A DNA stretch of 64,000 nucleotides. Source: Phycisphaerae bacterium. GTDB taxonomy: Bacteria; Planctomycetota; Phycisphaerae; JAAYCJ01. Where the stretch lies: assembly GCA_012729815.1 (NCBI GenBank), contig JAAYCJ010000133.1, positions 3,956 through 67,955 on the forward strand, in the 5' to 3' direction. Under the pieces are notes generated by a model. It saw only the letters and a list, made by a program, of their open reading frames with translations, had not been told where the DNA came from and ran no database searches. Shown here one piece after another: positions 1 through 64,000 of this stretch (position 1 is its first letter; each line of letters begins with the position of its first letter). The translations under genes were made by a program, and so were the position numbers.

Positions 1-1
1 T

Positions 2-511
2 GACGGGGAGAACACTCTGGGTTCGCTGATGAAGGAGTGCGCCGCCATCGGCTATGGCCGCGGCGACCTTGGGTTCTGGGACGCCCAGGCGGTTCTGTGC
101 CGCATCGTGGGGGTGCTGCTGTCTTCGCGGCCGACCGGCGGCAACCACTACAAAGTTAACGTATCCGGCAGTCCGGAGGAAGATCTTGACCTCCCTCTTT
201 CGGAGAGGATCGACGCCTATCTTCACACGCAGATCGATCGCATGATCGCGCTGGAGGACATCGCCAGGGAGCTGGGGATCAGCGTTTCGACGCTGACCCA
301 TCGGTATCAGAAGGAGACGGGCGTTCCGGTGATGACCGCGTTCGCCCAGAAGAAGGTTGACCGGATCAAGGAACTGCTCAAGAGGGGGTATCCGGTCAAG
401 CTGATCGCCCGTCAGATGTCTTTTTCCGAAAGCTGCGCGCTAAGCATATTCTTCAAGCGGCATGCGGGATTGTCGCCGCGCGAGTTCCTCAACCGGCAAA
501 GAGGGTCGTGA
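2..511 (+). CDS. AraC/XylS-family transcriptional regulator, C-terminal part (5' end outside window)
   Basis: The frame is open from nt 2 with no upstream stop. The C-terminal double HTH is typical of AraC (LEDIARELGISVSTLTHRYQKETG ... LIARQMSFSESCALSIFFKRHAGLSPREF). The sensor domain is probably upstream of the window. Confidence 0.8.
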   Translation, partial: DGENTLGSLMKECAAIGYGRGDLGFWDAQAVLCRIVGVLLSSRPTGGNHYKVNVSGSPEEDLDLPLSERIDAYLHTQIDRMIALEDIARELGISVSTLTHRYQKETGVPVMTAFAQKKVDRIKELLKRGYPVKLIARQMSFSESCALSIFFKRHAGLSPREFLNRQRGS

Positions 512-574
512 CGACGCCGGGCCGATGTGCGTTCGGGGCTGTGCAGAGGTTTTTTCGGGCATGAGAGCGTCGTT

Positions 575-2608
575 TTATGCGGTGACCAGATATCCGATGC
601 TCCAATGGTCCAGATCGGGCAGCGTGAAGCGGGTGTAGCCGTCACCGGCTTGAGTGCCGGTGAGTTGGATCGGTTTGTGCTCGAGTCGGTGCAGCGTGGC
701 GTGTTTTGTGGGGGTTTTCAGGGTCAGGATGATTTCGGCGGCTGTGTCCATGGAGGCGTTGAGGACGGTGGCGTTGATTCCGCCGTCGGGACGCGGCCGG
801 AGCCAGAGGCCCGCGCGGTGGCAGGAGTCGACCCAGCCGGGAAGTTGGTCGTTGGAGAGCCATCGGAAGAGTTTTTTGATCTGGGCGGCTTTGTGGGCGT
901 AGCCCAGGCCGTGCCAAGGGGCGTAGCCGATGACTGCCACGCGTCCGCCGAGGCGGTTTTCGTATACACCGCTGGAACAGGGTGCCAATTCTTCCTGCAT
1001 CGGATCGACGAGGCGTCCGATTCGCTGCGCCCCTTCGGCTGGTGCGAGCGAATAGGCGGTCGAACCCCAGAACACCTGGATCACATCGCGGCGGTAGAGA
1101 TTGCCGAAGTCGTTGAGGGGATGTTCGACCTGCATTTCGGCGGCGTCGGCGGTGAACTCGTCCACTTTGACAAAGCCCGTGAACTCAGCGAACCCGCGTT
1201 GATTGATCGCCTCGAGCGCCGGGACGTCCAGGTACAGACCGCCGTGGAGCAGGTCGAGGATTTCGTCGTCGGAAAGGGCTGCGACCTCGCGGGCGCCGAT
1301 GGCGGCGACCGTGGCGTCTTGCCGACGGAACGCGGGCGGCAGGCCGAGGACATGCAGATCGCCGCAGCGCCAGGGGTGGAATCGCGGATGCGATTCGCCA
1401 TCCCTGGTCATCCATTCGCCGGTCGCATGGTTGTTGCCCAGAAAGTGGTTCCTGCCGATGCCGTTCCAGATTCCCTTGAGCGACAGACGCTGGTTGTTGG
1501 CGACGATCAGGTCGATGAATTTTTCATTTCGCTTCAGTTCGCGGGCCATCGGTTCCCAGGCCGACAGCGGGTCGATCTGTACCGGGCCGGCCGGCTTGTC
1601 GAAGAGGCTGTAGGCTGCGCCGGTACAGCCGGAGGCGGCGCAGTATAGCTGCGCCTCGAGCGAGGTGTATCGGCGGCTTTTTGCGAGCGTCGCGAAATAG
1701 AAGTTCTCGATTTCGCTTTGGATCGCCGTGATCGATTCGGGCATCAGCGCGACACCGGCGGCGATCGAATTGGCTTTGACGATGATCTCATCCGGGCAGT
1801 GGTCGGTGTAGTTCAGGCCGCCGGGACGCCACCAGACTTGGACGCGGTCGGGTCCGGAGAGGGCCGCCGCCTGGGCCGCCGGATCGATTTCCCAATAGCT
1901 CATGTGGTCCATCTGGCCGAGGATGATTTTCGGATCGACGGCGTGCACCACCCGCTCGATATAGGTGGAGATATCGACCATCACCGAACGGTTGTGCTCC
2001 AGCAGCGCCAGCCGGCGCTGACGCAATTCATCGGGTGAGCCCGTTTGCAGGAAGGTTCTCAGTTCCGGCAGACCGCCTTTGAAGTCGAGGTTTCGACGGA
2101 TTTGTTCCATGCAATAGGGGCAGAAGCAGCCGAGTTCGTTCTGGCCGAAGTTGTTGAGGCGAAGATCGTCGTCGATCCAGATGAAATCCGGGCCGCATTT
2201 GGCCAGGAGGGTGTAGATCGGTTTGATGTATTCTTCCCGCCAGGCTGGATTGCTTGGGCAGGACTTCCAGTCGTGTGCATTGCCCCTCGAACTGACCATC
2301 TGGGCGGAACTGAACTGGTAGTGCCCTTCGTTATGCGGGTTGTGGCCGATGGTCACCAGGTTGTTGATTCCCACGCGCGGGGCGAACTTGCGAGTTTTTT
2401 CGATCCGTTTGCCCAAAGGTTCCCAGTACCGCTCCAGCCACTCGACCGGAAACGGCGTGCCGATCAGTGGCGTGGAGAAGAAGGCGTATTCTTCCACGAA
2501 CCGGGATCTGGCGGCGAAATCGCGGAAGGCGGCAAAGCCGGGATCGGTGTCCCAGAAGGCGCTGGGAACGCGCAGCGAAAGGGTCGCATGCTTCAATCGG
2601 GTCTTCAT
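575..2608 (-). CDS. hypothetical protein, possibly glycoside-hydrolase-like (family not assignable by eye)
   Basis: 677-aa ORF with ATG at 2608. It has no signal peptide or TM segment and sits next to a carbohydrate esterase. Segments such as FIWIDDDLRLNNFG and GCFCPYC are the only landmarks. Coding is likely; the function call is weak. Confidence 0.55.
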   Translation of the reverse strand: MKTRLKHATLSLRVPSAFWDTDPGFAAFRDFAARSRFVEEYAFFSTPLIGTPFPVEWLERYWEPLGKRIEKTRKFAPRVGINNLVTIGHNPHNEGHYQFSSAQMVSSRGNAHDWKSCPSNPAWREEYIKPIYTLLAKCGPDFIWIDDDLRLNNFGQNELGCFCPYCMEQIRRNLDFKGGLPELRTFLQTGSPDELRQRRLALLEHNRSVMVDISTYIERVVHAVDPKIILGQMDHMSYWEIDPAAQAAALSGPDRVQVWWRPGGLNYTDHCPDEIIVKANSIAAGVALMPESITAIQSEIENFYFATLAKSRRYTSLEAQLYCAASGCTGAAYSLFDKPAGPVQIDPLSAWEPMARELKRNEKFIDLIVANNQRLSLKGIWNGIGRNHFLGNNHATGEWMTRDGESHPRFHPWRCGDLHVLGLPPAFRRQDATVAAIGAREVAALSDDEILDLLHGGLYLDVPALEAINQRGFAEFTGFVKVDEFTADAAEMQVEHPLNDFGNLYRRDVIQVFWGSTAYSLAPAEGAQRIGRLVDPMQEELAPCSSGVYENRLGGRVAVIGYAPWHGLGYAHKAAQIKKLFRWLSNDQLPGWVDSCHRAGLWLRPRPDGGINATVLNASMDTAAEIILTLKTPTKHATLHRLEHKPIQLTGTQAGDGYTRFTLPDLDHWSIGYLVTA

Positions 2609-2642
2609 GAGATGCCCTTGTCGGCTTGGGGTTTGATGTCAG

Positions 2643-4688
2643 TTACTTGGGCTGGGTAATGCCGGGCCAATCGTCGGTACGGAACGGCACAGCGGGCAGG
2701 CCCTCCTTGTTGTACAGATTCGCATTGGCCGGGTTGGTCGCCCAGGCGTAACGGACGGCGACGGGCTCTTTGACAGTAGCGTGTGAGACGACGACAGTTG
2801 TTCCGTCGATTTGGGCGTCGGCCCAGATGAACTTTCGGTCGGCGCCGGCGATGGCGAAACCGGCGAGCTTTTCGTCCTGCGCGGAACGTCCCGCGACGAG
2901 TCCTCCGCCGACGTGGTCGAAGGTCAGCCGGATCCTGTCGCCCTCGATCGACTGGCCGGCATAGCGCGGCCCCGAATACACCAACGTCTTGCCGTAGGCC
3001 ACGTGCAGGGCCGCCAGCGCCAGCCGTTTGCCCACGTCCTGCTTGTTCTTCGGGTGAATATCAGCCGCCTCGCCAATATCGGTCGCCGAGGCGATGCCGG
3101 TATTGGGAAGCGACAGGCTCATTACCTGGGCCTCGCGCAGCTCAGCCCAGTCGGATTCTCCGGGCTCCGCGACGGGGCCGGCGAAATTCGCCAGCAGGAC
3201 GGTCAGGAACGGGAAATCGCCCTGGCCCCAGACCTCTCGCCAGCCGGTGATCATGCCCTTTAAGAGCGTTCGATACTGATAGCCCTGCGATGAATTGGAT
3301 TCGCCCTGATACCAGGCTGCGCCCTTGATGGCGAATGGGGTCAGTGGGGCTATCATCGCGTTGTAGAGGCAGGTGGGTGCGTTCTGGCTGACCGGGCCAC
3401 CGGCTATCGGCGGGCCCGAAATCTGGGGCAGTTCCAGTTCCACTTTAAACTTCCAGCCGCCGGCCAGCGGAATCGTTTCATCGGCGGCCTGGGCCAGGGC
3501 GATCGCGGGGCCGCCGCCTCCACCGACCATACCTCCGCCGCCGAAGTTGTCGAATGCGCGAACAGCGATGACAGCCGTTCCTGATTTGACAAGCTGGCCC
3601 GGCACGGTGTACCTGCGGATATGCGCCCAGTGTCCGGGGGTTTCCGAGCCGGTCGAGCCGACCTCCACGCCGTTGAAGTACGTCTGGTCGAAATCGTCGA
3701 TCGCGCCCAGGACGAGGATCAGGTCCTTGCCGTTCCACGCGGGTGGTATGGTCACTTGGGTGCGGAACCAGACCGCCCCGTCGATCTGCATGCCTTCGGT
3801 GGATTCCCAGGTTGCGGGGATCTGCATGGTTTGCCAGTCGGCATCGTCAAAGGCGACCTCCGCGTAGCCCAGAGGCTGGCCCTTGTTGCCCGGGTCGGGC
3901 CATCGGCCGGTGGCGCCGAGTTCTTTCATCGCCTCTTCCCACTTGCGGTTGACTTCGGTCCATTCCGCGATCTGGTCGGGAGCGTCTTTGAGGCTCTGAT
4001 CAAAGGCCTCGAGGATGGGCATGAGGTCCGGGCTGTAGGCGTAGCCTTCGCGCGGAGTCCAGGGTTGCGCGGGCGTGCCGCCCCACGACGAGTTGATCAG
4101 TCCGATGGGAACGTTGAGGGTCTTGTGCAGTTCGCGGCCCATGAAATAGCCCGCGGCTGAGAAACCGCCCGCGGTGGAAGGCGAGCAGACCTGCCATTCT
4201 CCCAGGACCTGGGTCTGAGGGGTGGGCGCCACCCGTTTGGCGACGTTGAAGAACCGGATATTCGGGTAATTGGCGGCATCGGCTGTCTCGGCTTGGCTGT
4301 CCAGGCAACTGGCGACGACCATTTCCATGTTTGACTGACCGGAACAGAGCCAGACGTCGCCGATCATCACGTTGGTCAACGTCCGCGTCTGTGCTCCGGC
4401 GATCCGCAGTTGGTGAGGGCCGCCGGCCGGCATCGGAGGCAGGACAGCGCACCACGTGCCATCCGGCGCCACCTGTGCACGAGCTGTCCTTGAGGCCACG
4501 CTGACCACGACCGTACCGTCGGGGTCAGCGGTCCCCCAGACCTTAACCGGCATATCCCGCTGCAGCACCATGTTGTCGGTGAACAGCGAATTGACCGCAA
4601 CGTTACGCGCCGACCCGGCGGAACAGCCGGCGGCAAGAACGCCAGTGACAAGAACAGCCAGGGATAACGCAACTCGACGCATGGTCAT
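2643..4688 (-). CDS. sialate O-acetylesterase-like carbohydrate esterase (SASA/DUF303 type), lipoprotein
   Basis: Internal ATG at 4688 gives MTMRRVALSLAVLVTGVLAAGCS, a lipobox signal. The GDVWLCSGQSNME block matches the GQSN motif of this esterase family. There is also a galactose-binding-like insert (AVWFRTQVTIP...LGAIDDFDQTYFNGVEVG). Confidence 0.75.
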   Translation of the reverse strand: MTMRRVALSLAVLVTGVLAAGCSAGSARNVAVNSLFTDNMVLQRDMPVKVWGTADPDGTVVVSVASRTARAQVAPDGTWCAVLPPMPAGGPHQLRIAGAQTRTLTNVMIGDVWLCSGQSNMEMVVASCLDSQAETADAANYPNIRFFNVAKRVAPTPQTQVLGEWQVCSPSTAGGFSAAGYFMGRELHKTLNVPIGLINSSWGGTPAQPWTPREGYAYSPDLMPILEAFDQSLKDAPDQIAEWTEVNRKWEEAMKELGATGRWPDPGNKGQPLGYAEVAFDDADWQTMQIPATWESTEGMQIDGAVWFRTQVTIPPAWNGKDLILVLGAIDDFDQTYFNGVEVGSTGSETPGHWAHIRRYTVPGQLVKSGTAVIAVRAFDNFGGGGMVGGGGGPAIALAQAADETIPLAGGWKFKVELELPQISGPPIAGGPVSQNAPTCLYNAMIAPLTPFAIKGAAWYQGESNSSQGYQYRTLLKGMITGWREVWGQGDFPFLTVLLANFAGPVAEPGESDWAELREAQVMSLSLPNTGIASATDIGEAADIHPKNKQDVGKRLALAALHVAYGKTLVYSGPRYAGQSIEGDRIRLTFDHVGGGLVAGRSAQDEKLAGFAIAGADRKFIWADAQIDGTTVVVSHATVKEPVAVRYAWATNPANANLYNKEGLPAVPFRTDDWPGITQPK

Positions 4689-4898
4689 GGTAATGTCCTC
4701 ACAGAGGTAGGAAACGGTATCTTGACGGTGTTTCTCATTTGGCTCCCGCTCACGACCGGCGTGAGCTTCGTCGATCATTCTATTTGGTCTCCAAACTCTT
4801 TCAAGGGCGTTTTCGGCTTCAGCCAGCGGCGGCGGGGAGGCAACTTCGGTTGGTCGGTCGATTTGACCACGATCAAGGCTGGTTTTGGGCGTTCCGGT

Positions 4899-4927
4899 TT
4901 GGAAAGTACTCGCTTTGGTTGTAGAAT
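4899..4927 (+). promoter_or_regulatory. sigma70-like promoter candidate for nifU-nifS (TTGGAA-N17-TAGAAT)
   Basis: TTGGAA lies at 4899-4904, followed by a 17-nt spacer and TAGAAT at 4922-4927. This is 35 nt upstream of the nifU ATG, in a locally AT-richer patch. Confidence 0.4.
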
Positions 4928-4962
4928 CATTATTGACGATACTGACAAGAAAGGGATTTGCG

Positions 4963-5811
4963 ATGTGGGACTATACGGAGAAAGTGAAGGATCATTTCCG
5001 CAATCCGCGGAACGTCGGGGCGATCGAGGACCCGGACGGGGTGGGCGAGGTCGGCTCGATGGCGTGCGGCGACGCGTTGCGGCTGATGTTCAAGCTGGAC
5101 GGTCAGGGGCGGATCGCGGACGTCAAGTTCCAGACCTTCGGCTGCGCCAGCGCGATCGCGTCGTCGTCGGCTTTGACGGAGATTGTCAAGGGGATGACGG
5201 TGGACGAGGCGGCGAAGGTGAGCAATCAGGACATCGCTGAGTACCTGGGCGGGCTGCCGGAGCAGAAGATGCACTGTTCGGTGATGGGGCGCGAGGCCCT
5301 TGAGGCGGCGATCGCCAACTACCGGACGGGGCGCAAGGAGGGCAAGCGGGAGCTGGAGGGGCGGGTGGTCTGCGTGTGTTTCGGCGTGACGGAGCCGGAG
5401 ATCGAGCGGGTGGTTCGCGAGAACCGGCTGGCCACGGTGGAGGAGGTGACGAACTACTGCAAGGCGGGCGGCGGCTGCGGCGGCTGCAAGAATGAAATCC
5501 GCAAGATCATCGCGCGGGTCCGGGGCGAGGCGCCTGCGGAGGAAAAGCCCAAAACGGTCAAGCGGAGCATGACCAACCTCCAGCGGATCAAGCTGATCGA
5601 GGAGACGATCGAGCGGGAGATCCGGCCGCTGTTGCGCCAGGACGGCGGCGATATCGAATTGATCGACGTGGACGGCGACCGGGTGCTGGTCTCGCTTCGC
5701 GGCCAGTGCGCCCAGTGCCGGGTGGCGGAGTTCACGCTCAGCGACCTGGTGGCCACGCGGCTTCGCGAGTTCGTTTCGGACGATCTGGTGGTCGAGGAGG
5801 TAAAGGTCTGA
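4963..5811 (+). CDS. nifU: NifU-type Fe-S cluster scaffold (IscU-like N domain, central 2Fe-2S domain, C-terminal Nfu domain)
   Basis: Starts MWDYTEKVKDHFRNPRNVG. IscU cysteines are present (GSMACGD, FGCASAIASS, MHCSVMG). A central CVCFGVTE...CKAGGGCGGC block and a C-terminal LRGQCAQC CxxC motif follow. The stop overlaps the nifS ATG (TGATG at 5809-5813). Confidence 0.9.
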   Translation: MWDYTEKVKDHFRNPRNVGAIEDPDGVGEVGSMACGDALRLMFKLDGQGRIADVKFQTFGCASAIASSSALTEIVKGMTVDEAAKVSNQDIAEYLGGLPEQKMHCSVMGREALEAAIANYRTGRKEGKRELEGRVVCVCFGVTEPEIERVVRENRLATVEEVTNYCKAGGGCGGCKNEIRKIIARVRGEAPAEEKPKTVKRSMTNLQRIKLIEETIEREIRPLLRQDGGDIELIDVDGDRVLVSLRGQCAQCRVAEFTLSDLVATRLREFVSDDLVVEEVKV

Positions 5812-6989
5812 TGTCGACGCGAAACGTCTATCTGGACAACAACGCGACCACGCGGGTGGCGCCCGAGGTAATCGGGGCGATGCAGCCGTTTCTGGAGGAG
5901 TTGTGGGGCAATCCATCGAGCATCCACACCTTCGGCGGCCAAGTGGCGCGGCACGTCGAGCGGGCGCGGGAGCAGGTGGCTTCGCTGCTGAAGGCCGATC
6001 CGTCCGAGATCATCTTCACCAGTTGCGGGACCGAGAGCGACAACATGGCGATCCGCGGGGCGGTCGAGGCGTTCGGCGGCCGTCCGGCGATTGTGACCAC
6101 GCGCGTCGAGCACCCAGCCGTTCTGGGTCCGTGCCGGTACCTGGAGAGCCGCGGCCACAAGCTGGTGGAACTGGGCGTCGACGGCGACGGGCGGCTGGAC
6201 CTCGATGAGCTGCGGGCGGCGCTGACGGATCAGACGGCGGTCGTCAGCGTGATGTGGGCCAACAACGAGACGGGCGTGGTGTTCCCGATCGACGAGATCG
6301 CCGGGATCGTCAAGCACGCCGGCTGCGTGCTGCATACGGATGCGGTTCAGGTGGCGGGCAAGCTGCCGATCGATTTGCGCAAGACGCCGGTGGACATGCT
6401 GAGCCTTTCGGGCCACAAGCTGCACGCGCCGAAGGGGGTGGGCGTGCTGTACGTCCGGAAGGGCACGCGGGTCAATCCGCTGCTGCTGGGCGGGCATCAG
6501 GAGCACGGCAAGCGGGCCGGGACGGAGAACGTGCCGTACATCGTGGGGTTGGGCCGGGCGTGCGAACTGGCGGCGGAGGCGATGGATGAGGAGAACGGCC
6601 GGGTGCGGGCGCTTCGTGACCGGTTGGAGGCGGGGTTGCTGGCGTCGTGCCGCGACTGCCGGGTCAACGGGGACCGCGAGCACCGGCTGCCGAACACCAC
6701 GAACATCAGCTTTGAGTATGTCGAGGGCGAGGCGATCCTGCTGCGGCTGGACGATCTGGGCGTGGCGGCCTCGTCGGGTTCGGCGTGCACCAGCGGCTCG
6801 CTGGAGCCGTCGCATGTGATGCGGGCGATGGGTGTGCCGTTTACCGCGGCGCACGGCTCTATCCGCTTTAGCCTCAGCCGCTACAACACCGAAGCGGACG
6901 TCGATTGGGTGCTGGAGCATCTGCCGCCGATCATCGAGGATTTGCGGCGGATCTCGCCGTTTGTGCCCAAGGCGGCGGTCAAAGGATAG
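5811..6989 (+). CDS. nifS: cysteine desulfurase, NifS/IscS class (PLP-dependent)
   Basis: Starts MSTRNVYLDNNATT. The PLP lysine region is SLSGHKLHAPKGVG and the active-site loop is SSGSACTSG. It is translationally coupled to nifU. Confidence 0.9.
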   Translation: MSTRNVYLDNNATTRVAPEVIGAMQPFLEELWGNPSSIHTFGGQVARHVERAREQVASLLKADPSEIIFTSCGTESDNMAIRGAVEAFGGRPAIVTTRVEHPAVLGPCRYLESRGHKLVELGVDGDGRLDLDELRAALTDQTAVVSVMWANNETGVVFPIDEIAGIVKHAGCVLHTDAVQVAGKLPIDLRKTPVDMLSLSGHKLHAPKGVGVLYVRKGTRVNPLLLGGHQEHGKRAGTENVPYIVGLGRACELAAEAMDEENGRVRALRDRLEAGLLASCRDCRVNGDREHRLPNTTNISFEYVEGEAILLRLDDLGVAASSGSACTSGSLEPSHVMRAMGVPFTAAHGSIRFSLSRYNTEADVDWVLEHLPPIIEDLRRISPFVPKAAVKG

Positions 6990-6995
6990 AGGCGG

Positions 6996-8684
6996 CTAGA
7001 GTTCGTCTTCGTGGTTCTGGTGATCGGAGTGGTCGTCGAGTTCGTCGGCGCGGGCGAAGCAGACGGCGGCTTCTTTCTCACGGCCGAGGGATTCGAGGGT
7101 CTCGGCTTTGAGCCGCCAGATTTCCACGTCCTGCGGGTCGGCGCGGAGGATGCGGTCGTAGCAGTCGAGGGCTTCGCGGTAGCGGCACAGGGAGCTGAGA
7201 ATCTCGCCCTTGTTGGCCCAGGCGTCGAGCTGGCGCGGGTCGAGCCGCAGGGCCTCATCGAGCGACTGGACGGCTTCGTCGAGCTGCCCGAGTTCGGCGC
7301 AGATCCAGCCTTTGGTCGCCCAGGCCCAGGCGTGGCGCGGGTCCAGACGGAGGGCCCGTTCGGCGGCGTCGAGGGCCTCGTGGAAGCTGCCCATCTCGCC
7401 GAGCGTGCGGGCGCGGGTGGCGTAGGCGTAGGCGCTTTTGGGATCGAGCTTCAGCGCCCGATCGAGCACGTCGAGGGCTTCGTCGTATTGGCCGAGGGCG
7501 CCCAGGGCGTAGCCTTTGTTCTGGAGCGAGTAGCTGTCCTGCGGATCGAGCTTCAACGCGCGGTCGCAGGCCTCGACGGCTTCCTCATACCGGCCAAGCT
7601 CGCAGAGCGACCAGGAGAGCGTTCCCCAGGTCCAGGCGCTGCCGGGCTCAATTTCCAGGGCGCGATCGAGTGCTTCGACGGCGTCTTCGTATTGTCCCAG
7701 TTCGCTGAGGGCGTAGCCGCGGGTCTGCAGGGCGTCGAGATGATTCGCGTCGATCCGCAGGGCCTTCTCGCAGCAGCTCAGGGCCTCTTCGAATCGCCCG
7801 GCGTCGCACTGGACGCGGCCTTTGGCCGCCCACGGCCAGGCGCTGTGCGGATCGTATTGCAGCGCCTTGTCGCAGCATTCAAGGGCCTGCTCGAAGTATC
7901 CCATGTCGTTGAGGGCTTTGGCCTTGGTTCCCCAGATCCATGCGTCCTGAGGTTTGAGCAAGAGCGCCCGATCGACGTACGCCAGCGCCTCTTCCAGATG
8001 GCCCATCTCGGAGAGGGCGTGGCCCTTGGCGAGCAGGGCTTCGGTATCCTGCGGGTTGATCTCGACGGCCTTGTCGCAGCAGCGTGAGGCTTCCTCGAAG
8101 CAGTCGAGTTCGCACAGGGTGCGGGCGCGGTTGGTCCAGCTCCAGCCGTCCAGCGGATCGATGGCCAGGGCCCTATCGCAACAGTGGATGGCCTCTTCGT
8201 ACCGGCCGAGATTGGCCAGCACGTAGGACTTGTTCGACCAGATCGACAGGTCGTCGGGGTCGAGTTCGCCGGCCTTGTCGAGGCAGCTCAGGGCCTCGTC
8301 GTCACGCCCGATCTGCCCGAGGGCGTAGCCCTTGTTGGTCCACAGCCACGGGTCGCCGCCGTCGTGTTCGAGGGCGCGGCTGAAGCAATCAACCGCCTCT
8401 TCGAACCGTCCGAGTTGGTTGAGGCAGTGACCCTTGTTGCCCAGGGCCTCGACGTGATGGGGTTCGAGGGCGATGATCCGATCGGAGCAGGCGATGCTCT
8501 CATCAAGCCGGCCGAGGTCCGCCAGCAGGAACATCCGGTCGGTCAGGCTGCGAAGATCGCGCGGACTGCGCTCCAGAGCACGGTCGAGACAGGCGAGGGC
8601 CTGCTCCAACCGGCCGCCTCGTTCGTGCAGGCGGGCCCTGGCGTACCAGAATGCCGCACTGATTTTGCTCATGGGTCTCTTCAT
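6996..8684 (-). CDS. tetratricopeptide-repeat protein (about 16 contiguous 34-aa repeats)
   Basis: A strict 34-residue periodicity runs through nearly the whole 562 aa, with pattern W..KG.AL..LGR.EEAL.C.DRAL.LDP. Confidence 0.9.
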   Translation of the reverse strand: MKRPMSKISAAFWYARARLHERGGRLEQALACLDRALERSPRDLRSLTDRMFLLADLGRLDESIACSDRIIALEPHHVEALGNKGHCLNQLGRFEEAVDCFSRALEHDGGDPWLWTNKGYALGQIGRDDEALSCLDKAGELDPDDLSIWSNKSYVLANLGRYEEAIHCCDRALAIDPLDGWSWTNRARTLCELDCFEEASRCCDKAVEINPQDTEALLAKGHALSEMGHLEEALAYVDRALLLKPQDAWIWGTKAKALNDMGYFEQALECCDKALQYDPHSAWPWAAKGRVQCDAGRFEEALSCCEKALRIDANHLDALQTRGYALSELGQYEDAVEALDRALEIEPGSAWTWGTLSWSLCELGRYEEAVEACDRALKLDPQDSYSLQNKGYALGALGQYDEALDVLDRALKLDPKSAYAYATRARTLGEMGSFHEALDAAERALRLDPRHAWAWATKGWICAELGQLDEAVQSLDEALRLDPRQLDAWANKGEILSSLCRYREALDCYDRILRADPQDVEIWRLKAETLESLGREKEAAVCFARADELDDHSDHQNHEDEL

Positions 8685-8751
8685 GGGTTCAAAGGGGCAT
8701 CCGCTATCTTATATTACGCCAAACATGTTGGTTTCCACAATACTTCCGGAG

Positions 8752-9549
8752 CTATTTCTGGCGGGCGGGCACCCAGGCGGTGGTTCGGCCGCCGATGGTC
8801 TGGTGGATGATCTTCTCACCGCGATGGGTGCGGGCCTCGGCGTTTTTGCCCCAACGGTGATGGAACAGCCATGTTCTGGGGAAGCGTTCGTTGTCGGCAT
8901 CGAGCTCGACCGCCTTGCGGATAATTGAGCGGAGCTTTGAAAATATTCGAGAAACTTCTTGTGGGGTGAGGCCGGAGGCGATGCGGGCGGGGGCGATTCG
9001 GGCCTGGTAGAGCACTTCATCGGCGATCCAGTTGCCGACCCCCGCGATGAACGACTGGTCGAGCAGGACGGCTTTGATCGTGGCGTTGCGACGGGTCAGC
9101 ATCGCGGCGAAGCGGCTGGGTGACAGGCGATCGGCGAGGGGATCGAAGCCCAGGCGGCTGATCGGCGGCTCGGCGGGCGGGTCGTGCCGCAGGCGGATGC
9201 GGCCGAGGCGGCGTTTGTTGACCATCGTCAAGAACAGGCCGTCATCGGTGAGCAGTTCAGCCTTCCAGAATCGCGGGCGGTCGGCTGGGTCGCGGTAGGT
9301 CTCGAAATAGCCGGTCATGCCGAAATGGAAGGTGGGCCAGGGGCGGCGATCGAGTTCGATCCACAGGTGCTTGCCTCGCCGGCCGATGGCCAGGACGGTG
9401 CGGTCGGTGAGGGCGGAGGCGAAGCGGGCGGGCGGGATGCCGTCAAAGACGATGCGGTCGTCGTCGACGGCGACGCGGACGATGCGCCGGCCGAGCAGGG
9501 CCTTTTCGGCTTGGCGACGGGCAAACTCGACTTCCGGGAGTTCAGGCAT
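8752..9549 (-). CDS. Fpg/Nei-family DNA glycosylase/AP lyase, zincless-finger type
   Basis: Internal ATG at 9549 gives MPELPEVE, the catalytic Pro2/Glu3 N-terminus. An H2TH region is present (LLDQSFIAGVGNWIADEVLYQARI). The C-terminus is WLFHHRWGK...GGRTTAWVPARQK with no cysteine anywhere in the protein. Confidence 0.85.
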   Translation of the reverse strand: MPELPEVEFARRQAEKALLGRRIVRVAVDDDRIVFDGIPPARFASALTDRTVLAIGRRGKHLWIELDRRPWPTFHFGMTGYFETYRDPADRPRFWKAELLTDDGLFLTMVNKRRLGRIRLRHDPPAEPPISRLGFDPLADRLSPSRFAAMLTRRNATIKAVLLDQSFIAGVGNWIADEVLYQARIAPARIASGLTPQEVSRIFSKLRSIIRKAVELDADNERFPRTWLFHHRWGKNAEARTHRGEKIIHQTIGGRTTAWVPARQK

Positions 9550-9642
9550 AGGGCTTGTGGCGATTCTCGGCGCAGAATGATGCTGACGTACCAGGATTGT
9601 ATCGGATCGGGGAAAGGATAGGAATGCCCGACCAGAAAGGGC

Positions 9643-9671
9643 TTGACGTAAACCGGTACAGACAGTATACT
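9643..9671 (+). promoter_or_regulatory. sigma70-like promoter candidate (TTGACG-N17-TATACT) for regulator/pseudopilin/glycosidase triad A
   Basis: TTGACG lies at 9643-9648, followed by a 17-nt spacer and TATACT at 9666-9671. This is 30 nt upstream of ATG 9701. Confidence 0.45.
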
Positions 9672-9672
9672 G

Positions 9673-9700
9673 CAATACAGATTGGCTGGAATCTGTATTG
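9673..9700. promoter_or_regulatory. perfect 11-bp inverted repeat (CAATACAGATT-N6-AATCTGTATTG), candidate operator
   Basis: The arms at 9673-9683 and 9690-9700 are exact reverse complements. The element sits between the -10 box and the start codon of the adjacent regulator gene. Confidence 0.45.
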
Positions 9701-10777
9701 ATGGGCGGTTCGATGACCAAGGCTGAGCGGGTATATCGGGAATTGCGGCAGCGGGTCGAGACGATGGACCGGGGCATGCGTTTCCCTTCGGTCCGGCAGG
9801 TGATTCGCGAGTTGGGGGTCAGCCAGGTCACGGTGGATCGGGCGTTGGATCGGTTGAGCGAGGAGGGTCTGATCGTTCGGCGGCCCAAGCGGGGGATCTT
9901 CATCGCCGGCGATGATGAGCCGGGACGAGAGGTTTCGACGCGGCGGATCGGCGTCGCCATTCCCGATTATCCTTCACCGGTGTATGAGAGCTACGCCCGG
10001 CATATGATGCGTCAGGTGGACGCAGCGGGGCACATGGTCAGGCTTCTGCGGTATTCCTGGCGGGATCGGGTGCCGCGCGGGTTGACTCTGGAACGGCTGG
10101 ACGGGCTGGTGCTGGTGCCGACGGGAACGCAATTCCATCCTGAAGATATCTACCGGATCAGCCGCATGGGCGTTCCGGTGGTGCTGATGGAGCGGCTGGT
10201 GCCGGGCGTGGTGATGGACTGCGTGGGGCCGGACAACGAGGGGGGCGGGGCGTTGGCGGCTTCGCACCTGATCGAGTTGGGCCATCGGCGGTTGGCGGTG
10301 CTGGTCTGCGAGCCGCGCGGAGTGACGCTGGAGGCTCGGGTGGCAGGTTTCCGCCGGCAGGTGGAGGCAAGCGGCTTGGCGTCGCCACGGGTGATTGATG
10401 GACACGTCGAGCCGGGCGAGTCGGCGGCGCTGAGGGCGTGCCTGGTGCTCAAGGGGGAGATCGAGCGTGAGGGCGTCACGTTTACCGGGCTGTTCGTGGT
10501 CAGCGACGGCAGTGCGATCGGGGCACTCAAGGCTTTGCACGACGGCGGGATCGGCATACCGGATCAGGTGAGCGTGGTCGGGTTCGGCGATATTCCGGAG
10601 GCGGCGGTGTACCATCCTTCGCTTACGACGATCCGTGAGGACACGGCGGCGATGGCGCATGCGGCGGTCGAGATCATCGAGCGGCGGCTCGACGGCGACC
10701 AGACGCCGGCGATTCAGCGGGTGCTGGCGCCGGATCTGGTGGTGCGCGAGTCGACGGGAGCGGTGAGGGATTGCTGA
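9701..10777 (+). CDS. AraR-like chimeric regulator (GntR-type wHTH plus LacI/PBP-type sugar-binding domain)
   Basis: The N-terminus RFPSVRQVIRELGVSQVTVDRALDRLSEEGLIVRRPKRGIFI is a GntR-type HTH. The C-terminal periplasmic-binding-protein-like fold includes VVSDGSAIGALKAL and VSVVGFGDIPEA. The start could also be TTG 9698 or ATG 9713. Confidence 0.8.
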   Translation: MGGSMTKAERVYRELRQRVETMDRGMRFPSVRQVIRELGVSQVTVDRALDRLSEEGLIVRRPKRGIFIAGDDEPGREVSTRRIGVAIPDYPSPVYESYARHMMRQVDAAGHMVRLLRYSWRDRVPRGLTLERLDGLVLVPTGTQFHPEDIYRISRMGVPVVLMERLVPGVVMDCVGPDNEGGGALAASHLIELGHRRLAVLVCEPRGVTLEARVAGFRRQVEASGLASPRVIDGHVEPGESAALRACLVLKGEIEREGVTFTGLFVVSDGSAIGALKALHDGGIGIPDQVSVVGFGDIPEAAVYHPSLTTIREDTAAMAHAAVEIIERRLDGDQTPAIQRVLAPDLVVRESTGAVRDC

Positions 10778-10800
10778 TTTCTGATTGTTGATTGCTGATT
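10773..10800 (+). repeat. four tandem heptamers nnTGATT (gcTGATT tcTGATT gtTGATT gcTGATT)
   Basis: Read directly from the sequence. It begins at the regulator stop codon and places TGA in all three frames (10775, 10782, 10789, 10796). It ends 14 nt before the pseudopilin ATG. Confidence 0.7.
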
Positions 10801-10814
10801 TGAGGAAGAAGAAG

Positions 10815-11570
10815 ATGAGCGGTCATACGGTTTCTCCAAATCCGAGATTCGGAATCCCAGATTCGAAATCATTTACATTGATCGAACTGTTGGTCGTGGT
10901 GGCGATCATCGCGGTTCTGGTCAGCCTGTTGATGCCGGCGCTGAGCGAGGTGCGGTTTGCCGCGAGGGCGATGACGTGTCTGAACAACTACCGGCAGATC
11001 GGGCTGGGCTTCAATCACTACGCCGCGGATCATTACGAGTGCCTTCCGCCGTTTGACCAGGGACCGATCAGCGGCGGCGTGACGCGATCGTGGAGCTACG
11101 TGTTGGTAGCGGGGGTTTCGGGCGGCTACGTGATGGTCGAGACGCCGAGCGTGTTGGTTTGCCCGATCTGTCACCCGGTGGTGTCGATGGACCAGAATAA
11201 CCGGCGGGTGCATGACCGGTCGTACGTGTACAATGACTGGCGGTGGATCAGCGGGGCGGACAATTCCAAGCCGCTCAAGCCCGACGATCTGCGGTATCCG
11301 GGCAACACGGTGTTGCTGTCGGAGTGGCCGAGCGCCAACGCGGTCGGGCTTCCCTACCCCAACGGTAACCCCAACCGCGGTGTGTGGTGGAACTCGGGTT
11401 GGGCCAACGTGCCTTACGTGCCGCCGGCGGCCCCGACGGCCAGACGCTATCTGGTTCCGGCCCATCACGAGCGGGTGGGTGTGCTGTTCGGCGACGGGCA
11501 CGCCGAGGCGGTCGGTTTTTGGGAGGGCGACCGGTACCAGTACATTCCGTATGACGGCTGGACGCCGTAA
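10815..11570 (+). CDS. DUF1559 / H-X9-DG prepilin-like protein (type IV pilin-like N-terminus)
   Basis: ATG 10815 follows AGGAAGAAGAAG. The N-terminus has [25 protein letters not shown]. The C-terminus has [13 protein letters not shown], which matches H-X9-DG. Confidence 0.85.
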
Positions 11571-11599
11571 GGGTATTGCGGCTTTGGCGGAGGTTTTCA

Positions 11600-13621
11600 A
11601 TGCGGCGAGCGGTATTTGTGTTGTCGGCGATGGTGTTGTTTTGTGGCGTTGCGCCGGCTGAGGAAGTGGTGTTGGAGACGGGCCGGTATCGGCTTGGCCT
11701 CCAGGAGAACGGCGGCGGGTTGAAGCTGGTCGATCGGACGAGCGGTCGGACGATCGTCGAGGACGGCAACGTCTGGTTCCGGCTTCACGATCAGGACGGT
11801 GTTTGTTGCGAGGTCGGCGAACAGGACGGGCCTCGGGTCCGCGTCGAGCGCGACGCCCATTGGATCGCGTTGGAGTGGTTGACACGGTCCGGACAGGTGA
11901 CCGTCGAGCTTCGGCTTTCTGATGACGACGGTCTGACGATGCGGATGTCGGTGAACCAGACATCCGATCGGCCGATCGTACGGATCGATTTCCCGCTGGC
12001 GGTGGTCGTCGACGAGCAGCGGTATCGCGAGCTGATCGCGGGCGATCACATCGGCGTGGCCATCGACATGGAGCGGTGGTTCGGTCGCGGCGGTTCGTTG
12101 GGTGACGGCATTCCGTATCCGACGGCCCACGCCGATCTGCTGGTGGCCCAGGGCAAGGACGGCGGGGGGAGTCTGGCGTTCTTCTGTCCGCACGTCGAGC
12201 GGCTGCTCGTGCCGTCGCACATCTGGTTCGGCCACGTCGGCGAGCACCGCGGAGCGTTTCGCCACACGTTTCATACTCACATTCCCGCCGACGTGACGTG
12301 GCATTCGCCGTCGATCCGGGTGCTGCCGGTTGCCGATGTGTTCGAGGCGTTGGACCGGTATCGGCGCGAGATCGGCCTGGACCGGGCGCCGGATCTGCGG
12401 GCCAAACTCGGCGACGCCTTCGACCGGGCGGCCCGGGCGGTGGTGATGAAGTACGAGTGCGACTGGCACGAGAAGAAGGCGATTCGCGAGTTCACCTCGA
12501 TGGTGGGCCCGCTGCCCTCGCCGCTGATCATCGAGCCGGTCAGTTGGTGGCCGTCGAAGTTTGATGACCACTATCCGGATTACTTCCCGATCAATGCGGA
12601 ACTGGGGACGGACGATGATTTCCGCAAAATGATCGACGACGCCCACGCGATGGGGCACGTCGTGATGCCGTTTGTCAGCCCCGGCCACTGGAGCCTTGGG
12701 GCTCCGACTACCGAGAAGGTCGGCCCGCAGGTCGCATCGCGCGGGCCGGACGGCGAGCCGTACATCTACGACGGCCGGCCGCACTACGGGGTCAATTACT
12801 GGGCCACGCCGTGGCATCCGCTGGTGGTCGAGAAGGCGGAGGAGGTTCTGCGGCGGCTGAAGGAGTTCGGCTGCGACGCCGTGTTCGCGGACATCGTTGG
12901 CAACTCGCACAAGGCGTGGGATTTCGCGCCGTCGTGTCCGAACCCGCGGGCGCACTTCGGCGGGATGATCCGGCTTGGCGAGGCGATGGCCCGCGTGTTG
13001 CCGATGACCACCGAGGGCGGTGACGACCTTCACTCAGCCAACTTCTGGGGCATGTTCCAGTTCTTCCTGAAGGTCAAGTACAAGTTCACCGGGTACCTTC
13101 CGTGGAAGTCGGCGGACGGTTACGACGATCGCTGGAAGACGATGGCGACTGAACAACAGATTCGGCTGTTCCCGTACAACAGCGCCCTGGCTTCGGGCCT
13201 GGCGATGGTCTATCCGCACAACCTGGGCCCGCCGATCTTCGAGCCGGAGATGCTGGCCGACAGCGTGGCGATGGGCATGGGCCTGTACATCACCTTCAAC
13301 GACGTCAAGACCGACAAACGCGACTGGCTGGAGTACCTGCACCACGTGCAGCAGGAAGTGGTCCGGCACTACTTCGGCCGGCGGATGACCGGTTTCGAAT
13401 ACGTGATTGACTACGACCGGGTCAGCCGGACCTCGTGGCCGGGCCTGGACCTCTACGTCAACCACGCCGATCAGCCGGTGAACCTGAGCGTCAACGGCCA
13501 AACGCACGAGCTGGGTTCTTACGAGATGCTTCGCGTGCTGAACGGCGAAACGGCGGTTATCCCCAATTTCACTCGCTGGTTGGCCCTGCGAGCCGCGACG
13601 GCCACCCAGCCGGGCAGGTAA
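11600..13621 (+). CDS. secreted hypothetical protein, probable TIM-barrel glycoside hydrolase-like
   Basis: GGAGG lies 7 nt upstream of ATG 11600. The signal peptide is MRRAVFVLSAMVLFCGVAPA. The central region (DDFRKMIDDAHAMGHVVMPFVSPGHW ... GCDAVFADIVGN) looks like a glycosidase barrel, but I cannot assign a family. Confidence 0.55.
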   Translation: MRRAVFVLSAMVLFCGVAPAEEVVLETGRYRLGLQENGGGLKLVDRTSGRTIVEDGNVWFRLHDQDGVCCEVGEQDGPRVRVERDAHWIALEWLTRSGQVTVELRLSDDDGLTMRMSVNQTSDRPIVRIDFPLAVVVDEQRYRELIAGDHIGVAIDMERWFGRGGSLGDGIPYPTAHADLLVAQGKDGGGSLAFFCPHVERLLVPSHIWFGHVGEHRGAFRHTFHTHIPADVTWHSPSIRVLPVADVFEALDRYRREIGLDRAPDLRAKLGDAFDRAARAVVMKYECDWHEKKAIREFTSMVGPLPSPLIIEPVSWWPSKFDDHYPDYFPINAELGTDDDFRKMIDDAHAMGHVVMPFVSPGHWSLGAPTTEKVGPQVASRGPDGEPYIYDGRPHYGVNYWATPWHPLVVEKAEEVLRRLKEFGCDAVFADIVGNSHKAWDFAPSCPNPRAHFGGMIRLGEAMARVLPMTTEGGDDLHSANFWGMFQFFLKVKYKFTGYLPWKSADGYDDRWKTMATEQQIRLFPYNSALASGLAMVYPHNLGPPIFEPEMLADSVAMGMGLYITFNDVKTDKRDWLEYLHHVQQEVVRHYFGRRMTGFEYVIDYDRVSRTSWPGLDLYVNHADQPVNLSVNGQTHELGSYEMLRVLNGETAVIPNFTRWLALRAATATQPGR

Positions 13622-13686
13622 CGGCCTCGCGCGGTTGAGCCGGCAAGACGACCATCACCGCGCCTTGCGGGCCCTCGGCAATACTC

Positions 13687-16380
13687 TCAGGGCAACTGCC
13701 AGACCGCCGCTCCGATATTCGAAACGGGCACCGGCAGCGTGCGCTGACGATCCGCGATCAGATCGATGACGGTCTTCGTCTCCAGCCGTTGCACGGTCAG
13801 ATCGACGGGCTTGCCGGACATGTTGAGAACGGCGACGACCTTCTTGCCATCCATTGTGCCGCAAAGCCAGTGGACACCCGAAGGTTCCTGCCCATCGGCG
13901 AGGGCCAGTTCGACCGCCGGCTGCACACCCGCTTCACTCGTGGCGGCGAGGATTTGCCTCGCCCAATCGCGGCCCTGGCTGTCAATCCGCTTCCAGAGCA
14001 GCGTCTCCGCCCGCTTCGGATCGACCGGCGTCCAGCCGGGAGTGCAGAATTCCAGGCTCCGCCCCACGCTGATGACCTTGCCGCCGGCTTTCACGAAATC
14101 GCCAAGTCCCTCAACGGTCCGCGGTTCGACCACGCGGGCCTCGGGCAGGATCAGCACCTTCACGTCGCCGAACTCGCGGCGGGCGATCTGGTTCTCCGAG
14201 AGGAACCGCACGCGCAGCCCGGTGGCGAAGAAGGCCTCCCACGCCGCCCGCCAGAGTGCGTGGTGTTCGTCGTGGTAGTAGAACGAGGCTGGGCTGTAGA
14301 TGATCGCGACCCGGCGCGGGGCCTCCTGGATCGCCGCCATCGCCGGGGCTGCCCGCATCAGGTCCAGGCCGCACCGCCCGATCGCGGCCATCGCAGCGGG
14401 ACGGATCGAAAGGTCCCAGTCGGCCATCGGGCCGCAGTTCGGCTCGTAGCACCAGGCGATGCTGACCGTCTGCCCGTGCATCGCCTGGGCGAAGAGGTCC
14501 GCGTAGTAACGCTGCGGCTCGATGGCGTTGAAGTTGCCGTCGGGGATGTGGATGTGGTTTTCGGAATTCACCTGCGGGGCCTTGAGGAACGACGGGAACA
14601 CGTCGTAGGTGATCCGCACGCCGCCGACGTCGTCAAAGCCGCAATAGTTCGTGAAATCGGCGAACATCTCGGGGTCGCAGCCGTCGCCCACGGGCAGGCC
14701 CCATCCCATCATGTAGCCGCCGGTGATCTTGGCGTGCACCTTCACGTTGGGAGCCAGGGTGTGGATGATGTCGGCCAGCCGCCGGTGCCAGTCGGCGAAG
14801 TAGAGGTTGTTGCACTGGTTGCGGTCGTAGAGCCACGGCCGGTCCTTTTCAGCGTAGTAGCCGGGGCGGATCTTGTCCTGCGGAGGCAGCGGGACCTCGT
14901 AGAAGCTCCGGTACTCGGCGCCGCCGTAGGCCCGGTTCAGGTCGTCGATGCTCTTGTAGCGGTGCTGCAGATAGGCGAACCAATGCCGCATGAAGAACTT
15001 GTCATTAGGGATGGCCGTATGATGCGGCTCATTGCTCAGGATGATGCTGTGCAGCGAGGGGATGTCACGGATCGCTGGGAGCAGGGCGTGCATGTAGGCC
15101 TCGAACACGCTCCAGACGCCGGGATGGTCGGTGTTCCAGGCTCCGCCGGATTCTGCGGGCATGTAGTGGGGCGAGATCAGCAGCGAGACCGCGACGTTGT
15201 GCTCGGCGGCTTGGTTGAGCATCTCGACCACGCCCGCGATGGCGCTTGTGCTGACTTGCAGTGTGCCGTCCGGTTGCGGCTCAACGGTGCGAACCGCCTC
15301 GCCGCCGTCGCCGGCCCCGTAACTGCCCGGACCCATCTCCGGTCCGATCACATTGCCGCCGCGGTCGGGCCATTGCGGGATCTCGCGGACGATGGTGAAG
15401 AAATTCCCGTAGCCGGTGAAGATGACCGGACGGCGCACGATCCGACCCGTGGCTGGGTCCAGGACGTTGCCGATCTGGGCGTAGCCGTCGATCTCGATCG
15501 GGCCGGTCCGGTATCGCAGGGCGGGCGGGAAGGCCTTGGGGTCCTTTTCCAGGACGGCCAGGTCTTCGGCGAGGTCTTTCGCCACCTGGGCCAGTTCCGT
15601 CGTCATGATCGTTGCCTGGAGCAATTGGTTCTTTTCGACGCGGTCGTGGATGCGCGGGACGAACGATTCGATCAGCGAGAGCCGGACCAGCGGATAGTCG
15701 ACCCGCGCCCCGGCGCCGGCCAAAGAGTCGAGCTTCTGCCGCCAACCCGCTGCGTTTGCCTCAATTGGGCCCAGTTCGGCCAGGATCTTGTCCTTCTCCC
15801 ACGCCTTGATCGGCGGCTGAAGGGTCGGGTCGGTCGAGTGGCCCTGGACCACCACCTGGACGTCGTCGATCCAGATCGCCTCGGCTCTGCCCTCCAGGTT
15901 GATCATGATCGGAAGCTGCGTCTCGTCCGGGCCGGTGCGGTACCAGCCCATGAGCGGCTGCCAGTCGTATTTGCCGTGAGGCAGCGGATTACGCCACTGC
16001 CAACCAGCGCCGCCGCCGTACCAGCAATTGCCGCCGTGATCCACCGCCCGCACCCACAGCGAGACGATGTACTCGGTCATCGGCTCGCACGGGATGGTCT
16101 GGTGGAACGTCCCGTAGACCTGCGGTTCGACCGGCTGGTCGGCCGTGAATTTCACGCAGTACTCGCCCGAATGCGGATGGTCGGTCGAAAGCTCCATCGT
16201 CGCGTTCGCCTTGGGCGACGAGGAACCCCACGTCCAGCCGTCAGGCACGCCGTTGGTTTCGCCCTGCTCGAATCCGCCGTTGACGACCAGATCAATTCCC
16301 TTCTGGGACGGCGCCTCGGCCCTCGCCAGTGTGGAAAACAGGCAGACAAGGCACAGCAGGAAAGCAGCTTTGGCTGGCAT
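13687..16380 (-). CDS. secreted glycoside hydrolase, GH42/beta-galactosidase-like with N-terminal carbohydrate-binding-like module
   Basis: ATG 16380 gives the signal peptide MPAKAAFLLCLVCLFSTLARA. The N-terminal module has NGGFEQGETNGVPDGWTW, which is CBM-like. A clan GH-A NEP block is present (SIILSNEPHH). The C-terminal region resembles a trimerisation domain (VKVLILPEARVVEP...DFVKAGGKVISVG). Confidence 0.65.
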   Translation of the reverse strand: MPAKAAFLLCLVCLFSTLARAEAPSQKGIDLVVNGGFEQGETNGVPDGWTWGSSSPKANATMELSTDHPHSGEYCVKFTADQPVEPQVYGTFHQTIPCEPMTEYIVSLWVRAVDHGGNCWYGGGAGWQWRNPLPHGKYDWQPLMGWYRTGPDETQLPIMINLEGRAEAIWIDDVQVVVQGHSTDPTLQPPIKAWEKDKILAELGPIEANAAGWRQKLDSLAGAGARVDYPLVRLSLIESFVPRIHDRVEKNQLLQATIMTTELAQVAKDLAEDLAVLEKDPKAFPPALRYRTGPIEIDGYAQIGNVLDPATGRIVRRPVIFTGYGNFFTIVREIPQWPDRGGNVIGPEMGPGSYGAGDGGEAVRTVEPQPDGTLQVSTSAIAGVVEMLNQAAEHNVAVSLLISPHYMPAESGGAWNTDHPGVWSVFEAYMHALLPAIRDIPSLHSIILSNEPHHTAIPNDKFFMRHWFAYLQHRYKSIDDLNRAYGGAEYRSFYEVPLPPQDKIRPGYYAEKDRPWLYDRNQCNNLYFADWHRRLADIIHTLAPNVKVHAKITGGYMMGWGLPVGDGCDPEMFADFTNYCGFDDVGGVRITYDVFPSFLKAPQVNSENHIHIPDGNFNAIEPQRYYADLFAQAMHGQTVSIAWCYEPNCGPMADWDLSIRPAAMAAIGRCGLDLMRAAPAMAAIQEAPRRVAIIYSPASFYYHDEHHALWRAAWEAFFATGLRVRFLSENQIARREFGDVKVLILPEARVVEPRTVEGLGDFVKAGGKVISVGRSLEFCTPGWTPVDPKRAETLLWKRIDSQGRDWARQILAATSEAGVQPAVELALADGQEPSGVHWLCGTMDGKKVVAVLNMSGKPVDLTVQRLETKTVIDLIADRQRTLPVPVSNIGAAVWQLP

Positions 16381-16402
16381 GTGGAGGTCCTTGAAGACGG
16401 GA

Positions 16403-17170
16403 TTAGTAGTCATTGAAGATCGTGGCCCAGACGCCCGCTTCATCCGGCAGACCGATCGACCACGCCCCGGCTCCGTACTTGCCGCGGTAGTGGTCGACTT
16501 GCCAGGTCCGCACGTGGCCGTCGAGGTAGTTCACGTTGCACGCGATCCGGTGGGGGCCGGGCGAGAGGAGCGCCCCAGCCTGGCCGATGTTGCAGGTGAA
16601 GATCGGATCGCCCGCGTTGGCTTCGCTCGTGCGGATGACCGAGCCGTGGATCCAGACCGCTGGGTAGTGCATCCAGTTGGGAGGGCCCGGCAGGTTTGGC
16701 TCGGACGGATCGAGCAAACAGGGCGACTTATCGCCGTAGGCGTCGCCGGGAAGGGCGCGGATGCCCCGAAGGGTCGTCCGGTCGTCGCAGGTCAGCAGCC
16801 CCGCGCTGATCGGCACCGGTCCGTATCCGGTCGCTCCGTCGGCGTAGCCGCTGACGTCCCACCGCGAGCACTGCTCCGGAGCGTCGTTGTAGGGGCCGAC
16901 TGGCGACTCGCCGTTGGGTCCGTAGATGCGGAACAGCGGCGTGAAGAAGTCGTTGTACATCCCCGAGTAGATCACCTCGCCTTGCCCGATGCTGCGGAAG
17001 TTGCCCGCACAGGCGATCAGCCTCGCCCGCTCCCTGGCTGCGGCCAGAGCCGGAAGCAGGATGGCCACCAGCACGGCGATGATCGCCACGACGACGAGAA
17101 GCTCGATCAACGTGAAACAGGCCGTGCGGCCCCGCGGACCGTGTTTCAGAGACTTGTCGCGATCGTTCAT
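16403..17170 (-). CDS. DUF1559 / H-X9-DG prepilin-like protein
   Basis: ATG 17170 gives [42 protein letters not shown]. The C-terminal [13 protein letters not shown] matches H-X9-DG. The start overlaps the upstream regulator stop (ATGA). Confidence 0.85.
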
Positions 17171-18309
17171 GCCGATTGTCCTTCGATCACTTCCACCGGG
17201 ATGCGGATGTGCACCGGTCCGACGGTGCGGTCGACGGTCAGGCGGTGCAGCAGGGATGCGGCGGTGTATCCGATGCGGCGGCTTGGCAGTTCGACCGTGG
17301 TCAGCGGGGGAGCGAGGCACCGTCCCATCGGCGTGTCGGCCCCCTCAGCCGCGACGGCCACGTCGATCCCGATCCGCAGCCCGCGCCGTCGGGCCGCCTC
17401 GTAGACCGCCCGGCCGATGTAGTCGTTGAGGCACAGCACGCTGATCGGCGGGCGGCTCTCCGCCAGCAGGCGCTGGGCGGTTGCCAAAGACGTCAGCCAG
17501 CACTTCTCGGCGTCCCAGAACGTCGGATCGCTGTCGTCGTCGCCGAACTGGTACGTGTGCGAGTCGACCAGTTCGCCGAACCCCGCCTCGGTCATCGCCT
17601 GCCGGTGGGCCGCATAGCGCTCCCGCACGTCCTCGTACTTGGGGGCCGAGCCGATGCAGTACACCGGCCGACGGTGCCTCTCGATCAGGTAGTGCGTGAG
17701 CAGTTGCGTTGACCCGGCGTCGTCGGCGGTGACCGTACTGAGGTTCAGTTCGCTGAAGCTCCGCAGGGCCACCAGCGGCATGCCTGTCTCCTGCAGCCGT
17801 CGGATCGCCTCACCGTAGTCCCCGCGGGCGTACGGGAAGACGATCGCACCCTCGACGCCCAATTTTGGGAGTTGTTCCAGGGTCCGCAGGGCGTCCTCGT
17901 GGCCCTTGGTTGAGCGATGGACGTGCAGGTCGATCCGGTGCGCCTTGGCGTATTCCACCGCCCCCTGCTGGATGTGCGTGTTGTGATAGTTGGTTGATCC
18001 CGCCCAAACGACGGCCAACGCCAGCTTGCCGCCGACTGCTTCGAAATCCCCGGGCAAACCGTCGCCATCGGCCTCCGTGGCCAGCGGCACCCAGACCCCC
18101 CGCTGCGAACGCTTGACCAGGTACCCCGTCTCGATCAGCATGTCCAAAGCCCGCCGCATGGTGGCCCGCGAGACACCGTAGGCCTCAGCCATCTCATTTT
18201 CTGCCGGCAACAAGGCCCCGGCCTGGTAGCGAGACTCCCGGATGTCCTCCAGAAGTCGATCGCTCAGCCGCACCGCTTTGCTGTTATACGTATTACCGAG
18301 GTTTCCCAT
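17167..18309 (-). CDS. AraR-like chimeric regulator (GntR-type wHTH plus LacI/PBP-type sugar-binding domain)
   Basis: [41 protein letters not shown] is a GntR-type HTH, and a PBP-like domain follows. I prefer ATG 18309 over TTG 18318. Confidence 0.8.
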
Positions 18310-18471
18310 ATCCTCCAAAAATGCGCATTATAGTCATAATTGTCAACATTAATGTCATATTCTTCGGGCAAGGAACTAGCGGTGGGACAGCCAACGGTAG
18401 AGCTATTGTGTTAACTGATGTGAATTCAGCTACTTATGCTGCGTTGCTGGGCCTGGTCGGGCCGGACCCGG

Positions 18472-19554
18472 TCAACCAGCGCATCGGGTGGTCGGTGAAG
18501 TCTGCTCAGCGTTCATCTGGTACGGCAGTTCGAACTGGTGCTGTTGCGGGTTGGGAACCCTGTCGGTTGTAAGGATCAGTTCTCCGGTCGCTGAGTCGAT
18601 AGTCCGCACTTCTACGACGTTCTTGTCCGGGGCGAACCGCACCACCCTCAGGCCGCCCGTGCCGTAATCCGAGAGCAGGGCGTGGACGCGGTTGCCGTAA
18701 TCGGCGGTGCGGGTGTCGTGAAGGGCTTGGGTTCGCGACTGGTCGCCGCAAAAGATCAGGCCGACGTTGGCGTGTTTGCGGAATAGTTTGTCCCACATCT
18801 GCTCGGCGCTGTTGCCGTCGCGGTGGCGTTTGTGCCACTTCATCCAGCCCTTGGCGCCGGTGATGAACTCGTCGGGTTTGACGGGTTTGTCGATCGGGCC
18901 GAGAACCATGTGCGTGGTGATCAGGGCTTTGCGGTCGGCATGCTTCGTGAGCAGGTCGTCTGCCCATTCGAGCACTCGGTCCGGCGCGTTGCATTCGAGA
19001 TGCAAAAAGATGAAGTCCATGCCGCCGGCGCTGAAGAGCTGGCAACTGTTGGCGTTGTTGCCGCAGAATCCAGGTTTGTCGCTGGGATAACAACCGGCGT
19101 ACCAGGGGAATTCGGCGAAACTGTCGGCTGGGAAGTGCTTCTGGAACAGGCTGCTGTCGCCGGTTGCTCTCATGTCGTGGTTGCCGGGGCTGATGCCGAA
19201 GGGGACCTTTCCTCGCAGCGTGTCCATGTGGGTTTTGGCGACCTTCCACTGCTGGTCGCTGTCCACGTCGACGATGTCGCCGACGTGGGTGACGAAGACG
19301 ATCTTCTGGGTTTCAAGGTTCCGGATGATCCAGCGGACGTGGTTTCTGAAGATGACGTTCTTGAGCCGCCGCCGGCCATTTGGGTCCGAGGCGGAGTCGT
19401 TTTGTTGGTAGGCTTGGGTGTCCGGGATGACCACGATGCTGAACGTTCCGTCCGGAGCGGGGCCGAGTTGTTCCGCCGCCGCCGCGGTCGCTGGGATGGC
19501 TGTCAGGGCGAAGAGGGCGGAGGCGATCCATACGATCGGGCTGTGGCGGTTCAT
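18472..19554 (-). CDS. secreted calcineurin-like metallophosphoesterase
   Basis: The signal peptide is MNRHSPIVWIASALFALTAIPATAAA. Phosphoesterase blocks are present: VVIPDTQ, VTHVGDIVD and GNHD. Confidence 0.8.
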   Translation of the reverse strand: MNRHSPIVWIASALFALTAIPATAAAAEQLGPAPDGTFSIVVIPDTQAYQQNDSASDPNGRRRLKNVIFRNHVRWIIRNLETQKIVFVTHVGDIVDVDSDQQWKVAKTHMDTLRGKVPFGISPGNHDMRATGDSSLFQKHFPADSFAEFPWYAGCYPSDKPGFCGNNANSCQLFSAGGMDFIFLHLECNAPDRVLEWADDLLTKHADRKALITTHMVLGPIDKPVKPDEFITGAKGWMKWHKRHRDGNSAEQMWDKLFRKHANVGLIFCGDQSRTQALHDTRTADYGNRVHALLSDYGTGGLRVVRFAPDKNVVEVRTIDSATGELILTTDRVPNPQQHQFELPYQMNAEQTSPTTRCAG

Positions 19555-19842
19555 GGGAGAATCCTCGAAAAGCAGCGCCGGTTCTTCCTGTCAGATTCTG
19601 AGGATAGGGTCTGATCCCGGCGATGGCAAGGGCTTGCAGCCGAACGCGGAATTGCGTCGGCTTGCGGTCAGCAGGCGGACGGATTGGCGTGGGAAGGCGG
19701 CAACGCGGGTTTTTTGGGCGGAACCAGCCGAAGGCGCGTTGGTATAATGATCCTCCACTCCGGTCGGCTGCACGGCGGCGCAGGGCCATGACGGGACCGG
19801 ACGGGCTATTGGTTTGATGACGGTTGGAGCAGAGGATCACGG

Positions 19843-21891
19843 ATGACGTTGCGGGCGGTGTTGTTGGGACTGCTGGGCGGGGCGGTCTTCTGCGGATTCA
19901 CCTATTTCAACGACTCGGTGATGCTCCAGACGATGCTGATCGGCAACCACATGCCGGTTTCGGCCTATGGCGGGCTGCTGCTTTTTGTCCTGGCGGCCAA
20001 TCCGGTGCTGTTCTGGCTTCACCGGCGGCTGGCGCTTTCGGGGCGCGAGCTGGCGGTGGTTCTGGCGTTGACGCTGGTCGCCTGCTGCATTCCGGGGTCG
20101 GGTCTGTTGCGGACGTTCACCACGAATTTGATGATGCCGCAGCACTACGCCCGCACGCAGCCGGGCTGGTCGGAGCAGGGGCTGCTGGAGATGTTGCCGG
20201 AGGTCATGCTGCCGGAGACGGCGGACGAGAAGGTGATCAATGGATTTGTAAGCGGGATGCGAAAGGGGACGCGGCACATCGGTCTGGACCAGGTGCCGTG
20301 GTCGGCTTGGCGGGATTCGCTGGGTTTCTGGCTGATTCTGATTCTGTCGTTGTGGGTGGGGCTGATCGGGCTGGCGTTGGTGGTTCATCGGCAGTGGTCG
20401 GACCACGAGCAGTTGCCATACCCGGTGGCCCGGTTCGCCGATTCGCTGCTGCCGGGTCAGGGGGGGATGTGGGGCGAGGTGTTGGGCAGTCGCCTGTTTT
20501 GGCTGGGGCTTTGCGCGGTGGCGGCGATTCACCTGTACAACTACGCTGCGTTCTGGTCTCCCGCCCACCTGGTTCCGATCCAGCTTCAGGTCGATATCCG
20601 TTCGCTGGCGGACCTGTTTCCGACGTTCAAGCTCGGTCTGGGCGGATTCGGCGGGCCTTATCTGGTCACGCCTCACCTGTATTTCATCGTGATCGGTTTT
20701 GCGTATCTGCTGGCGACGGACGTGTCGCTGTCGTTGGGGATCGGGCCGTACCTCTGGCCGTGGGTGTTGGGTTTGACCGCAGCGTCCGGCTATTCGCTGG
20801 CGGGCGGAGGGTATCTGTCGCTTCAGGCCGTGACGTTTCTGAATTTCGGCGCGTACGTGGGGCTGTTCCTGGTGCTGATCTACACCGGGCGGCACTACTA
20901 CAGCCACGTATTCCGCCGGGCGCTGCTGCTGCCTTCGGCGCAGGCGGTCGAGTCGCACTCGGTGTGGGGCGCTCGGGTATTTCTGGCGTGCCTGGCGGCG
21001 TTCGTGACCATGCTGGCGGCGGCCGGCCTGGACTGGCCGCTTGCGTTTCTGTATGCGGCGGGCGCGGTGGTCATCTACCTGGTGATGGGCCGGATCATCG
21101 CGGAGACGGGGATGTTCTTCATCCAGGCGTATTGCTTTCCGTGCGTGATTCTCTGGGGCGTGTTCGGGGCTGTGGCGCTGGGGCCGCAGGCGCTGCTGAT
21201 CCTGCTGGTCTTGACGGCGGTGCTGCTGGCCGATCCGCGGGAGACGCTGATGCCGTTTGCGATCAACTCGCTCAAGATCGTGGACCTTCGGCGGGTCAGC
21301 GTGGGTCGGACGGCCGGTTTGGCCGTCGTGGCGCTGGTGGTCGGGTTGGCGATCGCGGTTCCCACGACGCTGTACTTTCAGTATGACCGCGGGGCCAACA
21401 TGGCCGACGCATGGGCAACCCGCGCGGACCAACTGCCCGGCATGCCGTACAAGGAAGTGCTCAACGTCAAGCATCGTTTGGCCGCTCAGGGCGTTCTCGA
21501 ACGATCGGAAGCGGTTTCGGGCTGGTCGCGATTTGCGGAGATGGCGCCCGGCTGGCGGTACGTAGCCGTATTCGGCGTCGGGATGGCCCTGGTGCTGGTG
21601 ATGACGGCCGGTCGGCTGCGGGTTGCCCGCTGGCCGCTGCACCCGGTGATGTTTCTGGTGTGGAACAGCTATGGCGCGTGCAACTTCGCGTTTTCGTTTT
21701 TGGTCGGATGGTTCATCAAGAGCGCGATCACCCGGTACGGCGGAGCGGCGGTCTACCAGAAGGTCAAGCCGCTGATGTTCGGGCTGATCGCCGGTGAACT
21801 GCTGGGCGGGTTCGTGCCGGTGATCATCGGGGCGATCTGCTACCTGGTGACGGGCGAACCGCCGAGGCGGTTTTTTGTCCTGCCGCTATAG
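19843..21891 (+). CDS. polytopic membrane protein, OPT-superfamily-like (possibly DUF6785/DUF6784 type)
   Basis: 682 aa with at least 12 hydrophobic segments. It has an EQLPYP motif after a TM segment. Its C-terminal block WFIKSAITRYGGAAVYQKVKPLMFGLIAGELLGG is shared with the 30757-32766 product. Confidence 0.7.
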   Translation: MTLRAVLLGLLGGAVFCGFTYFNDSVMLQTMLIGNHMPVSAYGGLLLFVLAANPVLFWLHRRLALSGRELAVVLALTLVACCIPGSGLLRTFTTNLMMPQHYARTQPGWSEQGLLEMLPEVMLPETADEKVINGFVSGMRKGTRHIGLDQVPWSAWRDSLGFWLILILSLWVGLIGLALVVHRQWSDHEQLPYPVARFADSLLPGQGGMWGEVLGSRLFWLGLCAVAAIHLYNYAAFWSPAHLVPIQLQVDIRSLADLFPTFKLGLGGFGGPYLVTPHLYFIVIGFAYLLATDVSLSLGIGPYLWPWVLGLTAASGYSLAGGGYLSLQAVTFLNFGAYVGLFLVLIYTGRHYYSHVFRRALLLPSAQAVESHSVWGARVFLACLAAFVTMLAAAGLDWPLAFLYAAGAVVIYLVMGRIIAETGMFFIQAYCFPCVILWGVFGAVALGPQALLILLVLTAVLLADPRETLMPFAINSLKIVDLRRVSVGRTAGLAVVALVVGLAIAVPTTLYFQYDRGANMADAWATRADQLPGMPYKEVLNVKHRLAAQGVLERSEAVSGWSRFAEMAPGWRYVAVFGVGMALVLVMTAGRLRVARWPLHPVMFLVWNSYGACNFAFSFLVGWFIKSAITRYGGAAVYQKVKPLMFGLIAGELLGGFVPVIIGAICYLVTGEPPRRFFVLPL

Positions 21892-22026
21892 GCGGTGTAA
21901 AACGGTGGTCGCGAGGCAAGACGGTAGTGTATGATGATACCGGTGACGGCAGGCATACGATTGGTTGGACACTGGCATCCAGGACGGCCTTCACGCAGAC
22001 TGATGGCCGACGATCGGGCGGTGTGA

Positions 22027-22914
22027 ATGACGTTATGGACATGGCGGCATATTCGGATTGAGCTTCCCGACGACTGGGAGATGCTCCAGTTTTCGCGGAA
22101 GACGGACGTGGGCCGGTGCGGCTTCGCCGACCGGTATCAGTTTCGGTTGGAGCTGAGCTGGCGCAAGGTGATCGGTCCGCCGGACTACAACCGGATGCTC
22201 TCGGATTACCAAGCCAAGCTGGAGCGCGAGCGGGGGATGGAGAACAGCCGGCGAATCGCCACTGCCGGCTGGCAGGGGCTCGAGGGACGGATCGGGTCGC
22301 AGATGACAAGCCGGTTTGGATGGTACGCACCGACCGAGTCGCTGCTGCTCGAGGCGGTCTTTGTCTGGCCGCAGGACCGCGACAAGGGACTGGAACGGTT
22401 GGTGCTCGCCAGCATCGGCGAAGAGCCGGTCCGATCAGACGGTCTACGGCCGTGGCGGGCGTTTGGGATGAACGTGCTGGCTTCGGACGATCTGAGCCTT
22501 CAGGATTGCCAGGTCGAACCGGGTCTGGCGAAGCTGGTCTTCGGCCGGCCGAATTCCGAGAAGTTCCGCGAGACCTTCGAGCGTATCGGCATGGTCTCGC
22601 ACTGGCTGAATGGGACGGTGCGCGAGTGGCTGCTGGGCCGGCTTGAAGTCGAGGCGCGCGAGCCGCAGGCTGCTACGGACCGGATTGCCGATCACCAGAT
22701 TGAAACGGTATTGGTGGATTCGACGAACCGTCGAGGCGGTCGAAGCTGGTTCGGCAGGGGGGGCTGCTACCGGACGGCGGCGTGGATTTGTCCGACCGAC
22801 GGCCGTCTCTACCGGATTTCCGAGCGGCGGCCGACCGCCAGAACCTCCGACAATCTTCCCCTGGCCGGCGGCCGGCTCTGTTGCTGCAAAAGCTTGAGCG
22901 AGACTTATGGCTAA
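22027..22914 (+). CDS. hypothetical soluble protein (no recognisable domain)
   Basis: 295-aa ORF with no TM segment or signal peptide. Its last 8 nt overlap the start of the PqqD-like gene (ATGGCTAA), so the two are translationally coupled. Confidence 0.6.
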   Translation: MTLWTWRHIRIELPDDWEMLQFSRKTDVGRCGFADRYQFRLELSWRKVIGPPDYNRMLSDYQAKLERERGMENSRRIATAGWQGLEGRIGSQMTSRFGWYAPTESLLLEAVFVWPQDRDKGLERLVLASIGEEPVRSDGLRPWRAFGMNVLASDDLSLQDCQVEPGLAKLVFGRPNSEKFRETFERIGMVSHWLNGTVREWLLGRLEVEAREPQAATDRIADHQIETVLVDSTNRRGGRSWFGRGGCYRTAAWICPTDGRLYRISERRPTARTSDNLPLAGGRLCCCKSLSETYG

Positions 22915-23290
22915 AAGAAAAGTAACGGCACAGGAACCGGACCAGTCGTGGCAAAAGATGCTGCTGGCCCGGCCGGTGCGGAACGCAGCGGCCAAGGTGT
23001 CGGCCTGCAGCGACGGCTGCCTGCGGATCGCGATTCCCAACCTTCGGCCGTGGTATCTGTTTCCGCCGATTTCCTGGATGGTCCGGCCCGCGGCGAGCAA
23101 GTCCCTGGTGCTCGAAGGGCTGGGGGCGGAAGTATGGGATTTGTGCGACGGCCGTCGGACGGTTGAGGAGGTGACCGATTGCTTCGCCGCCCGCCATAGC
23201 CTGTCTTTTCACGAATCCCGCGTTTCGATCACCGGATATTTGCGTCTTTTGGTGCAGCGCGGTGCGTTGGCGATGGTAGAAGAGGCTTGA
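22907..23290 (+). CDS. PqqD-family (RiPP-recognition-element-like) small protein
   Basis: LVLEGLGAEVWDLCDGRRTVEEVTDCFAARHSLSFHESRVSITGYLRLLVQRGALAMV matches the PqqD winged-helix pattern (x-LN-x-G-x-IW-x-L-DG-x-T-x-EI ... L-x-x-G-L). Confidence 0.65.
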   Translation: MAKRKVTAQEPDQSWQKMLLARPVRNAAAKVSACSDGCLRIAIPNLRPWYLFPPISWMVRPAASKSLVLEGLGAEVWDLCDGRRTVEEVTDCFAARHSLSFHESRVSITGYLRLLVQRGALAMVEEA

Positions 23291-23519
23291 TGCGGTCAGC
23301 GACCGCTGCGGCGGTGAAGTCTGAGCAGTTGCAGTGATGTTTCGGTCCGGCCCCGTCAGAGGCAGCATGGCGGGCATTTAACCGGTTGCTCTCGAAGGAG
23401 TTGCGAGGTATGCTGGAGGGCCTGTCCGACCGTCGGACGAGGTGGATGGGCGACGCCGCAGGAGCGAAGGCCCCTGGTGCTCGGATAGGACACGCGACAC
23501 CGACAGGAACCAGAACTTA

Positions 23520-24992
23520 ATGAAGGTCATCGACATTCAGCAGCAGCCGACGATGGGGTTTTCTCGAACCCTTTCGATCACCATCATCGGGATTCGCTAT
23601 CGGCTGTTTCGCTCGCTGGTGACGGTGGTGGTCATTGCGGTGGCGGTGGCCTTTCTGATGAATATCGTAGGGGAGAGTCTGATCCGTAAATCGGTGCTGG
23701 AGAACAGCGCCGATCGCCTGCGCGAACTGCGGCACGCGGCGGTCTGGGCTGCGCGGCTTTCGGTGCCGGGCACAGCCGAGGACATCATTTTGAATCTGGG
23801 CAAGGCCGAGCCGGATTCTCCACTCTACCAGGAATCGCAGGTCCTGGCCGGATTCGACCCCGGCGAGATGCAGGCAGTTCACGAGCAGGTTTGCCGGGCG
23901 GCGGAGTACCTGACGTTCTTCGGCGAGCTGGACTACGGCCGGAGACGCCGGATGGTCGCCGGCGCCGAGGGTTCGGATATCTTCAGAAGCCTCCGTGAGA
24001 CCGGTCGGATGGAGCGGTTCGAGGACGCCCTGGCCGGCATGAAGTCGGTGCGGTTTCCGGGAACGATTGAGCAGTTCAGGGATTTCGTGGGTCAGTGGCC
24101 GGAGATCGAAGGCCGCGTTCAGCGGATTCGGGAGGGTCGTCGGCAGGCCATCCGGCAGGTGCGGGAGGTTCTGGATGGGCGTCCGGTGGTGGACGCGCTG
24201 ACCGACGCGACGGGTCAGTTCGGCCAGGCGGTCCGGGCGGCGGGTTTTCGACTCGGTGAGGATGAGGCCGGCGCGGTGGCCCGCGAGGCGCGGCGGATGG
24301 TGGACGTTCGCATTCTCGAGGACAGCGTGAACAAACCGGCGATACGCAAGGCGCTGTCATCCCGGCTGGACGTGCTGCCGGCGGACGTGACGGTTCAGAC
24401 GCTTTGGGATTTCGTGGGCAGCCGCGAGAACGCCGAGTGGTACCTGGCGAAGATGCGGGAGGGTGAACTGGACACGGCGGGCCTGACCGTCGAGCGGACA
24501 GTGGAACTGGCGGGCGTGGACGCTGAGTTCGCGAGCCTGGTGCGGGCTGAGCATCTGGGCGGCGACCTGAGCGGCGGATTTCTGGGCGTCGGCGAACGGA
24601 TGACCTGGCTGATGCTGGTCTCGATGCTGGTCTGCGTGGTCGGCATCGCCAACGCCATGCTGATGTCGGTGACGGAACGGTTTCGGGAAATCGCGACGCT
24701 CAAGTGCCTCGGGGCGCTGGACGGTTCGATCATGCTGATGTTCGTGCTCGAGGCGGCCCTGTTGGGCGTGGTGGGCGGCGTGATGGGAGCGGTCGGCGGC
24801 GTGCTGATCGCTTTGGGCCGGATGATCGGCTCGTTCGGATCATTGATGTTCGGCGCGACTCCGGCGGGCGACCTGACGGCGGCGGCGATTGCAGCCACGG
24901 TGGTGGGCGTGGTGCTGGCGGCGGTCGCGGCGGTCTATCCTTCGTTCAAGGCGGCGCGGCTTGCGCCGATGGAGGCGATGCGCATCGAGTAG
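23520..24992 (+). CDS. FtsX/MacB-type (type VII) ABC permease with large atypical loop
   Basis: The N-terminal TM is LFRSLVTVVVIAVAVAFLMNIV, followed by a charged loop of about 320 aa. The C-terminal FtsX block is MLMSVTERFREIATLKCLGA...AAVYPSFKAARLAPMEAMRIE. An alternative GTG start exists at 23442. Confidence 0.85.
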   Translation: MKVIDIQQQPTMGFSRTLSITIIGIRYRLFRSLVTVVVIAVAVAFLMNIVGESLIRKSVLENSADRLRELRHAAVWAARLSVPGTAEDIILNLGKAEPDSPLYQESQVLAGFDPGEMQAVHEQVCRAAEYLTFFGELDYGRRRRMVAGAEGSDIFRSLRETGRMERFEDALAGMKSVRFPGTIEQFRDFVGQWPEIEGRVQRIREGRRQAIRQVREVLDGRPVVDALTDATGQFGQAVRAAGFRLGEDEAGAVAREARRMVDVRILEDSVNKPAIRKALSSRLDVLPADVTVQTLWDFVGSRENAEWYLAKMREGELDTAGLTVERTVELAGVDAEFASLVRAEHLGGDLSGGFLGVGERMTWLMLVSMLVCVVGIANAMLMSVTERFREIATLKCLGALDGSIMLMFVLEAALLGVVGGVMGAVGGVLIALGRMIGSFGSLMFGATPAGDLTAAAIAATVVGVVLAAVAAVYPSFKAARLAPMEAMRIE

Positions 24993-25049
24993 CGAAACGG
25001 ATCCGGGGCCTCGGAGGGCTTCGGTCACCAAACCCAAGTGCGGTTGACG

Positions 25050-25895
25050 ATGGCGAAGAAAAACAAAGCAACCAGGACATCGAGCGAAAAGGGCGGAACG
25101 GCGCAGGTCGCGACTGTGGCCCAGACCCAGCCGCAACCGGCGGCCAGGTCCGGCGGCGATGAGCGGCGGGTCATCATCCGGGCGATCGCGTTAAAGAAGT
25201 CCTATATGCAGAAGGAGGTCGAGACGCAGGCCCTGCGAGGGGTCAACGTCGAGATCTACACCGGCGAGTTCATCTCGGTGATGGGGCCGTCGGGTTCAGG
25301 CAAGAGCACGTTTTTCAACATGATCGGGGCTCTGGACAGCCCGACCAGCGGGCGGGTGTTCATCGACGAGGTGGACGTGGCGCAGTTGACGGCGGTGGAG
25401 CTGGCGTTTCTGCGCTGCCGCAAGATCGGCTACATCTTTCAGAGCTACAACCTGATTCAGTACATGACGGCGTTGGAGAATGTGACCACGCCGATGGCGT
25501 TCGCCGGAGTCGGTCCGGACGAGGCGCGGGTTCGCGGCATGTCGCTGCTGGAGATCGTGGGCCTCAAGGAGCGGTGGTTCCATCGCCCGATCGAGATGTC
25601 CGGCGGCCAGCAGCAGCGGGTGGCGATCGCCCGGTCGATGGCCAACAACCCGAGCATTCTGCTGTGCGACGAGCCGACGGCCAACCTGGACCTGCACACC
25701 GGGCGGGAGATTCTCACCATTCTTCAGCGGCTGAACCGCGAGCGGGGCGTGACCATCATTTGCGCGACCCATGACCACCGGATGCTGGACATCTGCGACC
25801 GGCTGATGTGGATTCGCGACGGGCAGATCGAGCGGATCGCCCGGCGCGACGAGGTCCACATCGAGGTCGGAGCGATCGACGACGAAGAGCACTAG
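25050..25895 (+). CDS. ABC transporter ATP-binding protein (MacB/LolD class)
   Basis: Walker A is GPSGSGKST, the signature is [14 protein letters not shown], and Walker B is ILLCDEPTANLD. A low-complexity N-terminal tail of about 45 aa precedes the ATPase core. Confidence 0.9.
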   Translation: MAKKNKATRTSSEKGGTAQVATVAQTQPQPAARSGGDERRVIIRAIALKKSYMQKEVETQALRGVNVEIYTGEFISVMGPSGSGKSTFFNMIGALDSPTSGRVFIDEVDVAQLTAVELAFLRCRKIGYIFQSYNLIQYMTALENVTTPMAFAGVGPDEARVRGMSLLEIVGLKERWFHRPIEMSGGQQQRVAIARSMANNPSILLCDEPTANLDLHTGREILTILQRLNRERGVTIICATHDHRMLDICDRLMWIRDGQIERIARRDEVHIEVGAIDDEEH

Positions 25896-25900
25896 AGACC

Positions 25901-28900
25901 ATGCGGAAAACGACCAACACGAATGGGACCCTCTCGCGGAGCGCGGCGATTGCCGTTGCGATCGCGCTGTCTGTGATTCCGGTGGCGCGGGGGCGCGCGG
26001 ATGTGGCGCAGTTTCAGAAGGATTGCGCCGAGCTGACCGCCTCGCCCCATCGGCTGACCGGAACCAAGGAGTACCGTCAGGCGGCGGAATACGTTCGTGG
26101 GCGGCTTGAGGGGATCGGGGCCGACGCGGTGGTGGTCCAGGAATTTCCCGCGGCCCAGACGCGAACCAACCGCTGCGAGATTCAGATCGCCGGCGGCGAG
26201 GACGGCGGGACGCGGCGGCTGGAGCTGTTCGCGATCCGCCCGAACGGGATCGTGCCGCCGGTGACTCCGGAGGGCGGGATCACGGGGCCGATCCTCCACG
26301 CCGGGACCGGGCGGCCCGAGCACTACGGAACCCGCAGCCCGCGCGGGTGCATCGTCGTGCTCGACTACAACAGCGGCCGGGAGTGGCTGCGGGCGTTTCG
26401 GTTGGGGGCCAAGGCGGTGATCTTCGTCCGCGAGGGCGACCTGCGGGCCTCGGAGTCGCACGTGCTGTCCGCCGACACCAACCTGCTGCGGTTCTACTAT
26501 AACGGTTCGCGGCAGGACTTGCCCGAAGGGGCCAAGGCCACCATCCACAGCGAGGTGGTCTGGGAGCGGGTGGCCGGGCGCAATGTGTTCGGATTTTTCC
26601 GCGGGACCGACCCGCGGTTCGCGATGGGGGCTGATGAGGTGCTGGTGGCGGCGGCCAACCTGGACAGTTTTGGCGAGGCGCCGCAGATCAGTCCCGGCGC
26701 CCGCGGCGCGGCCAACTGCGCCGGGTTGCTCGCGTTCGCCGAGCACATCAAGACCAACCGCCCGAGGCGGCACGTGCTGGTCGCGTTTCTGGACGCCCAG
26801 GCCCGCGGGCACATGGGAAGCTGCGCGTTCTACCGGGCCTTGGACAAACGGCATGCGAAGGTGACCACCGAAGCCCGCCAAGGCTATCTGGATCGTGAGC
26901 GGAGTTTTCTGACCGCGATCGAAAAGGTGCTTGCCCAGGCCGAGCCCCTCCAGGCCGTTGCCCCGTCCGCGGTGCGTGGAGAACTGACCGAGCGGCTCGA
27001 GCGGAAGGCTGAGGAACACGCCTATGACCTGACCGACCGGCTGGCCGGGCTTCGCGAGCAGCGGCAGGCGCTTGAGAATGACTCGCCGAAGTACCAGGAA
27101 ATCCAGGCCCGGATCGACGAGGCGGAGCAGCGCAAGGACGAGTGGAACGACGTGCGCCGGGCTCTTCTGGATACCAAGGCGCCGGTGGCTCAGAACCTTC
27201 GCGATGAATTCGACCAGGTCTTCGACGAGGTCCGCGAGGACATCCGCATTCGGATGGTCCAACTCGACTTCGACGAGGGGGGTCTTGACGCCGACGTCCG
27301 GCTCAATGAGTTGATCGGCGACGACTGGATCTGCCTGCACACCTCGTTCCTGTTCGGCGACGCGACGGCCCGCTGGGGATTGCTGATCGGAGGCGACTCG
27401 TACTTCCATTCGGACAAGGATAACCCGGGCCTTTACAGCAGCGTTCAGCGGGACTTCCTGGCGGCCTGCGACGGCCTCAAGGCGGGCGGACGTGAGATTG
27501 GAAGTTTCGAGCGGGCCTCGGCCGACGGGATGCTGAGCGCTCCGCGGCTGCTGTTGACCGCGCCCTTTCTGATCCACAGCGGGGAGATCGCCGGGCGGAT
27601 GGGCATCTACAACCTGGCCCTGGGTACGGTCCAGGAGGACCTGTCGCGCGAGGGCACTCCGGACGACACGCTGGACCGGCTTGACCTGGCGCGGATGGCG
27701 AGCCAGATCGGGGAGGCTTCGGAACTGCTGGGGGCGGTGGCCAGCGAGGAGGGGCTCTCGCAGCACAGATCGGTGGCGCAGGAACGGGGATACATCTGGC
27801 CGCAATTCAGCGGCAACCGCGCCGAAGGGGCGATGGCAATGGGCAAGCCTCCGGGCAGCTCGATGCCGACCAAGCCGATGACCGGGGCGGTGGTCAAGCT
27901 GCCGCCTCAGCCGGGCGCCCGCTACATGTACCAACCCTGCAAATCGTACGGTTTTGACAACTTTCAGGTGATGCTGACCGACCAGAACGGCTGCTACGCC
28001 TTCGGTCCGATCATCGACCTGGCGCTGCTACCCAGCGGTATGGCCCTCATGTTCGATTCGCGCGGGCTTCCCACGTACGCCAGCACACAGGAGTCGGCCA
28101 TCGAGGCTCAGACGCGGCTGGAAATGTTCCCCTGCCGGTGGGGCCGGGTGCTGTTGCCGCCGCTGCTGGAGATCCTGGAGGCCAAGCCGCTGGACGGCAT
28201 GGGTAACAGCCTGCTCGATCCGTCCAAGTCCTTTTTCGCCACCTCCGACGGCGTGGTGTTCTGGTACTGCGAGGACAAGGTCAGATCGGTCAAGGTGTTC
28301 GGCGAGCGGTCGCAGGCCCTGTTCGTCAACGGTCCCGAGTCGCTGGAGGGGAACTACCGGGACCTGATCAAGGACGATCAGTACCTTGGCGACGGACTGC
28401 CCACCGACGACCCGTGGATGACGGTGGACGCGAGCCGGCGGTTTAGTTCGGACCTCTGGCGGCTCAACGAGGCGCGTCTGGCGGTGCTGCGGTCGCGGGA
28501 CATCATGAACAGTTCGATCGAGGAGTTGCACGGCCGCTCGGAAGACCTGATGACGGCGGCCGAGGGGACCGAGCCGATCGAGGTCGGCGAGGCCCTGGCC
28601 GCCTCGTGCGGCATGGCTGAGCTGCCGGTTTACGTCGATACGCGCAAGACGCTGGACGACCTGGTGCGGGCGGTGCTGGTGCTGCTGGCCCTGTCGGTGC
28701 CGTTCGCGTTCGCGTTGGAGCGGCTGCTGATCGGCTCGACCAACGTTTACCGGCAGATCCTGTGGTTCGTCTTCATCTTCACCTTGACGTTCCTGGTGCT
28801 GTTCTTCACGCACCCGGCGTTCGCGGTGTCCAAGACCCCGATCATCATCTTCCTGGGTTTCGCGGTGGTGGTGCTTTCGTCGCTGGTGATCTTCATCATC

Positions 28901-30727
28901 ATGCGCAAGTTCGAGGTGGAGCTGAAGGTGCTTCAGGGTTTGACCTCGACGGTGCACGCGGCCGACGTTTCGCGGTTCGGCACGATCATGGCGGCGATGG
29001 CGATGGGCATTTCGACCATGCGTCGGCGTCCGCTGCGGACGGCGCTGACCGCGGTGACGATTATCCTGCTGACCTTCACGATCCTGTGCTTTGCCTCGTT
29101 CGGAACGGAGAAGGGGATCATCACGCTGTTCGTGATGCCCACGCCGGGCTATTCGGGCGCGTTCATGCACCACGTGAACTGGCGCGAGATGAACCCGGAG
29201 GTCCAGGACGTGCTGATGGGGCGGTGGGGCAAGAGCGCCACCGTGTGTCGGCGCTATTGGCTTTCTCCGGAGGCTGAGAACCAGGTGACCGGGCCGCTGG
29301 TCTCGCGCGAGGACGGGACCGAGGTGGTGGCGTTGCGGGGCGTGTTGGGGCTTGACGATCGCGAGTTGGCGCACCGCGAGGATTTGACCGAGCTGCTGGG
29401 CGTCCAGGAGATGGGCGAGCGGGTCTGGATGACGCAGGCGGTGGCCGAGCGGCTGAAGGTCGCGCCGGGCGATCACGTTCTGATCGGCGGACAGCGGCTG
29501 GAGGTGGGCAAGCTGCTGGACCCGGTCAAGGTGTCGATCACCCGCGACATGGACGACAGCGATATTCTGCCCGTCGACCTGGTGGAGCTCAAGAGCACCA
29601 CCACGGAGGATATGGACGAGATGGTCAAGGAAGACCCGCTGATCATCCAGTACCGCCAGAACTGGTCCACGCTGCCGATCGACTCAGTGGTGATTACGGG
29701 GAACGCAGCGGCGATGCGGATGGGGGCGTCGCTGCGGGCGATTTCGCTGTACACCGCGAACCCGAAGGCGGCGATCGAGGCGGCTGAGGACCTGGCGCGG
29801 ATCATGCCGATCCCGGTCAGCGCCACCCGGCAGGACGGGGTCTATCGGCACCTGCTGGGTCCGGTGGTCGAGGCGAGCGGGGCCAAGGACCTGCTGTTCC
29901 CGATCCTGCTGGGCGGTCTGGTGATCTTCGGGACGATGCTGGGATCGGTCGCCGACCGCGAGAAGGAAATCTACACTTTCAGCGCCCTGGGTCTGGCGCC
30001 GCCGCACGTGGCGGGCCTGTTCTTTGCCGAGGCGATGGTCTATTCGGTGATCGGCGGGCTTGGCGGGTACATGCTGGCCCAGGGGTCGCTCAAGATTCTC
30101 TCGGTGCTGGCCGGCTATGGTCTGGTCCGCGTGCCGGAGATGAACTACTCGTCGACCAACGCGGTGGTGACCATCCTGATCGTAATGTGCACGGTGCTGA
30201 TCTCGGCGATCTACCCGGCGATCAAGGCGTCTCGCAGCGCCAACCCGGGCATCCTGCGTTCGTGGCGGCTGCCGAGCCCGGACGGCGACGTCTTTGACAT
30301 TGTGTTTCCGTTCACCGTGTCGGAATACGACATTACCGGCGTGGTCAGCTTCCTCAAAGAACACTTCGACAACTACAGCGACACCGGGCTGGGCGTATTC
30401 ATGGCGCGGGGCACCGCACTGGTGCGCCGCAACGGCAGCCTGGGTTTGAGCAGCGAGGTGGCGCTGGCTCCGTTCGACCTGGGAGTCACCCAGCGGTTCG
30501 AGCTGTCCAGTGCGCCCAGCGAGATTCAGGGGATCGACGAGGTCAAGATCCGGCTCGTCCGCAAGTCGGGCCAGCCGAAGGACTGGCGGCGGCTCAACAA
30601 GGTGCTGCTCGACGACCTGCGCAAGCAGTTCCTGATCTGGCGGTCGCTGCCTCACGAGACGATGGAGATGTACCGCCACCGGGTGCTGGCGGAGTTGGGA
30701 ACAAGCGGCGGCGCGGCGAGGAGTTGA
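25901..30727 (+). CDS. 1608-aa fusion: signal peptide, degenerate M28/PA peptidase-like domain, coiled coil, 3 TM, FtsX-type permease module, cytoplasmic C-terminal domain
   Basis: ATG 25901 lies 5 nt after the ATPase stop. An M28-like scaffold is present (GRNVFGFFRG, VLVAAANLDSFG, SPGARGAANCAG, VAFLDAQARGHMGS). The coiled coil has heptad-like character (LERKAEEHAYDLTDRLAGLREQRQALEND...). The FtsX block is VADREKEIYTFSALGL...AIYPAIKASRSANPG. Confidence 0.85.
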   Translation: MRKTTNTNGTLSRSAAIAVAIALSVIPVARGRADVAQFQKDCAELTASPHRLTGTKEYRQAAEYVRGRLEGIGADAVVVQEFPAAQTRTNRCEIQIAGGEDGGTRRLELFAIRPNGIVPPVTPEGGITGPILHAGTGRPEHYGTRSPRGCIVVLDYNSGREWLRAFRLGAKAVIFVREGDLRASESHVLSADTNLLRFYYNGSRQDLPEGAKATIHSEVVWERVAGRNVFGFFRGTDPRFAMGADEVLVAAANLDSFGEAPQISPGARGAANCAGLLAFAEHIKTNRPRRHVLVAFLDAQARGHMGSCAFYRALDKRHAKVTTEARQGYLDRERSFLTAIEKVLAQAEPLQAVAPSAVRGELTERLERKAEEHAYDLTDRLAGLREQRQALENDSPKYQEIQARIDEAEQRKDEWNDVRRALLDTKAPVAQNLRDEFDQVFDEVREDIRIRMVQLDFDEGGLDADVRLNELIGDDWICLHTSFLFGDATARWGLLIGGDSYFHSDKDNPGLYSSVQRDFLAACDGLKAGGREIGSFERASADGMLSAPRLLLTAPFLIHSGEIAGRMGIYNLALGTVQEDLSREGTPDDTLDRLDLARMASQIGEASELLGAVASEEGLSQHRSVAQERGYIWPQFSGNRAEGAMAMGKPPGSSMPTKPMTGAVVKLPPQPGARYMYQPCKSYGFDNFQVMLTDQNGCYAFGPIIDLALLPSGMALMFDSRGLPTYASTQESAIEAQTRLEMFPCRWGRVLLPPLLEILEAKPLDGMGNSLLDPSKSFFATSDGVVFWYCEDKVRSVKVFGERSQALFVNGPESLEGNYRDLIKDDQYLGDGLPTDDPWMTVDASRRFSSDLWRLNEARLAVLRSRDIMNSSIEELHGRSEDLMTAAEGTEPIEVGEALAASCGMAELPVYVDTRKTLDDLVRAVLVLLALSVPFAFALERLLIGSTNVYRQILWFVFIFTLTFLVLFFTHPAFAVSKTPIIIFLGFAVVVLSSLVIFIIMRKFEVELKVLQGLTSTVHAADVSRFGTIMAAMAMGISTMRRRPLRTALTAVTIILLTFTILCFASFGTEKGIITLFVMPTPGYSGAFMHHVNWREMNPEVQDVLMGRWGKSATVCRRYWLSPEAENQVTGPLVSREDGTEVVALRGVLGLDDRELAHREDLTELLGVQEMGERVWMTQAVAERLKVAPGDHVLIGGQRLEVGKLLDPVKVSITRDMDDSDILPVDLVELKSTTTEDMDEMVKEDPLIIQYRQNWSTLPIDSVVITGNAAAMRMGASLRAISLYTANPKAAIEAAEDLARIMPIPVSATRQDGVYRHLLGPVVEASGAKDLLFPILLGGLVIFGTMLGSVADREKEIYTFSALGLAPPHVAGLFFAEAMVYSVIGGLGGYMLAQGSLKILSVLAGYGLVRVPEMNYSSTNAVVTILIVMCTVLISAIYPAIKASRSANPGILRSWRLPSPDGDVFDIVFPFTVSEYDITGVVSFLKEHFDNYSDTGLGVFMARGTALVRRNGSLGLSSEVALAPFDLGVTQRFELSSAPSEIQGIDEVKIRLVRKSGQPKDWRRLNKVLLDDLRKQFLIWRSLPHETMEMYRHRVLAELGTSGGAARS

Positions 30728-30756
30728 CGGCGCGATTGCAGTGAGGCCTTCAGGCA

Positions 30757-32766
30757 ATGGCAAAGGAACGCATCGATAGGGAACTGGAAGAGTTTCGCGG
30801 GGTCATGCAGGCCCCGTCCACCTTCGAGGACGGCTTTAACTGGTCGTCGTTCCTCGGCGCGTTGTTCATCGGGTTCCTGATGGTGCCCGGTGCGATGTAC
30901 ATGGCCCTGCTGGCCGGGCAGGGGATCGGGCCGGCCGCCCAGTGGGTGACGGTGATCCTGTTCATCGAGGTCGCGCGTCGGGCCCACCGGCAGCTCAAAG
31001 GGGCTGAGGTGTTCGTGCTGTTCTTCATGGCCGGGGCGATGATGCTCAGCGTGGGCATGGGCGGCCAGATTCAGGGTCTCTTGTGGAATCAGTTCTACGT
31101 TCGCAGCGACTCGGCGATCAACATGGGCATCGCTGAATTGCTGCCCACCTGGTTCGCTCCCGCAGCGGATTCGCCGTCATACGCGTCGCGGACGTTTTTC
31201 CACTGGGACTGGCTGCCCGCGATCGGATTGTTGATTTTCGGGGCGTTTTTCGGGCAGCTTAACAACATGGTGCTGGGTTACGGGTTGTTCCGGCTGACCA
31301 GCGACATTGAAAAGCTGCCGTTCCCGATGGCCCCGATCGGGGCCCAGGGCATTCTGGCCCTGGCTGAGGACATTGACGAGAAGGCTGAGAAGGGATCCGA
31401 GGGCAACTGGCGATGGCGGGTGTTCGCGATCGGTGGGGCGTTGGGGTTGGCGTTCGGCGCGGTCTACCTGCTGCTTCCGACGCTGACCGGCGCGCTGACC
31501 GGCGAGCCGATCATGATCTTCCCGATCCCGTGGAGCGATTTTACGACCAAGACGGCCGACTGGCTGCCCGCGGTGGCGACCGGCATGAGCTGGGACTTCG
31601 GCCAGCTCATCACCGGCATGGTGCTGCCGTTCTTCGGGATGCTCGGCAGCTTCATCGCCCTGGTGGCGACGTTCGTGGTCAACCCGATCCTGCACCACCC
31701 GGACATCCGGATTCTCCACTCGTGGACGCGGGACCAAGGGACGATCGAGACGCTGTTCGTCAACAACGTGGACTTCTACTTCAGCTTCGGGATCGGCATT
31801 TCCATCGCGATCGCGGGGGCCGGTTTCTGGGAAGTCTACAAAGGGATCAAGCGACGCCGTCGCGAGGCCCGGGAACAGGGCGTCTCGGTCCGACAAGCCT
31901 CCGCCGTGCCGAAGGGCCGCGGCGACATCAAGGGGTGGCTGATCGTCGCGTCATACATCATCGTGACCATGGCGTACATCATCGTCTCGGGCTTCCTGAT
32001 CGACTGGCATCCGTGGGTGATGGTGGTGCTGTTCTTCCTCGGTTTCGTCTACACGCCGCTGATCAGCTACGTGACCGCCCGTCTTGAGGGCATGGTCGGG
32101 CAGGTGGTCGAAATTCCGATGATCCGCGAGGCCAGCCTGATTCTCAGCGGGTACCAGGGCGTGGCGGTATGGTTCATACCGATTCCGATGGCCAACTACG
32201 GGTCGATGACGGTCTTCTACCGCCAGTGCGAGTTGACCGGGACCAAGTTCACCAGCATCTGGAAGGCCCAGATCATCCTCTACCCGATCATCCTGCTGAC
32301 CTCGATCTTCTTCGCCAACTTCATCTGGGGTCTGGCTGAGGTGCCTTCGGCGGTGTATCCCTTCGCCCAGGAATGGTGGGAACTCGACGCCGCCAATCGC
32401 AGCATCATGTACTCCTCGACGCTGGGCGATTTCTCGATCTTCGAGGAGGCGTTCAAGGGTTGGTACGTGGCGGCCGGGGCGGGATTTGGCTTGAGTCTCT
32501 TCGCCGTGATGACGTTCTTCGGAACGCCGGTGTTCTTCATCTACGGCTTTATCCGCGGCCTGGGCCAGGCGATGCCGCACGCCATCATTCCGCAGTTCAT
32601 CGGGGCGTTGATCGGACGCTACTATTTCCAGCGGAAGCTGGGACTCAAGTGGCGGCAGTACATCCCGGTGGTGGCGGCGGGTTTCTTCTGCGGGCAGGGG
32701 CTGATCACCACCGTCGGCGTGGGCATCACGTTCCTCAGCAAGGCCGTCATTCAAATGCCGTTCTAG
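30757..32766 (+). CDS. polytopic membrane protein, OPT-superfamily-like, paralogous to 19843-21891
   Basis: 669 aa with many hydrophobic segments. It has an EKLPFP motif. Its C-terminal block QFIGALIGRYYFQRKLGLKWRQYIPVVAAGFFCGQGL parallels the other copy. Confidence 0.75.
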   Translation: MAKERIDRELEEFRGVMQAPSTFEDGFNWSSFLGALFIGFLMVPGAMYMALLAGQGIGPAAQWVTVILFIEVARRAHRQLKGAEVFVLFFMAGAMMLSVGMGGQIQGLLWNQFYVRSDSAINMGIAELLPTWFAPAADSPSYASRTFFHWDWLPAIGLLIFGAFFGQLNNMVLGYGLFRLTSDIEKLPFPMAPIGAQGILALAEDIDEKAEKGSEGNWRWRVFAIGGALGLAFGAVYLLLPTLTGALTGEPIMIFPIPWSDFTTKTADWLPAVATGMSWDFGQLITGMVLPFFGMLGSFIALVATFVVNPILHHPDIRILHSWTRDQGTIETLFVNNVDFYFSFGIGISIAIAGAGFWEVYKGIKRRRREAREQGVSVRQASAVPKGRGDIKGWLIVASYIIVTMAYIIVSGFLIDWHPWVMVVLFFLGFVYTPLISYVTARLEGMVGQVVEIPMIREASLILSGYQGVAVWFIPIPMANYGSMTVFYRQCELTGTKFTSIWKAQIILYPIILLTSIFFANFIWGLAEVPSAVYPFAQEWWELDAANRSIMYSSTLGDFSIFEEAFKGWYVAAGAGFGLSLFAVMTFFGTPVFFIYGFIRGLGQAMPHAIIPQFIGALIGRYYFQRKLGLKWRQYIPVVAAGFFCGQGLITTVGVGITFLSKAVIQMPF

Positions 32767-32778
32767 ACGGATAGCGTA

Positions 32779-33504
32779 ATGAGCGACGAAAATCTGATCG
32801 AAATCCGGAACCTGAACAAGACCTTCAACCTCGGCAAGATCGTGGTCCGAGCCCTGAAGGACGTGAGCCTCGACATCTTTCGCGGCGAGTACCTCTCGAT
32901 CATGGGGCCTTCCGGTTCCGGCAAGAGCACGCTGTTCAACATGATCGGGGCCCTGGATCGTCCCAGCAGCGGACAGGTTACGGTGGCTGGGGTGGACCTG
33001 ACCAAGCTCACCAGCCGGCAACTGGCTTACTTCCGCGGCAACCACATCGGCTACATCTTCCAGACGTTCAACCTGATCCCCGCCTATAACGCCATCGACA
33101 ACGTGGCGCTGCCCATGATCTTCAGCGGCAGGAGTTATGACGAGGCGGTCGAGCGGGCCAAGGAGGTCCTGGCCCAGGTGGGCCTCGGCCATCGCGTCAC
33201 CCACCGGCCGGACGAGCTGTCGGGCGGCCAGCAGCAGCGGGTGGCCATCGCCCGGGCCCTGGCCAATCAGCCGGCCATCATCCTCGCCGACGAGCCCACC
33301 GGCAACCTCGACCTGCACACCGGCGAGGAGATCATCGGCCTGCTCAAGCAGCTCAGCCGCGAGACCGGCGTGACCGTCATCACCGCCACGCACGACCATA
33401 AGATGCTCGACATCTCCGATCGCATCCTCTGGATCAAGGACGGAGCGATCGACCGCCTCGAACGCCGCGAAGATGTCAACATCCGCCTCGGCACGGTGAA
33501 ATGA
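32779..33504 (+). CDS. ABC transporter ATP-binding protein (MacB/LolD class), paralogue of 25050-25895
   Basis: It carries [23 protein letters not shown] and [12 protein letters not shown]. Its tail [31 protein letters not shown] is very close to HDHRMLDICDRLMWIRDGQIERIARRDEVHI in the first ATPase. Confidence 0.9.
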
Positions 33505-33544
33505 CGCCCGCGTAGCCGGCTCAGCCTGTCCGGCGCAGAGAGAA

Positions 33545-33579
33545 GCCGGACCGGCCCAACGACGGCGGACCGGTCCGGC
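33545..33579. terminator. 10-bp GC stem-loop between convergent genes (candidate bidirectional terminator)
   Basis: GCCGGACCGG (33545-33554) and CCGGTCCGGC (33570-33579) are exact reverse complements around a 15-nt loop. On the minus strand the stem is followed by UUCUCUCU. There is no U-tract on the plus strand. Confidence 0.3.
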
Positions 33580-33599
33580 GTTACGCTCGGCGATGCGTC

Positions 33600-34757
33600 T
33601 CAGTACCTGAACACCGCGGCGATGCGGTGGCCGTTGTTCAGCTTGCCCGGATCCACCGCGTAGACCGTTCCGTTGTTCAGAAGCGTGTACATGGCGGCCA
33701 GGTCGGCCAGGTCTTCGTCGCCGCGGGCCGGCTTCTCGTGCAGTTCGACGGTTCCGGCCTGCGGGTCGAAGCGTCCCCACTGTTGATGGTTCGGGGCCAG
33801 GAACAGGTACTGGTTTCTGGCCTGTAGGGCGGCCGGCAGCACGGTGCTGATGTCGGTCGAGGCCCGTTCGGTGCCGGCCAGCCGGCCGTACTGGCCGATG
33901 GCGTCATCGAGTCCCTGGGTGAAGATCGGCTCGACGATCTGCCAGGCCCGCTCGTGAAGCTGTCTGGCCGAGAGCTTGTCGGGACTGCCCGCGATCCCTT
34001 CCGGCACCAGGTGCGGGTACGAGTTGGCCTCGCGGTAGATCGCCTGCAGGTATTCGACTCCGGCGATCACCAGCGGGGCCTTGTCCGTCGCGAACATCTT
34101 CTGCAGGCCGCGGTCGATCGCCTGGACGTACCGCAGCAGATCCTTCTTGTGCTTGGCGTCGTCGATGCCGCTGCCGTGGCCGTGGTATATAGCGTCTCCA
34201 GTGCCCGCGCGGGCTTGCGGAGCGGTGTGGAACTGGAGCTGCTTTTCCGCCACGTCGAACCGCAGCACCTCGGCCAGGCTGGCCGGCAGTTCGTCGGCCC
34301 GCAGTTCACGAACGCTGTAGCGGGTGCCTTGCAGGATCCGCGTCCCGTTCTGGCTCATCGCCAGCACGTAGAACCGCCCGTCGCCGGTGAACAGCGGCAT
34401 CAGGGGCTTAAGGTGCAGGTGCGAACCGGCAATCACGACCTCGCGAAAACTCAGCGGCAACCGGTAGTGCCGATAGAAGCCCGGACAGACGAAGATGGCC
34501 AGCCCGTCGCTCTGGTGCCGCCAGAAGATGCTGTCGAGCAACAGGTCCGAGGCGGGCTTCAGCAGCGATCCGGCCTTCTCGGCCGCCATGCCCATTTCCT
34601 GAAGCTGTCCCTCCGCCCGTCGCAGCAGATTCTTCAGGCGGATCGGGTCCTCCTGCGTCTCCTGCCCCGCCTCATGCGTCGGCATGTAGATTGAGACGCA
34701 CGGAGATTCGGCCTGCTCGATCAGTGTCTTGAGTTCGTCGATCTGCAACAGATTCAT
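33600..34757 (-). CDS. bacterial archaeo-eukaryotic release-factor-like (baeRF-family-like) protein
   Basis: The N-terminus LKTLIEQAESPCVSIYMPTHEAGQETQEDPIRLKNLLRRAEGQL matches my memory of the baeRF-type family signature. The 385-aa length fits eRF1 middle plus C domains. No GGQ motif is present. The assignment is from memory and was not searched. Confidence 0.55.
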   Translation of the reverse strand: MNLLQIDELKTLIEQAESPCVSIYMPTHEAGQETQEDPIRLKNLLRRAEGQLQEMGMAAEKAGSLLKPASDLLLDSIFWRHQSDGLAIFVCPGFYRHYRLPLSFREVVIAGSHLHLKPLMPLFTGDGRFYVLAMSQNGTRILQGTRYSVRELRADELPASLAEVLRFDVAEKQLQFHTAPQARAGTGDAIYHGHGSGIDDAKHKKDLLRYVQAIDRGLQKMFATDKAPLVIAGVEYLQAIYREANSYPHLVPEGIAGSPDKLSARQLHERAWQIVEPIFTQGLDDAIGQYGRLAGTERASTDISTVLPAALQARNQYLFLAPNHQQWGRFDPQAGTVELHEKPARGDEDLADLAAMYTLLNNGTVYAVDPGKLNNGHRIAAVFRY

Positions 34758-35148
34758 GGTATGACCCCTCGAAAAGATGGATTAACCGGTCTTTGAGCAA
34801 AGACCTTTCGATACCATACCGTCTGGCGCGTCCGATGTGTACCGTACCATTCCCCACGACACCAATTATATCCGATGTGGACGCCGTCTTGCAAGCGAAT
34901 GACCCACGGCAATCGCATTCGTCGTCTGCGGACGGGTCGCGGGTCAAGTGCCTGTTATTGAATTTCAGTGCCACCCTTTCGCCGGCCATCGATACGCCGC
35001 AGGAGGGACGCGGGAATGTGCGGTTCCCGTAGACGCCCAAGCCGTTCTCCGAATCCGGAACGTCGGATGCGAGTTGCTTGAGATTCCACCTCAGACGGCT
35101 AAGAATTGGGCGTGGAGGTGAAGTCCGTACTCTGAAAGGGGGCCTTCC

Positions 35149-35583
35149 ATGACGCTCAAGACCCACGAGATTTTCGAATCCACGCTGCAGAAGACGCACC
35201 ACTGGCTCGAGGATATCCGCCGACAGATGGATTGGGAGGACGAGCAGCGGGCGTACGTGGCGCTGCGGGCGGTGTTGCACACGCTTCGCGACCGCCTGAC
35301 CGTCGATGAGGCGGTGCACCTGGGCGCCCAACTTCCCATGCTGATCCGCGGCCTGTACTACGAGGGCTGGACGCCCGCGGACAAGCCGGTCAAGATCCGC
35401 GACGTGGACGAATTCGCCGGCGTCGTGGCCGATTACTTCGTCAACTACCCTGACATCGACGGCAAATGCATCTGCAGCGCCGTGTTCGGGGTGATCGGGA
35501 ATCGCATCTCCGAGGGCGAAGTCGAGGACGTGGTCAACATGCTGCCCAAGGAAATCCAGCAGCTCTGGCCGCGGAAAGTCTGA
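35149..35583 (+). CDS. DUF2267-family protein
   Basis: FESTLQKTHHWLEDIRRQMDWEDEQRAYVALRAVLHTLRDRLTVDEAVHLGAQLPMLIRGLYYEGW is the characteristic DUF2267 pattern. Confidence 0.8.
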   Translation: MTLKTHEIFESTLQKTHHWLEDIRRQMDWEDEQRAYVALRAVLHTLRDRLTVDEAVHLGAQLPMLIRGLYYEGWTPADKPVKIRDVDEFAGVVADYFVNYPDIDGKCICSAVFGVIGNRISEGEVEDVVNMLPKEIQQLWPRKV

Positions 35584-35661
35584 CCGGCCGAGTTGGGCAA
35601 AAGCATCTCGGACCAAACGTGCAGCCAAACGGCGACGCGGACCGTTGACGATGTGGTGCGT

Positions 35662-36822
35662 CTATTCCTCTTCGTCTCGCCCGAGCCTCTCGCCTTCACC
35701 CTCCAGGTCCATCTTGATCGAGAGGAACCGCAGCATGTCCTTCAACGCGATCACCCCGACCAGCCGATCGCCTTCGACGACCATCAAGCGGCTCTTGCCG
35801 GTCTGATTCATCTTCGAGAGCGCCTGCACAGCGTCGGCGTCGGGCGGAATGGTGTTCTCTTCGAGGCATGACTCGGCCAGTTCGTCAACCCGATGCTCCG
35901 ACCACTCCTCGCGCGGCACCTGGCGGATCTGCGATGAGTTGACGCAGCCGACCAGATGGCCGTCGCGGGTCACCGGGAACATCTTGTAGTGGTGGCGGTA
36001 GAAGTAGTTCTCCACCAGGTCCTTGGTGGTGATGTCCGGCGAGACGGTCACCGGGTCGGCCTTCATGAACCGCCGCACCTCCTCGCCCTCAAAGGCTTTG
36101 CGCACCAGGAGCTGGCGGTAGGACATCTGGGCGGCCGAGCGGACGAACATCCCGATCAGGAACCACCAGACCCCCCCGATGAAGTTGCCGCTGATGAAAA
36201 ACAGCACGCCCATCACGATCAGGAAGATGCCGAAACCCGAGCCGATCTGCGACGAAATGCGGGTGGCCCACCGCAGGTTGCGCTTGGCCGCCCAGAGGAT
36301 CGACCGCAGGATGCGGCCGCCGTCCAGCGGAAACGCCGGCACGAGGTTGAACCCCGCCAGTATCCAGTTCAGCACCGCCAGGTAGATCAGCACGCCGTTG
36401 ACCGGTTCCGGCCAGTTGGCCGCCTGACCGCCCAGGTAAACACCGTAGCAGGCCAGGCCGATCACGACGCTCGAGATCGGGCCGACCACCGCCATGAAGA
36501 ACTCGCCTCTGGGCGTAGTCGGTTCCTCCGTCATCTCAGCCACACCGCCGAAAATAAAGAGCGTGATCCCCTTCATCGACATGCCGTAGCGCCGGGCCAC
36601 CAGCGAATGGCTCATCTCATGGAACACGATAGAGAAGAACAGGCCCAGCGCTCCGGCCAGACCCATCCACCAGTACGTCGCGGTGGAAAAACCCTCGAAC
36701 CACATCGGGAACAGCCCAGCCGCCAGCGACCAGGTCACCAGCACCGCCAGAATCAACCAGCTCAGGTCGAGGCTCACTTTGAAACCGAACAGGGTGAAAA
36801 GATGAATCCCTCTTCCGAACAT
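35662..36822 (-). CDS. site-2 (M50) family membrane metalloprotease with C-terminal CBS pair
   Basis: The zinc motif is HEMSHSLVARRYG (HExxH), the second site is FNLVPAFPLDGGR, and there are multiple TM segments. The C-terminal CBS-like tandem includes PVTVSPDITTKDLV and LMVVEGDRLVGVIALKDMLRFL. Confidence 0.9.
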   Translation of the reverse strand: MFGRGIHLFTLFGFKVSLDLSWLILAVLVTWSLAAGLFPMWFEGFSTATYWWMGLAGALGLFFSIVFHEMSHSLVARRYGMSMKGITLFIFGGVAEMTEEPTTPRGEFFMAVVGPISSVVIGLACYGVYLGGQAANWPEPVNGVLIYLAVLNWILAGFNLVPAFPLDGGRILRSILWAAKRNLRWATRISSQIGSGFGIFLIVMGVLFFISGNFIGGVWWFLIGMFVRSAAQMSYRQLLVRKAFEGEEVRRFMKADPVTVSPDITTKDLVENYFYRHHYKMFPVTRDGHLVGCVNSSQIRQVPREEWSEHRVDELAESCLEENTIPPDADAVQALSKMNQTGKSRLMVVEGDRLVGVIALKDMLRFLSIKMDLEGEGERLGRDEEE

Positions 36823-36973
36823 GGCGTTCCTCCCGCTTCTCGAAAGGCAGCTTGGCCCCCTTGAAAATCATCAGCGTAACGCGATCCCCATTAACACAAT
36901 ACGCCAGGCGCAGCCAAAAAGCAAGACAAACCCCACATCGCTGCGGTCCGGCGGCCGCGAAACGACTTTTTCC

Positions 36974-37002
36974 TTGCATTCCGTTTCCGTTGGCATTAAT
37001 AC
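36974..37002 (+). promoter_or_regulatory. sigma70-like promoter candidate for hsp20 (TTGCAT-N17-TAATAC)
   Basis: TTGCAT lies at 36974-36979, followed by a 17-nt spacer and TAATAC at 36997-37002. A strong SD, AAGAGGAAGGAG (37009-37020), precedes ATG 37028. Confidence 0.35.
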
Positions 37003-37027
37003 ATATTTAAGAGGAAGGAGCAAGCCT

Positions 37028-37483
37028 ATGGGGTCGGGGGACAGCCGTGGGGACATCCGGATCGTTCACCGTCAGTGGTTTTCCGTCGGGCAAATCCCTT
37101 CGTACCGTCGCGCTGTGGATTCGCTGTTCGAGGAGTTGATCTACCAGGCGTGGGGACGGGCCGAGTGGGCGCCCGAAGTGGACGTGACGGAAACGCAGGA
37201 CGCCTTTGTTGTCGAAATCGATCTGCCCGGAGTGGACGAGGAGAGCATCGTCATCGCTGTGCGCGACGGGCGGCTCCTGGTCAAGGGGCGGCGCCCGCAC
37301 CGCGCCCAGGCGGCTGGGACATGCGTGCACGTCTGCGAACGGCCGGAGGGCCAGTTCGCCCGGACCTTCGAATTCCGCTTTCCCATCGATACCGGGGCCA
37401 TGGAGAAGAAATACGCCAACGGAGTCCTGACGCTGACGCTGCCGAAGCGCAGATACGATAAGGAGGAACGTCATGGGGGATGA
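37028..37483 (+). CDS. Hsp20/alpha-crystallin small heat-shock protein
   Basis: WAPEVDVTETQDAFVVEIDLPGVDEESIVIAVRDGRLLVKG ... ANGVLTLTLPK is a canonical alpha-crystallin domain. The 3' end overlaps the Lon-like gene start by 11 nt. Confidence 0.9.
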   Translation: MGSGDSRGDIRIVHRQWFSVGQIPSYRRAVDSLFEELIYQAWGRAEWAPEVDVTETQDAFVVEIDLPGVDEESIVIAVRDGRLLVKGRRPHRAQAAGTCVHVCERPEGQFARTFEFRFPIDTGAMEKKYANGVLTLTLPKRRYDKEERHGG

Positions 37484-40013
37484 TCGCGTATTGGTGGGGG
37501 AGTACACCCGAAGCGATTTGAAGGAGGCCGGTCCGCTCCGCGAACTGACCGCGGAAGAGACCGACGTGGACGTCGACGGCGGCGTGCTGGACTTTGACAC
37601 CACCGCCGACGTGGAGCCGCTCGACAGCGTCATCGGCCAGCCGCGGGCCATGGCTTCGCTGGACGTCGGGCTCGGAATCGACCAGCAGGGCTACAACATA
37701 TACGTTTCCGGCCTGACCGGCACGGGCAAGACTCAGACCATCCGCCGGAGCCTTCAGGACCGCCTCAAGGACAGCGAGGTGCCCTGCGACTGGGTCTACG
37801 TCAACAACTTCGACGAGCCCGACCGCCCGATCTCGATGTGCCTGCCGCCGGGCAAGGGGCGCCAGCTCAAGCGGGATATGGAGCGGCTCGTCGAACGCCT
37901 CCAGGAATCGCTGCCCAAGGCGTTTCGCCAGGAGGACTTCGGCCAGGAAAAGGAACGCTTGGGCGAGAAGTACCAGGCCCGATTCCAGCAGCAGATGGAG
38001 CGGCTCTCGTCGCTGGCCAGGGATCGCGGGTTCGAGTTGCGACCGGGGCCCCAGGGCCAGCTCTTCTTCATTCCGTTGATCGACGGCAAACTGCCCGAGA
38101 CCGAGGAGGAACTCCAGGGTCTGCCCGAAGCGGAACAGAAACGCATCCAGGAGGCCCAGAAGGAACTCAGCCGCGAGGCCGCCCGCATCATGGACGGCCA
38201 CCGGCACATGATGTCCGAACTCAGCGACGAGGTCCGCGAGGTCGAACGACGCTTTGGGGCCTACGTGGTCAAACCAATGGTCGAGGCCCTCAAAGACTCC
38301 TACCGCGACCGCCAGGAGGTCCTCGACTACCTCGACCGCGTCACCGAGCACGTGCTGGACGACCTCGGCGACTTCCGCGAGGCGGGCAGGCAGGGCGGCG
38401 GCCAACCCACCGGAATACCCGGTCTCATGTTGGGCCAGCCGCCGGAGCCCGACTTCGTCGAATACCAGGTCAACGTCATCGTCGATCACAGCCATTCCGA
38501 GACCGCACCGATCATCGTCGAGGAGGTGCCGACCTACCGCAACCTCTTCGGCACCGTTGACCGCTCCATCGACCGCACCGGACGCATGAGCACCAACTTC
38601 ACCCAGATCAAGGCCGGCGCTATGCTCAGGGCCAGCGGCGGGTACCTCGTGTTCAACCTTGAGGACGCCCTGACCGAGCCGTTTGTCTACAAGCAACTCA
38701 AACGCGCCCTCAAGAGCGGCGAGATCCAGTTTGAGCCGTACGAGCCCTGGTTTCCCTTCAGCACCGGCGGCCTGAGGCCCGAACCCATTCCGATCAAGAC
38801 CAAGGTCATCGTGCTCGGCTCGCCGCTGCTCTACTACATGCTGCGGTTCTACGACCAGGAATTTGCCACCATCTTCAAGGTGCGGGCGGACTTCGGCACC
38901 GAGATGCCCAGAGGCGATCGGGAACAGCACGACTACGCCCGCTTTGTCTCGCTGCTGACTCGTGAAGAAGGTCTCAAACCGTTCGATCGCGAAGCGGTCA
39001 GAGAGATCATACGTTTCGGCGCCCGCGCCGCTCAGCAGAAGGACAAGCTGTATACCCGCTTCTCCGAGGTCGCCGATCTGATCCGGGAGGCCAACTTCTT
39101 CGCGTCCCGCAACGGCAACGGCCGCGCCGTGCAGGCCCAGGATGTTCGCGACGCCCTCCAAAGCCGGATCTTCCGCTCCGACCGGATCGCCGAAAAGATC
39201 CGCGAACTGATCAACAACGGCACGCTGCTGATCGACACGTCCGACAGCAAGGTCGGGCAGGTCAATGGCCTGGCCGTCCTGAACTTCGGCGACTATGCCT
39301 TCGGCCGGCCCAGCCGCGTGACCGCCTCGCTGGGATTGGGCTCCGAGGGGGTCATCAACATTGAACGTGAGGCCAAGCTCTCCGGAAGCACCCACGACAA
39401 GGGCGTACTCATCCTGGCCGGTTACCTGCGCAATAAATACGGTGACGACAAGCCTTTAGCGCTTTCCGCCAGTATCACCTTCGAGCAGCACTACGGTGGG
39501 ATCGACGGCGACAGCGCCAGTTCGACCGAACTCTATGCCCTGCTTTCCGGGCTGGCTGGCGTGCCCCTGCGCCAGGACATCGCGGTCACCGGTTCGATCA
39601 ACCAGTGGGGCCAGATCCAGGCCATCGGCGGGGTCAACGAGAAGGTCGAGGGTTTCTTCGACGTCTGCCGCGAAGCCGGCCTGACCGGACGGCAGGGGGT
39701 CTGCATTCCCGCCAGCAACGTCAAGAACCTCCTGCTCCGCGACGACGTCCGTGAGGTGATCGGTTCGGGGCGATTCCACGTCTACCCGGTCGAGACCGTC
39801 GATCAGGGCATGGAGGTGCTCAGCGGCATCCGCGCCGGTTCGCCCGACGAGGAAGGGACGTTTCACTGGCTGGTGGACCACCGCCTGCGGACAATGGCTG
39901 AGGAGCTTCGCAGCTTTGGGCCGCCTCGGGAAGGGGCCCGGCTGATTACCGGACCTGTGGAGGCCCCGCCCGACATGCCGCCCCGGCTGCCGGACGACCA
40001 GCCGTCGCACTGA
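37473..40013 (+). CDS. Lon-related AAA+ protease (COG1067/LonB-LonC-like) with long helical insertion
   Basis: Walker A is VSGLTGTGKT. The C-terminal Lon proteolytic domain is GGIDGDSASSTELYALLSGLAGVPLRQDIAVTGSINQWGQIQAIGGVNEKVEGFF, carrying the Ser-Lys dyad. Confidence 0.85.
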   Translation: MGDDRVLVGEYTRSDLKEAGPLRELTAEETDVDVDGGVLDFDTTADVEPLDSVIGQPRAMASLDVGLGIDQQGYNIYVSGLTGTGKTQTIRRSLQDRLKDSEVPCDWVYVNNFDEPDRPISMCLPPGKGRQLKRDMERLVERLQESLPKAFRQEDFGQEKERLGEKYQARFQQQMERLSSLARDRGFELRPGPQGQLFFIPLIDGKLPETEEELQGLPEAEQKRIQEAQKELSREAARIMDGHRHMMSELSDEVREVERRFGAYVVKPMVEALKDSYRDRQEVLDYLDRVTEHVLDDLGDFREAGRQGGGQPTGIPGLMLGQPPEPDFVEYQVNVIVDHSHSETAPIIVEEVPTYRNLFGTVDRSIDRTGRMSTNFTQIKAGAMLRASGGYLVFNLEDALTEPFVYKQLKRALKSGEIQFEPYEPWFPFSTGGLRPEPIPIKTKVIVLGSPLLYYMLRFYDQEFATIFKVRADFGTEMPRGDREQHDYARFVSLLTREEGLKPFDREAVREIIRFGARAAQQKDKLYTRFSEVADLIREANFFASRNGNGRAVQAQDVRDALQSRIFRSDRIAEKIRELINNGTLLIDTSDSKVGQVNGLAVLNFGDYAFGRPSRVTASLGLGSEGVINIEREAKLSGSTHDKGVLILAGYLRNKYGDDKPLALSASITFEQHYGGIDGDSASSTELYALLSGLAGVPLRQDIAVTGSINQWGQIQAIGGVNEKVEGFFDVCREAGLTGRQGVCIPASNVKNLLLRDDVREVIGSGRFHVYPVETVDQGMEVLSGIRAGSPDEEGTFHWLVDHRLRTMAEELRSFGPPREGARLITGPVEAPPDMPPRLPDDQPSH

Positions 40014-40304
40014 CCGTCGCGGGGGCGTATCCCGGTGAGTTCCAAGGCGAATGGAACACGCGTCGTCCGCTCGAATGGTACGCGCCGACCCTCCCTCCGG
40101 GCAGCGTTTTCCCGCCTGGCGCTTCTATCCACTTGCGCCGCAGGAAGAACTGCCAAACCGGCCATCGGGCATTTCCCGCGTTCACCGGTCGGCAAACCCC
40201 GATGGCAATCCGCATATGTCCTATAGTCTTGTTGTTTCCGGACTTACACAACGGTCTGGGCGAAGGGGCCTAGCGACTCTCGAACGTCGGGAGCAACTTT
40301 TCTG

Positions 40305-40333
40305 TTGCAGAAAACAAAAACTTCCCGTACATT
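40305..40333 (+). promoter_or_regulatory. sigma70-like promoter candidate (TTGCAG-N17-TACATT) at head of long leader of the polysaccharide locus
   Basis: TTGCAG lies at 40305-40310, followed by a 17-nt A-rich spacer and TACATT at 40328-40333 (TAAAAT follows). It sits inside the most AT-rich patch of the 960-nt gap. Confidence 0.25.
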
Positions 40334-40973
40334 AAAATACTGTAGCCTACATTGCTAGGGGAACGGGCCGGGGACGCCAGAGCGACGAGCTGGATCGCGA
40401 GAGGTAGAGATAGCAACGTATCCGGTGGGGATGTGTGCGGTTCAACAGGGTCAACGATTGGAAGACCTAGGGCAACGATTTCAGGGATGATTGTGAGCGG
40501 TCCAGTGCATGGATACGGATGCGGGTCAAGAGGATGATTGACAGGTGAGACAACGTCTGAGAAGCATAGGTCATTCCCCTGGCGGCGTCGGATCATGGCT
40601 GCATGTCGGATCCGGCGCGATGGAACAGATCGCCGGAACAGTGCCCGCCACTCCTGCGGCGGGTGTAGCAGTCGCCCTTCCGGGCGTCGAGGGGGATTTC
40701 AACTGGCTGAATCAACCGCGTGAGGTCGTACAGGTGCGCTCGTCGAGGGTGCAGCGTCGTTCCGCGGCGGTTCGTCTGCTCGGAGCGATGGCTTTTTAAT
40801 GTTGCCGTTGCCGCTGCCCGACAGGCGGCGGAGGTCGGCCAGACGCACGGACTGATCGGACCGGCGAAACGGTTCCGAGCCGGTGTCGGTTGACAGATTG
40901 AATGAGGAGCGAACCTCGTCGGTGCACCGACGGGGACGGAGTTCGCGCGGACGGCTTTGCTGGATAGCCGGGA

Positions 40974-41522
40974 ATGTTGAAATTGTCGGAAAACCCGCCG
41001 CTCAAATCGCCGCAGGACCGGCCGATTGACGACTTCGCCGGTCACTGGTGGGTAGGCCACACCAAGGCGCGGTTCGAGAAGACTTTTGCCTGGGACTTAC
41101 TTGAGATGGGCGTAGCCTACTTCCTGCCCATGGTCGAGCGGGTCAAGATTTCGGGCGGGCGGAAGCGTCGGGTGCTGATGCCACTGTTTCCGTCCTACGT
41201 ATTCTTCTGCGGGGCCGATGAGGACCGCCACCGGGCTTTGCGGACCAACCGCCTGTGCCAGACCATCGATGTGGCCGATCAGCGGCGACTGGTGGCCGAG
41301 TTGTCGGCCGTCGAGCAGGCTCTGGCCGGCCAAGCCGAACTGGACCCATATCCGCACGCCGCGGTCGGCACGCGCTGCCGCGTGAAGGCGGGGGCATTCA
41401 AGGGGCTTGAGGGCGTGGTGGTCCAGAGGACCCATCGGGCACGCCTCGTTCTGGAAGTCAGTATGCTCGGCCAAGGCGCCGTCATGGAGATCGACGGCGA
41501 TCTGTTGGAGCCGATCGGATAG
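40974..41522 (+). CDS. NusG-paralogue transcription antiterminator (UpxY/RfaH-like)
   Basis: The NGN-like N domain is WWVGHTKARFEKTFAWDLLEMGVAYFLPMV...LFPSYVFF. The KOW motif is RCRVKAGAFKGLEGVVV. It is the first gene of a glycan locus. Confidence 0.8.
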   Translation: MLKLSENPPLKSPQDRPIDDFAGHWWVGHTKARFEKTFAWDLLEMGVAYFLPMVERVKISGGRKRRVLMPLFPSYVFFCGADEDRHRALRTNRLCQTIDVADQRRLVAELSAVEQALAGQAELDPYPHAAVGTRCRVKAGAFKGLEGVVVQRTHRARLVLEVSMLGQGAVMEIDGDLLEPIG

Positions 41523-41577
41523 GTAGCGTCGTTCTTTGGCGGTCGGCCAGTGAGGCCCGACGCCAGGGGGAGGGCAA

Positions 41578-43080
41578 GTGACAACGTACATTATGGTGTA
41601 TTTCGCCTCGGCCCTGCTGGCCCTGCTGGCCACTCCGGTGGTCATCCGCATCGGTCAGCGGATGGGAATCGTGGACGCTCCGAACGTGCGCAAGGTGCAT
41701 GCGGCGGTCACCCCCCGCATCGGCGGCGTGGCCATCGTCTTCGCCATGCTCACCACCACCGGCCTGATCCTGGCCCTGGACAACGGGGTGGGCGAAGCCG
41801 TCCGCGGCATCCGCACCCAACTGGTGGGTCTGATCGTCGCGAGTATTCTGATCTTTGTCTCCGGCTTGATCGACGACGTGCGAAACCTGCCCGCCCGGGC
41901 CAAGCTGGCGTTCCAGATCGGGGCGGCCCTGCTGGTCTGTGCCTTCGGCGTTCGCATTGAAGAGATCGACATTAGCCAGGACATGGTCGTTCATTTTGGA
42001 CTGCTCTCCTGGCCGATCACCGTGTTCTGGATCGTGGGGATCACCAACGCGGTGAACCTCATCGACGGCCTGGACGGGTTGGCCGCGGGCATCTCGGCCA
42101 TCGCCTGCGGCGTCATCGCCGTCTTCGCCTTCCACACCGGACAGGTCGTGATGGGCATCCTCATGATCGCCCTTCTCGGCAGCATCACCGGGTTTCTCTT
42201 CTTCAACTTCAATCCCGCCAAGGTGTTCATGGGCGATTGCGGCAGCCTCTTCCTGGGCTTCGTCCTGGCCACCACCAGTGTCATGTGCGTGAGCAAGACG
42301 GCGATGGTGGTCGGTCTGGCCCTGCCCATGCTGGCCCTGGGCATCCCAATCTTCGACACGCTGTTCAGCATGCTGCGGCGGATCCTGGAACGCCGATCGT
42401 GCTTCGCCCCCGATCGCGGGCACATCCATCACCGCCTGCTCGATATGGGCTTGGACCACCGCCACGCGGTGATCCTGATGTACGCGGTGACGGTGATCGC
42501 CGCCGGCCTGGGAGTGGCCATGATGGTGATCCGGGACGAGGGCATGATTGTCGTCTTTGCGGCGGTCGTGCTGTTCATGGCCCTGATCTTCCGCGTCGTC
42601 GGCGCGGTCGATTTCCGCGAGAGCTTCCTGATCCTGAGGAAGAACCTGGCGATCTCCCGCGACGCCAAGGAAGAGAAGCGCAGCTTCGAGCACGTCCAAT
42701 TGCGGATCCGCCAGGCCCGGACGTTCGACGAATGGTGGAAGGCGGCCTGCGCGGCGGCGGCGGAGATGGACTTTGTCTGGCTGGCCCTGAACGTGGTGAA
42801 TCGCGACGGCAAACTGCGGACGCTGGTCTGGCGGACCGGCGAGCGGGAGTTCGCCGTGCACGAGACGGTCAACATGAGCGTGCCCGTCCGTCACCGGCGC
42901 CAGGGCCCGCCGCTTCAGATCGAAGTGGCGGTTCGCATCAATGGTTCACTGGAGTCGGCGGGGCGCCGGGCGGCCCTGTTCGTGCGGCTGATCGACCAGC
43001 ACAACCTGGCCGTGCTGCCGCATGAAGCGGTGCGGGCGACGGTCCAGGCCAGGCCGCCGGTTCCGGTATCGGTCAATTGA
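41578..43080 (+). CDS. polyprenyl-phosphate HexNAc-1-phosphate transferase (WecA/TagO, MraY-like) with extra C-terminal domain
   Basis: GTG 41578 follows GGGGGAGGG. Diagnostic motifs are VRKVHAAVTPRIGG, SGLIDDVRNL and NAVNLIDGLDGLA. About 150 soluble residues follow the last TM segment. Confidence 0.85.
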   Translation: MTTYIMVYFASALLALLATPVVIRIGQRMGIVDAPNVRKVHAAVTPRIGGVAIVFAMLTTTGLILALDNGVGEAVRGIRTQLVGLIVASILIFVSGLIDDVRNLPARAKLAFQIGAALLVCAFGVRIEEIDISQDMVVHFGLLSWPITVFWIVGITNAVNLIDGLDGLAAGISAIACGVIAVFAFHTGQVVMGILMIALLGSITGFLFFNFNPAKVFMGDCGSLFLGFVLATTSVMCVSKTAMVVGLALPMLALGIPIFDTLFSMLRRILERRSCFAPDRGHIHHRLLDMGLDHRHAVILMYAVTVIAAGLGVAMMVIRDEGMIVVFAAVVLFMALIFRVVGAVDFRESFLILRKNLAISRDAKEEKRSFEHVQLRIRQARTFDEWWKAACAAAAEMDFVWLALNVVNRDGKLRTLVWRTGEREFAVHETVNMSVPVRHRRQGPPLQIEVAVRINGSLESAGRRAALFVRLIDQHNLAVLPHEAVRATVQARPPVPVSVN

Positions 43081-43103
43081 ACTCGTCAGATCAGTGGGGG
43101 GCT

Positions 43104-43880
43104 ATGATCATGACATCGGACAATCTGTTTCCATCACCTCTTAACATCCTCGGCGTCAACGTCACTCCTTTCGACTCCTACGCGCATGCCGCCTGGTGCG
43201 TCGAGCAGGCGATTCGGACCCGCCGGAAGCTCTTCTGCGTGGCGATCAACCCGGAGAAGATTTACCGCGCGCTTCACGATCCGAACCTGCTGGACCTTCT
43301 GGGGCGGGCGGACATGGGCATCTGCGACGGCGTCGGAATCGTCGCGGCGGCGCGTATCCTCGAAAATGCGCGACTGGCCCGGTGCACGGGAGTCGATCTG
43401 TTCATGACGCTGACCGCCGTGGCGGCCGAGAAGGGCTGGCGGGTGTTCCTGCTGGGGGCTTCGCCGGATTCCAACCGCAGCGCCTACGAGAAACTGCTCG
43501 AAAAGCACCCGACGATCCAGATCGCCGGCCGGCGCGACGGGTACTTCGAGAACTCCGACGAGGTGGTTGAGGAGATCAACGCGGCCCGTCCCGACCTGCT
43601 CTTTGTAGCCATGGGCTCGCCGAAGCAGGAGTACTGGATTCACCGGCACCGGGGGCAGTTGGAAGTCCCGTTCTGCATGGGCGTCGGCGGGACCTTTGAC
43701 GTACTCAGCGGCAAGGTCAAGCGGGCGCCCCGCTTCTTCCGCAAGACCGGCACCGAGTTCCTCTACCGGCTGATCCAGGAACCCAAACGCTGGCGCCGCC
43801 AGGTCCTGCTGCCCCTGTTCGCCCTGAGGGTGTTCCGGGCCAGGCTCCTGGGCGGGCGGTCGCGCGAAGTGCGGGCCTGA
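43104..43880 (+). CDS. WecB/TagA/CpsF-family glycosyltransferase
   Basis: Family blocks are LNILGVNVTPF, FCVAINPEKI, RCTGVDLF, RVFLLGASP and FVAMGSPKQEYWI. Confidence 0.85.
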   Translation: MIMTSDNLFPSPLNILGVNVTPFDSYAHAAWCVEQAIRTRRKLFCVAINPEKIYRALHDPNLLDLLGRADMGICDGVGIVAAARILENARLARCTGVDLFMTLTAVAAEKGWRVFLLGASPDSNRSAYEKLLEKHPTIQIAGRRDGYFENSDEVVEEINAARPDLLFVAMGSPKQEYWIHRHRGQLEVPFCMGVGGTFDVLSGKVKRAPRFFRKTGTEFLYRLIQEPKRWRRQVLLPLFALRVFRARLLGGRSREVRA

Positions 43881-44002
43881 TCGCCTCGGTGAGGCGCCTT
43901 GTAGCGCCGTCGCCGTCATGGTATGTTTTTGAGCAGGCGGCCGTCCGATCGCGACGGGATCGGATGGGTCGAGCCAGATCGTTTCCGAACGGAAAAACCG
44001 AG

Positions 44003-46711
44003 ATGACTCAAGACGCACGCGTGTTTATTGAAGTGCACCGCTCCAGCGGCGAGATCGAGCGATTCGCCCTGGACGCTGAGGCCCTGATCATGGGCCGCGG
44101 CGAAGAGGCCGACATCCGGGTCGATGAGACGGTGATCTCGCGGCGGCACGTGAAGTTCAAACGCACCCGTGACGGCCGGTGGGTCGTGCGCGACCTGCGA
44201 TCCCGGAACAGGACCTTCTACCAGGGTCGGGCGATCAAGTCCCACGTGCTCAACGAGGGCGACGTGGTCTGCGCCGCCTCGATCCAGATCGTGTTCCACG
44301 ACCAGACCGGGGCGTCCGATCCGGTGGTGCGGGAAACCGTTTACGCCGACGAGTTCGGTTCCGAGTCGCCGCGCGGTCTGGACGAGACCGACTACGGCAT
44401 GCCTTCGCCGGATGAGACGTCGGCCCTGCGGCTGCCGGTACGGCGAATTCCGCCTCCGCGAAGCGCGGGGCCGGCCGGACTGGCCGTCGCGTCGGACCTG
44501 ATGGGCCCCGTCCGCGGATCGGAAGACGCCAACGGCCTGGGCCCGCTGGCCGCGGAGGAGGAAAGTCCGATCGGCCATCTCCGCCTCGGCCGGATGCTGC
44601 GCTACAAATGGACGATGGTGCTCGCGTCTCTCCTGGTGGCGATTCCCGCCGTCACCGCGGTCTGGCTGCTGGTTCGGCCCGAGTACCGGGCCCGCGGAAT
44701 CATTCACGTCCGGCCGATCGTGCCGTACCTGGTCTACAAGACCGAGGACAGCGGGGCCGTGCCCTTCTACGACTCCTATAAGAACCACCAGGTGCAGGTG
44801 ATGAAGGGGCCGGCCGTGCTCCAGCGGGTGCTGGACGACCCGAAGGTCCGGGCGACCGAATGGTACCGCACGCCCGCGGTGACCCTCGTCGGACGCCATC
44901 CCATCTCGCACATGGAACGCCTGCGCGAGGAACTGATGGTGCAGACCGGACGCGGCAGCGAGAATCTCGACCTGGTCATGTCCACCAGGAACCCCGCGGA
45001 CGCCGCGGTCATCGTCAACGCCGTGATTGACAATTACCTGGCCGTCAGCCACGAAAGCTCCAGCCGCACCGAGGACATGATGTATCGGCGGCTCACCGAG
45101 CAGTACGACGCGCTCGGCAAGGAAATTGAGAACCACGAACGTCTCGCCGCCGAGCTGCGCAAGAAGCTCGGCACCGGCACGCCGGATGAGCTGATCTCCA
45201 AGCGCCGGGTCCGCCTCGACGAGATGCAGGCCCAACTCGAGGCGCTGCACCGCGAACTGGATATCGCCCAATGGCAGAAAGGCGAACTGGCCGGCCTGAT
45301 CGAGCAGCGGGATGGAACGCCGGAAGAGCAGACGCTCGAGGAGGCCGACCGGCTCCGCTACGTCTACGACAACGAATGGCGCCAGTTGGACCTGGCCCTC
45401 AAAACGGCCCGACACGAAAAGGAACTGGCCCTGCAGCAGTTCGGCGAGTCGCATCCCCGGATCGTCGCCCTCAACGAGCAGATCAAGTTCAGTCAGGAGC
45501 GGCTTGACGAACGCCAGCGCCAGCTGGATGAACAGCCGGTGCTGCCGACCGAACAGGGGCCTTCGCCCGCCCAGGTCGGTGTCCGCGTCGCCGGAGACCT
45601 GCATTCGCTGGACCGCCGGATCAGCCTGCTCAAGTACCAGGAGCAGATTCTCCTCAAGAGTCTCGACCAAGAACGCGACCAGTTCGACCGGGCCTTCAGC
45701 AGCGCCCAATTGCTGGCCAAGGAGAACGAACTGATTACGCACCGGCGGCAGATCTTCGACGACGTGCGCCGCCGCCTCGACCAGAAGGACATGGAACGCA
45801 ACGTGCCCGGCTCGATCGAACTGATGGCCAAGGCTGAGCCGCCGACCAAACCTTCCCAGGATCGCCGCCTCGTCTTCACCGGCATGGCTCTCCTGGCCGG
45901 ATTGGGTGTGGGGTTGGTGCTGACCTACGTCCGGGCCAACGTCAGTCCCACCATTCAGGAGGTGAACGACGTGCAGCACGCCGTGCAGGGCCCGTTCCTG
46001 GGGCAACTGCCTCTGGTCCGCAACGCCAAGGGCCGCAACCTCACCGACGATCCCATGCAGAGCGAGTATATTCGGATGGTCCGCACGGCGCTGCTCCAGC
46101 GGATGGGCGGACGCAAAGGCAGCGTGGTCCAGATCACCAGCGCCGACGCCGGAGCCGGCAAGACCACGGTCGCCGTCATGCTCGGCCGGAGCCTGGCCCA
46201 CTGCGGCCGGAAGGTTCTCTTGGTCGACGTGGACATGCGCAACCCCAGCGTCTCCAGCCGCATGGGAATCGACCACGCGCCGGGTCTGGCTGCGGTACTG
46301 ACCTCGCGAGCCTCCGACCAGGAGGCCATCCGCCAGACCGACACCGCCCGGTTCAGTGTCCTGACCGCCGGAGCCTGCGGCAACGGCGACCAGGCGGACC
46401 CGGAACTGCTGGCTGACGGCGCCTTCTCCTCGTGCCTCGAGCGCTGGCGCCGCCAGTACGACATCGTCCTGTTGGACAGCTCGCCCGTCCTGCCGGTGGC
46501 CGACGCGCGCATTCTCTCCCGCATGGTCGACGGGACGATCATGGTCGTTCGCGAAGGGCACTGCCAGAGAAGCGACATCGTCGACGCCCTCGCCTGTCTG
46601 ACCACCGCGGGCGGCAAACTCATCGGCACCGTCTACATCGGAGCCCAGCGCCGTGCCGGGTACGGCGGGGCCTACAACAGCTACTATTACTACCACGCTT
46701 CGGACAAATAA
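44003..46711 (+). CDS. FHA-domain-fused polysaccharide co-polymerase (Wzz/GumC-like) with C-terminal BY-type tyrosine autokinase
   Basis: The FHA domain is LIMGRGEEADIRVDETVISRRHVKF...DLRSRNRTFYQG. Two TM segments flank a long coiled-coil periplasmic region. Kinase Walker A is SADAGAGKTT, A' is VLLVDVDMRNP, and B is IVLLDSSPVLPVADA. The Tyr-rich tail is GYGGAYNSYYYYH. Confidence 0.85.
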   Translation: MTQDARVFIEVHRSSGEIERFALDAEALIMGRGEEADIRVDETVISRRHVKFKRTRDGRWVVRDLRSRNRTFYQGRAIKSHVLNEGDVVCAASIQIVFHDQTGASDPVVRETVYADEFGSESPRGLDETDYGMPSPDETSALRLPVRRIPPPRSAGPAGLAVASDLMGPVRGSEDANGLGPLAAEEESPIGHLRLGRMLRYKWTMVLASLLVAIPAVTAVWLLVRPEYRARGIIHVRPIVPYLVYKTEDSGAVPFYDSYKNHQVQVMKGPAVLQRVLDDPKVRATEWYRTPAVTLVGRHPISHMERLREELMVQTGRGSENLDLVMSTRNPADAAVIVNAVIDNYLAVSHESSSRTEDMMYRRLTEQYDALGKEIENHERLAAELRKKLGTGTPDELISKRRVRLDEMQAQLEALHRELDIAQWQKGELAGLIEQRDGTPEEQTLEEADRLRYVYDNEWRQLDLALKTARHEKELALQQFGESHPRIVALNEQIKFSQERLDERQRQLDEQPVLPTEQGPSPAQVGVRVAGDLHSLDRRISLLKYQEQILLKSLDQERDQFDRAFSSAQLLAKENELITHRRQIFDDVRRRLDQKDMERNVPGSIELMAKAEPPTKPSQDRRLVFTGMALLAGLGVGLVLTYVRANVSPTIQEVNDVQHAVQGPFLGQLPLVRNAKGRNLTDDPMQSEYIRMVRTALLQRMGGRKGSVVQITSADAGAGKTTVAVMLGRSLAHCGRKVLLVDVDMRNPSVSSRMGIDHAPGLAAVLTSRASDQEAIRQTDTARFSVLTAGACGNGDQADPELLADGAFSSCLERWRRQYDIVLLDSSPVLPVADARILSRMVDGTIMVVREGHCQRSDIVDALACLTTAGGKLIGTVYIGAQRRAGYGGAYNSYYYYHASDK

Positions 46712-46757
46712 CGCCGCCGGAAACGGCGACGACGCACCCGCTTTCGGGGGATCGCTG

Positions 46758-47891
46758 ATGTCGGAAACCGCCACCGTGGGCTCCGCGTCCGGACAGACCC
46801 AGGCCGATCAGACGGTCGAGCGTCTGCGCCGGATCGCCCTGGACGCCCTGGCCCGGATGTTCCGCCCGGACCGGGGGCTTCATGCGTTTCGGCTGCGGCG
46901 GACTTCCGGCGATCCGGCGCTCGAGGGCGAGAGCATCCGCTACACCGCCACCGTCCTGATCGGACTGGCGAGCGAGAGTGCGCAGACCGCCGGCTGCGTC
47001 CTGAGCGGCCTGAGTCCTGACATCGTCGGCGATCGCCTGGTCGATCGCCTCGACTCGATGCGGGACCTCGGCGAAGTCGCCCTGACGCTCTGGGCGATCC
47101 GGGCCCTTGGCCATGACGGAGCGGGCCGCGTGCTGAGTCGTCTGCGGGCTTTGGATCCCGCCCGGGCCGACGTGCCGACGGTCGAACTGGCGTGGTCGCT
47201 GACGGCCCTTGCATTCGAAGGCCATGCGCCGACCGATGCGGGCCTGGCCCGCGCGGTGGCCGATCGCTTGGTCGCGTCTTTCAATCACCGGTCGAACCTG
47301 TTCCCTCACCGGCCCGTCGGTTCGCACGCCTCGGGGCTGCGCGGGCACGTGAGCTGCTTTGCCGATCTGGTCTACCCGATCCAGGCCCTCTCCCATTTCC
47401 ACCGTTTCTCCGGCGACAAAGCGGCCCTGGAGACCGCGACGGCCTGCGCCAAACGGATGGGCGAGCTTCAGGGCCCGGCCGGACAGTGGTGGTGGCACTA
47501 CGACGTGCGGACCGGCCGCGTCGTGGAACGCTACCCGGTCTACGCCGTCCACCAGGACGCGATGGCCCCGATGGCCCTCTTCGCGTGCGCAGCGGTCAGC
47601 GGCGAGGATTTTCGTCCGGCCATCCGACGCAGCCTCCAGTGGTTGACCGCGCCGGCCGAGATGGCCGAGTCCCTGATCGACGAGCGGGCCGCCGTGATCT
47701 GGCGAAAGGTCGCCCGGCGCGAGCCTGGCCGACTTGTCCGCGCGGCTCAAGCCGGCTTAAGTCGGATGCACCCCCGCCTGCGTCTGCCCGCGCCCGACCT
47801 GCTGTTTCCGCCGATCCGGATCGATTACGAAAGCCGGCCCTATCACATGGGCTGGATCCTGCACGCCTGGCCGCCCGGCCGGACCATCTGA
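46758..47891 (+). CDS. hypothetical protein, possibly alpha/alpha-toroid fold
   Basis: ATG 46758 follows GGGGGA. The protein has a repetitive helical-pair character (LTLWAIRALG, LAWSLTALAF, YPIQALSHFHRFSG, QWWWHYD). No family could be assigned. Confidence 0.5.
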   Translation: MSETATVGSASGQTQADQTVERLRRIALDALARMFRPDRGLHAFRLRRTSGDPALEGESIRYTATVLIGLASESAQTAGCVLSGLSPDIVGDRLVDRLDSMRDLGEVALTLWAIRALGHDGAGRVLSRLRALDPARADVPTVELAWSLTALAFEGHAPTDAGLARAVADRLVASFNHRSNLFPHRPVGSHASGLRGHVSCFADLVYPIQALSHFHRFSGDKAALETATACAKRMGELQGPAGQWWWHYDVRTGRVVERYPVYAVHQDAMAPMALFACAAVSGEDFRPAIRRSLQWLTAPAEMAESLIDERAAVIWRKVARREPGRLVRAAQAGLSRMHPRLRLPAPDLLFPPIRIDYESRPYHMGWILHAWPPGRTI

Positions 47892-47931
47892 CCAGACCCG
47901 GAGAACTTTTCCCTAACGACCGCATTCAATC

Positions 47932-49335
47932 ATGTCGATTCGCGTTGCGATTCTGTACGTCGTCGTCGCCCTCCTGGTCGCCTACGCCTGGAAGGACTGG
48001 CTCATCTCCCTCTGCGGGCTGGTGCTGCTGACCACCTTCTCGCAGCACCACGATATGCCGGAACGGCTTTTTGGCATTCCCGGCCTGAACCCCTGGAACG
48101 CCGTGCTCGCCGCAGTCATCCTGGCGTGGATCGTGCATCGGCAGCGCGATCCGCTTCCCAAACCTCCCAACTACTTCCTGCTGTTCCTGATTGGCTATGT
48201 CCTGCTGATCACGGTCGGTTTCGGGCGGGCTTTCGTCGACCGCCAGACCATCATTCAGCGCGGCGTCTTTCCGGACACCGTGCACATGCTCTTTGACCTC
48301 CTGTTCAACCCCCTCAAGTACATCCTGGTCGGGGTGATGATGTACGACGGCTGCCGGACCCGGAAGCGGGCCGCCATCTGCATCGGAACCATCCTGCTCT
48401 TCGGCCTGCTCCACGCCCTGATGATGTACAAGACGATGGGGCCCGACGTCTTCACCGGCACCTACGAGGACGCCAAACGCCGTTTCGACAAGCTCATCGG
48501 TCTGCACGCCAATGATCTGGCCGGATTGGTCACCATGGCCTTCTGGTCCAGCATCGTCGTCGCCTACGCGGTGCGGGGACGGTGGCGCAGGGGCGCAGCC
48601 GCCATGGCTGTGATCATCCTGCCGTGCGTGATCGGTTGCCACTCGCTGGCTGCCTATCTGGCCAACATCGGCCTGGCCGGGATCCTCGGCGTGCTCCGCT
48701 GGCGGTGGCTGCTCCTGGCGTTTCCGGCCGGCGCCGTGCTGATGCTGGTGGTATTTCCCCAGCTCGGCGAACGGTTCGACCTGGCTGTCTCCGGCGAGGC
48801 GGCCCGGCAGGAGGAGGTGAACCTCAACGCGGTCACGACCGGGCGCACGCAGAACATCTGGGGGCCCGCCATCGACGCGATCGCCAAATCGCCGATCATC
48901 GGTTACGGCCTGGGCGGAACCGCCCGCTCCGACGCCTTTTTCGGCATCAGCCAGAACGAAGGCCGCTTCACCGGCCATCCGCACAACTCGTATCTTGAAA
49001 TCATGGTTGACCACGGCATTGTCGGCTTGGCCGTCGTGCTCGGACTGATTATCTCGACCGCCTGGATGGGCTACCGCCTGTTCTGCGTCCGCGACGATCC
49101 GCTGTTCGCCATCGTCGGCGGCATGGCGTTCGTCGCCATCGTCAACGTGGCCATTCTCGGCCTGGCTTCGAGCTTTTTCTATCCCAAGGAGAGCATGCTC
49201 TCGCTGATCTGTCCGGTGGCTGTCATGGCCCGGCTCTATCCGGCCCGTTTCTCGGTCGCCGCCCGCCGTGCCCGCGCCCGGACCGCCGCGGCGGCGTCTG
49301 CGACCGCCGCCGTCTATTCAGGGGGAATCCAGTGA
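47932..49335 (+). CDS. O-antigen ligase/polymerase-family membrane protein (Wzy-like)
   Basis: It has at least 10 hydrophobic segments and a periplasmic loop containing GHPHNSYLEIMVDHGIVGL, typical of the Wzy_C/O-antigen ligase family. Confidence 0.8.
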   Translation: MSIRVAILYVVVALLVAYAWKDWLISLCGLVLLTTFSQHHDMPERLFGIPGLNPWNAVLAAVILAWIVHRQRDPLPKPPNYFLLFLIGYVLLITVGFGRAFVDRQTIIQRGVFPDTVHMLFDLLFNPLKYILVGVMMYDGCRTRKRAAICIGTILLFGLLHALMMYKTMGPDVFTGTYEDAKRRFDKLIGLHANDLAGLVTMAFWSSIVVAYAVRGRWRRGAAAMAVIILPCVIGCHSLAAYLANIGLAGILGVLRWRWLLLAFPAGAVLMLVVFPQLGERFDLAVSGEAARQEEVNLNAVTTGRTQNIWGPAIDAIAKSPIIGYGLGGTARSDAFFGISQNEGRFTGHPHNSYLEIMVDHGIVGLAVVLGLIISTAWMGYRLFCVRDDPLFAIVGGMAFVAIVNVAILGLASSFFYPKESMLSLICPVAVMARLYPARFSVAARRARARTAAAASATAAVYSGGIQ

Positions 49336-50234
49336 ACGACATTCTATACATCCTCTCGCCGAGCTACTCCGGCTCCACGTTGCTGACCTTCCTGCTCGGG
49401 ACCCACCCGGCGATCGGGACGATCGGTGAGTTGAAGGCCACCTCGATGGGCGATATCGACCAGTACCTCTGCTCCTGCGGACAGAACATCCGCCAGTGCG
49501 GGTTCTGGACCCGCATCGCCGAGGAGCTGGACCGCCGCCACGTGCCGTTCGATCTGGCCGATTTCGGCACCGACATCCGCGGAGAGGCCGGCTCGTTCGG
49601 CGATCGGCTGCTCCGCGCCGGAATCCGCGGTCCGTTCGCCGAATCCCTTCGGGGCCTGGCCCTGGCCGTCGCGCCCGGACCGCGCAGAGCCCTGCGACAG
49701 ATCCTCGAAAAGAACCGCGTCTTGGCCGAGGTCGTCTGCGAGGCCCAGGACGCCCGGATCTTCCTTGACGGGTCCAAGGATCCCATCCGGCTCAAGTGGC
49801 TCCTGACCATTCCACAATGGAATATCCGCGTCCTGTACCTGATCCGCGACGGTCGCGGAGTCAGCAACTCCTACATGCGGCACTACAACTGTGGCATGGA
49901 CAAGGCGGCCGTCGAGTGGCGCAGGACCCATCTCGAGTGCGAACGCATCCTCCGCACCCGGCCGTCCGGTTCAGTTCTCAAGGTCCATTACGAGGATCTT
50001 TGCCGGGCTCCGGGCGACACGCTCGACCGGATCTTCCGTTTTCTGGACCTCGAATCCGCCCCCGCCTGCGACTTCCGCTCCGTCCAGCAGCATATCCTGG
50101 GCAACGCCATGCGCCTGGGCTCGACCGCCGAGATCACTCTGGACGAGAAGTGGCGGACCATGCTCACCGAGGAGGACCTTCGCCGATTTGACGCCATCGC
50201 GGGCGGCCTTAACCATCGCTATGGTTACAGGTAG
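49332..50234 (+). CDS. sulfotransferase-family protein
   Basis: The GTG start overlaps the upstream stop (GTGA). The 5'-PSB-like loop is ILSPSYSGSTLLTFLL. The 3'-PB-like region is YLIRDGRGVSNSY. Confidence 0.7.
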   Translation: MNDILYILSPSYSGSTLLTFLLGTHPAIGTIGELKATSMGDIDQYLCSCGQNIRQCGFWTRIAEELDRRHVPFDLADFGTDIRGEAGSFGDRLLRAGIRGPFAESLRGLALAVAPGPRRALRQILEKNRVLAEVVCEAQDARIFLDGSKDPIRLKWLLTIPQWNIRVLYLIRDGRGVSNSYMRHYNCGMDKAAVEWRRTHLECERILRTRPSGSVLKVHYEDLCRAPGDTLDRIFRFLDLESAPACDFRSVQQHILGNAMRLGSTAEITLDEKWRTMLTEEDLRRFDAIAGGLNHRYGYR

Positions 50235-51510
50235 AACAACCGCTTCCATTCGGACAGGGGGGTTCCGATTGACCGCCGCTTCAGCCGCCACAGAACGGGC
50301 CGTGCGACGAATCTGTTACATCGTCGCCGACTATCCCTGGCCTGCCGATTCCGGGGTCCGTCAGCGGCAATACCAGAATCTCCTGGGCCTCTCGCAATGC
50401 GGAGACGTCGATCTGCTTGTCCTGCCTTGGGCGCCGCGCCCAATTCCGCCGCCGATCGCCTCCCTTTGCCGCCGCGTGTTCGTTCAGCCCCGTCCGGACC
50501 AGTCCAACGCGTCGAACGTCCGAGCCCGTTCGCGGCTGGGCCAACTGCTCTGCGAGCTGGGCGGCGATCCGCTCGATCAGAAGAAGATCGCCTCCACCCC
50601 GCTGCTTCCGGAGATCCGGGAAGCGTTGAAGACCCCGTACGATCTGGTCTGGATCGCCAAACTCAGGACCGCTCTGACGCTGGGCCATCCCGGCGGGCCC
50701 GCCGCCGTTCTGGACCTCGATGACCTGGAGCACTGCAAAGTACTCCGGGCCCGCGCCGTGTACACCTCGCTGTTCAGGAAGCTGCGGGCAACGGTCGAGG
50801 CCCGGGCGTGGCGGCGGGCCGAACTGGAAACGCTGGACCGCTTCGGCTGTGTCGTGGTCTGCAGCGAGGACGACCGCCGCTACCTCAACCGACCGGAAAA
50901 GGTGGCGGTGGTGCCCAATACCGTCGAGGTTCCCGACCCCGTCGAGTTTGCCCCTGGCGTTCCCGGCCGCATGGTCTTCGTCGGCTCGATGGACTATCGC
51001 CCGAACGACGATGCCGCCTGGTTCTTCATTCGTTCCATCCTGCCCCGGATTCGCAGCCGGAACTCCAGCGCCCACGTCCGGATCGTCGGCCACAATCCCT
51101 CATCGGCTTTGCGCGAGCTCCACAACGGCCGCGACGTGCACGTGCTCGGCGCCGTTCCAGACATTGGATCCTGCGTCGCCGAGGCCGCGATTTCCGTCGT
51201 GCCCCTGCGAATCGCGGGTGTCACACGCCTCAAGATTCTCGAGTCGCTGGCCCGCAAGACTCCCGTCGTCAGCACGACCGTCGGAAACGAGGGTCTCGAC
51301 CTGGAACACCGGCGCCATCTTCTTCTGGCCGACCGGCCGCAAGCGTTCGCCGACGCCTGTCTCGAACTGCTCGCCGACGAATCGAAGCGGCGGGATCTCG
51401 CCGAGGCCGGTCACCGCCAGGTCGCCGCCCTCTACAACCGAGGCCTGATCGCCGAACACATTGCTAACGTCGTTCGAAAGGTGGAAAACCATGTCTCTAC
51501 CCAGCGATGA
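50221..51510 (+). CDS. glycosyltransferase family 4 (GT-B, Glycos_transf_1)
   Basis: It has MVFVGSMDYRPNDDAA and the E-x7-E region TRLKILESLARKTPVVST. Alternative starts are TTG 50269 and GTG 50302. Confidence 0.85.
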   Translation: MVTGRTTASIRTGGFRLTAASAATERAVRRICYIVADYPWPADSGVRQRQYQNLLGLSQCGDVDLLVLPWAPRPIPPPIASLCRRVFVQPRPDQSNASNVRARSRLGQLLCELGGDPLDQKKIASTPLLPEIREALKTPYDLVWIAKLRTALTLGHPGGPAAVLDLDDLEHCKVLRARAVYTSLFRKLRATVEARAWRRAELETLDRFGCVVVCSEDDRRYLNRPEKVAVVPNTVEVPDPVEFAPGVPGRMVFVGSMDYRPNDDAAWFFIRSILPRIRSRNSSAHVRIVGHNPSSALRELHNGRDVHVLGAVPDIGSCVAEAAISVVPLRIAGVTRLKILESLARKTPVVSTTVGNEGLDLEHRRHLLLADRPQAFADACLELLADESKRRDLAEAGHRQVAALYNRGLIAEHIANVVRKVENHVSTQR

Positions 51511-52666
51511 TTTCTCCGGCGTCGACCTGCGGACCGGCCGCGACCTGCGCGTCCTGTTCCTGCATCGCGGACGCTTCTCCGGCTCCACCGAAAGCCTCAT
51601 CCGGGCCTGGCGGCAGAATCTCCCCGAGGCCGACGTGACGGCCATCGACACCGAGACGGTTCTCGGCGGGCCGGCCTTCAAGCTTCGGGCTCTGCCCGTC
51701 GCCCTGTTGCGCGGCGGACCTCGCGTACTGGTCAAGGGCAAGGGCCGTCTGATGGACGCGGTCAAAAACTCCGAATGGTTCATGCGCCGCATGGAAAGCT
51801 CCGTCCTCCCGCTCTACCGCCGGAACCCTTCGCACTTCGTCGTCTCCATCGGCACGATGACGCCCATCCCTCCCGCCCACGGGCCGGTCTTCGTCTACAC
51901 CGATCAGCCGGTCCTGGGCAACCGCTATTTCACCATCGGACAGGAACGGGTCGACTACTGGGCCGAGTGCATCCCGTTCGAAAAACAGTACCTCGAGCGG
52001 GCCGTCCGCGTCTTCACGATGAGCACCCACGCCCAATCCGTTCTCGTCAAGGACTACAGCCTGCCCGCCGACAAAGCCGTCTGTGTCGGAGGCGGCCCCA
52101 ATGTTTCCATTCATCCCCATCCCGACCCGAAGCGGTTCGAGAACAAGAACATCCTTTTCGTGGGGATCGCCTGGGAGACCAAGGGCGGTCCGGAGCTCGT
52201 CAAGGCCTTCCTCAAGTTGTATCCGCGCCATCCGGACGCCACCCTGACCGTCGTCGGCTGTCGTCCAGACGTCGACCACCCGGCCGTCCGAATCGTCGGG
52301 CGGGTGCCTCCTGCCGCTGTTCCCGAGTTTTACGCCAGGGCGGCGATCTTTTGCATGCCGACCCACCGCGAAGCGATGGGAATGGTCTATCTGGAGGCCA
52401 TGCACCACGGCCTGCCCGTCGTCGGCACCTGCCGCGGTCCCACTCCCGACTACATCATTGACGGACAGACCGGCTTTGGTGTAGAACCTCTGGATGTCGA
52501 TATGCTCGCGGCGCGGCTGGACCAACTGCTGGCGAATCCCGAACGCTGCCGCCAAATGGGACGGCAGGGCCGCACGCTGGCCGAATCCCGCTTCACCTGG
52601 GACCTGACCCAGCGTCGAATGTGGACCGCCATCCGGGAGGCCCTCGGCCTCGGGAGCGACGGCTGA
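51491..52666 (+). CDS. glycosyltransferase family 4
   Basis: It has ILFVGIAWETKGG and MGMVYLEAMHHGLPVVGT...IIDGQTGF. It overlaps the upstream gene by 20 nt. Confidence 0.85.
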   Translation: MSLPSDDFSGVDLRTGRDLRVLFLHRGRFSGSTESLIRAWRQNLPEADVTAIDTETVLGGPAFKLRALPVALLRGGPRVLVKGKGRLMDAVKNSEWFMRRMESSVLPLYRRNPSHFVVSIGTMTPIPPAHGPVFVYTDQPVLGNRYFTIGQERVDYWAECIPFEKQYLERAVRVFTMSTHAQSVLVKDYSLPADKAVCVGGGPNVSIHPHPDPKRFENKNILFVGIAWETKGGPELVKAFLKLYPRHPDATLTVVGCRPDVDHPAVRIVGRVPPAAVPEFYARAAIFCMPTHREAMGMVYLEAMHHGLPVVGTCRGPTPDYIIDGQTGFGVEPLDVDMLAARLDQLLANPERCRQMGRQGRTLAESRFTWDLTQRRMWTAIREALGLGSDG

Positions 52667-52768
52667 CCGTCGGCACCCTCCGAAGGTCGAGGCCACGAAC
52701 GACCATGACCGGAGCCGCTGACATCCTGGTGCCCGTCCTCGTCACGGGCCTGCAGAACCGGAACCGCA

Positions 52769-54337
52769 ATGAAAGAACGCGTCGAAATCAGCAAACGCCT
52801 CACCGCCATCAACTCGGCCAGCTCGCTGGGGGCCCGAATTCTGAATGTCTCGGTTCTGGTCTGGATGAACCAGTACCTGCTGGCGCACATCAGCGATGCC
52901 GAATACAGCCTCTATCCGGTCCTGATCTCGGTCATCGCCTTCGCTCCGCTGTTGACCATGATCCTGACCAGCGGCCTGGGACGCTACACCGTCGAGGCCT
53001 ACGCCCGCGGCGACGAAGACCGGGTCCGCCAGATCGTCTCGACCATGTTCCCTCTGCTCCTGGCCGCGGGCCTCGTGCTGCTGACCGGCGGCTGCACCTT
53101 CGCCTGGTATGTCGATCGTGTCCTGAGCATCCCTCCCGAACGGCTCTGGGACGCCCGAATCATGATGGCCCTGCTGGTGCTCTCCCTGGCCGCCCGGCTG
53201 CCCGCGGCTCCGTTCAGCGTCGGCATGTACATCCGGCAGAAGTTCGTGATCTGGAATAGCATCGACGTCGTCGCCGAACTCTTTCGCCTGGCCCTGCTGC
53301 TGGTGCTCCTCCTGGGCGTCAGCCCACGGATCATCTGGGTGGTGGTGGCCGAGGTCACCGCTCAACTGGTCCGCCTCTTCGTCCGCCTCGCCGTCTCCCG
53401 CCGGCTCGTTCCCGCCCTGCGGTTTTCCTTCCACGACATCCGATGGTCGGCCGCCCGGCAGGTCACCGGGTTTGGCGCGTGGAACTTCGTGATGGGCGTG
53501 GCCGACATGATCCGTTCGGCCGCTGATCCAATCATCCTCAACAAGCTGGCCATGCCCTTCGATGTGGTCGTCTTCCATCTCGGCTCCATCCCGCTTCGCC
53601 AGATCAAGGAAGGCGCCGGCATCGTCCGGCACCCGCTTCAGCCGGCCATCACCGCCATGCATGCCATCGGCAGCAACAAGCGGCTCCGCAACGCCTACCT
53701 GCGGGGCGGACGACTGGCCCTCTGGGTCTCGATGTGCATGGTTGCGCCGCTGATCGTCTACCGCTTCGAGCTGTTTACCCTCTATGTCGGCTCCGAATAC
53801 CGTGTGGCCGGCACGGTCATGCTCCTGCTCCTGATGCTCTTTCCGGTCCAGTTCGGCAATCTCATGATGTCCGAAGTGGCCCACGCCCGCGGCCAGCTCC
53901 GCGGCTGGTCGCTGCGCCTGCTCGTCATGCACCTGGTGAATCTGGGCCTGACCTTCTATCTGGTCGGCGTCCGCGGCATGGGCGCCGTCGGCTCCGGCCT
54001 CGCCACCTTCCTGGTCCTGACCATCGGGGATCCGATCCTCAACTGGCCCTTGGGATTCAAGCTGGCCGGGGTCGACCTGCGAAGCTGGCTTCGCCGCACC
54101 TACTGGCCCGGCATGATGCCGGCCCTGGCGTCCCTGCCCGTCTGGTTCATTCTCCGTTACATCTTTCAACCGGATACCTGGGCAAGCCTCGGCCTGTGCA
54201 CCGGCCTCGGGTTCCTCTTCTACATGGCCGTCACCATCGCCTTTGCATTCCAGCCGGAAGACCGGGCCGATATGCAGGCCGTCGCGGCCAAGGTGTTTTC
54301 CATCTTTAAACGCTCCGTCTCTTCTGCTAAAATATAG
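52769..54337 (+). CDS. MOP-superfamily polysaccharide flippase (Wzx-like)
   Basis: 522 aa with about 12-14 TM segments. The N-terminus (ISKRLTAINSASSLGARILNVSVLVWMNQYLL) is typical of Wzx/PST transporters. Confidence 0.8.
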   Translation: MKERVEISKRLTAINSASSLGARILNVSVLVWMNQYLLAHISDAEYSLYPVLISVIAFAPLLTMILTSGLGRYTVEAYARGDEDRVRQIVSTMFPLLLAAGLVLLTGGCTFAWYVDRVLSIPPERLWDARIMMALLVLSLAARLPAAPFSVGMYIRQKFVIWNSIDVVAELFRLALLLVLLLGVSPRIIWVVVAEVTAQLVRLFVRLAVSRRLVPALRFSFHDIRWSAARQVTGFGAWNFVMGVADMIRSAADPIILNKLAMPFDVVVFHLGSIPLRQIKEGAGIVRHPLQPAITAMHAIGSNKRLRNAYLRGGRLALWVSMCMVAPLIVYRFELFTLYVGSEYRVAGTVMLLLLMLFPVQFGNLMMSEVAHARGQLRGWSLRLLVMHLVNLGLTFYLVGVRGMGAVGSGLATFLVLTIGDPILNWPLGFKLAGVDLRSWLRRTYWPGMMPALASLPVWFILRYIFQPDTWASLGLCTGLGFLFYMAVTIAFAFQPEDRADMQAVAAKVFSIFKRSVSSAKI

Positions 54338-54457
54338 CCGCGCTGCCGTTCCTGCCGTGGGGGAGGCGGCGGCGGGCTGCGTTGGCAGCCAGATCGGGTA
54401 TGGGGCCTTCTACGCGGGGAGGTCCGGATACTTCGCTTGACGACGAGGGGGTCGGTC

Positions 54458-55513
54458 ATGAAAGACGAGCGTCCGGATGTATCGATTCTGATCACCACCT
54501 ACAACCGCGCCGAAAGTCTGCGCCGGACCCTGACGGACATCGCCGCCCTCGATCGGGCCGGACTTGAGGTCGAGGTGATCGTCGCCGACAACAACAGCAC
54601 CGATCAAACCCGCCAGGTGGCCGACGCCTTTGCCCGCCACATGCGGCTGCGATACGTCTTCGACCCCCGCCCGGGCCAGAATTTCGCCCGGAACCGCGCC
54701 CTCGATCAGGTTCCTCTCGGCCGTATCGTGGCCATCACCGATGACGATATCACCCCTCGGCGGGATTGGGTTCGCCAGATCGCCGCCGCCTGCGACCGCT
54801 GGCCCGGTGCCACCGTCTTCGGCGGCAGAATCCACCCCGTCTGGCCCTCGCCCCGCCGGCCCTCCTGGACGGATTTCCCGGACATCCAGACCTTCTGTTT
54901 CGGCGTTCACGACCGGGGCGAGACCGAGGGCCTCTATGTCAGCGGGGTCACGCCCTTCGGCGGCAACTGCTGGTTCCGATCCGACATCTTCGCGGAGGGA
55001 TGGCGATTTTCCACCGGCTTCGGACCTCGCCCCAAAAACCGCATCATGGGCGGCGAAACCACGTTTCTGCTCCGCCTGTCCCGCGCGGGACATCCGATCG
55101 TCTACTGCCCTCGGGCCATCGTGGGGCACCGCCTCCAGCCGGAACTCCTCTGCGAGCGGATGGTCCGCCGCCGGGCGTTTCGACAGGGACGCATGATCGC
55201 ACACACCCGCGGCCTGCCCGCCCCCGACCTGCTGGCCCGCAGCCCTCTGCTCTGGCGACTCCGCCGCTATGCCTCCCTCGGGTGGGCCCTTCTCGGCTAC
55301 GGCGCCAGCTTTCTCTCCCTCTGCCCCAACCGCCGAATCGAGCGGGCCGTGCAGACCCTCTGGGATATCGGGCTGGACTACGAATCCCTGCGCACCGTCT
55401 GCGGCGCCGTGCCGGAGCTCTGCTCGCCCTCCGGTATTCACCGGCCCTTGCAACCACAGCCGCGGGAAGGTAACCTGAGTGCGGCGGACCAACGACAAGG
55501 CGGGCTCCGTTGA
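54458..55513 (+). CDS. glycosyltransferase family 2
   Basis: VSILITTYNRAESLRRTLTDI, VIVADNNSTDQT and ITDDDITP (DxD) are present. Confidence 0.85.
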   Translation: MKDERPDVSILITTYNRAESLRRTLTDIAALDRAGLEVEVIVADNNSTDQTRQVADAFARHMRLRYVFDPRPGQNFARNRALDQVPLGRIVAITDDDITPRRDWVRQIAAACDRWPGATVFGGRIHPVWPSPRRPSWTDFPDIQTFCFGVHDRGETEGLYVSGVTPFGGNCWFRSDIFAEGWRFSTGFGPRPKNRIMGGETTFLLRLSRAGHPIVYCPRAIVGHRLQPELLCERMVRRRAFRQGRMIAHTRGLPAPDLLARSPLLWRLRRYASLGWALLGYGASFLSLCPNRRIERAVQTLWDIGLDYESLRTVCGAVPELCSPSGIHRPLQPQPREGNLSAADQRQGGLR

Positions 55514-55522
55514 TAGGAGACA

Positions 55523-56305
55523 ATGACGATGAAGGTGGTCATTCTGGCGGGTGGATTCGGCTCCCGCCTTTCAGAAGAAACCGTGCTGAAGCCCAAGCCC
55601 ATGGTCGAGATCGGCGGCAAGCCGATCCTCTGGCACATCATGAACATCTATTCCACCGCCGGTTTCAGCGAGTTCATCATCGCCCTCGGCTACAAGGGCG
55701 AGTACATCAAGGATTACTTTCTGAACTTCAACACCCTCAACAACGATATCTCCGTAAACACCGCCACCGGAAACCTGGCGGTCCACAGCCACAAACAGCC
55801 CGACTGGAACGTCCATCTCGTCGACACCGGCCTGCACACTCAGACCGGTGGACGACTCGGACGCCTTCGCAAGTGGCTCCAAGACGAGCAGACCTTCATG
55901 TTCACCTACGGCGACGGCGTGGCTGACATCGACCTGCGAAATCTGCTCGCCTTCCACCGGGCCCACGGAAAGCTCGCCACCGTCACCGCCGTCCTGCCTC
56001 CCGCCCGTTTCGGGCGGATCGGCTTCCGCAGCGACCTGGTCGCCGAATTCATGGAGAAATCTCCGGACTCCGACGGCTGGATCAACGGCGGATACTTCGT
56101 GCTCGAGCGACAGGTGCTCGACTATATCGAGGATGACCAGTGCGTCTGGGAGCGAGGACCGCTCGTCCAACTAGCCCGCGATGAGCAGCTCGTCGGCTAC
56201 CGCCATCCGGGCTTCTGGTCCTGCATGGACACCATCCGCGAACGCAGCTATCTCGAAGAACTCTGGGACAGCGGCAACGCCGCCTGGAAGATCTGGGACG
56301 ACTGA
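55523..56305 (+). CDS. rfbF: glucose-1-phosphate cytidylyltransferase
   Basis: MKVVILAGGFGSRLSEETVLKPKPMVEIGGKPILWHIMNIYSTAGFSEFIIALGYKGEYIKDYF is a near-textbook RfbF N-terminus. Confidence 0.9.
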   Translation: MTMKVVILAGGFGSRLSEETVLKPKPMVEIGGKPILWHIMNIYSTAGFSEFIIALGYKGEYIKDYFLNFNTLNNDISVNTATGNLAVHSHKQPDWNVHLVDTGLHTQTGGRLGRLRKWLQDEQTFMFTYGDGVADIDLRNLLAFHRAHGKLATVTAVLPPARFGRIGFRSDLVAEFMEKSPDSDGWINGGYFVLERQVLDYIEDDQCVWERGPLVQLARDEQLVGYRHPGFWSCMDTIRERSYLEELWDSGNAAWKIWDD

Positions 56306-56307
56306 GC

Positions 56308-57333
56308 ATGAACTGGAACCAACACCGCATTCTCGTCACCGGGGCCACCGGCATCGTCGGCTCGTGGGTCGTCAAACGCCTGCTCGCCGAGAAGGCCTCC
56401 GTCGTCTGCTTCATCCGCGACTGGGATCCGCGCTCGGAGTTGATCCGAAGCGGCGACGTATTCAAGACCACCGTGGTCAACGGGCGGCTCGAACACTTTC
56501 CCGACGTCGAACGCGCGGTTAACGAACACGAGATCGACACCGTCATCCACCTTGGAGCCCAGACCATCGTCGGCACCGCCTTTCGCAACCCATGGCCCAC
56601 CCTCGAGGCCAACATCCGCGGCGCCTACAACCTTCTCGAAGCCTGCCGCCTCCACCGCGACCTCGTCCGCCGGATCGTCGTCGCCAGCAGCGACAAGGCC
56701 TACGGCCACCCGCAGACTCTCCCCTACACCGAAGACATGCCCCTGGTCGGCCGGCACCCTTACGACGTCAGCAAGAGCTGCGCCGATCTGCTGGCCGCCA
56801 TGTACGCTGAGACCTACGGGATGCCCATCGCCGTCGCCCGCTGCGGCAACATCTACGGCGGGGGCGACCTGAACTGGAGCCGCATCGTCCCCGGCACCAT
56901 CCGCTCCGCGCACTTCGGCCAGCGGCCCGTCCTCCGAAGCGACGGCCGGTTCATCCGCGACTACATCTTCGTCGCCGACATCGTCGAAGCGTATCTGCGC
57001 CTCGCCGAACACGCCGAACGGCCCGACGTCCGCGGCCACGCCTTCAACTTCAGCCCCCAATCCCGTGTCAGCGTGCTCGACATCACCAACCTGATCCTGC
57101 GGATCATGGAGCGGCCCGACCTCGAACCGGTCATCCTGGACAACGCCCAAGGCGAAATCCGCGACCAGTACCTCGATGCGTCAAAAGCCCGCCGGATCCT
57201 GCAATGGACGCCCGCCCACTCCCTCGACGATGGGCTGCTCCGCACCGTCGCCTGGTACCGTGAATTCTTCGCCCATCCCGCGGCGACCGCGGGTTTTCAG
57301 CCGTTGCCCGCTCCGCCAAACCCGAACCCATGA
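56308..57333 (+). CDS. NAD-dependent sugar-nucleotide 4,6-dehydratase/epimerase (SDR), probably CDP-glucose 4,6-dehydratase
   Basis: The Rossmann motif is VTGATGIVGSWV and the catalytic motif is YDVSKSCADLL. Its position between rfbF and the 3,5-epimerase-like gene supports the call. Confidence 0.7.
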   Translation: MNWNQHRILVTGATGIVGSWVVKRLLAEKASVVCFIRDWDPRSELIRSGDVFKTTVVNGRLEHFPDVERAVNEHEIDTVIHLGAQTIVGTAFRNPWPTLEANIRGAYNLLEACRLHRDLVRRIVVASSDKAYGHPQTLPYTEDMPLVGRHPYDVSKSCADLLAAMYAETYGMPIAVARCGNIYGGGDLNWSRIVPGTIRSAHFGQRPVLRSDGRFIRDYIFVADIVEAYLRLAEHAERPDVRGHAFNFSPQSRVSVLDITNLILRIMERPDLEPVILDNAQGEIRDQYLDASKARRILQWTPAHSLDDGLLRTVAWYREFFAHPAATAGFQPLPAPPNPNP

Positions 57334-57902
57334 AGTTCATCGAAACCAATTTTCAGGGCCTCTTCATCATCGAGATCGAGCCGCACGCCGACACGCGAGG
57401 CTGCTTCGCCCGCGTCTGGTGCCAGGACGAGTTTCGCCGGCACGGACTTGAAACCCGCGTCGTCCAGTGCAACCTGGCCTATAACCACCGTCGCGGCACG
57501 CTTCGCGGCATGCACTTCCAGGCCCCGCCGCACGAGGAAATCAAGATCGTCCGCTGCGTCCGAGGGGCGGTCTATGACGTTGCGGTGGACCTGCGGCCCA
57601 GTTCCCGAACCTATCTTCAGTGGTTGGCTGTCGAACTGACCGCCGACAACCGCCGATGCCTCTACCTGCCCGCCGGTTTCGCCCATGGCTACCAGACCAT
57701 CGTTGACGAAGCCGAGATATTCTATCAGGTCTCCGAGGCTTACCATCCACAAGCCGAACGCGGCGTCCGGTGGGACGATCCGATCTTCAGCATTCACTGG
57801 CCGACCGTCGGCCACCGCATCATCTCCGAAAAGGATCTCGCCTGGCCCGACTTCGAACCGCAACCCCCAGCGGGTCGGACGCCGGTGGGGGGGAAATCAT
57901 GA
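57330..57902 (+). CDS. sugar-nucleotide 3,5-epimerase, RmlC-like cupin
   Basis: HADTRGCFARVW, RGMHFQ, KIVRCVRGAVYDVAVDLR and LYLPAGFAHGYQT are present. ATGA overlaps occur at both ends. Confidence 0.85.
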   Translation: MKFIETNFQGLFIIEIEPHADTRGCFARVWCQDEFRRHGLETRVVQCNLAYNHRRGTLRGMHFQAPPHEEIKIVRCVRGAVYDVAVDLRPSSRTYLQWLAVELTADNRRCLYLPAGFAHGYQTIVDEAEIFYQVSEAYHPQAERGVRWDDPIFSIHWPTVGHRIISEKDLAWPDFEPQPPAGRTPVGGKS

Positions 57903-59158
57903 AAGTCCTGCATCTGATCAACAGCGATGGACCGGCCGGCGGAGGAGGAGGGATGTCCGCCCTGCGCCTCCATCAGAGCCTCCTCAAATGCGGCGCCCAA
58001 TCCGTGATGCTCTGCCGCCGCACCTTCACCGGCGTGCCCGAAGTTCACGCCTTCGATCGACTCAAACATCTCGACCAGATCACCTACCTGTTGACCTCGC
58101 CTCTGGGCCTTGGGGATCTCCACCGGCTCAGTTCGTTCCTGCTTCTCCGAGACCCGCGATTCCGGGACGCCGACGTGGTCCACCTCCACGGGCTTCACGG
58201 CGGCGACTGGTACGTCAACTACCTCGTCCTGCCTCGCCTGACCCGCGCCAAACCCACCATCCTGACCATCCGCGACATGTGGTGCCTCACCGGACACTGT
58301 GCCGTCAACTACGATTGCGATCGCTGGAAAACCGGTTGCGGAAGATGCCCGCACCTGGACGCGCCGCCTTCCACCAAACGGGACACGACGCGCCTCCAGT
58401 GGCGGCTCAAGAACCGCGTCTACCGCCGATCCGACCTCACCGTCGTTTCGCTCTGCTCGTGGTATACCGAGCGGGCCCGCCAGAGCATGCTCAGCCGTTT
58501 TCCCATCCACCAGATTCCCAACGGCGTGGATACCGACGTCTTCGAGCCCATCGACCGGACCCTCTGCCGCCGGCTGCTCGGACTGCCCCTCGACAAGCAG
58601 ATCGTCCTCTACGCCGCCCGAGATCTGAGCGAACACAACAAAGGACCCGATCTGCTCAGGCGGGCCCTCGCCGGTTTGCCCGACGACCTGAAGGCCCGGA
58701 CCGTCCTGCTGCTGGCCGGCCATCGGGGCCACAGCATCGCCCAGGGCTGCCCCGTGCCCTGCATCGATATGGGCTTCATCTCCGGCGACCGCTTTCGCGC
58801 CGTCGCCTGCGCCGCCGCCGACCTGTTCGTGTCGCCCACCCGCCTCGAAGCCTTCGGCCAGGTCATTCTCGAATCGCTTGCCTGCGGCGTGCCCGTCGTC
58901 TCATTCCGCGTCGGCGGCGTGCCCGATCTGGTGCGGCCGGGCCATACCGGCTATCTGGCCGAGCCCGAGGACCCCGACGACCTGCGGGACGGGATCGTTC
59001 AACTGCTCCGCGACCACGACCTGCGCCGCACACTTGGCGAAAACGCGCGATGCATGGCCCAAACCGAATTCTCGACCGACCTTGAGGCCGAACGCTACTG
59101 GAATCTCTATAGGACTGTCTTGGAAACCCGCCAATCCTCCAAAGGCGGACGGACATGA
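57899..59158 (+). CDS. glycosyltransferase family 4
   Basis: It starts MKVLHLINSDGPAGGG and contains DLFVSPTRLEAFGQVILESLACGVPVVSFRVGGVPDLV. Confidence 0.85.
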   Translation: MKVLHLINSDGPAGGGGGMSALRLHQSLLKCGAQSVMLCRRTFTGVPEVHAFDRLKHLDQITYLLTSPLGLGDLHRLSSFLLLRDPRFRDADVVHLHGLHGGDWYVNYLVLPRLTRAKPTILTIRDMWCLTGHCAVNYDCDRWKTGCGRCPHLDAPPSTKRDTTRLQWRLKNRVYRRSDLTVVSLCSWYTERARQSMLSRFPIHQIPNGVDTDVFEPIDRTLCRRLLGLPLDKQIVLYAARDLSEHNKGPDLLRRALAGLPDDLKARTVLLLAGHRGHSIAQGCPVPCIDMGFISGDRFRAVACAAADLFVSPTRLEAFGQVILESLACGVPVVSFRVGGVPDLVRPGHTGYLAEPEDPDDLRDGIVQLLRDHDLRRTLGENARCMAQTEFSTDLEAERYWNLYRTVLETRQSSKGGRT

Positions 59159-60483
59159 TCATCGTCGACAGGGCTCTTCAAGAACGCGAACGCTCCGGAT
59201 CGCCCATCCGAGTCGGTATGGTCGGGGCCGGCTTCATGGCTCGCGGCATCGCCTATCAGATCATCCGCCATACCCCCGGCATGCGACTGGCCGCCATCGC
59301 CAACCGCACCCTCGCAAACGCCGCTCACGCCTTCACCCAGGCCGGCCGGCATGATGTGCGAACCGTCGATAGCCTCAGCCAACTTCATGACGCCATCGCC
59401 CATGATGTTCCCGCCGTCACCGCTGATTCTTCCCTCCTCTGCCGCGCCGAACCTATCGACGCCATCATCGAGGTCACCGGGGACGTCGAACACGGGGCCC
59501 GGGTCGCCCTCCAGGCCTTCGAGCACAAGAAACACCTGATCCTCATGAATGCTGAGCTCGACGCCACGCTCGGGCCGATCCTCAAAACCCGCGCCGACCA
59601 AGCCGGCGTTGTCCTGACCGACGCCGACGGCGATCAGCCCGGCGTCATCATGAACCTTTACCGCTTCGTGCGGTCCATCGGCTATCGGCCCGTCCTGGCC
59701 GGCAATATCAAGGGCCTCCAGGACCCGTATCGCACCCCTGAAACCCAGAAGGCCTTCGCCGAAAAACACGGCCAGAAGCCGGCCATGGTCACCTCGTTCG
59801 CCGACGGCACCAAGATATCCATGGAAATGGCCGTCGTCGCCAACGCCACCGGCCTGCGCTGCGGCAAACGCGGCATGTACGGCCCGCGGGCCGCCCACGT
59901 CAACGACGCGCCGCGCCTCTTTCCCGCCGATCAGCTCCTCGGCGACGGCCTCGTCGACTACCTCCTCGGGGCCGAGCCGGGACCAGGCGTCTTTGTCATC
60001 GGCCACGGCGACGATCCCATTCAGCAGCCGTACCTGCGCTACTACAAGATGGGCGATGGACCGTTCTACGTTTTCTACACGCCATATCACCTCTGCCACC
60101 TGGAGGTTCCGATCACCGTCGCCCGCGCCGTCCTGTTTGGCGACCCGGCCGTCACCCCCCTCGGCGGCCCGGTCTGTGAAGTAATCACCGCCGCCAAACG
60201 CGACCTTCGGCCCGGCGAAACCCTCGACGGCATCGGCGGATTCACCTGCTACGGTTTGCTCGAAAACGCCGATCCGGCCCGACGGGAAAACCTCCTGCCC
60301 ATGGGGCTGGCCCTCGGCTGCCGTCTGAACCGGGGCATTGCCAGAGATCAGGTCCTGACCTACGGCGACGTCGAACTCCCGCCCGGCCGCCTCGCTGACC
60401 AACTTCGCCGCGAGCAGGATGCCCTCTGGGCTGCGCCCATGACTACCGAACCCAGATGCCGTCGTTCAGAACGCAGCGGATAG
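59155..60483 (+). CDS. NAD(P)-binding oxidoreductase with SAF-like C-terminal domain (COG4091-like)
   Basis: The Rossmann motif is IRVGMVGAGFMARG. Overall similarity to the family annotated as predicted homoserine dehydrogenase with SAF domain is recalled from memory. Confidence 0.6.
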   Translation: MIIVDRALQERERSGSPIRVGMVGAGFMARGIAYQIIRHTPGMRLAAIANRTLANAAHAFTQAGRHDVRTVDSLSQLHDAIAHDVPAVTADSSLLCRAEPIDAIIEVTGDVEHGARVALQAFEHKKHLILMNAELDATLGPILKTRADQAGVVLTDADGDQPGVIMNLYRFVRSIGYRPVLAGNIKGLQDPYRTPETQKAFAEKHGQKPAMVTSFADGTKISMEMAVVANATGLRCGKRGMYGPRAAHVNDAPRLFPADQLLGDGLVDYLLGAEPGPGVFVIGHGDDPIQQPYLRYYKMGDGPFYVFYTPYHLCHLEVPITVARAVLFGDPAVTPLGGPVCEVITAAKRDLRPGETLDGIGGFTCYGLLENADPARRENLLPMGLALGCRLNRGIARDQVLTYGDVELPPGRLADQLRREQDALWAAPMTTEPRCRRSERSG

Positions 60484-60495
60484 AATGCGGGAAGG

Positions 60496-61464
60496 ATGGT
60501 GAATCCATTGTCCGAGCAGAGAGATTTCAGTGGTCAGCGGCTGATCTTTGTCGGCGGCGTTCCCCGGTCCGGCACCACGCTGCTCCAGAACATGCTCGAC
60601 TGTCACCCGGAAATCCTCGGCGGGCCTGAGTTTCTCTACGTTCCCGACATTATCCAACTCCGCGACCGTATCCGCAGCGCCATCGACAATCGCTACATCC
60701 ATCACTTCTGCTGCCGGGAAGATCTCGACCGCCTGGTTTGCGACTTCATTCGGCGCCTTCTGCTGCCCCTGGCTGACCGAAACGGCTGCCGGTTGCTCAG
60801 CGAGAAAACCCCACCCAACGTCCTGGTATTCCCACAACTGCTAGAGTTGTTTCCCGACGCTCGGCTGATCCACGTGATCCGCGATCCTCGGGCGGTGATC
60901 GCCTCCATGCTCCAGGTTGGCCGGCGCTCGCGCAAGGTCGGATGGAGCCTCCATCCCTACGCCTACAGTGTCGCCGCCGGCATCGAGTACACCCGACGCT
61001 GCTTCGACGCCGGATTCGCGGCCGCTGGAGCTGCTTCGCAGCGGGTTCTGACCGTCAGCTACGAACGGCTTGTCTCCGACCCCGAGGCCGAAACCCGCCG
61101 GGTCTGCCGTTTTCTGGAACTTGAATGGTCCGATCGGATGCTCTCGCCCGGGCAGTTTAGCCATCTCGGCGAAGAGGCCATCACCAATGAGGTGTTCTAC
61201 GACCGCGAATCCTATGAGCGGGATCCTGAGATCGGCCAGATCGACAAGTGGAAATCGCAGCTGACGGCGGTCGAGCAGCTTCGCATCGCCTCCGCCTTCG
61301 CGGGCTACGAGCATCTTGCCGACTACGGCTACCGATTTGCCGTTGTCCCGGCTCCCATCAGACATCGGGCCCTGGCCGCTATGGTTGACCGGCTCATGGG
61401 AACCACCTCGCGCCCCGCCGCGATTCTTCAACGGCTGGTCCGAAAACTCCGATGCAGATGGTGA
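60496..61464 (+). CDS. sulfotransferase-family protein
   Basis: The 5'-PSB loop is LIFVGGVPRSGTTLLQNML and the 3'-PB region is IHVIRDPRAVIASM. Confidence 0.75.
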   Translation: MVNPLSEQRDFSGQRLIFVGGVPRSGTTLLQNMLDCHPEILGGPEFLYVPDIIQLRDRIRSAIDNRYIHHFCCREDLDRLVCDFIRRLLLPLADRNGCRLLSEKTPPNVLVFPQLLELFPDARLIHVIRDPRAVIASMLQVGRRSRKVGWSLHPYAYSVAAGIEYTRRCFDAGFAAAGAASQRVLTVSYERLVSDPEAETRRVCRFLELEWSDRMLSPGQFSHLGEEAITNEVFYDRESYERDPEIGQIDKWKSQLTAVEQLRIASAFAGYEHLADYGYRFAVVPAPIRHRALAAMVDRLMGTTSRPAAILQRLVRKLRCRW

Positions 61465-61503
61465 ACAAACGTCCGGTAATTCGATAGACTATATCACGGG
61501 TCC

Positions 61504-62079
61504 ATGGTGCGAGACGAAATCGACAATACGGGTGGTCGAAAGAGCTTCTCCGAGATGTGGCGGAAGGTCCGTGAGGACTACCAGACCTGCGGTCGCCATT
61601 GGAGCCAGCCCGGTTTCCGCGCCGTCGCGGTCTACCGTTTTGGGGTCTGGGCCGCCGATTCCGGACCGCTGCGCCCAATCCTTATCCGACTCTACCACTT
61701 CATGTATCGCTATGTCCGAAATCATTACGGCATAGACCTTTACCGCACGACACAAATCGGCCGCCGGTGCTGGATTGCCCACCACGGCGGCATCGTCATC
61801 CACCCCAAGGCGGTCATCGGCGACGATTGCCTCATCCGCCACAACGTCACCATCGGAGCCGCCACTCACGATCGGGCCTACGAAGCGCCGAAATTGGGTA
61901 ATAAGGTCGAAATCGGCGTTGGCGCGGCGATCCTGGGCAGCATTACCGTCGGTGACGGCGCGCGGATCGGGCCCGGGGCGATCGTAATGACCAACGTCCC
62001 GCCGGGCGCCACGGTTTTCGCCAACCCCGGGCGGATCATTCCGCCGACCTCCGAGCCGCCCAAAGAGGATGCTAAATGA
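61504..62079 (+). CDS. hexapeptide-repeat O-acetyltransferase (serine acetyltransferase-like)
   Basis: The CysE-like N region is PGFRAVAVYRFGVWA. Left-handed beta-helix repeats follow (IGRRCWIAHHGGIVIHPKAVIGDDCLIRHNVTIG ... VEIGVGAAILGSITVGDGARIGPGAIV). Confidence 0.8.
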   Translation: MVRDEIDNTGGRKSFSEMWRKVREDYQTCGRHWSQPGFRAVAVYRFGVWAADSGPLRPILIRLYHFMYRYVRNHYGIDLYRTTQIGRRCWIAHHGGIVIHPKAVIGDDCLIRHNVTIGAATHDRAYEAPKLGNKVEIGVGAAILGSITVGDGARIGPGAIVMTNVPPGATVFANPGRIIPPTSEPPKEDAK

Positions 62080-64000
62080 TTCTTGGAAAAGAAGTTATAG
62101 GAATTGGCCGGTGAGCCGTCTGGCGGTAGAGCGTCGTGATGGGCGGGAGGCGATCGCCGAGGGTGATCGTCTGCGCAAGGAAGGGCGGTTCGATCAGGCC
62201 CTCATCGTTTATCGTTCCGCCGCCGAAGGGCACGAACTTGTTCCCGCCCATATCTGTCTGAAGCTCGCACGAACCTGCATTGATCTGGAAGACTACGGGG
62301 AGGCGTGGCGCTGGACGCTGGCCGTGGTTGATTCCGGCGATGACTTTGCTTCGTGGCAGGCCGCCGCTGCGCTGTTGGCCAGACTGCCTGTCGAGGCCAT
62401 GCCGAACTCCAAACGCAGTGCAAAGCTTGCCTTATTAAGCAGTTACACGACGACCCAGTTCGGTCCGATGCTGGAGTTGGCCGCCGCCCCGTTGGGGATC
62501 CGCTTTGAACTCTATCAGGGCCACTACGGTCAGTACCGCCAGGAGATCATCGACCCGCAAAGCCCAATGTACGGTTTCGGGCCGGATTTCGTGCTTCTGG
62601 CTGTCCATGAGGGTGATCTGGCTTTGCCCGACCTGAGCCAGGACCCTGATCGGGATATTCAAGCCGAATTGCAGCGCTGGACCTCGCTATGGCGTACCGT
62701 TTCACAGCGGACCGCCGCCCGGGTAGTCCAGTACAACTTCGCCCTGCCTCCCGAAACACCCATGGGGCACCTGGGAAGCCGCCTGCCCGGTTCACGCTAC
62801 GCCATGACCCGACGGCTCAATTCCCGCCTCGGTGAGGAGGCGGCTGGGCGGGTATCCTTCATCGACGCTGAACTTATATCTTCACTGTTTGGAAAAAACC
62901 GGTGGTTTGACCCGCGATTCTGGTTCCTGGGCAAGTATGCGGTGGCACCGGAGGCCCACCCACTTCTGGCCCGCCATACCGCCGCGGTAATCGCCGCCGA
63001 TCTGGGCCTGAGCCGCAAGTGCCTCGTGCTGGACCTGGACAATACGCTTTGGGGCGGGGTCATCGGCGAAGACGGGCTGGCGGGCATCAAGCTTGGCGAC
63101 GGGGTTGAGGGCGAGGCCTACGTTGCCCTCCAGGAGTATATCCGCAAGCTCAAGAACAAGGGGATCATCCTGGCCGTCTGCTCCAAGAACAACCCCGCTG
63201 ACGCTCGCGAACCGTTCGAAAAGCACCCGGAGATGCGGATCAAGCTCGACGATATTGCCGTTTTTGCGGCCAACTGGCGGCCAAAGCCGGAGAATATTCG
63301 TGAAATTGCTGAAAAGTTAAATATAGGTTTGGACTCGCTGGTCCTTCTCGATGATAACCCGGTGGAGCGCGAAGCGGTTCGCCAGTTTCTGCCGGAGGTG
63401 GACGTGATCAGCTTGCCCGCCGATCCGTCGCGGTACGTGCGGGCGCTCGCCGAATACCTGATGTTCGAGACGACTTCGTTTACCGTTGAGGACGCCCAGC
63501 GGGCCGACCAGTATCGCGCGCGAGCACAGATCGCGGATCTCGAATCCTCAGCCGAGTCGATCGAGGATTTCCACCGCAGCCTGAAGATGCGGGCTATCGT
63601 CCGTCCTTTCGACGAGCTGAACCTGCCGCGGATCGCCCAGTTGATCGGCAAGACGAACCAGTTCAACCTGACCACGCGGCGCCATGGAGCAGAAAAGCTG
63701 CGGGAATTCATGGCGGATCCGGATTGCGTGCACCTGTACCTGCGGCTTCGCGACCGGTTCGCCGACCACGGTTTGGTGAGCGTGGCGATCGCCCGTCGCG
63801 AGGGCGAGGTCCTGGACATCGACACGTGGCTGATGAGTTGCCGGGTGATCGGTCGGACGGTTGAGGCCCAGATGCTTCATCATCTCTGCGTGGAGGCCCT
63901 TCGCCTCGGTTGTTCGCTTCTCCGCGGGACGTACGTTCCGACGGCGAAGAATGCGATGGTCGGCGACGTCTATGGCAGATACGGTTTCGAAGCGATTGAA
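62069..64000 (+). CDS. FkbH-like / HAD-IIIC domain protein (3' end outside window)
   Basis: I translated this frame by hand. It is open from ATG 62069 to the window edge (644 codons), which explains its absence from the ORF track. The HAD motif I region is KCLVLDLDNTLWGGVIGEDG. Other landmarks are ILAVCSKNN, the LLDDNPVERE block, and a GNAT-like tail (LRLRDRFADHGLVSV...LMSCRVIGRTVE). Confidence 0.8.
   Translation, partial: MLNDSWKRSYRNWPVSRLAVERRDGREAIAEGDRLRKEGRFDQALIVYRSAAEGHELVPAHICLKLARTCIDLEDYGEAWRWTLAVVDSGDDFASWQAAAALLARLPVEAMPNSKRSAKLALLSSYTTTQFGPMLELAAAPLGIRFELYQGHYGQYRQEIIDPQSPMYGFGPDFVLLAVHEGDLALPDLSQDPDRDIQAELQRWTSLWRTVSQRTAARVVQYNFALPPETPMGHLGSRLPGSRYAMTRRLNSRLGEEAAGRVSFIDAELISSLFGKNRWFDPRFWFLGKYAVAPEAHPLLARHTAAVIAADLGLSRKCLVLDLDNTLWGGVIGEDGLAGIKLGDGVEGEAYVALQEYIRKLKNKGIILAVCSKNNPADAREPFEKHPEMRIKLDDIAVFAANWRPKPENIREIAEKLNIGLDSLVLLDDNPVEREAVRQFLPEVDVISLPADPSRYVRALAEYLMFETTSFTVEDAQRADQYRARAQIADLESSAESIEDFHRSLKMRAIVRPFDELNLPRIAQLIGKTNQFNLTTRRHGAEKLREFMADPDCVHLYLRLRDRFADHGLVSVAIARREGEVLDIDTWLMSCRVIGRTVEAQMLHHLCVEALRLGCSLLRGTYVPTAKNAMVGDVYGRYGFEAIE

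Follow-up and report, generated by a model that had tools for sequence, protein, structure and literature searches.

A conserved, apparently undescribed gene cluster best read as a variant type VII ABC mechanotransducer coupled to an OPT-type permease

Characterised OPT proteins are solitary proton-coupled carriers that act as importers, and we know of no precedent for a partnership between such a protein and an ABC system. RRE domains normally serve RiPP biosynthesis, and the characterised relatives of OPT proteins, of the M28/PA fold and of RREs are all peptide-themed. EnvC, a coiled coil with a dead LytM domain, activates amidases. Type VII ABC systems are defined by their periplasmic partner; they perform mechanical work at the periplasmic side, with no substrate passing across the membrane (PMC12646458). 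Here we describe a gene cluster for which the best reading is a variant type VII ABC mechanotransducer with an OPT-type permease coupled to it. It appears to be undescribed: no account of it was found in curated families or in the literature, as the first-pass annotation had supposed for this combination of genes, and none of the NCBIfam equivalog cutoffs for LolCDE, MacB, FtsEX, DevA/C, DarD and YbbA was reached, which agrees with the claim that it fits no described ABC system.

The cluster lies in a 64,000-nucleotide stretch of DNA from a Phycisphaerae bacterium (the window) and comprises eight genes (g1-g8; Table 1), all on the plus strand at 19843-33504, with coding-type GC3 values of 0.73-0.89. 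The co-directional arrangement reported by the first-pass annotation is borne out; its count of nine genes is not, and its own list also names eight. The junctions that it gave all match the ORF boundaries: 135 nt separate g1 from g2, g2 and g3 overlap by 8 nt, and spacings of 229 nt (given as ~230; taking the g4 ATG at 23520), 57 nt (taking the g5 ATG at 25050), 5 nt, 29 nt and 12 nt follow in order up to g8. The gaps between the cluster genes hold no additional ORF and no Rfam match. A scan for terminator-like sites returned a hairpin where g8 and baeRF converge, which is only suggestive of a probable end of the transcription unit, the total of such sites in the region not exceeding that in shuffled sequences.

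Table 1. Features of the cluster and its immediate surroundings (window coordinates).
Feature	Coordinates	Strand	Description
Left neighbour	18472-19554	-	metallophosphoesterase
g1	19843-21891	+	682-aa polytopic membrane protein, DUF6785 + DUF6784
g2	22027-22914	+	295-aa cytoplasmic protein, tandem Mog1p/PsbP-like alpha/beta fold
g3	22907-23290	+	127-aa PqqD-like (RRE-type winged-helix) protein
g4	23520-24992	+	490-aa FtsX-type permease; alternative start GTG 23442
g5	25050-25895	+	ABC ATPase 1, LolD/MacB/FtsE-like NBD
g6	25901-30727	+	1608-aa fusion protein
g6, M28 fold	26003-27760	+	residues ~35-620; inserted PA domain, split by helical insertion
g6, helical insertion	26867-27316	+	residues 323-472; four long helices, coiled-coil-like, in M28-like domain
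g6, extra TM helices	28661-28897	+	residues 921-999; three, before FtsX module (hydropathy)
g6, FtsX module	29045-30223	+	residues 1049-1441; FtsX/MacB-type, 4 TM, ~260-aa extracytoplasmic domain
g6, C-terminal domain	30236-30724	+	residues 1446-1608; cytoplasmic
g7	30757-32766	+	669-aa divergent OPT-superfamily permease
g8	32779-33504	+	ABC ATPase 2, paralogue of g5
Hairpin	33545-33579		14-bp, GC-rich
Right neighbour	33600-34757	-	baeRF gene

A relative of g6 was detected by motif in at least 303 of 185,579 species genomes; this count is a lower bound. The 80 loci that we inspected belong to Planctomycetota, Verrucomicrobiota/Kiritimatiellia/Lentisphaeria and Sumerlaeia, and one further locus, found separately, to Armatimonadota; the cluster was not detected in all members of its host phyla. 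Gene content was counted in the 46 loci with enough flank, where g5, g6 and g7 were present in all 46, g4 and g8 in 45 each, g3 in 40, g2 in 37 and g1 in 31, and where the order g4-g5-g6-g7-g8 was near-invariant; across loci, the intergenic gaps are short or overlapping. The gene order is thus kept beyond this genome, and the number of genomes with a g6 relative together with the near-invariant g4-g8 order makes the cluster one conserved unit. In a reciprocal search among metagenome loci selected by g7, all 55 had g6 directly upstream and 54 had an ABC gene downstream. One locus (L062) is rearranged, yet its components stay together, and another (L035) carries a diverged paralogous pentad, g6'-g7'-g4'-ABC1'-ABC2', in which both ATPase types remain distinct. 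Identity across phyla is unusually high, at 77-87% for g5, 67-80% for g8 and 57-71% for g7, of which horizontal transfer could be a partial cause. Beyond the cluster genes, the flanks of the 80 loci conserve no gene family, and specifically no membrane-fusion protein, TolC or other outer-membrane channel, LolA, EnvC or RiPP maturase, in keeping with the claim that the partners defining known systems are absent. Carbohydrate-related genes occur among some of the neighbours.

The permease g4 and both ATPases conform to their original assignment. The match of g4 to Pfam FtsX (E 1e-15) recurs in 20 of 20 orthologues, which are ~490 aa long, and hydropathy predicts TM1, a ~310-aa extracytoplasmic domain and TM2-4; MacB_PCD was not detected in g4 (0/20 orthologues) or in g6. 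ABC_tran matches g5 (E 3e-31) and g8 (E 6e-36), and LolD is the top-scoring NBD model for both (216.7 and 243.7 bits, respectively, against a cutoff of 307.75). Walker A, signature, Walker B-Glu and H-loop are all canonical in g5 and g8, and both are predicted to be catalytically competent. They are 55% identical over 240 aa, including a tail that had been called distinctive; it is indeed common to the two, but most of it (THDH..L...DR..WI.DG.I) consists of an H-loop and C-terminal strands that are ordinary for NBDs of the LolD/MacB type, and only ~15 further residues are special.

g6 starts with an N-terminal signal/anchor, after which come an extracytoplasmic pseudo-M28/PA domain, a domain rich in beta structure, a stalk of helices, three TM helices, the FtsX module and a C-terminal domain. 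More than 219 homologues share at least 48% identity with it over ~1600 aa, and 1189 50%-identity clusters match its C-terminal half at E<=1e-30. The M28-like/FtsX fusion proposed for this protein stands as far as the folds are concerned: the FtsX module matches Pfam FtsX (E 6e-10), PDB sequence matches include a MacB-like permease (5xu1), MacB, LolF and YtrF, and the M28 fold is recovered both by Foldseek (2ek8 at E 2e-17, and also BSAP, PaAP, GCPII and the transferrin receptor) and by profile comparison with the PDB (2ek8 7e-10, nicastrin 9e-6, transferrin receptor 4e-4). The protein in the window has no Pfam M28 match (PF04389 occurs in 41 of 120 g6 homologues, among the matches listed), and profile alignments place aNLDs opposite HHDS, GARGAANC opposite GAnDdASG and nQArG opposite AEEnG; among homologues the first His varies and R268 and A270 do not. 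Because the catalytic residues are missing, the domain is, judging from these alignments, a catalytically dead pseudo-enzyme and not a peptidase. Its insertion is modelled by AF2 as helices 323-344, 357-389, 396-423 and 431-472, with pLDDT mostly >80.

A dead peptidase fold with a long helical insertion, fused to FtsX, forms a formal parallel to EnvC bound to FtsX (PMC7668044). The cluster could conceivably be an envelope-remodelling switch of the FtsEX-EnvC kind, in which ATP toggles the g6 ectodomain so that it recruits or activates a hydrolase of the periplasm whose gene lies elsewhere, while the OPT-like permease recycles the peptides set free. FtsE is in fact among the best NBD models, and a MurJ-like gene lies upstream in a few Victivallales loci. 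We nevertheless consider this rather unlikely, as FtsE scores 220 against a cutoff of 264.85 and FtsX 22-24 against 225-250, no hydrolase or division gene is conserved beside the cluster in the 80 loci, the M28 fold is unrelated to LytM/M23, and detection in 303 of 185,579 species genomes (a lower bound), patchy within phyla, would be odd for core division.

The C-terminal domain of g6 is extremely conserved, with a mean column identity of 80%. The 150 best representatives keep it, as does the L035 paralogue, and it yielded no known family, no PDB match and no PADLOC/CARF match. Residues 923-1493 match the PADLOC models CARF_m8--CARF_LolE_TM (PDLC01991 at E 2e-50, PDLC01990 at E 1.5e-23), and on this sequence evidence the 7-TM core is not wholly unseen. 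That the cluster is an anti-phage signalling membrane effector, as the label of these models would have it, is very improbable indeed and already largely refuted: the TM core alone matches, the CARF part of the models and profile positions ~600-810 being unmatched, the isolated C-terminal domain has no PADLOC match, and the surroundings of the 80 loci show no conserved defence gene, be it a cyclase, CRISPR or other. Moreover, the other proteins scanned (g1-g4 and g7) have no PADLOC match save a weak one of the g4 FtsX region, residues 392-506 (E 1e-8, same models), and the conservation is housekeeping-like.

Two proteins had been described as OPT-like, which holds for g7 through its orthologues but not for g1. 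In the window, g7 matches OPT at E 0.14, below the Pfam gathering score; 15 of 20 orthologues match, the best at 1.3e-16 and over nearly the full profile length, and the one in L085 does so strongly. A sequence search with g7 reached no solved OPT structure. The E.LPFPMAP.GAQG motif of its family presumably resembles an OPT-type motif. g1 matches DUF6785 (E 3e-81) and DUF6784 (E 3e-21) and has ~14 hydrophobic segments; its homologues are ~50% identical across PVC, Sumerlaeia, Armatimonadota and Chitinivibrionales, and 0 of 22 relatives match OPT, even at E<=1. The two polytopic proteins, g1 and g7, which had been said to share motifs, are barely detectably related (BLASTP E 0.028, hhalign probability 17%). 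Since this is so, and since the FtsX regions of g4 and g6 share only 27% identity over 121 aa, the proposed duplication of an FtsX + ATPase + OPT-like unit is weakly supported at best; only the ATPases are clear paralogues. Nor are the two halves equivalent, because g7 is an obligate member of the cluster (46/46) and g1 is facultative (31/46), found at several positions within it and also alone in unrelated contexts.

The independence of g1, together with complete motifs that would permit each ATPase to form a homodimer, could also mean that there is no single machine, and that g4-g5, g6-g8 and the carriers g7 and g1 are co-located through a common pathway or regulon. This we find distinctly improbable, given that the g6-g7-g8 adjacency is strict both ways (46/46, 55/55), that the pentad has been duplicated (L035) and rearranged (L062) as a set, and that g7 and the ATPases show much stronger conservation than is usual for transporters, suggestive of many fixed contacts between proteins.

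As had been claimed, g2 is soluble, with no hydrophobic segment, and g3 is PqqD-like (Pfam PqqD, E 4e-7, 30.8 bits against a gathering score of 23.4). g2 has no Pfam or NCBIfam match; Foldseek relates its AF2 model (pLDDT 93) to BT_1490, PsbP, DcrB, Eag chaperones and, over the full length, the T6SS immunity proteins TplEi/Tli4 (E 2e-4 to 1e-2, TM ~0.3 for the set). Four Cys are nearly invariant, and none of 96 homologues is named, a Pfam domain (PqqD) occurring in one only, a g2-g3 fusion (P0290). The alignment of g3 orthologues contains a conserved LCDG.RTVE..D.FA....L.FHEAR...YL..LV.RG motif. The g2 and g3 reading frames overlap in 43 of 53 loci, and natural fusions are 418 aa (L004), 426 aa (L014) and 481 aa (P0290) long.

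A PqqD/RRE-type domain could point to export of, or immunity to, a RiPP-like or bacteriocin-like peptide, with g3 and g2 delivering a cytoplasmic precursor or with the ABC modules protecting the producer. The NBDs score well, if below cutoff, on models for DarD (darobactin export) and bacteriocin-export ABC proteins, and the fold of g2 is similar to that of T6SS immunity proteins and Eag chaperones. However, such a role is quite unlikely: the RiPP biosynthesis context is absent, in that neither the cluster nor its flanks in the 80 loci conserve a precursor ORF, radical-SAM enzyme, cyclase or protease, and the gaps are too small to conceal a conserved peptide gene; the architecture is uniform, with 50-85% identity across phyla, whereas RiPP clusters are sporadic and fast-evolving; and the OPT family is known for importers. 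Furthermore, translocation of cytoplasmic cargo is not a property of type VII ABC proteins (PMC12646458).

The analysis establishes the gene content, the conserved linkage, the folds and the parity of topology, and shows that the ATPase motifs are intact and the peptidase active site lost. We tentatively read the locus as a self-contained inner-membrane machine, conserved as a unit, for peptide capture and uptake, which seems quite possible, if short of probable. Its obligate core would be a pentad made up of the FtsX-fold permeases g4 and g6, the LolD/MacB-type ATPases g5 and g8 and the OPT-superfamily permease g7, nearly always accompanied by g2 and g3 as a putative cytoplasmic adaptor pair and often joined by the DUF6785 permease g1. 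g4 with g5, and g6 with g8, would act as type VII ABC mechanotransducers, in which the binding of ATP and its hydrolysis in the cytoplasm move extracytoplasmic domains. Conceivably, g4:g6 and g5:g8 form one heteromer analogous to LolC:LolE; both ATPases have canonical sites, so a heterodimer is not forced, and two separate homodimeric modules are equally possible. The dead, transferrin-receptor/nicastrin-like M28/PA ectodomain of g6 with its coiled-coil insertion may serve as a built-in periplasmic partner; at the membrane's outer face it would capture or extract a ligand that contains a peptide. The ligand would then pass to g7, and sometimes also to g1, with g7 supplying the transmembrane pathway that type VII ABC proteins lack. 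In the cytoplasm, g2-g3 would bind a peptide segment, either of the cargo or of the machine's own regulatory tail. We infer the physical complex, the stoichiometry of the heteromer, the peptide substrate and the direction of import; the substrate could equally be a lipid, a glycan or a glycopeptide.

Compared with known systems, the cluster resembles LolCDE in its two different FtsX-fold permeases with LolD-like ATPases, LolF- and LolC-type chains are among the PDB matches of g6, and outer-leaflet extraction offers a plausible analogy to work with. It differs in that it lies far below all Lol cutoffs, with no MacB_PCD/Porter-Sabre domain detected in g4, lacks LolA/LolB, has two distinct ATPases instead of one, has in g6 three extra TM helices, a ~890-aa ectodomain and a C-terminal domain, and adds an OPT-like subunit and the PqqD pair. 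With FtsEX-EnvC it shares a type VII ABC module that would control a periplasmic element of coiled coil and dead peptidase, here fused in cis in g6; the dead domain, however, has the M28/PA fold and that of EnvC is LytM, the cluster falls below the FtsE/FtsX cutoffs and has no division context, and it adds g7, g1, g2, g3 and a second permease/ATPase pair. MacAB-TolC and DevBCA-HgdD likewise combine an FtsX-fold permease bearing a large outer domain with a MacB/DevA-like NBD, but the cluster has no conserved membrane-fusion protein or outer-membrane factor, its NBD is unfused to the permease and MacB_PCD was not detected. Unlike in YbbAP-TesA (PMC12646458), the partner is fused and catalytically dead, the TM helices number 3+4 and not 10, OPT and PqqD components are added, and the YbbA model stays below its cutoff.

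Individual components also have relatives of their own. The g6 ectodomain has the M28+PA architecture of the transferrin receptor, nicastrin and GCPII, and, as in the first two, the metal ligands and the catalytic Glu are gone, but it belongs to a bacterial protein in which it is joined to an ABC-type permease, and a helical stretch of 150 aa is inserted into it. Like RiPP recognition elements, g3 shows the winged-helix motif and lies above the gathering score for PqqD; it has no precursor or maturase, and its partner, sometimes fused, is the tandem Mog1/PsbP-like protein. The PADLOC models share with g6 the stalk, 3 TM helices and FtsX 4-TM core, and one variant of the models, whose N-terminus is a beta-galactosidase, hints at a shared plan of ectodomain, 7-TM core and cytoplasmic domain, but their C-terminal part is unmatched in g6. 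Finally, g7 is linked to the OPT/YSL family (PF03169) by the profile that its orthologues match, and is set apart from it by unusually strong conservation and by its strict position between an FtsX fusion and an ABC ATPase.

The eight open reading frames at 19843-33504, all on the plus strand and numbered g1 to g8 in gene order, have coding-type third codon positions (GC3 0.73-0.89). The first-pass annotation had claimed nine genes, even though its own list also holds eight. With the g4 permease started at ATG 23520 (its orthologues are ~490 aa) and the g5 ATPase at ATG 25050, the junctions it gave are all correct: a gap of 135 nt, an 8-nt overlap, and gaps of 229, 57, 5, 29 and 12 nt. Those of 135 and 229 nt, the widest, hold only short, unconserved ORFs and have no Rfam match at E<=0.1, and a ninth gene or an RNA element within them is rejected on these grounds. 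Consensus scans for internal terminators and promoters in the cluster did not rise above shuffled expectation.

Features of the cluster and of the g6 fusion protein, with the number of loci in which each cluster gene was found
Feature	Position	Strand	Loci with gene	Remarks
Metallophosphoesterase gene	18472-19554	opposite		Bounds cluster on g1 side
g1 (DUF6785 + DUF6784)		+	31/46	
g2 (Mog1/PsbP-like)		+	37/46	
g3 (PqqD-like)		+	40/46	
g4 (FtsX permease)		+	45/46	
g5 (ABC ATPase)		+	46/46	
g6 (M28-like/FtsX fusion)		+	46/46	
g6 N-terminal signal or anchor				Then ~890 aa extracytoplasmic
g6 TM helices, three	residues 921-999			Then conserved cytoplasmic loop
g6 FtsX 4-TM module	residues 1049-1441			Own 260-aa outer domain; Pfam FtsX E 6e-10
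g6 cytoplasmic C-terminal domain	residues 1446-1608			
g7 (OPT-like)		+	46/46	
g8 (ABC ATPase)		+	45/46	
GC-rich hairpin, 14 bp	33545-33579			3' of g8, the last cluster gene
baeRF-family gene	33600-34757	opposite		Bounds cluster on g8 side

Just downstream, 33600-40013 encodes a baeRF (bacterial eRF1-like) family 7/3 protein (-), a DUF2267 protein (+), an M50 site-2 protease with CBS domains (-) and a LonC/LonB-like protease (+), and may represent a proteostasis or ribosome-rescue neighbourhood. A plus-strand surface-polysaccharide cluster at 41578-50234 comprises a WecA-like GT4, a WecG/TagA transferase, a 940-aa FHA + AAA_31 (BY-kinase/ParA-like) protein and a Wzy_C O-antigen-ligase-like protein. 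At 8752-9960 (-), an Fpg/Nei DNA glycosylase ORF bears an N-terminal extension of ~135 aa ahead of its catalytic domain; as an enzyme of this kind generally acts through its N-terminal Pro, either translation probably begins further in or the ORF is over-extended.

A scan of 185,579 species, each represented by a single genome, with an alignment of g6 found relatives in at least 303 species genomes. The 80 loci inspected belong to Planctomycetota, Verrucomicrobiota (including Opitutales), Kiritimatiellia, Lentisphaeria/Victivallales and Sumerlaeia; a cultured organism, Oligosphaera ethanolica DSM 24202, is among the carriers of g6, and a metagenome-assembled genome (MAG) of Armatimonadota has the gene order exactly as in the window. 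Gene presence was scored by tblastn of the eight window proteins and counted in the 46 loci with enough flank; g4 to g8 make up the obligate core, hereafter the pentad. The commonest order is g2-g3-g4-g5-g6-g7-g8 (11 loci), followed by that of the window, g1 through g8 (10 loci), and by g2-g3-g1 ahead of g4 through g8 (7 loci); a single rearranged locus (L062) retains the set. Median gaps are -4 nt for both g2 to g3 and g3 to g4, 17 nt for g6 to g7 and 29 nt for g7 to g8, and identity to the window proteins across phyla is unusually high (g5 77-87%, g8 67-80%, g7 57-71%, g6 42-59%). A reciprocal search from g7 found 296 metagenome relatives, 80 loci of which were kept; g6 lies directly upstream of g7 in all 55 testable loci and an ABC gene downstream in 54 of the 55. 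In one MAG (L035:3-6090), a second, diverged pentad with the order g6'-g7'-g4'-ABC1'-ABC2' is located directly upstream of the main cluster, with identities of 35% for g6', 40% for g7', 60% between ABC1' and g5 and 60% between ABC2' and g8, each ATPase being closest to its own type, and with a shorter g4' (426 aa); this shows that duplication and divergence affect all five genes jointly. When 1,544 ORFs from the flanks of loci L003-L084, selected by g6 or g1, were compared all against all, no other gene family occurred in more than 5 loci, and a membrane-fusion protein (MFP), an outer-membrane factor, LolA, a hydrolase and a RiPP enzyme are not part of the unit. We consider it very probable that the cluster constitutes a single functional unit, conserved and new in type.

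Small PF05635 ORFs ('23S rRNA intervening sequence protein', a four-helix bundle) lie between cluster genes in five loci (among them L004:13614-14045, L007:7344-7877, L016:16617-17006 and L033:8531-9028), that of L004 separating the FtsX permease from its ATPase. In rumen Victivallales, a gene for a 674-aa MurJ-like protein (E 1e-22) directly precedes g2 (L026:4043-6067, and similarly in L027, L030 and L040). MurJ is a lipid II flippase of the MOP superfamily, and this neighbour, confined to close relatives, hints weakly at a connection with the envelope.

The 490-aa g4 has, by hydropathy, a MacB-type topology of TM1, an outer domain of ~310 aa and TM2-4, of which Pfam recognises the FtsX region alone (E 1e-15); MacB_PCD, the Porter/Sabre periplasmic domain, was found in none of 20 g4 orthologues and is absent from g6 as well. 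The best nucleotide-binding domain (NBD) models for g5 and g8, which are 55% identical, are LolD, MacB, FtsE and DevA, with every curated equivalog cutoff missed. A C-terminal tail described earlier as distinctive is indeed common to both ATPases, but the bulk of it is the ordinary stretch from H-loop to C-terminus of LolD/MacB/FtsE/DevA-like NBDs. Walker A, the SGGQ signature, the Walker B glutamate and the H-loop are canonical in both, so that a degenerate ATP site, considered as a signature of heterodimers, is uninformative here.

The 1608-aa g6 is consistent in topology parity by hydropathy, and its sequence matches among PDB chains include MacB, LolF, YtrF and 5xu1. Residues 1-940 were predicted with confidence (pLDDT 91.7), and the modelled ectodomain has the fold of an M28 aminopeptidase into which a PA domain is inserted, an architecture shared with the Foldseek matches BSAP, PaAP, GCPII and transferrin receptor (E down to 2e-17, for 2ek8). 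Four long helices (residues 323-472) break into this fold, and a beta-rich domain and a helical stalk come after the M28/PA part of the model. The profile match to the M28 fold has an E of 7e-10, and PF04389 is present in 41 of the 120 g6 homologues among the matches listed. Active M28 enzymes have co-catalytic zinc ligands (H, D, E, D, H) and a catalytic Glu, and the residue check covered the first His, the bridging Asp and the EE positions. Their HHDS appears as aNLDs in g6, the first zinc-ligand His being N in the window protein and H, N, P or A in orthologues; GAnDdASG appears as GARGAANC, the bridging Asp position being the invariant Gly of GARGAAN; and AEEnG appears as nQArG, EE becoming Q-A. 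The M28-like domain of the first-pass annotation is present as a fold, but the zinc-ligand and catalytic positions checked are lost, and as read from these residues the domain is a pseudo-peptidase whose predicted active site is gone. Nicastrin and the transferrin receptor, inactive M28 relatives, were also matched by the ectodomain, which would most simply be a binding platform. A hydrolase switch of the EnvC kind could draw on the catalytically dead M28 fold joined to an FtsX module; with no hydrolase conserved in the flanks, it seems to us unlikely.

The C-terminal half of g6 matches 1,189 clusters (50% identity) at E<=1e-30, and the best 150 of these 1,189, proteins of ~1,450-2,100 aa, nearly all span the whole core and the C-terminal domain; divergent and long relatives keep M28 plus FtsX, or FtsX only. 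The C-terminal domain is ~80% identical across orthologues and has no match in profile searches of PDB or in PADLOC, nor did the C-terminal 169 aa alone give any at E<=10. The 7-TM core, in contrast, has been catalogued before under the PADLOC label CARF_m8--CARF_LolE_TM, since PADLOC models match it (PDLC01991, E 1.9e-50 over residues 923-1493; E 1e-48 to 1e-56 in orthologues). This match could be taken to signify a defence effector; it is, however, confined to the TM core, leaving the CARF-type cytoplasmic domain (profile positions ~600-810) unmatched, and we reject a defence system as the identity of the cluster and find an effector role extremely improbable.

The window g7 (669 aa) scores 11.2 bits against OPT PF03169 (gathering score 25.8, E 0.14), collinear over 470 residues (181-651). 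OPT is matched by 15 of 20 g7 orthologues (best E 1.3e-16), that of L085 being a strong precomputed match, and these matches together with the collinear window match lead us to assign g7, on its profile evidence, as a probable, divergent OPT-superfamily member; sequence searches against solved structures yielded no useful match for either g7 or g2. The 682-aa g1 consists of DUF6785 and DUF6784 (E 3e-81 and 3e-21). As none of 22 g1 relatives matches OPT in Pfam and the profile-profile link to g7 is weak, membership of g1 in OPT is not supported. The relationship between g1 and g7 is weak (BLASTP E 0.028 and an hhalign probability of 17%, with collinearity about an SD.E.LP[FY]P motif), and a duplicated [FtsX + ATPase + OPT-like] unit, as once proposed, gains from the identity of the ATPases but not from this pair, and is only weakly supported overall.

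Proteins of the g1 type also stand alone, in unrelated neighbourhoods, and the DUF6785/DUF6784 family thus also exists as a stand-alone membrane protein. Cluster-free homologues ~50% identical to g1 are found at L001:10001-12022, L086:10001-12022 and L087:10001-12043, one of them among sulfatases and a PL8 lyase and the others in unrelated contexts. Carbohydrate-related genes lie upstream of g1 in the window (2643-4778 and 10785-18318) and include a SASA sialate-esterase-like gene, DUF1559/N-methyl (10785-11570), DUF6259, a 918-aa CBM_4_9 protein and a GntR + periplasmic-binding-fold regulator. Regulation of g1 might be shared with them, instead of or besides g2-g8. The DUF1559/N-methyl gene gives the genome a planctomycete-like character. 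That the whole cluster encodes independent transporters sharing nothing beyond co-regulation is a reading to which the solitary g1 relatives lend something and the joint duplication of the pentad takes much away, and we find it quite improbable.

The 295-aa g2 has no hydrophobic segment and no match in Pfam or NCBIfam. Its AlphaFold2 model, built with 50 homologues in the alignment, is confident (pLDDT 93), and the predicted fold is a tandem Mog1p/PsbP-like alpha/beta one, with BT_1490, TplEi/Tli4, PsbP, DcrB and Eag chaperones as nearest solved structures (E 2e-4 to 1e-2, TM ~0.3). TplEi/Tli4 are two-domain T6SS immunity proteins, and folds of this type are generic protein- or peptide-binding scaffolds. 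Residues C31, C255, C286 and C287, the latter two a CC pair near the C-terminus, are nearly invariant in the 50 homologues and may constitute a metal or redox site. The 127-aa g3 reaches 30.8 bits against PqqD PF05402 (gathering score 23.4), and its winged-helix motif is conserved in 20 orthologues. Because the g2 and g3 genes share 4 nt in 43 of 53 loci, and because natural g2-g3 fusion proteins occur (L004, L014, P0290), the two very probably act together in the cytoplasm. The stated absence of a RiPP maturase beside the PqqD-like gene is borne out, there being no precursor gene and no radical SAM protein, cyclase or protease in the cluster or conserved across the 80 loci.

From what is computed here (gene composition and linkage, the folds and topology, NBD motifs that are intact and a peptidase site that is lost), the following mechanism may be pictured. 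The g4/g5 and g6/g8 pairs would act as modules of mechanotransduction, perhaps joined in a single heteromer resembling LolC:LolE; driven by ATP, the ectodomains would move and so capture or extract a ligand containing peptide on the outer side of the inner membrane; g7, plus g1 where present, would supply the translocation path; and g2-g3 would bind a segment of peptide on the cytoplasmic side. A peptide is favoured because of the characterised relatives of the OPT, M28/PA and RRE domains, and the direction of import because OPT proteins are importers, a family whose function is proton-coupled uptake of oligopeptides or metal chelates. Peptide export, which runs against this direction, or immunity, which the TplEi/Tli4 resemblance of g2 brings to mind, appears decidedly improbable. 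Taken as a whole, mechanism included, our statement is tentative and leans towards doubt. The most specific version, in which a g4:g6 heteromer with g5:g8 docks to g7 and gates or energises it, ATP hydrolysis powering the steps by which a peptide-like substrate, periplasmic or embedded in the membrane, is captured, extracted and translocated, to be received by the cytoplasmic RRE/Mog1 adaptor, is speculative and on present evidence unlikely. If it were true, however, such a hybrid primary/secondary system would be a new transport principle. It would then add a fifth class, distinct in architecture, to the type VII ABC systems, with a wide distribution in PVC bacteria, Sumerlaeota and Armatimonadota, and would contain the first OPT-family protein to serve as a subunit of an ABC machine.

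Type VII ABC systems that are understood number only a handful, and with every one discovered a new envelope process came to light; the partners they drive are MacA/TolC, LolA, EnvC and TesA. The family described here is large and strongly conserved, with about 1,200 clusters at 50% identity matching the g6 core. Its carriers, the PVC bacteria, Sumerlaeota and Armatimonadota, are organisms in which little is understood of the envelope or of how nutrients are taken up, and Oligosphaera ethanolica, as a cultured carrier, makes it experimentally approachable. Solving the cluster could establish what DUF6785/DUF6784 and the OPT proteins of bacteria do, reveal a non-RiPP role for RRE domains, and test the coupling of mechanotransducing ABC modules to a secondary-carrier fold.

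By virtue of its FtsX-type permeases and LolD/MacB/FtsE-type NBDs, the cluster is best placed, as far as such features can tell, within the type VII ABC (FtsX/MacB-fold) superfamily. The E. coli members of this class are given as FtsEX-EnvC, LolCDE-LolA, MacAB-TolC and YbbAP-TesA, machines that do periplasmic work without passing a substrate through the membrane and that are each defined by a periplasmic partner (PMC12646458). MacAB-TolC, LolCDE, FtsEX and DevBCA were all rejected as the identity of the cluster, the tested defining features failing in both scores and partners. The MacB equivalog NF007826 scores 40-234 bits here against a cutoff of 966, TIGR02212 (LolC/LolE) 41 against 362, TIGR02211 (LolD) 217-244 against 307.75, TIGR02673 (FtsE) 198-220 against 264.85, and the FtsX models 22-24 against 225-250. 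As noted at first pass, the usual partners are missing: the membrane-fusion protein and outer-membrane factor of MacAB-TolC, LolA, and a coiled-coil partner of the EnvC/PcsB/CwlO type are not conserved in or near the cluster across the 80 loci. The claim that the system is undescribed likewise holds, no curated equivalog cutoff being reached and no description of this cluster being found in the full-text literature searched. The partner set is unprecedented among type VII ABC mechanotransducers and its distribution wide: the periplasmic partner appears to be fused in cis as the pseudo-M28/PA receptor ectodomain of g6, a PqqD/Mog1-like pair stands on the cytoplasmic side, and the OPT-fold permease g7 is an obligate neighbour of the type VII ABC modules.

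Follow-up and report, generated by a model that had tools for sequence, protein, structure and literature searches.

A giant planctomycetal gene that may encode one half of a type VII ABC mechanotransmitter with a catalytically degenerate M28/PA head

The giant gene of this Phycisphaerae bacterium (25808-30727 on the plus strand in the ORF list) may encode one half of a heterodimeric ABC mechanotransmitter of the type VII (MacB/LolCDE) class, to which a non-catalytic receptor head is fused. We give this reading a probability of about 45%. All positions refer to the window, the whole stretch of 64,000 nucleotides that was analysed. A sensible start is the ATG at 25901, located 5 nt past the stop codon of the upstream ATPase gene, and the product is then 1,608 aa long. 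From the N-terminus, it comprises a signal or anchor segment, a PA-domain M28 fold, three transmembrane (TM) helices, an FtsX module with four more, and a cytoplasmic tail of 160 aa. The original prediction of a single chain that joins a pseudo-peptidase to a helical arm and a permease of the FtsX type was thus borne out.

The first 30 residues (25901-25990, plus strand) contain a hydrophobic segment at aa 9-29, a signal peptide or N-terminal anchor, and the family alignment showed no conserved columns in them. Hydropathy analysis placed TM segments at aa 920-944, 950-972, 978-1002, 1046-1068, 1330-1352, 1370-1392, and 1418-1442. These agree with the positions predicted earlier for three TM helices, the first FtsX helix and a block of three more, and the tail (aa 1446-1608) has the predicted length of approximately 160 aa. 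The three extra helices, TMa-c (aa 920-1002; 28658-28906, plus strand, by hydropathy), are highly conserved: 48% of their columns reach 90% or more, and P934, F935, E940, R941, H971 and P972 are invariant.

The FtsX module occupies aa 1003-1445 (28907-30235, plus strand). It begins with a cytoplasmic amphipathic helix, followed by TM1 (aa 1044-1068), a periplasmic domain of approximately 260 aa (aa 1069-1328), and TM2-4 (aa 1329-1445). Pfam FtsX (PF02687) matched aa 1334-1445 with an E-value of 5.8e-10, which passes its cut-off, and Pfam MacB_PCD had no match in the giant protein. The sequence matches in the PDB were 5xu1, MacB, LolF, and YtrF. With the AlphaFold2 (AF2) model of the C-terminal half, in which the TM region is of low confidence and the periplasmic domain has a pLDDT of about 90-97, Foldseek returned LolE and LolC (E 1e-11), 5xu1, HrtB, MacB, YbbP, and BceB, with E-values from 1e-11 to 7e-5 and a probability of 1.0; the likeness to LolE, LolC, MacB, HrtB and YbbP was put at 1e-11 to 1e-9. 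The whole-chain alignments to LolE and LolC covered 450-480 columns. Structures of FtsX ranked 25th or lower (E 5e-4), behind Lol, MacB, HrtB, YbbP and BceB. None of the three FtsX models of NCBIfam matched the giant protein. This ranking, the MacB/Lol-size periplasmic domain and the lack of an FtsX NCBIfam match speak against a division FtsX. The "complete FtsX module" claimed earlier was right in its topology, with a likeness to LolC/E and MacB and not to the division protein.

[quoted passage not shown] LolCDE and MacB also have a 4-TM module whose first two helices flank a large periplasmic domain. In type VII permeases, Porter (and Sabre) subdomains of that domain sit on stalk helices that extend from TM1 and TM2. 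Additional TM helices outside the 4-TM core are known in YbbP and BceB (PMC12646458), and the giant protein resembles them in this respect. Compared with MacB, HrtBA, BceAB, YbbAP and Spr0694-0695 of this superfamily, it adds a head of approximately 900 aa, three TM helices and the 160-aa tail. The hallmark of the superfamily is ATP-driven mechanotransmission, not transmembrane transport (PMC12646458), which makes mechanical control of an extracytoplasmic module a reasonable default. On the same ground, we accept as a default the earlier proposal of ATP-driven mechanical control rather than transport. The tail behind the module (30236-30727, plus strand, including the stop codon) is an alpha/beta domain modelled with a pLDDT of about 80-90, and it is highly conserved (50% of columns at 90% or more). 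Its Foldseek matches were weak and of the SRPBCC/START/Bet v1 type (3lyd, E 2e-3; Ara h 8, PYL and TTHA0849, E 4e-3 to 1e-2), and sequence searches gave no support for a START-like assignment.

The giant gene does not stand alone. Directly upstream lies the gene of ABC ATPase 1 (25038-25895, plus strand), of LolD/MacB/FtsE type, with a Pfam ABC_tran E-value of 3e-31 and LolD, DarD, DevA, MacB and FtsE as its best NCBIfam models. In the alignment, it keeps Walker A, the signature motif, Walker B with the catalytic Glu, and the H-loop, and it is approximately 80% identical between phyla. Before it, an ORF of 516 aa (23442-24992, plus strand) encodes a second FtsX-type permease (Pfam FtsX E 1.4e-15; weak NCBIfam matches to LolC/E and MacB), and its true start is probably M27 at 23520. 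Hydropathy showed TM1 at about aa 53-80, a periplasmic domain of approximately 300 aa and three further TM helices, and its identity to the three-TM block of the giant protein is 27%. At least 62 of 67 loci have this permease gene upstream of the one for the giant protein. Directly downstream, in all 69 of 69 loci, is the gene of a polytopic membrane protein resembling the OPT superfamily (669 aa; 30757-32766, plus strand), which is approximately 65% identical among loci. Pfam OPT (PF03169) gave an E-value of 0.14 over profile positions 131-616 for the window copy, a weak match for the JGI homologue and E ≤ 1e-5 for the Kiritimatiellia homologue. No PDB relative of this protein was found. ABC ATPase 2 (32779-33504, plus strand; Pfam ABC_tran E 6e-36, best NCBIfam models LolD and MacB) follows in 65 of 69 loci and shares 55% identity with its paralogue ATPase 1 (BLASTP, E 4e-99). 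Both ATPases have intact motifs, and they matched the LolD, MacB, DarD, DevA and FtsE models at E 1e-58 to 1e-72, below the equivalog cut-offs. A G+C-rich hairpin with a 14-bp stem (33545-33579, no strand assigned), found by a terminator scan between the last cluster gene and a convergent baeRF gene, is likely a bidirectional terminator at the end of the operon.

Further upstream, the cluster is looser. A PqqD-like protein of the RiPP-recognition-element type (127 aa; 22907-23290, plus strand) matched Pfam PqqD above the cut-off (E 3.7e-7) and the PqqD families of NCBIfam weakly. Its gene precedes the giant gene in 50 of 59 loci and overlaps by 8 nt with the gene of p295 (22027-22914, plus strand), an orphan cytoplasmic protein of 295 aa with no hydrophobic segment. 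The p295 gene is upstream in 47 of 59 loci, and p295 had no match in Pfam, NCBIfam or the PDB, including with a 33-member profile. A polytopic membrane protein of 682 aa with many hydrophobic segments (19843-21891, plus strand) carries DUF6785 (Pfam E 3e-81) and DUF6784 (E 3e-21). Of the 34 loci with full flanks, 24 have a homologue no more than 10 kb from the giant gene, at a variable place in the cluster. Neither a gene for a precursor peptide nor one for a modifying enzyme turned up, and the one small ORF upstream of PqqD in locus L002 looks like a spurious ORF over a putative tRNA gene.

The order FtsX516-ABC1-giant-OPT-ABC2 is kept in 62-69 of 67-69 loci across phyla, and the adjacency of ATPase and permease in 62-65 of 67-69. 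Given these conserved partners (another FtsX permease, the pair of paralogous ATPases, and the OPT-like and PqqD-like proteins), the giant gene is no self-contained system, and the "one polypeptide" logic proposed earlier does not hold. The gene order suggests that the C-terminal FtsX module would pair with the 516-aa permease, as LolC does with LolE, and that the two ATPases together would form the nucleotide-binding dimer. Two different permease subunits encoded side by side with LolD/MacB-type ATPases recall LolC and LolE, whereas LolCDE has one ATPase and this cluster has two distinct paralogues. Alternatively, the giant protein may form a homodimer. In the heterodimeric mechanotransmitter, as in the rest of the superfamily, ATP binding and hydrolysis would shift the TM1/TM2 stalk helices and the periplasmic domains.

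The same likeness to Lol proteins raises the possibility that the heterodimer is an extractor of the Lol or YbbAP kind. [quoted passage not shown] We consider this unlikely. LolE and LolC of the lipoprotein-bound LolCDE were the top structural matches, YbbP was also matched, LolD was the best ATPase model, and the two different permeases would correspond to LolC and LolE. Lipid-like substrates are extracted by many type VII systems (PMC12646458), and the conserved tail has the weak matches to a lipid-binding fold described above. However, all scores of the cluster are far under the cut-offs of the Lol and MacB families in NCBIfam. The 516-aa permease reached 41 bits against LolCE (cut-off 362) and the ATPases 217-244 against LolD (cut-off 308), and the giant protein matched no Lol model, its best being ADOP with 32.5 against a cut-off of 622. 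Unlike the Lol, MacB and YbbAP systems, the cluster contains no LolA-, LolB-, MacA-, TolC- or TesA-type partner gene, and it has instead an obligate OPT-like and a frequent PqqD-like gene. The tail with the START-type matches lies on the cytoplasmic side, and the Arg/His-lined M28/PA pocket suggests a polar or anionic ligand and no acyl-chain binder.

The head itself is derived from an M28 peptidase. Its first part (aa 31-322; 25991-26866, plus strand) holds an inserted PA domain at about aa 96-215 and the remodelled metal motifs, and was assigned from profile and Foldseek matches to PA-domain M28 peptidases, nicastrin, the transferrin receptor (TfR) and GCPII. Pfam Peptidase_M28 gave a partial match to the N-terminal 400 aa with an E-value of 1.8e-4 (21.8 bits against a curated cut-off of 21.3). 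A family profile built from 39 members matched the solved PA-domain M28 aminopeptidases 2ek8 (E 2e-11) and YwaD (6hc6, E 2e-8), and also nicastrin (E 4e-6) and TfR1 (E 9e-5). The AF2 model of aa 31-930 had a pLDDT of 91.7 and a pTM of 0.90, and Foldseek matched it to 2ek8, BSAP, PaAP, GCPII and the transferrin receptor at E 6e-18 to 1e-14 with a probability of 1.0 and target-normalised TM-scores of 0.52-0.60; TfR1 and GCPII were at about 1e-14. The homology to M28 is real and not a chance match, and all three approaches support the M28 scaffold that had been read from the sequence. Pfam Nicastrin (PF05450) stayed below threshold for the N-terminal 400 aa (E 0.16, 12 bits against a cut-off of 25). 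Since the nicastrin profile match falls in the shared M28 core, this relationship is at the clan or fold level.

The closest relatives of the head are the Aneurinibacillus aminopeptidase 2ek8, YwaD/BSAP of B. subtilis (6hc6) and PaAP of P. aeruginosa (8acg), with Foldseek E-values of 6e-18 to 2e-15. All of them carry the PA domain at the same insertion point as the head. These enzymes are soluble, secreted, active di-zinc proteins of 400-500 aa, whereas the head has its ligands and general base replaced, has gained a helical arm of 150 aa, and sits in a membrane protein of 1,608 aa.

This arm (aa 323-472; 26867-27316, plus strand) consists of four helices in the DSSP assignment of the AF2 model and interrupts the M28 fold, which is picked up again at the strand of aa 476-484. 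The second part of the fold (aa 473-625; 27317-27775, plus strand) contains the invariant H480, H559 and REGTPDDT (583-590). AF2 strands, conservation and the Foldseek span support this assignment, the alignments covering 612-648 columns although the targets are 407-486 residues long. A local match of "TPDDT" also pairs about aa 586-615 with residues 372-401 of 2ek8. A long coiled coil had been predicted behind the M28 domain. The helices do exist, as a four-helix bundle of approximately 150 aa, but inside the fold. Because the fold resumes past the arm, approximately 150 of the "500 further periplasmic residues" that had been counted are its second half. Nowhere in the protein is conservation lower than in the arm, where 6% of columns reach 90% or more. 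The length of the arm differs among members by up to 227 aa, and its invariant charged residues are E333, R420 and R451. Behind the M28 fold (aa 626-919; 27776-28657, plus strand), the AF2 models of both halves showed a beta-rich domain (about aa 626-830) and stalk helices; a family-profile search found no sequence match of this region to any solved structure. The last stalk helix (aa 893-939) continues unbroken into TMa in the models. In the mechanotransmitter that we favour, this continuous helix would tether the head of approximately 900 residues to the first of the conserved extra TM helices, and the motion of the ABC module would also be transmitted to the head through it, with the length-variable arm acting as a lever or spacer.

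A dead peptidase fold, a helical arm and a type VII permease are also the components of FtsEX-EnvC and of the FtsEX systems with PcsB, CwlO or RipC. The original prediction saw the logic of such an activator in one chain. In this model, the arm would be driven by the ATP cycle, after which the pseudo-M28 domain would bind a separate hydrolase in the periplasm, acting on the cell wall or on something else, and switch it on. In EnvC, a catalytically dead peptidase fold serves as the activator and is driven through an antiparallel coiled coil; the small periplasmic domain of FtsX (Porter and X-lobe) clamps the coiled coil of the partner, and a conserved N-terminal hairpin of EnvC docks on the X-lobe (PMC7668044). 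All the parts are present in the giant protein, and the few invariant charged residues of the arm would fit such a role. The parts are, however, covalently fused here, with an M28/PA instead of an M23/LytM fold, and the arm is inserted within that fold, poorly conserved and variable in length, and it is no docking hairpin at the N-terminus. The permease resembles Lol and MacB proteins and has a periplasmic domain of approximately 260 aa, and FtsX is a distant structural match. No periplasmic hydrolase gene is conserved nearby in the survey of 83 loci and the gene tables, so that the third member of an FtsEX-EnvC-amidase logic is missing, although a hydrolase partner may be encoded outside the neighbourhood. 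The OPT-like and PqqD-like genes have no counterpart in FtsEX systems. The analogy thus has partial support, from the fused parts and the dead peptidase, and none from the position of the arm, the type of permease and the hydrolase. We regard the activator as unlikely.

The metal site of the head has been lost. N253-L-D255 is encoded at 26657-26665, G266-A-R-G-A-A-N-C-A-G275 at 26696-26725, and Q300-A301 at 26798-26803. HMMER residue alignments set N253 against the His of HxD, G269 against the bridging Asp of PGAxD, and Q300-A301 against the EE pair, so the predicted losses were confirmed at exactly these positions. The ligand columns were counted in 120 close members and 31 divergent full-length members (counts in the divergent alignment are given out of 32). 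The bridging Asp is kept in 0/120 and 6/32, and the zinc-ligand Glu in 0/120 and 0/32. At the general-base position, 98 of the 120 close members have Gln, 12 have Glu and one has Asp (13/120 for Glu and Asp together), and the HxD His is retained in 14. Of the four residues that are canonical at these positions (HxD, bridging Asp and EE), each of the 120 keeps at most one, and the full zinc site is absent from every family member examined. This indicates that the loss of catalytic residues is family-wide.

The former active site is still conserved. D255 (119/120), R268 (118/120), H480 (120/120) and H559 (118/120) are almost invariant in the close members; N272, R302 and E562 are also conserved. 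Within the head, conservation is highest in the M28 middle segment, where 28% of columns reach 90% or more. By motif register, on which the geometry of the remodelled pocket also rests, the last two of the five metal-ligand positions (in M28 peptidases His, the bridging Asp, Glu, Asp/Glu and His) appear to be H480 and H559. H559 is kept in 5/32 of the divergent alignment, which is uncertain, and R268 also varies among divergent full-length members. Since the zinc site and general base are lost in every examined member and the pocket is conserved, we believe that the head would act as a receptor or binding module without catalysis. Nicastrin and transferrin receptor 1 are likewise membrane-tethered PA-M28 ectodomains that lost their zinc ligands and serve in binding or gate-keeping instead of catalysis. 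The giant protein differs from them in being bacterial, in having an ABC permease in place of a single-pass anchor, and in its helical insertion past the former "EE" strand and the extra beta-rich domain. The leading guess for the ligand is a peptide or peptide-bearing molecule. This is the most speculative step. It is suggested by a pocket that derives from a peptidase and by two partners, the obligate OPT-like permease and the peptide-binding protein of PqqD type, a circumstantial link.

It is very unlikely that the head is still an enzyme, with a non-canonical metal or metal-free site of H480, H559, D255 and E562 (plus R268 and R302) to which the ABC module supplies substrate as YbbAP does to TesA. 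Two His and several acidic residues near the old site are almost invariant in the close family, the pocket region is more constrained than the remaining head, and some relatives in the M28 clan, such as glutaminyl cyclase, function with one metal. Nevertheless, each canonical metal site retains at most one ligand by motif register, the general base is mostly Gln, the bridging Asp and the Glu ligand are missing from all close members, and H559 and R268 vary in divergent members, which is unexpected for catalytic residues. Equally improbable is an ordinary MacB/BceAB/DevCA-like pump that exports a peptide or some other secreted product or confers immunity to it, in which the head would be a scaffold, dimerisation unit or periplasm-spanning spacer lacking a specific pocket: the ATPases score well against the DarD (darobactin export), DevA and bacteriocin-export models, TfR and GCPII dimerise through the same M28/PA fold that Foldseek found in the head, and the variable arm length would suit a spacer, but the three gene-called loci and the window cluster contain no membrane-fusion (MacA/HlyD/DevB) or outer-membrane (TolC) gene, the near-invariant polar residues favour a specific pocket, and type VII systems typically do not pass substrates through the membrane (PMC12646458).

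No experimental study of any family member was found in the literature. A homologue search showed that the same fusion is present in at least 303 species genomes. The conserved gene cluster is mainly from the Planctomycetota-Verrucomicrobiota group, and all 80 of the 80 fusion carriers examined were PVC-group lineages, Sumerlaeia or unclassified MAGs.

The extracytoplasmic head of the giant protein has the fold of a PA-domain M28 peptidase. The first 400 aa alone scored barely above the Pfam M28 threshold, over profile positions 11-81 only (E = 1.8e-4). A 39-member family profile matched the PA-domain aminopeptidases 2ek8 (E = 2e-11) and YwaD/BSAP 6hc6 (E = 2e-8) as well as nicastrin (E = 4e-6), and a trimmed family profile matched transferrin receptor 1 (E about 1e-4). 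The AlphaFold2 model of aa 31-930 (pLDDT 91.7, pTM 0.90) was matched by Foldseek to 2ek8, BSAP, PaAP, GCPII, and TfR1 at E values of 6e-18 to 1e-14, with probability 1.0. HMMER residue alignments showed that the three substitutions listed in the original prediction are correct. The H-x-D motif reads A-A-N253-L-D255-S, with His replaced by Asn. The P-G-A-x-D-(D/N)-x-S-G loop reads P-G-A-R268-G269-A-A-N272, with Gly in place of the bridging Asp, and G-A-E-E-x-G-L-x-G-S reads D-A-Q300-A301-R-G-H-M-G-S, the E-E pair having become Q-A.

The same positions were inspected in 120 close homologues. The bridging-Asp column held Asp or Glu in none of them, the ligand-Glu column never held Glu, and the general base position was Gln in 98. 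The HxD His was kept in just 14/120. At the HxD, bridging-Asp, and EE positions, every close homologue had at most one of the four canonical residues. The EE pair was also never present when 31 divergent full-length members (26-44% identity) were aligned with the window protein. The zinc site was lost early in the family, and its loss is not decay specific to this window. Against 1.84 billion representatives, the head alone matched 149 clusters, defined at the 50% identity level, with E<=1e-30; full-length fusions of about 1,600-1,900 aa make up most of them, and the short ones look like contig fragments. This threshold defines the search for relatives that keep the active site or have split genes, about 700 weaker matches falling between E 1e-30 and 1e-10; among the aligned divergent members within it, no relative had the full ligand set.

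The original prediction placed a long coiled coil after the M28 domain. The helices are present, but the AlphaFold2 model, Foldseek, and HMMER show four of them (aa 323-344, 357-389, 396-423, and 431-472) inserted inside the M28 fold as an arm. The arm is internal because M28 beta-strands resume after it at aa 476-484, because Foldseek alignments to peptidases of 407-486 residues occupy 612-648 columns, and because "REGTPDDT" at aa 583-590 lines up with "TPNDT" near the C-terminus of 2ek8. By motif register, the last two ligand positions would be H480 and H559, which are found in 120/120 and 118/120 close homologues, respectively. The distance from H559 to TPDDT matches the spacing in Aeromonas aminopeptidase. 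With an arm-deleted profile, HMMER aligned only to about aa 316 plus the short "TPDDT" block, and both equivalences are therefore kept as tentative assignments.

D255, R268, N272, R302, H480, H559, E562, E584, and D589 are invariant or nearly so in the 120 close homologues. This indicates that the former active-site pocket is conserved and is not eroding. A residual, non-canonical enzyme activity of the head is a live alternative to a purely binding role, with the conserved pocket on one side and the loss of the zinc site on the other. In this study, we favor a non-catalytic binding head. Metal loss from a peptidase fold also gave rise to nicastrin and the transferrin receptor in eukaryotes, and the head resembles them in this respect. 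Within the head, conservation peaks in the M28 middle segment (28% of columns at 90% or more) and is lowest in the helical arm (6%). The loops of the arm also account for every large length change among family members (up to +227 aa), which suggests that the reach of the arm is tuned lineage by lineage. Such insertions occur in homologues P0006, P0052, P0059, P0060, P0067, and others, at positions equivalent to window aa 348-357, 394, and 429. Downstream of the M28 fold, a beta-rich domain (about aa 626-830) is followed by stalk helices, and in the AlphaFold2 models the last of these (aa 893-939) continues into the first transmembrane helix.

The longest open reading frame of the giant gene is 25808..30727 on the forward strand. 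ATG 25901 is the sensible start, lying 5 nt downstream of the stop codon of the upstream ATPase gene, and gives a product of 1,608 aa. GTG 25808 was rejected as a start, as it lies inside the ATPase gene and would lengthen the protein by an Arg-rich stretch that is not conserved, and so was V35, the start of the database copy, with which the signal segment is lost. A hydropathy scan placed this N-terminal signal or anchor segment at aa 9-29. It found no strong transmembrane candidate from there to aa 917, and one weak hydrophobic stretch (aa 700-718) lies within the beta-rich domain. Three transmembrane helices (aa 920-944, 950-972, and 978-1002) are followed by a fourth (aa 1046-1068), a loop of about 260 aa, three last helices (aa 1330-1352, 1370-1392, and 1418-1442), and a 160-aa tail. 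With about 900 N-terminal residues outside and seven transmembrane helices, the tail lies in the cytoplasm, as had been deduced from the sequence, and all nucleotide coordinates quoted in that reading translate to the residues claimed.

The second half was first described as an FtsX module. It does match the Pfam FtsX family (PF02687, aa 1334-1445, E = 6e-10), but it is distinct from the FtsX of cell division. In the model of aa 901-1608, confidence is high for the periplasmic domain and the tail and low for the transmembrane bundle. The top Foldseek matches of this model were LolE and LolC from LolCDE (E = 1e-11), followed by Spr0694-0695 (5xu1), HrtB, and MacB. YbbP and BceB ranked below these, and FtsX proper reached only E = 5e-4. 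The giant protein matched none of NCBIfam's three FtsX models. Within the type VII ABC superfamily, the permease module is of the MacB/LolCE type. The tail (window 30236-30724, aa 1446-1608) is among the most conserved parts; across 120 members, at least 90% conservation is reached in 50% of its columns. An alpha/beta domain is predicted here, for which weak Foldseek matches (3lyd at E = 2e-3, and others) hint at an SRPBCC/START/Bet v1-like fold; a 37-member tail profile gave no match in PDB or Pfam. Such a tail domain is not known from type VII permeases.

In the window, eight co-oriented genes form a cluster. The order is DUF6785/6784 (19843-21891), an orphan 295-aa protein, p295 (22027-22914), a PqqD-like protein (22907-23290), the second FtsX permease (23442-24992), ABC ATPase 1 (25038-25895), the giant protein (25901-30727), an OPT-like permease (30757-32766), and ABC ATPase 2 (32779-33504). 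From the second FtsX gene onward, the intergenic gaps are 5-45 nt. A strong G+C-rich 14-bp hairpin at 33545-33579, between the ATPase 2 stop (33504) and the stop of a convergent gene (33600), looks like a bidirectional terminator closing the unit. The longest-ORF starts of the second FtsX (23442-23519) and ATPase 1 (25038-25170) add about 26 and 45 non-conserved aa, which are Arg- or Gln-rich. The homologues, of 489-490 aa and 241-260 aa, respectively, do not have these extensions, and translation probably begins further inside each ORF, with M27 at 23520 as an example in the FtsX gene. The two ATPases are paralogues, 55% identical, with intact motifs in both.

The conservation survey took in 83 related loci: a genome scan supplied 80, and two encoding-contig look-ups gave the other three. 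The OPT-like gene was immediately downstream of the giant gene in 69/69 loci, and ATPase 2 was downstream in 65/69. ATPase 1 and the second FtsX were upstream in at least 62/67 loci; in four of five upstream "misses", caused by tblastn cross-matches or a diverged upstream FtsX, both genes are still upstream. The PqqD-like and 295-aa genes were upstream in 50/59 and 47/59 loci, respectively, and DUF6785 lay within 10 kb in 24/34. Sequence conservation between phyla is unusually high. Identity to the window proteins was about 80% for ATPase 1 and 75% for ATPase 2 (range 75-85% for the ATPases), about 65% for the OPT-like protein, about 50% over 1,600 aa for the giant protein, and about 47% for the second FtsX. 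The idea that one polypeptide makes up the whole system was thus not borne out: it is multi-subunit, with a second FtsX, two ATPases, and an OPT-like partner conserved.

The p295 gene overlaps the PqqD-like gene, which is of the RiPP recognition element type, by 8 nt, and the pair recurs beside the cluster in about 80% of loci. A 33-member profile of the 295-aa protein gave no PDB match at E<=10 and no meaningful Pfam match, so that it has no detectable relative with a known function. Near the pair, no precursor peptide or modifying enzyme was found, nor, in a non-systematic look, a conserved small ORF close to the PqqD-like protein. One small gene alone was called there (L002:3-170, in one related locus, containing "EVGLEPTT"), and it appears to be a spurious call on top of a tRNA gene. 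Rfam gave no riboswitch or other RNA clue to the ligand across the window. The OPT-like and DUF6785/6784 proteins are large polytopic membrane proteins accompanying the ABC genes. Their paralogy is unsupported (BLASTP E = 0.028, hhalign probability 0.7%). A separate observation is the motif "sD.E.LP[FY]P", common to both at the same position (aa 179-192 and 183-196, respectively).

Relatives of the giant protein occur in at least 303 species genomes in the genome scan. The best 80 of these 303 all come from PVC-group lineages, Sumerlaeia, or unclassified MAGs. They are mostly Planctomycetota (including Phycisphaerae and Brocadiia), Verrucomicrobiota, Opitutales, Kiritimatiellia, and Lentisphaeria/Victivallales, with one from Sumerlaeia and several unclassified MAGs. 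Oligosphaera ethanolica DSM 24202 is the only cultured strain among them. Databases name the relatives only "FtsX-like permease family protein", "M28 family peptidase", or "hypothetical protein". A literature search on DUF6785, FtsX-M28 fusions, and PVC FtsX gene clusters found no relevant publication. The giant protein represents an unstudied, widespread family, a proposed type VII ABC mechanotransmitter with a fused zinc-less PA-M28 head, in a conserved cluster with unusual partners.

MacB, LolCDE, FtsEX, YbbAP, and BceAB are textbook ABC proteins that do mechanical work outside the membrane. To our knowledge, each characterized type VII system uses a different separate partner, MacA, LolA, EnvC, or TesA. 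A peptidase fold without its metals is an unexpected kind of partner. The original prediction likened the giant protein to FtsEX-EnvC. The observation itself was confirmed and the interpretation was partly supported: a type VII motor, helices, and a dead metallopeptidase fold are present, but the defining features of FtsEX-EnvC are absent. The giant permease is not of the FtsX type, and nothing points to a periplasmic domain of the small, X-lobe kind. The helices form a poorly conserved insertion within the M28 fold, where EnvC has a docking hairpin, and the system is multi-subunit. No hydrolase target is conserved nearby in the surveyed related loci. An extraction role of the Lol or YbbAP kind is a live alternative; LolE and LolC are the best structural matches of the permease.

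The cluster may encode a new envelope machine, in which a heterodimeric type VII motor drives a zinc-less M28/PA receptor head. The head would capture, hold, or release a peptide-type ligand, and the machine would cooperate with an obligate OPT-like permease and, in the cytoplasm, a PqqD-like peptide chaperone. We give this reading a probability of about one in four. The most likely mechanism draws on established type VII ABC systems (PMC12646458, PMC7668044). By analogy, the FtsX module of the giant protein may pair with the second FtsX permease, as LolC does with LolE, and the two paralogous ATPases may form the nucleotide-binding dimer. Motor movements would reach the head through the continuous helix of stalk and first transmembrane segment and the three extra conserved transmembrane helices. 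The head would bind without catalysis, much as nicastrin or the transferrin receptor does, and the arm, variable in length, could serve as a lever or spacer. That the ligand is a peptide or a peptide-carrying molecule is speculation, prompted by the Arg/His-lined, peptidase-derived pocket, the obligate OPT-like neighbor, and the PqqD-like protein.

Should the peptide-receptor reading hold, it would amount to a new ATP-gated pathway of peptide trafficking or sensing, and the head would be the first M28 pseudo-peptidase from bacteria to serve as a mechanically actuated receptor. The mechanism class, type VII ABC mechanotransmission, is already established; the family would extend it to a motor that carries its partner in the same chain. 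A cargo, if found, would give a function to four families (giant, DUF6785/6784, 295-aa orphan, and OPT-like). The giant protein would then also offer a compact single-chain model for the coupling of mechanotransmission to an effector domain.

Other genes in the window were also annotated. A DUF1559 protein with an N-terminal prepilin-type methylation motif is encoded at 10785-11570 (+). DUF1559 proteins are expanded in Planctomycetota, and the presence of this one agrees with Planctomycetota MAGs being the nearest relatives of the cluster (59% identity). At 33600-34757 (-), 35662-36822 (-), and 37473-40013 (+) lies a baeRF-family, M50, and LonC-like group, in which a baeRF-family protein adjoins a CBS-domain-containing M50 site-2-protease-like protein and a LonC-like (LonB-type AAA+) protease. 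The baeRF-family assignments (bacterial homologues of archaeo-eukaryotic release factors) were to families 7 and 3, with E values of 7e-48 and 1.5e-43. A long co-oriented polysaccharide-biosynthesis cluster occupies 41578-57333 (+). It encodes a GT4 (WecA-like) initiating transferase, WecG/TagA, several GT1/GT2 transferases, a 940-aa FHA and AAA_31/ParA-like protein, and a Wzy_C O-antigen-ligase-like protein.
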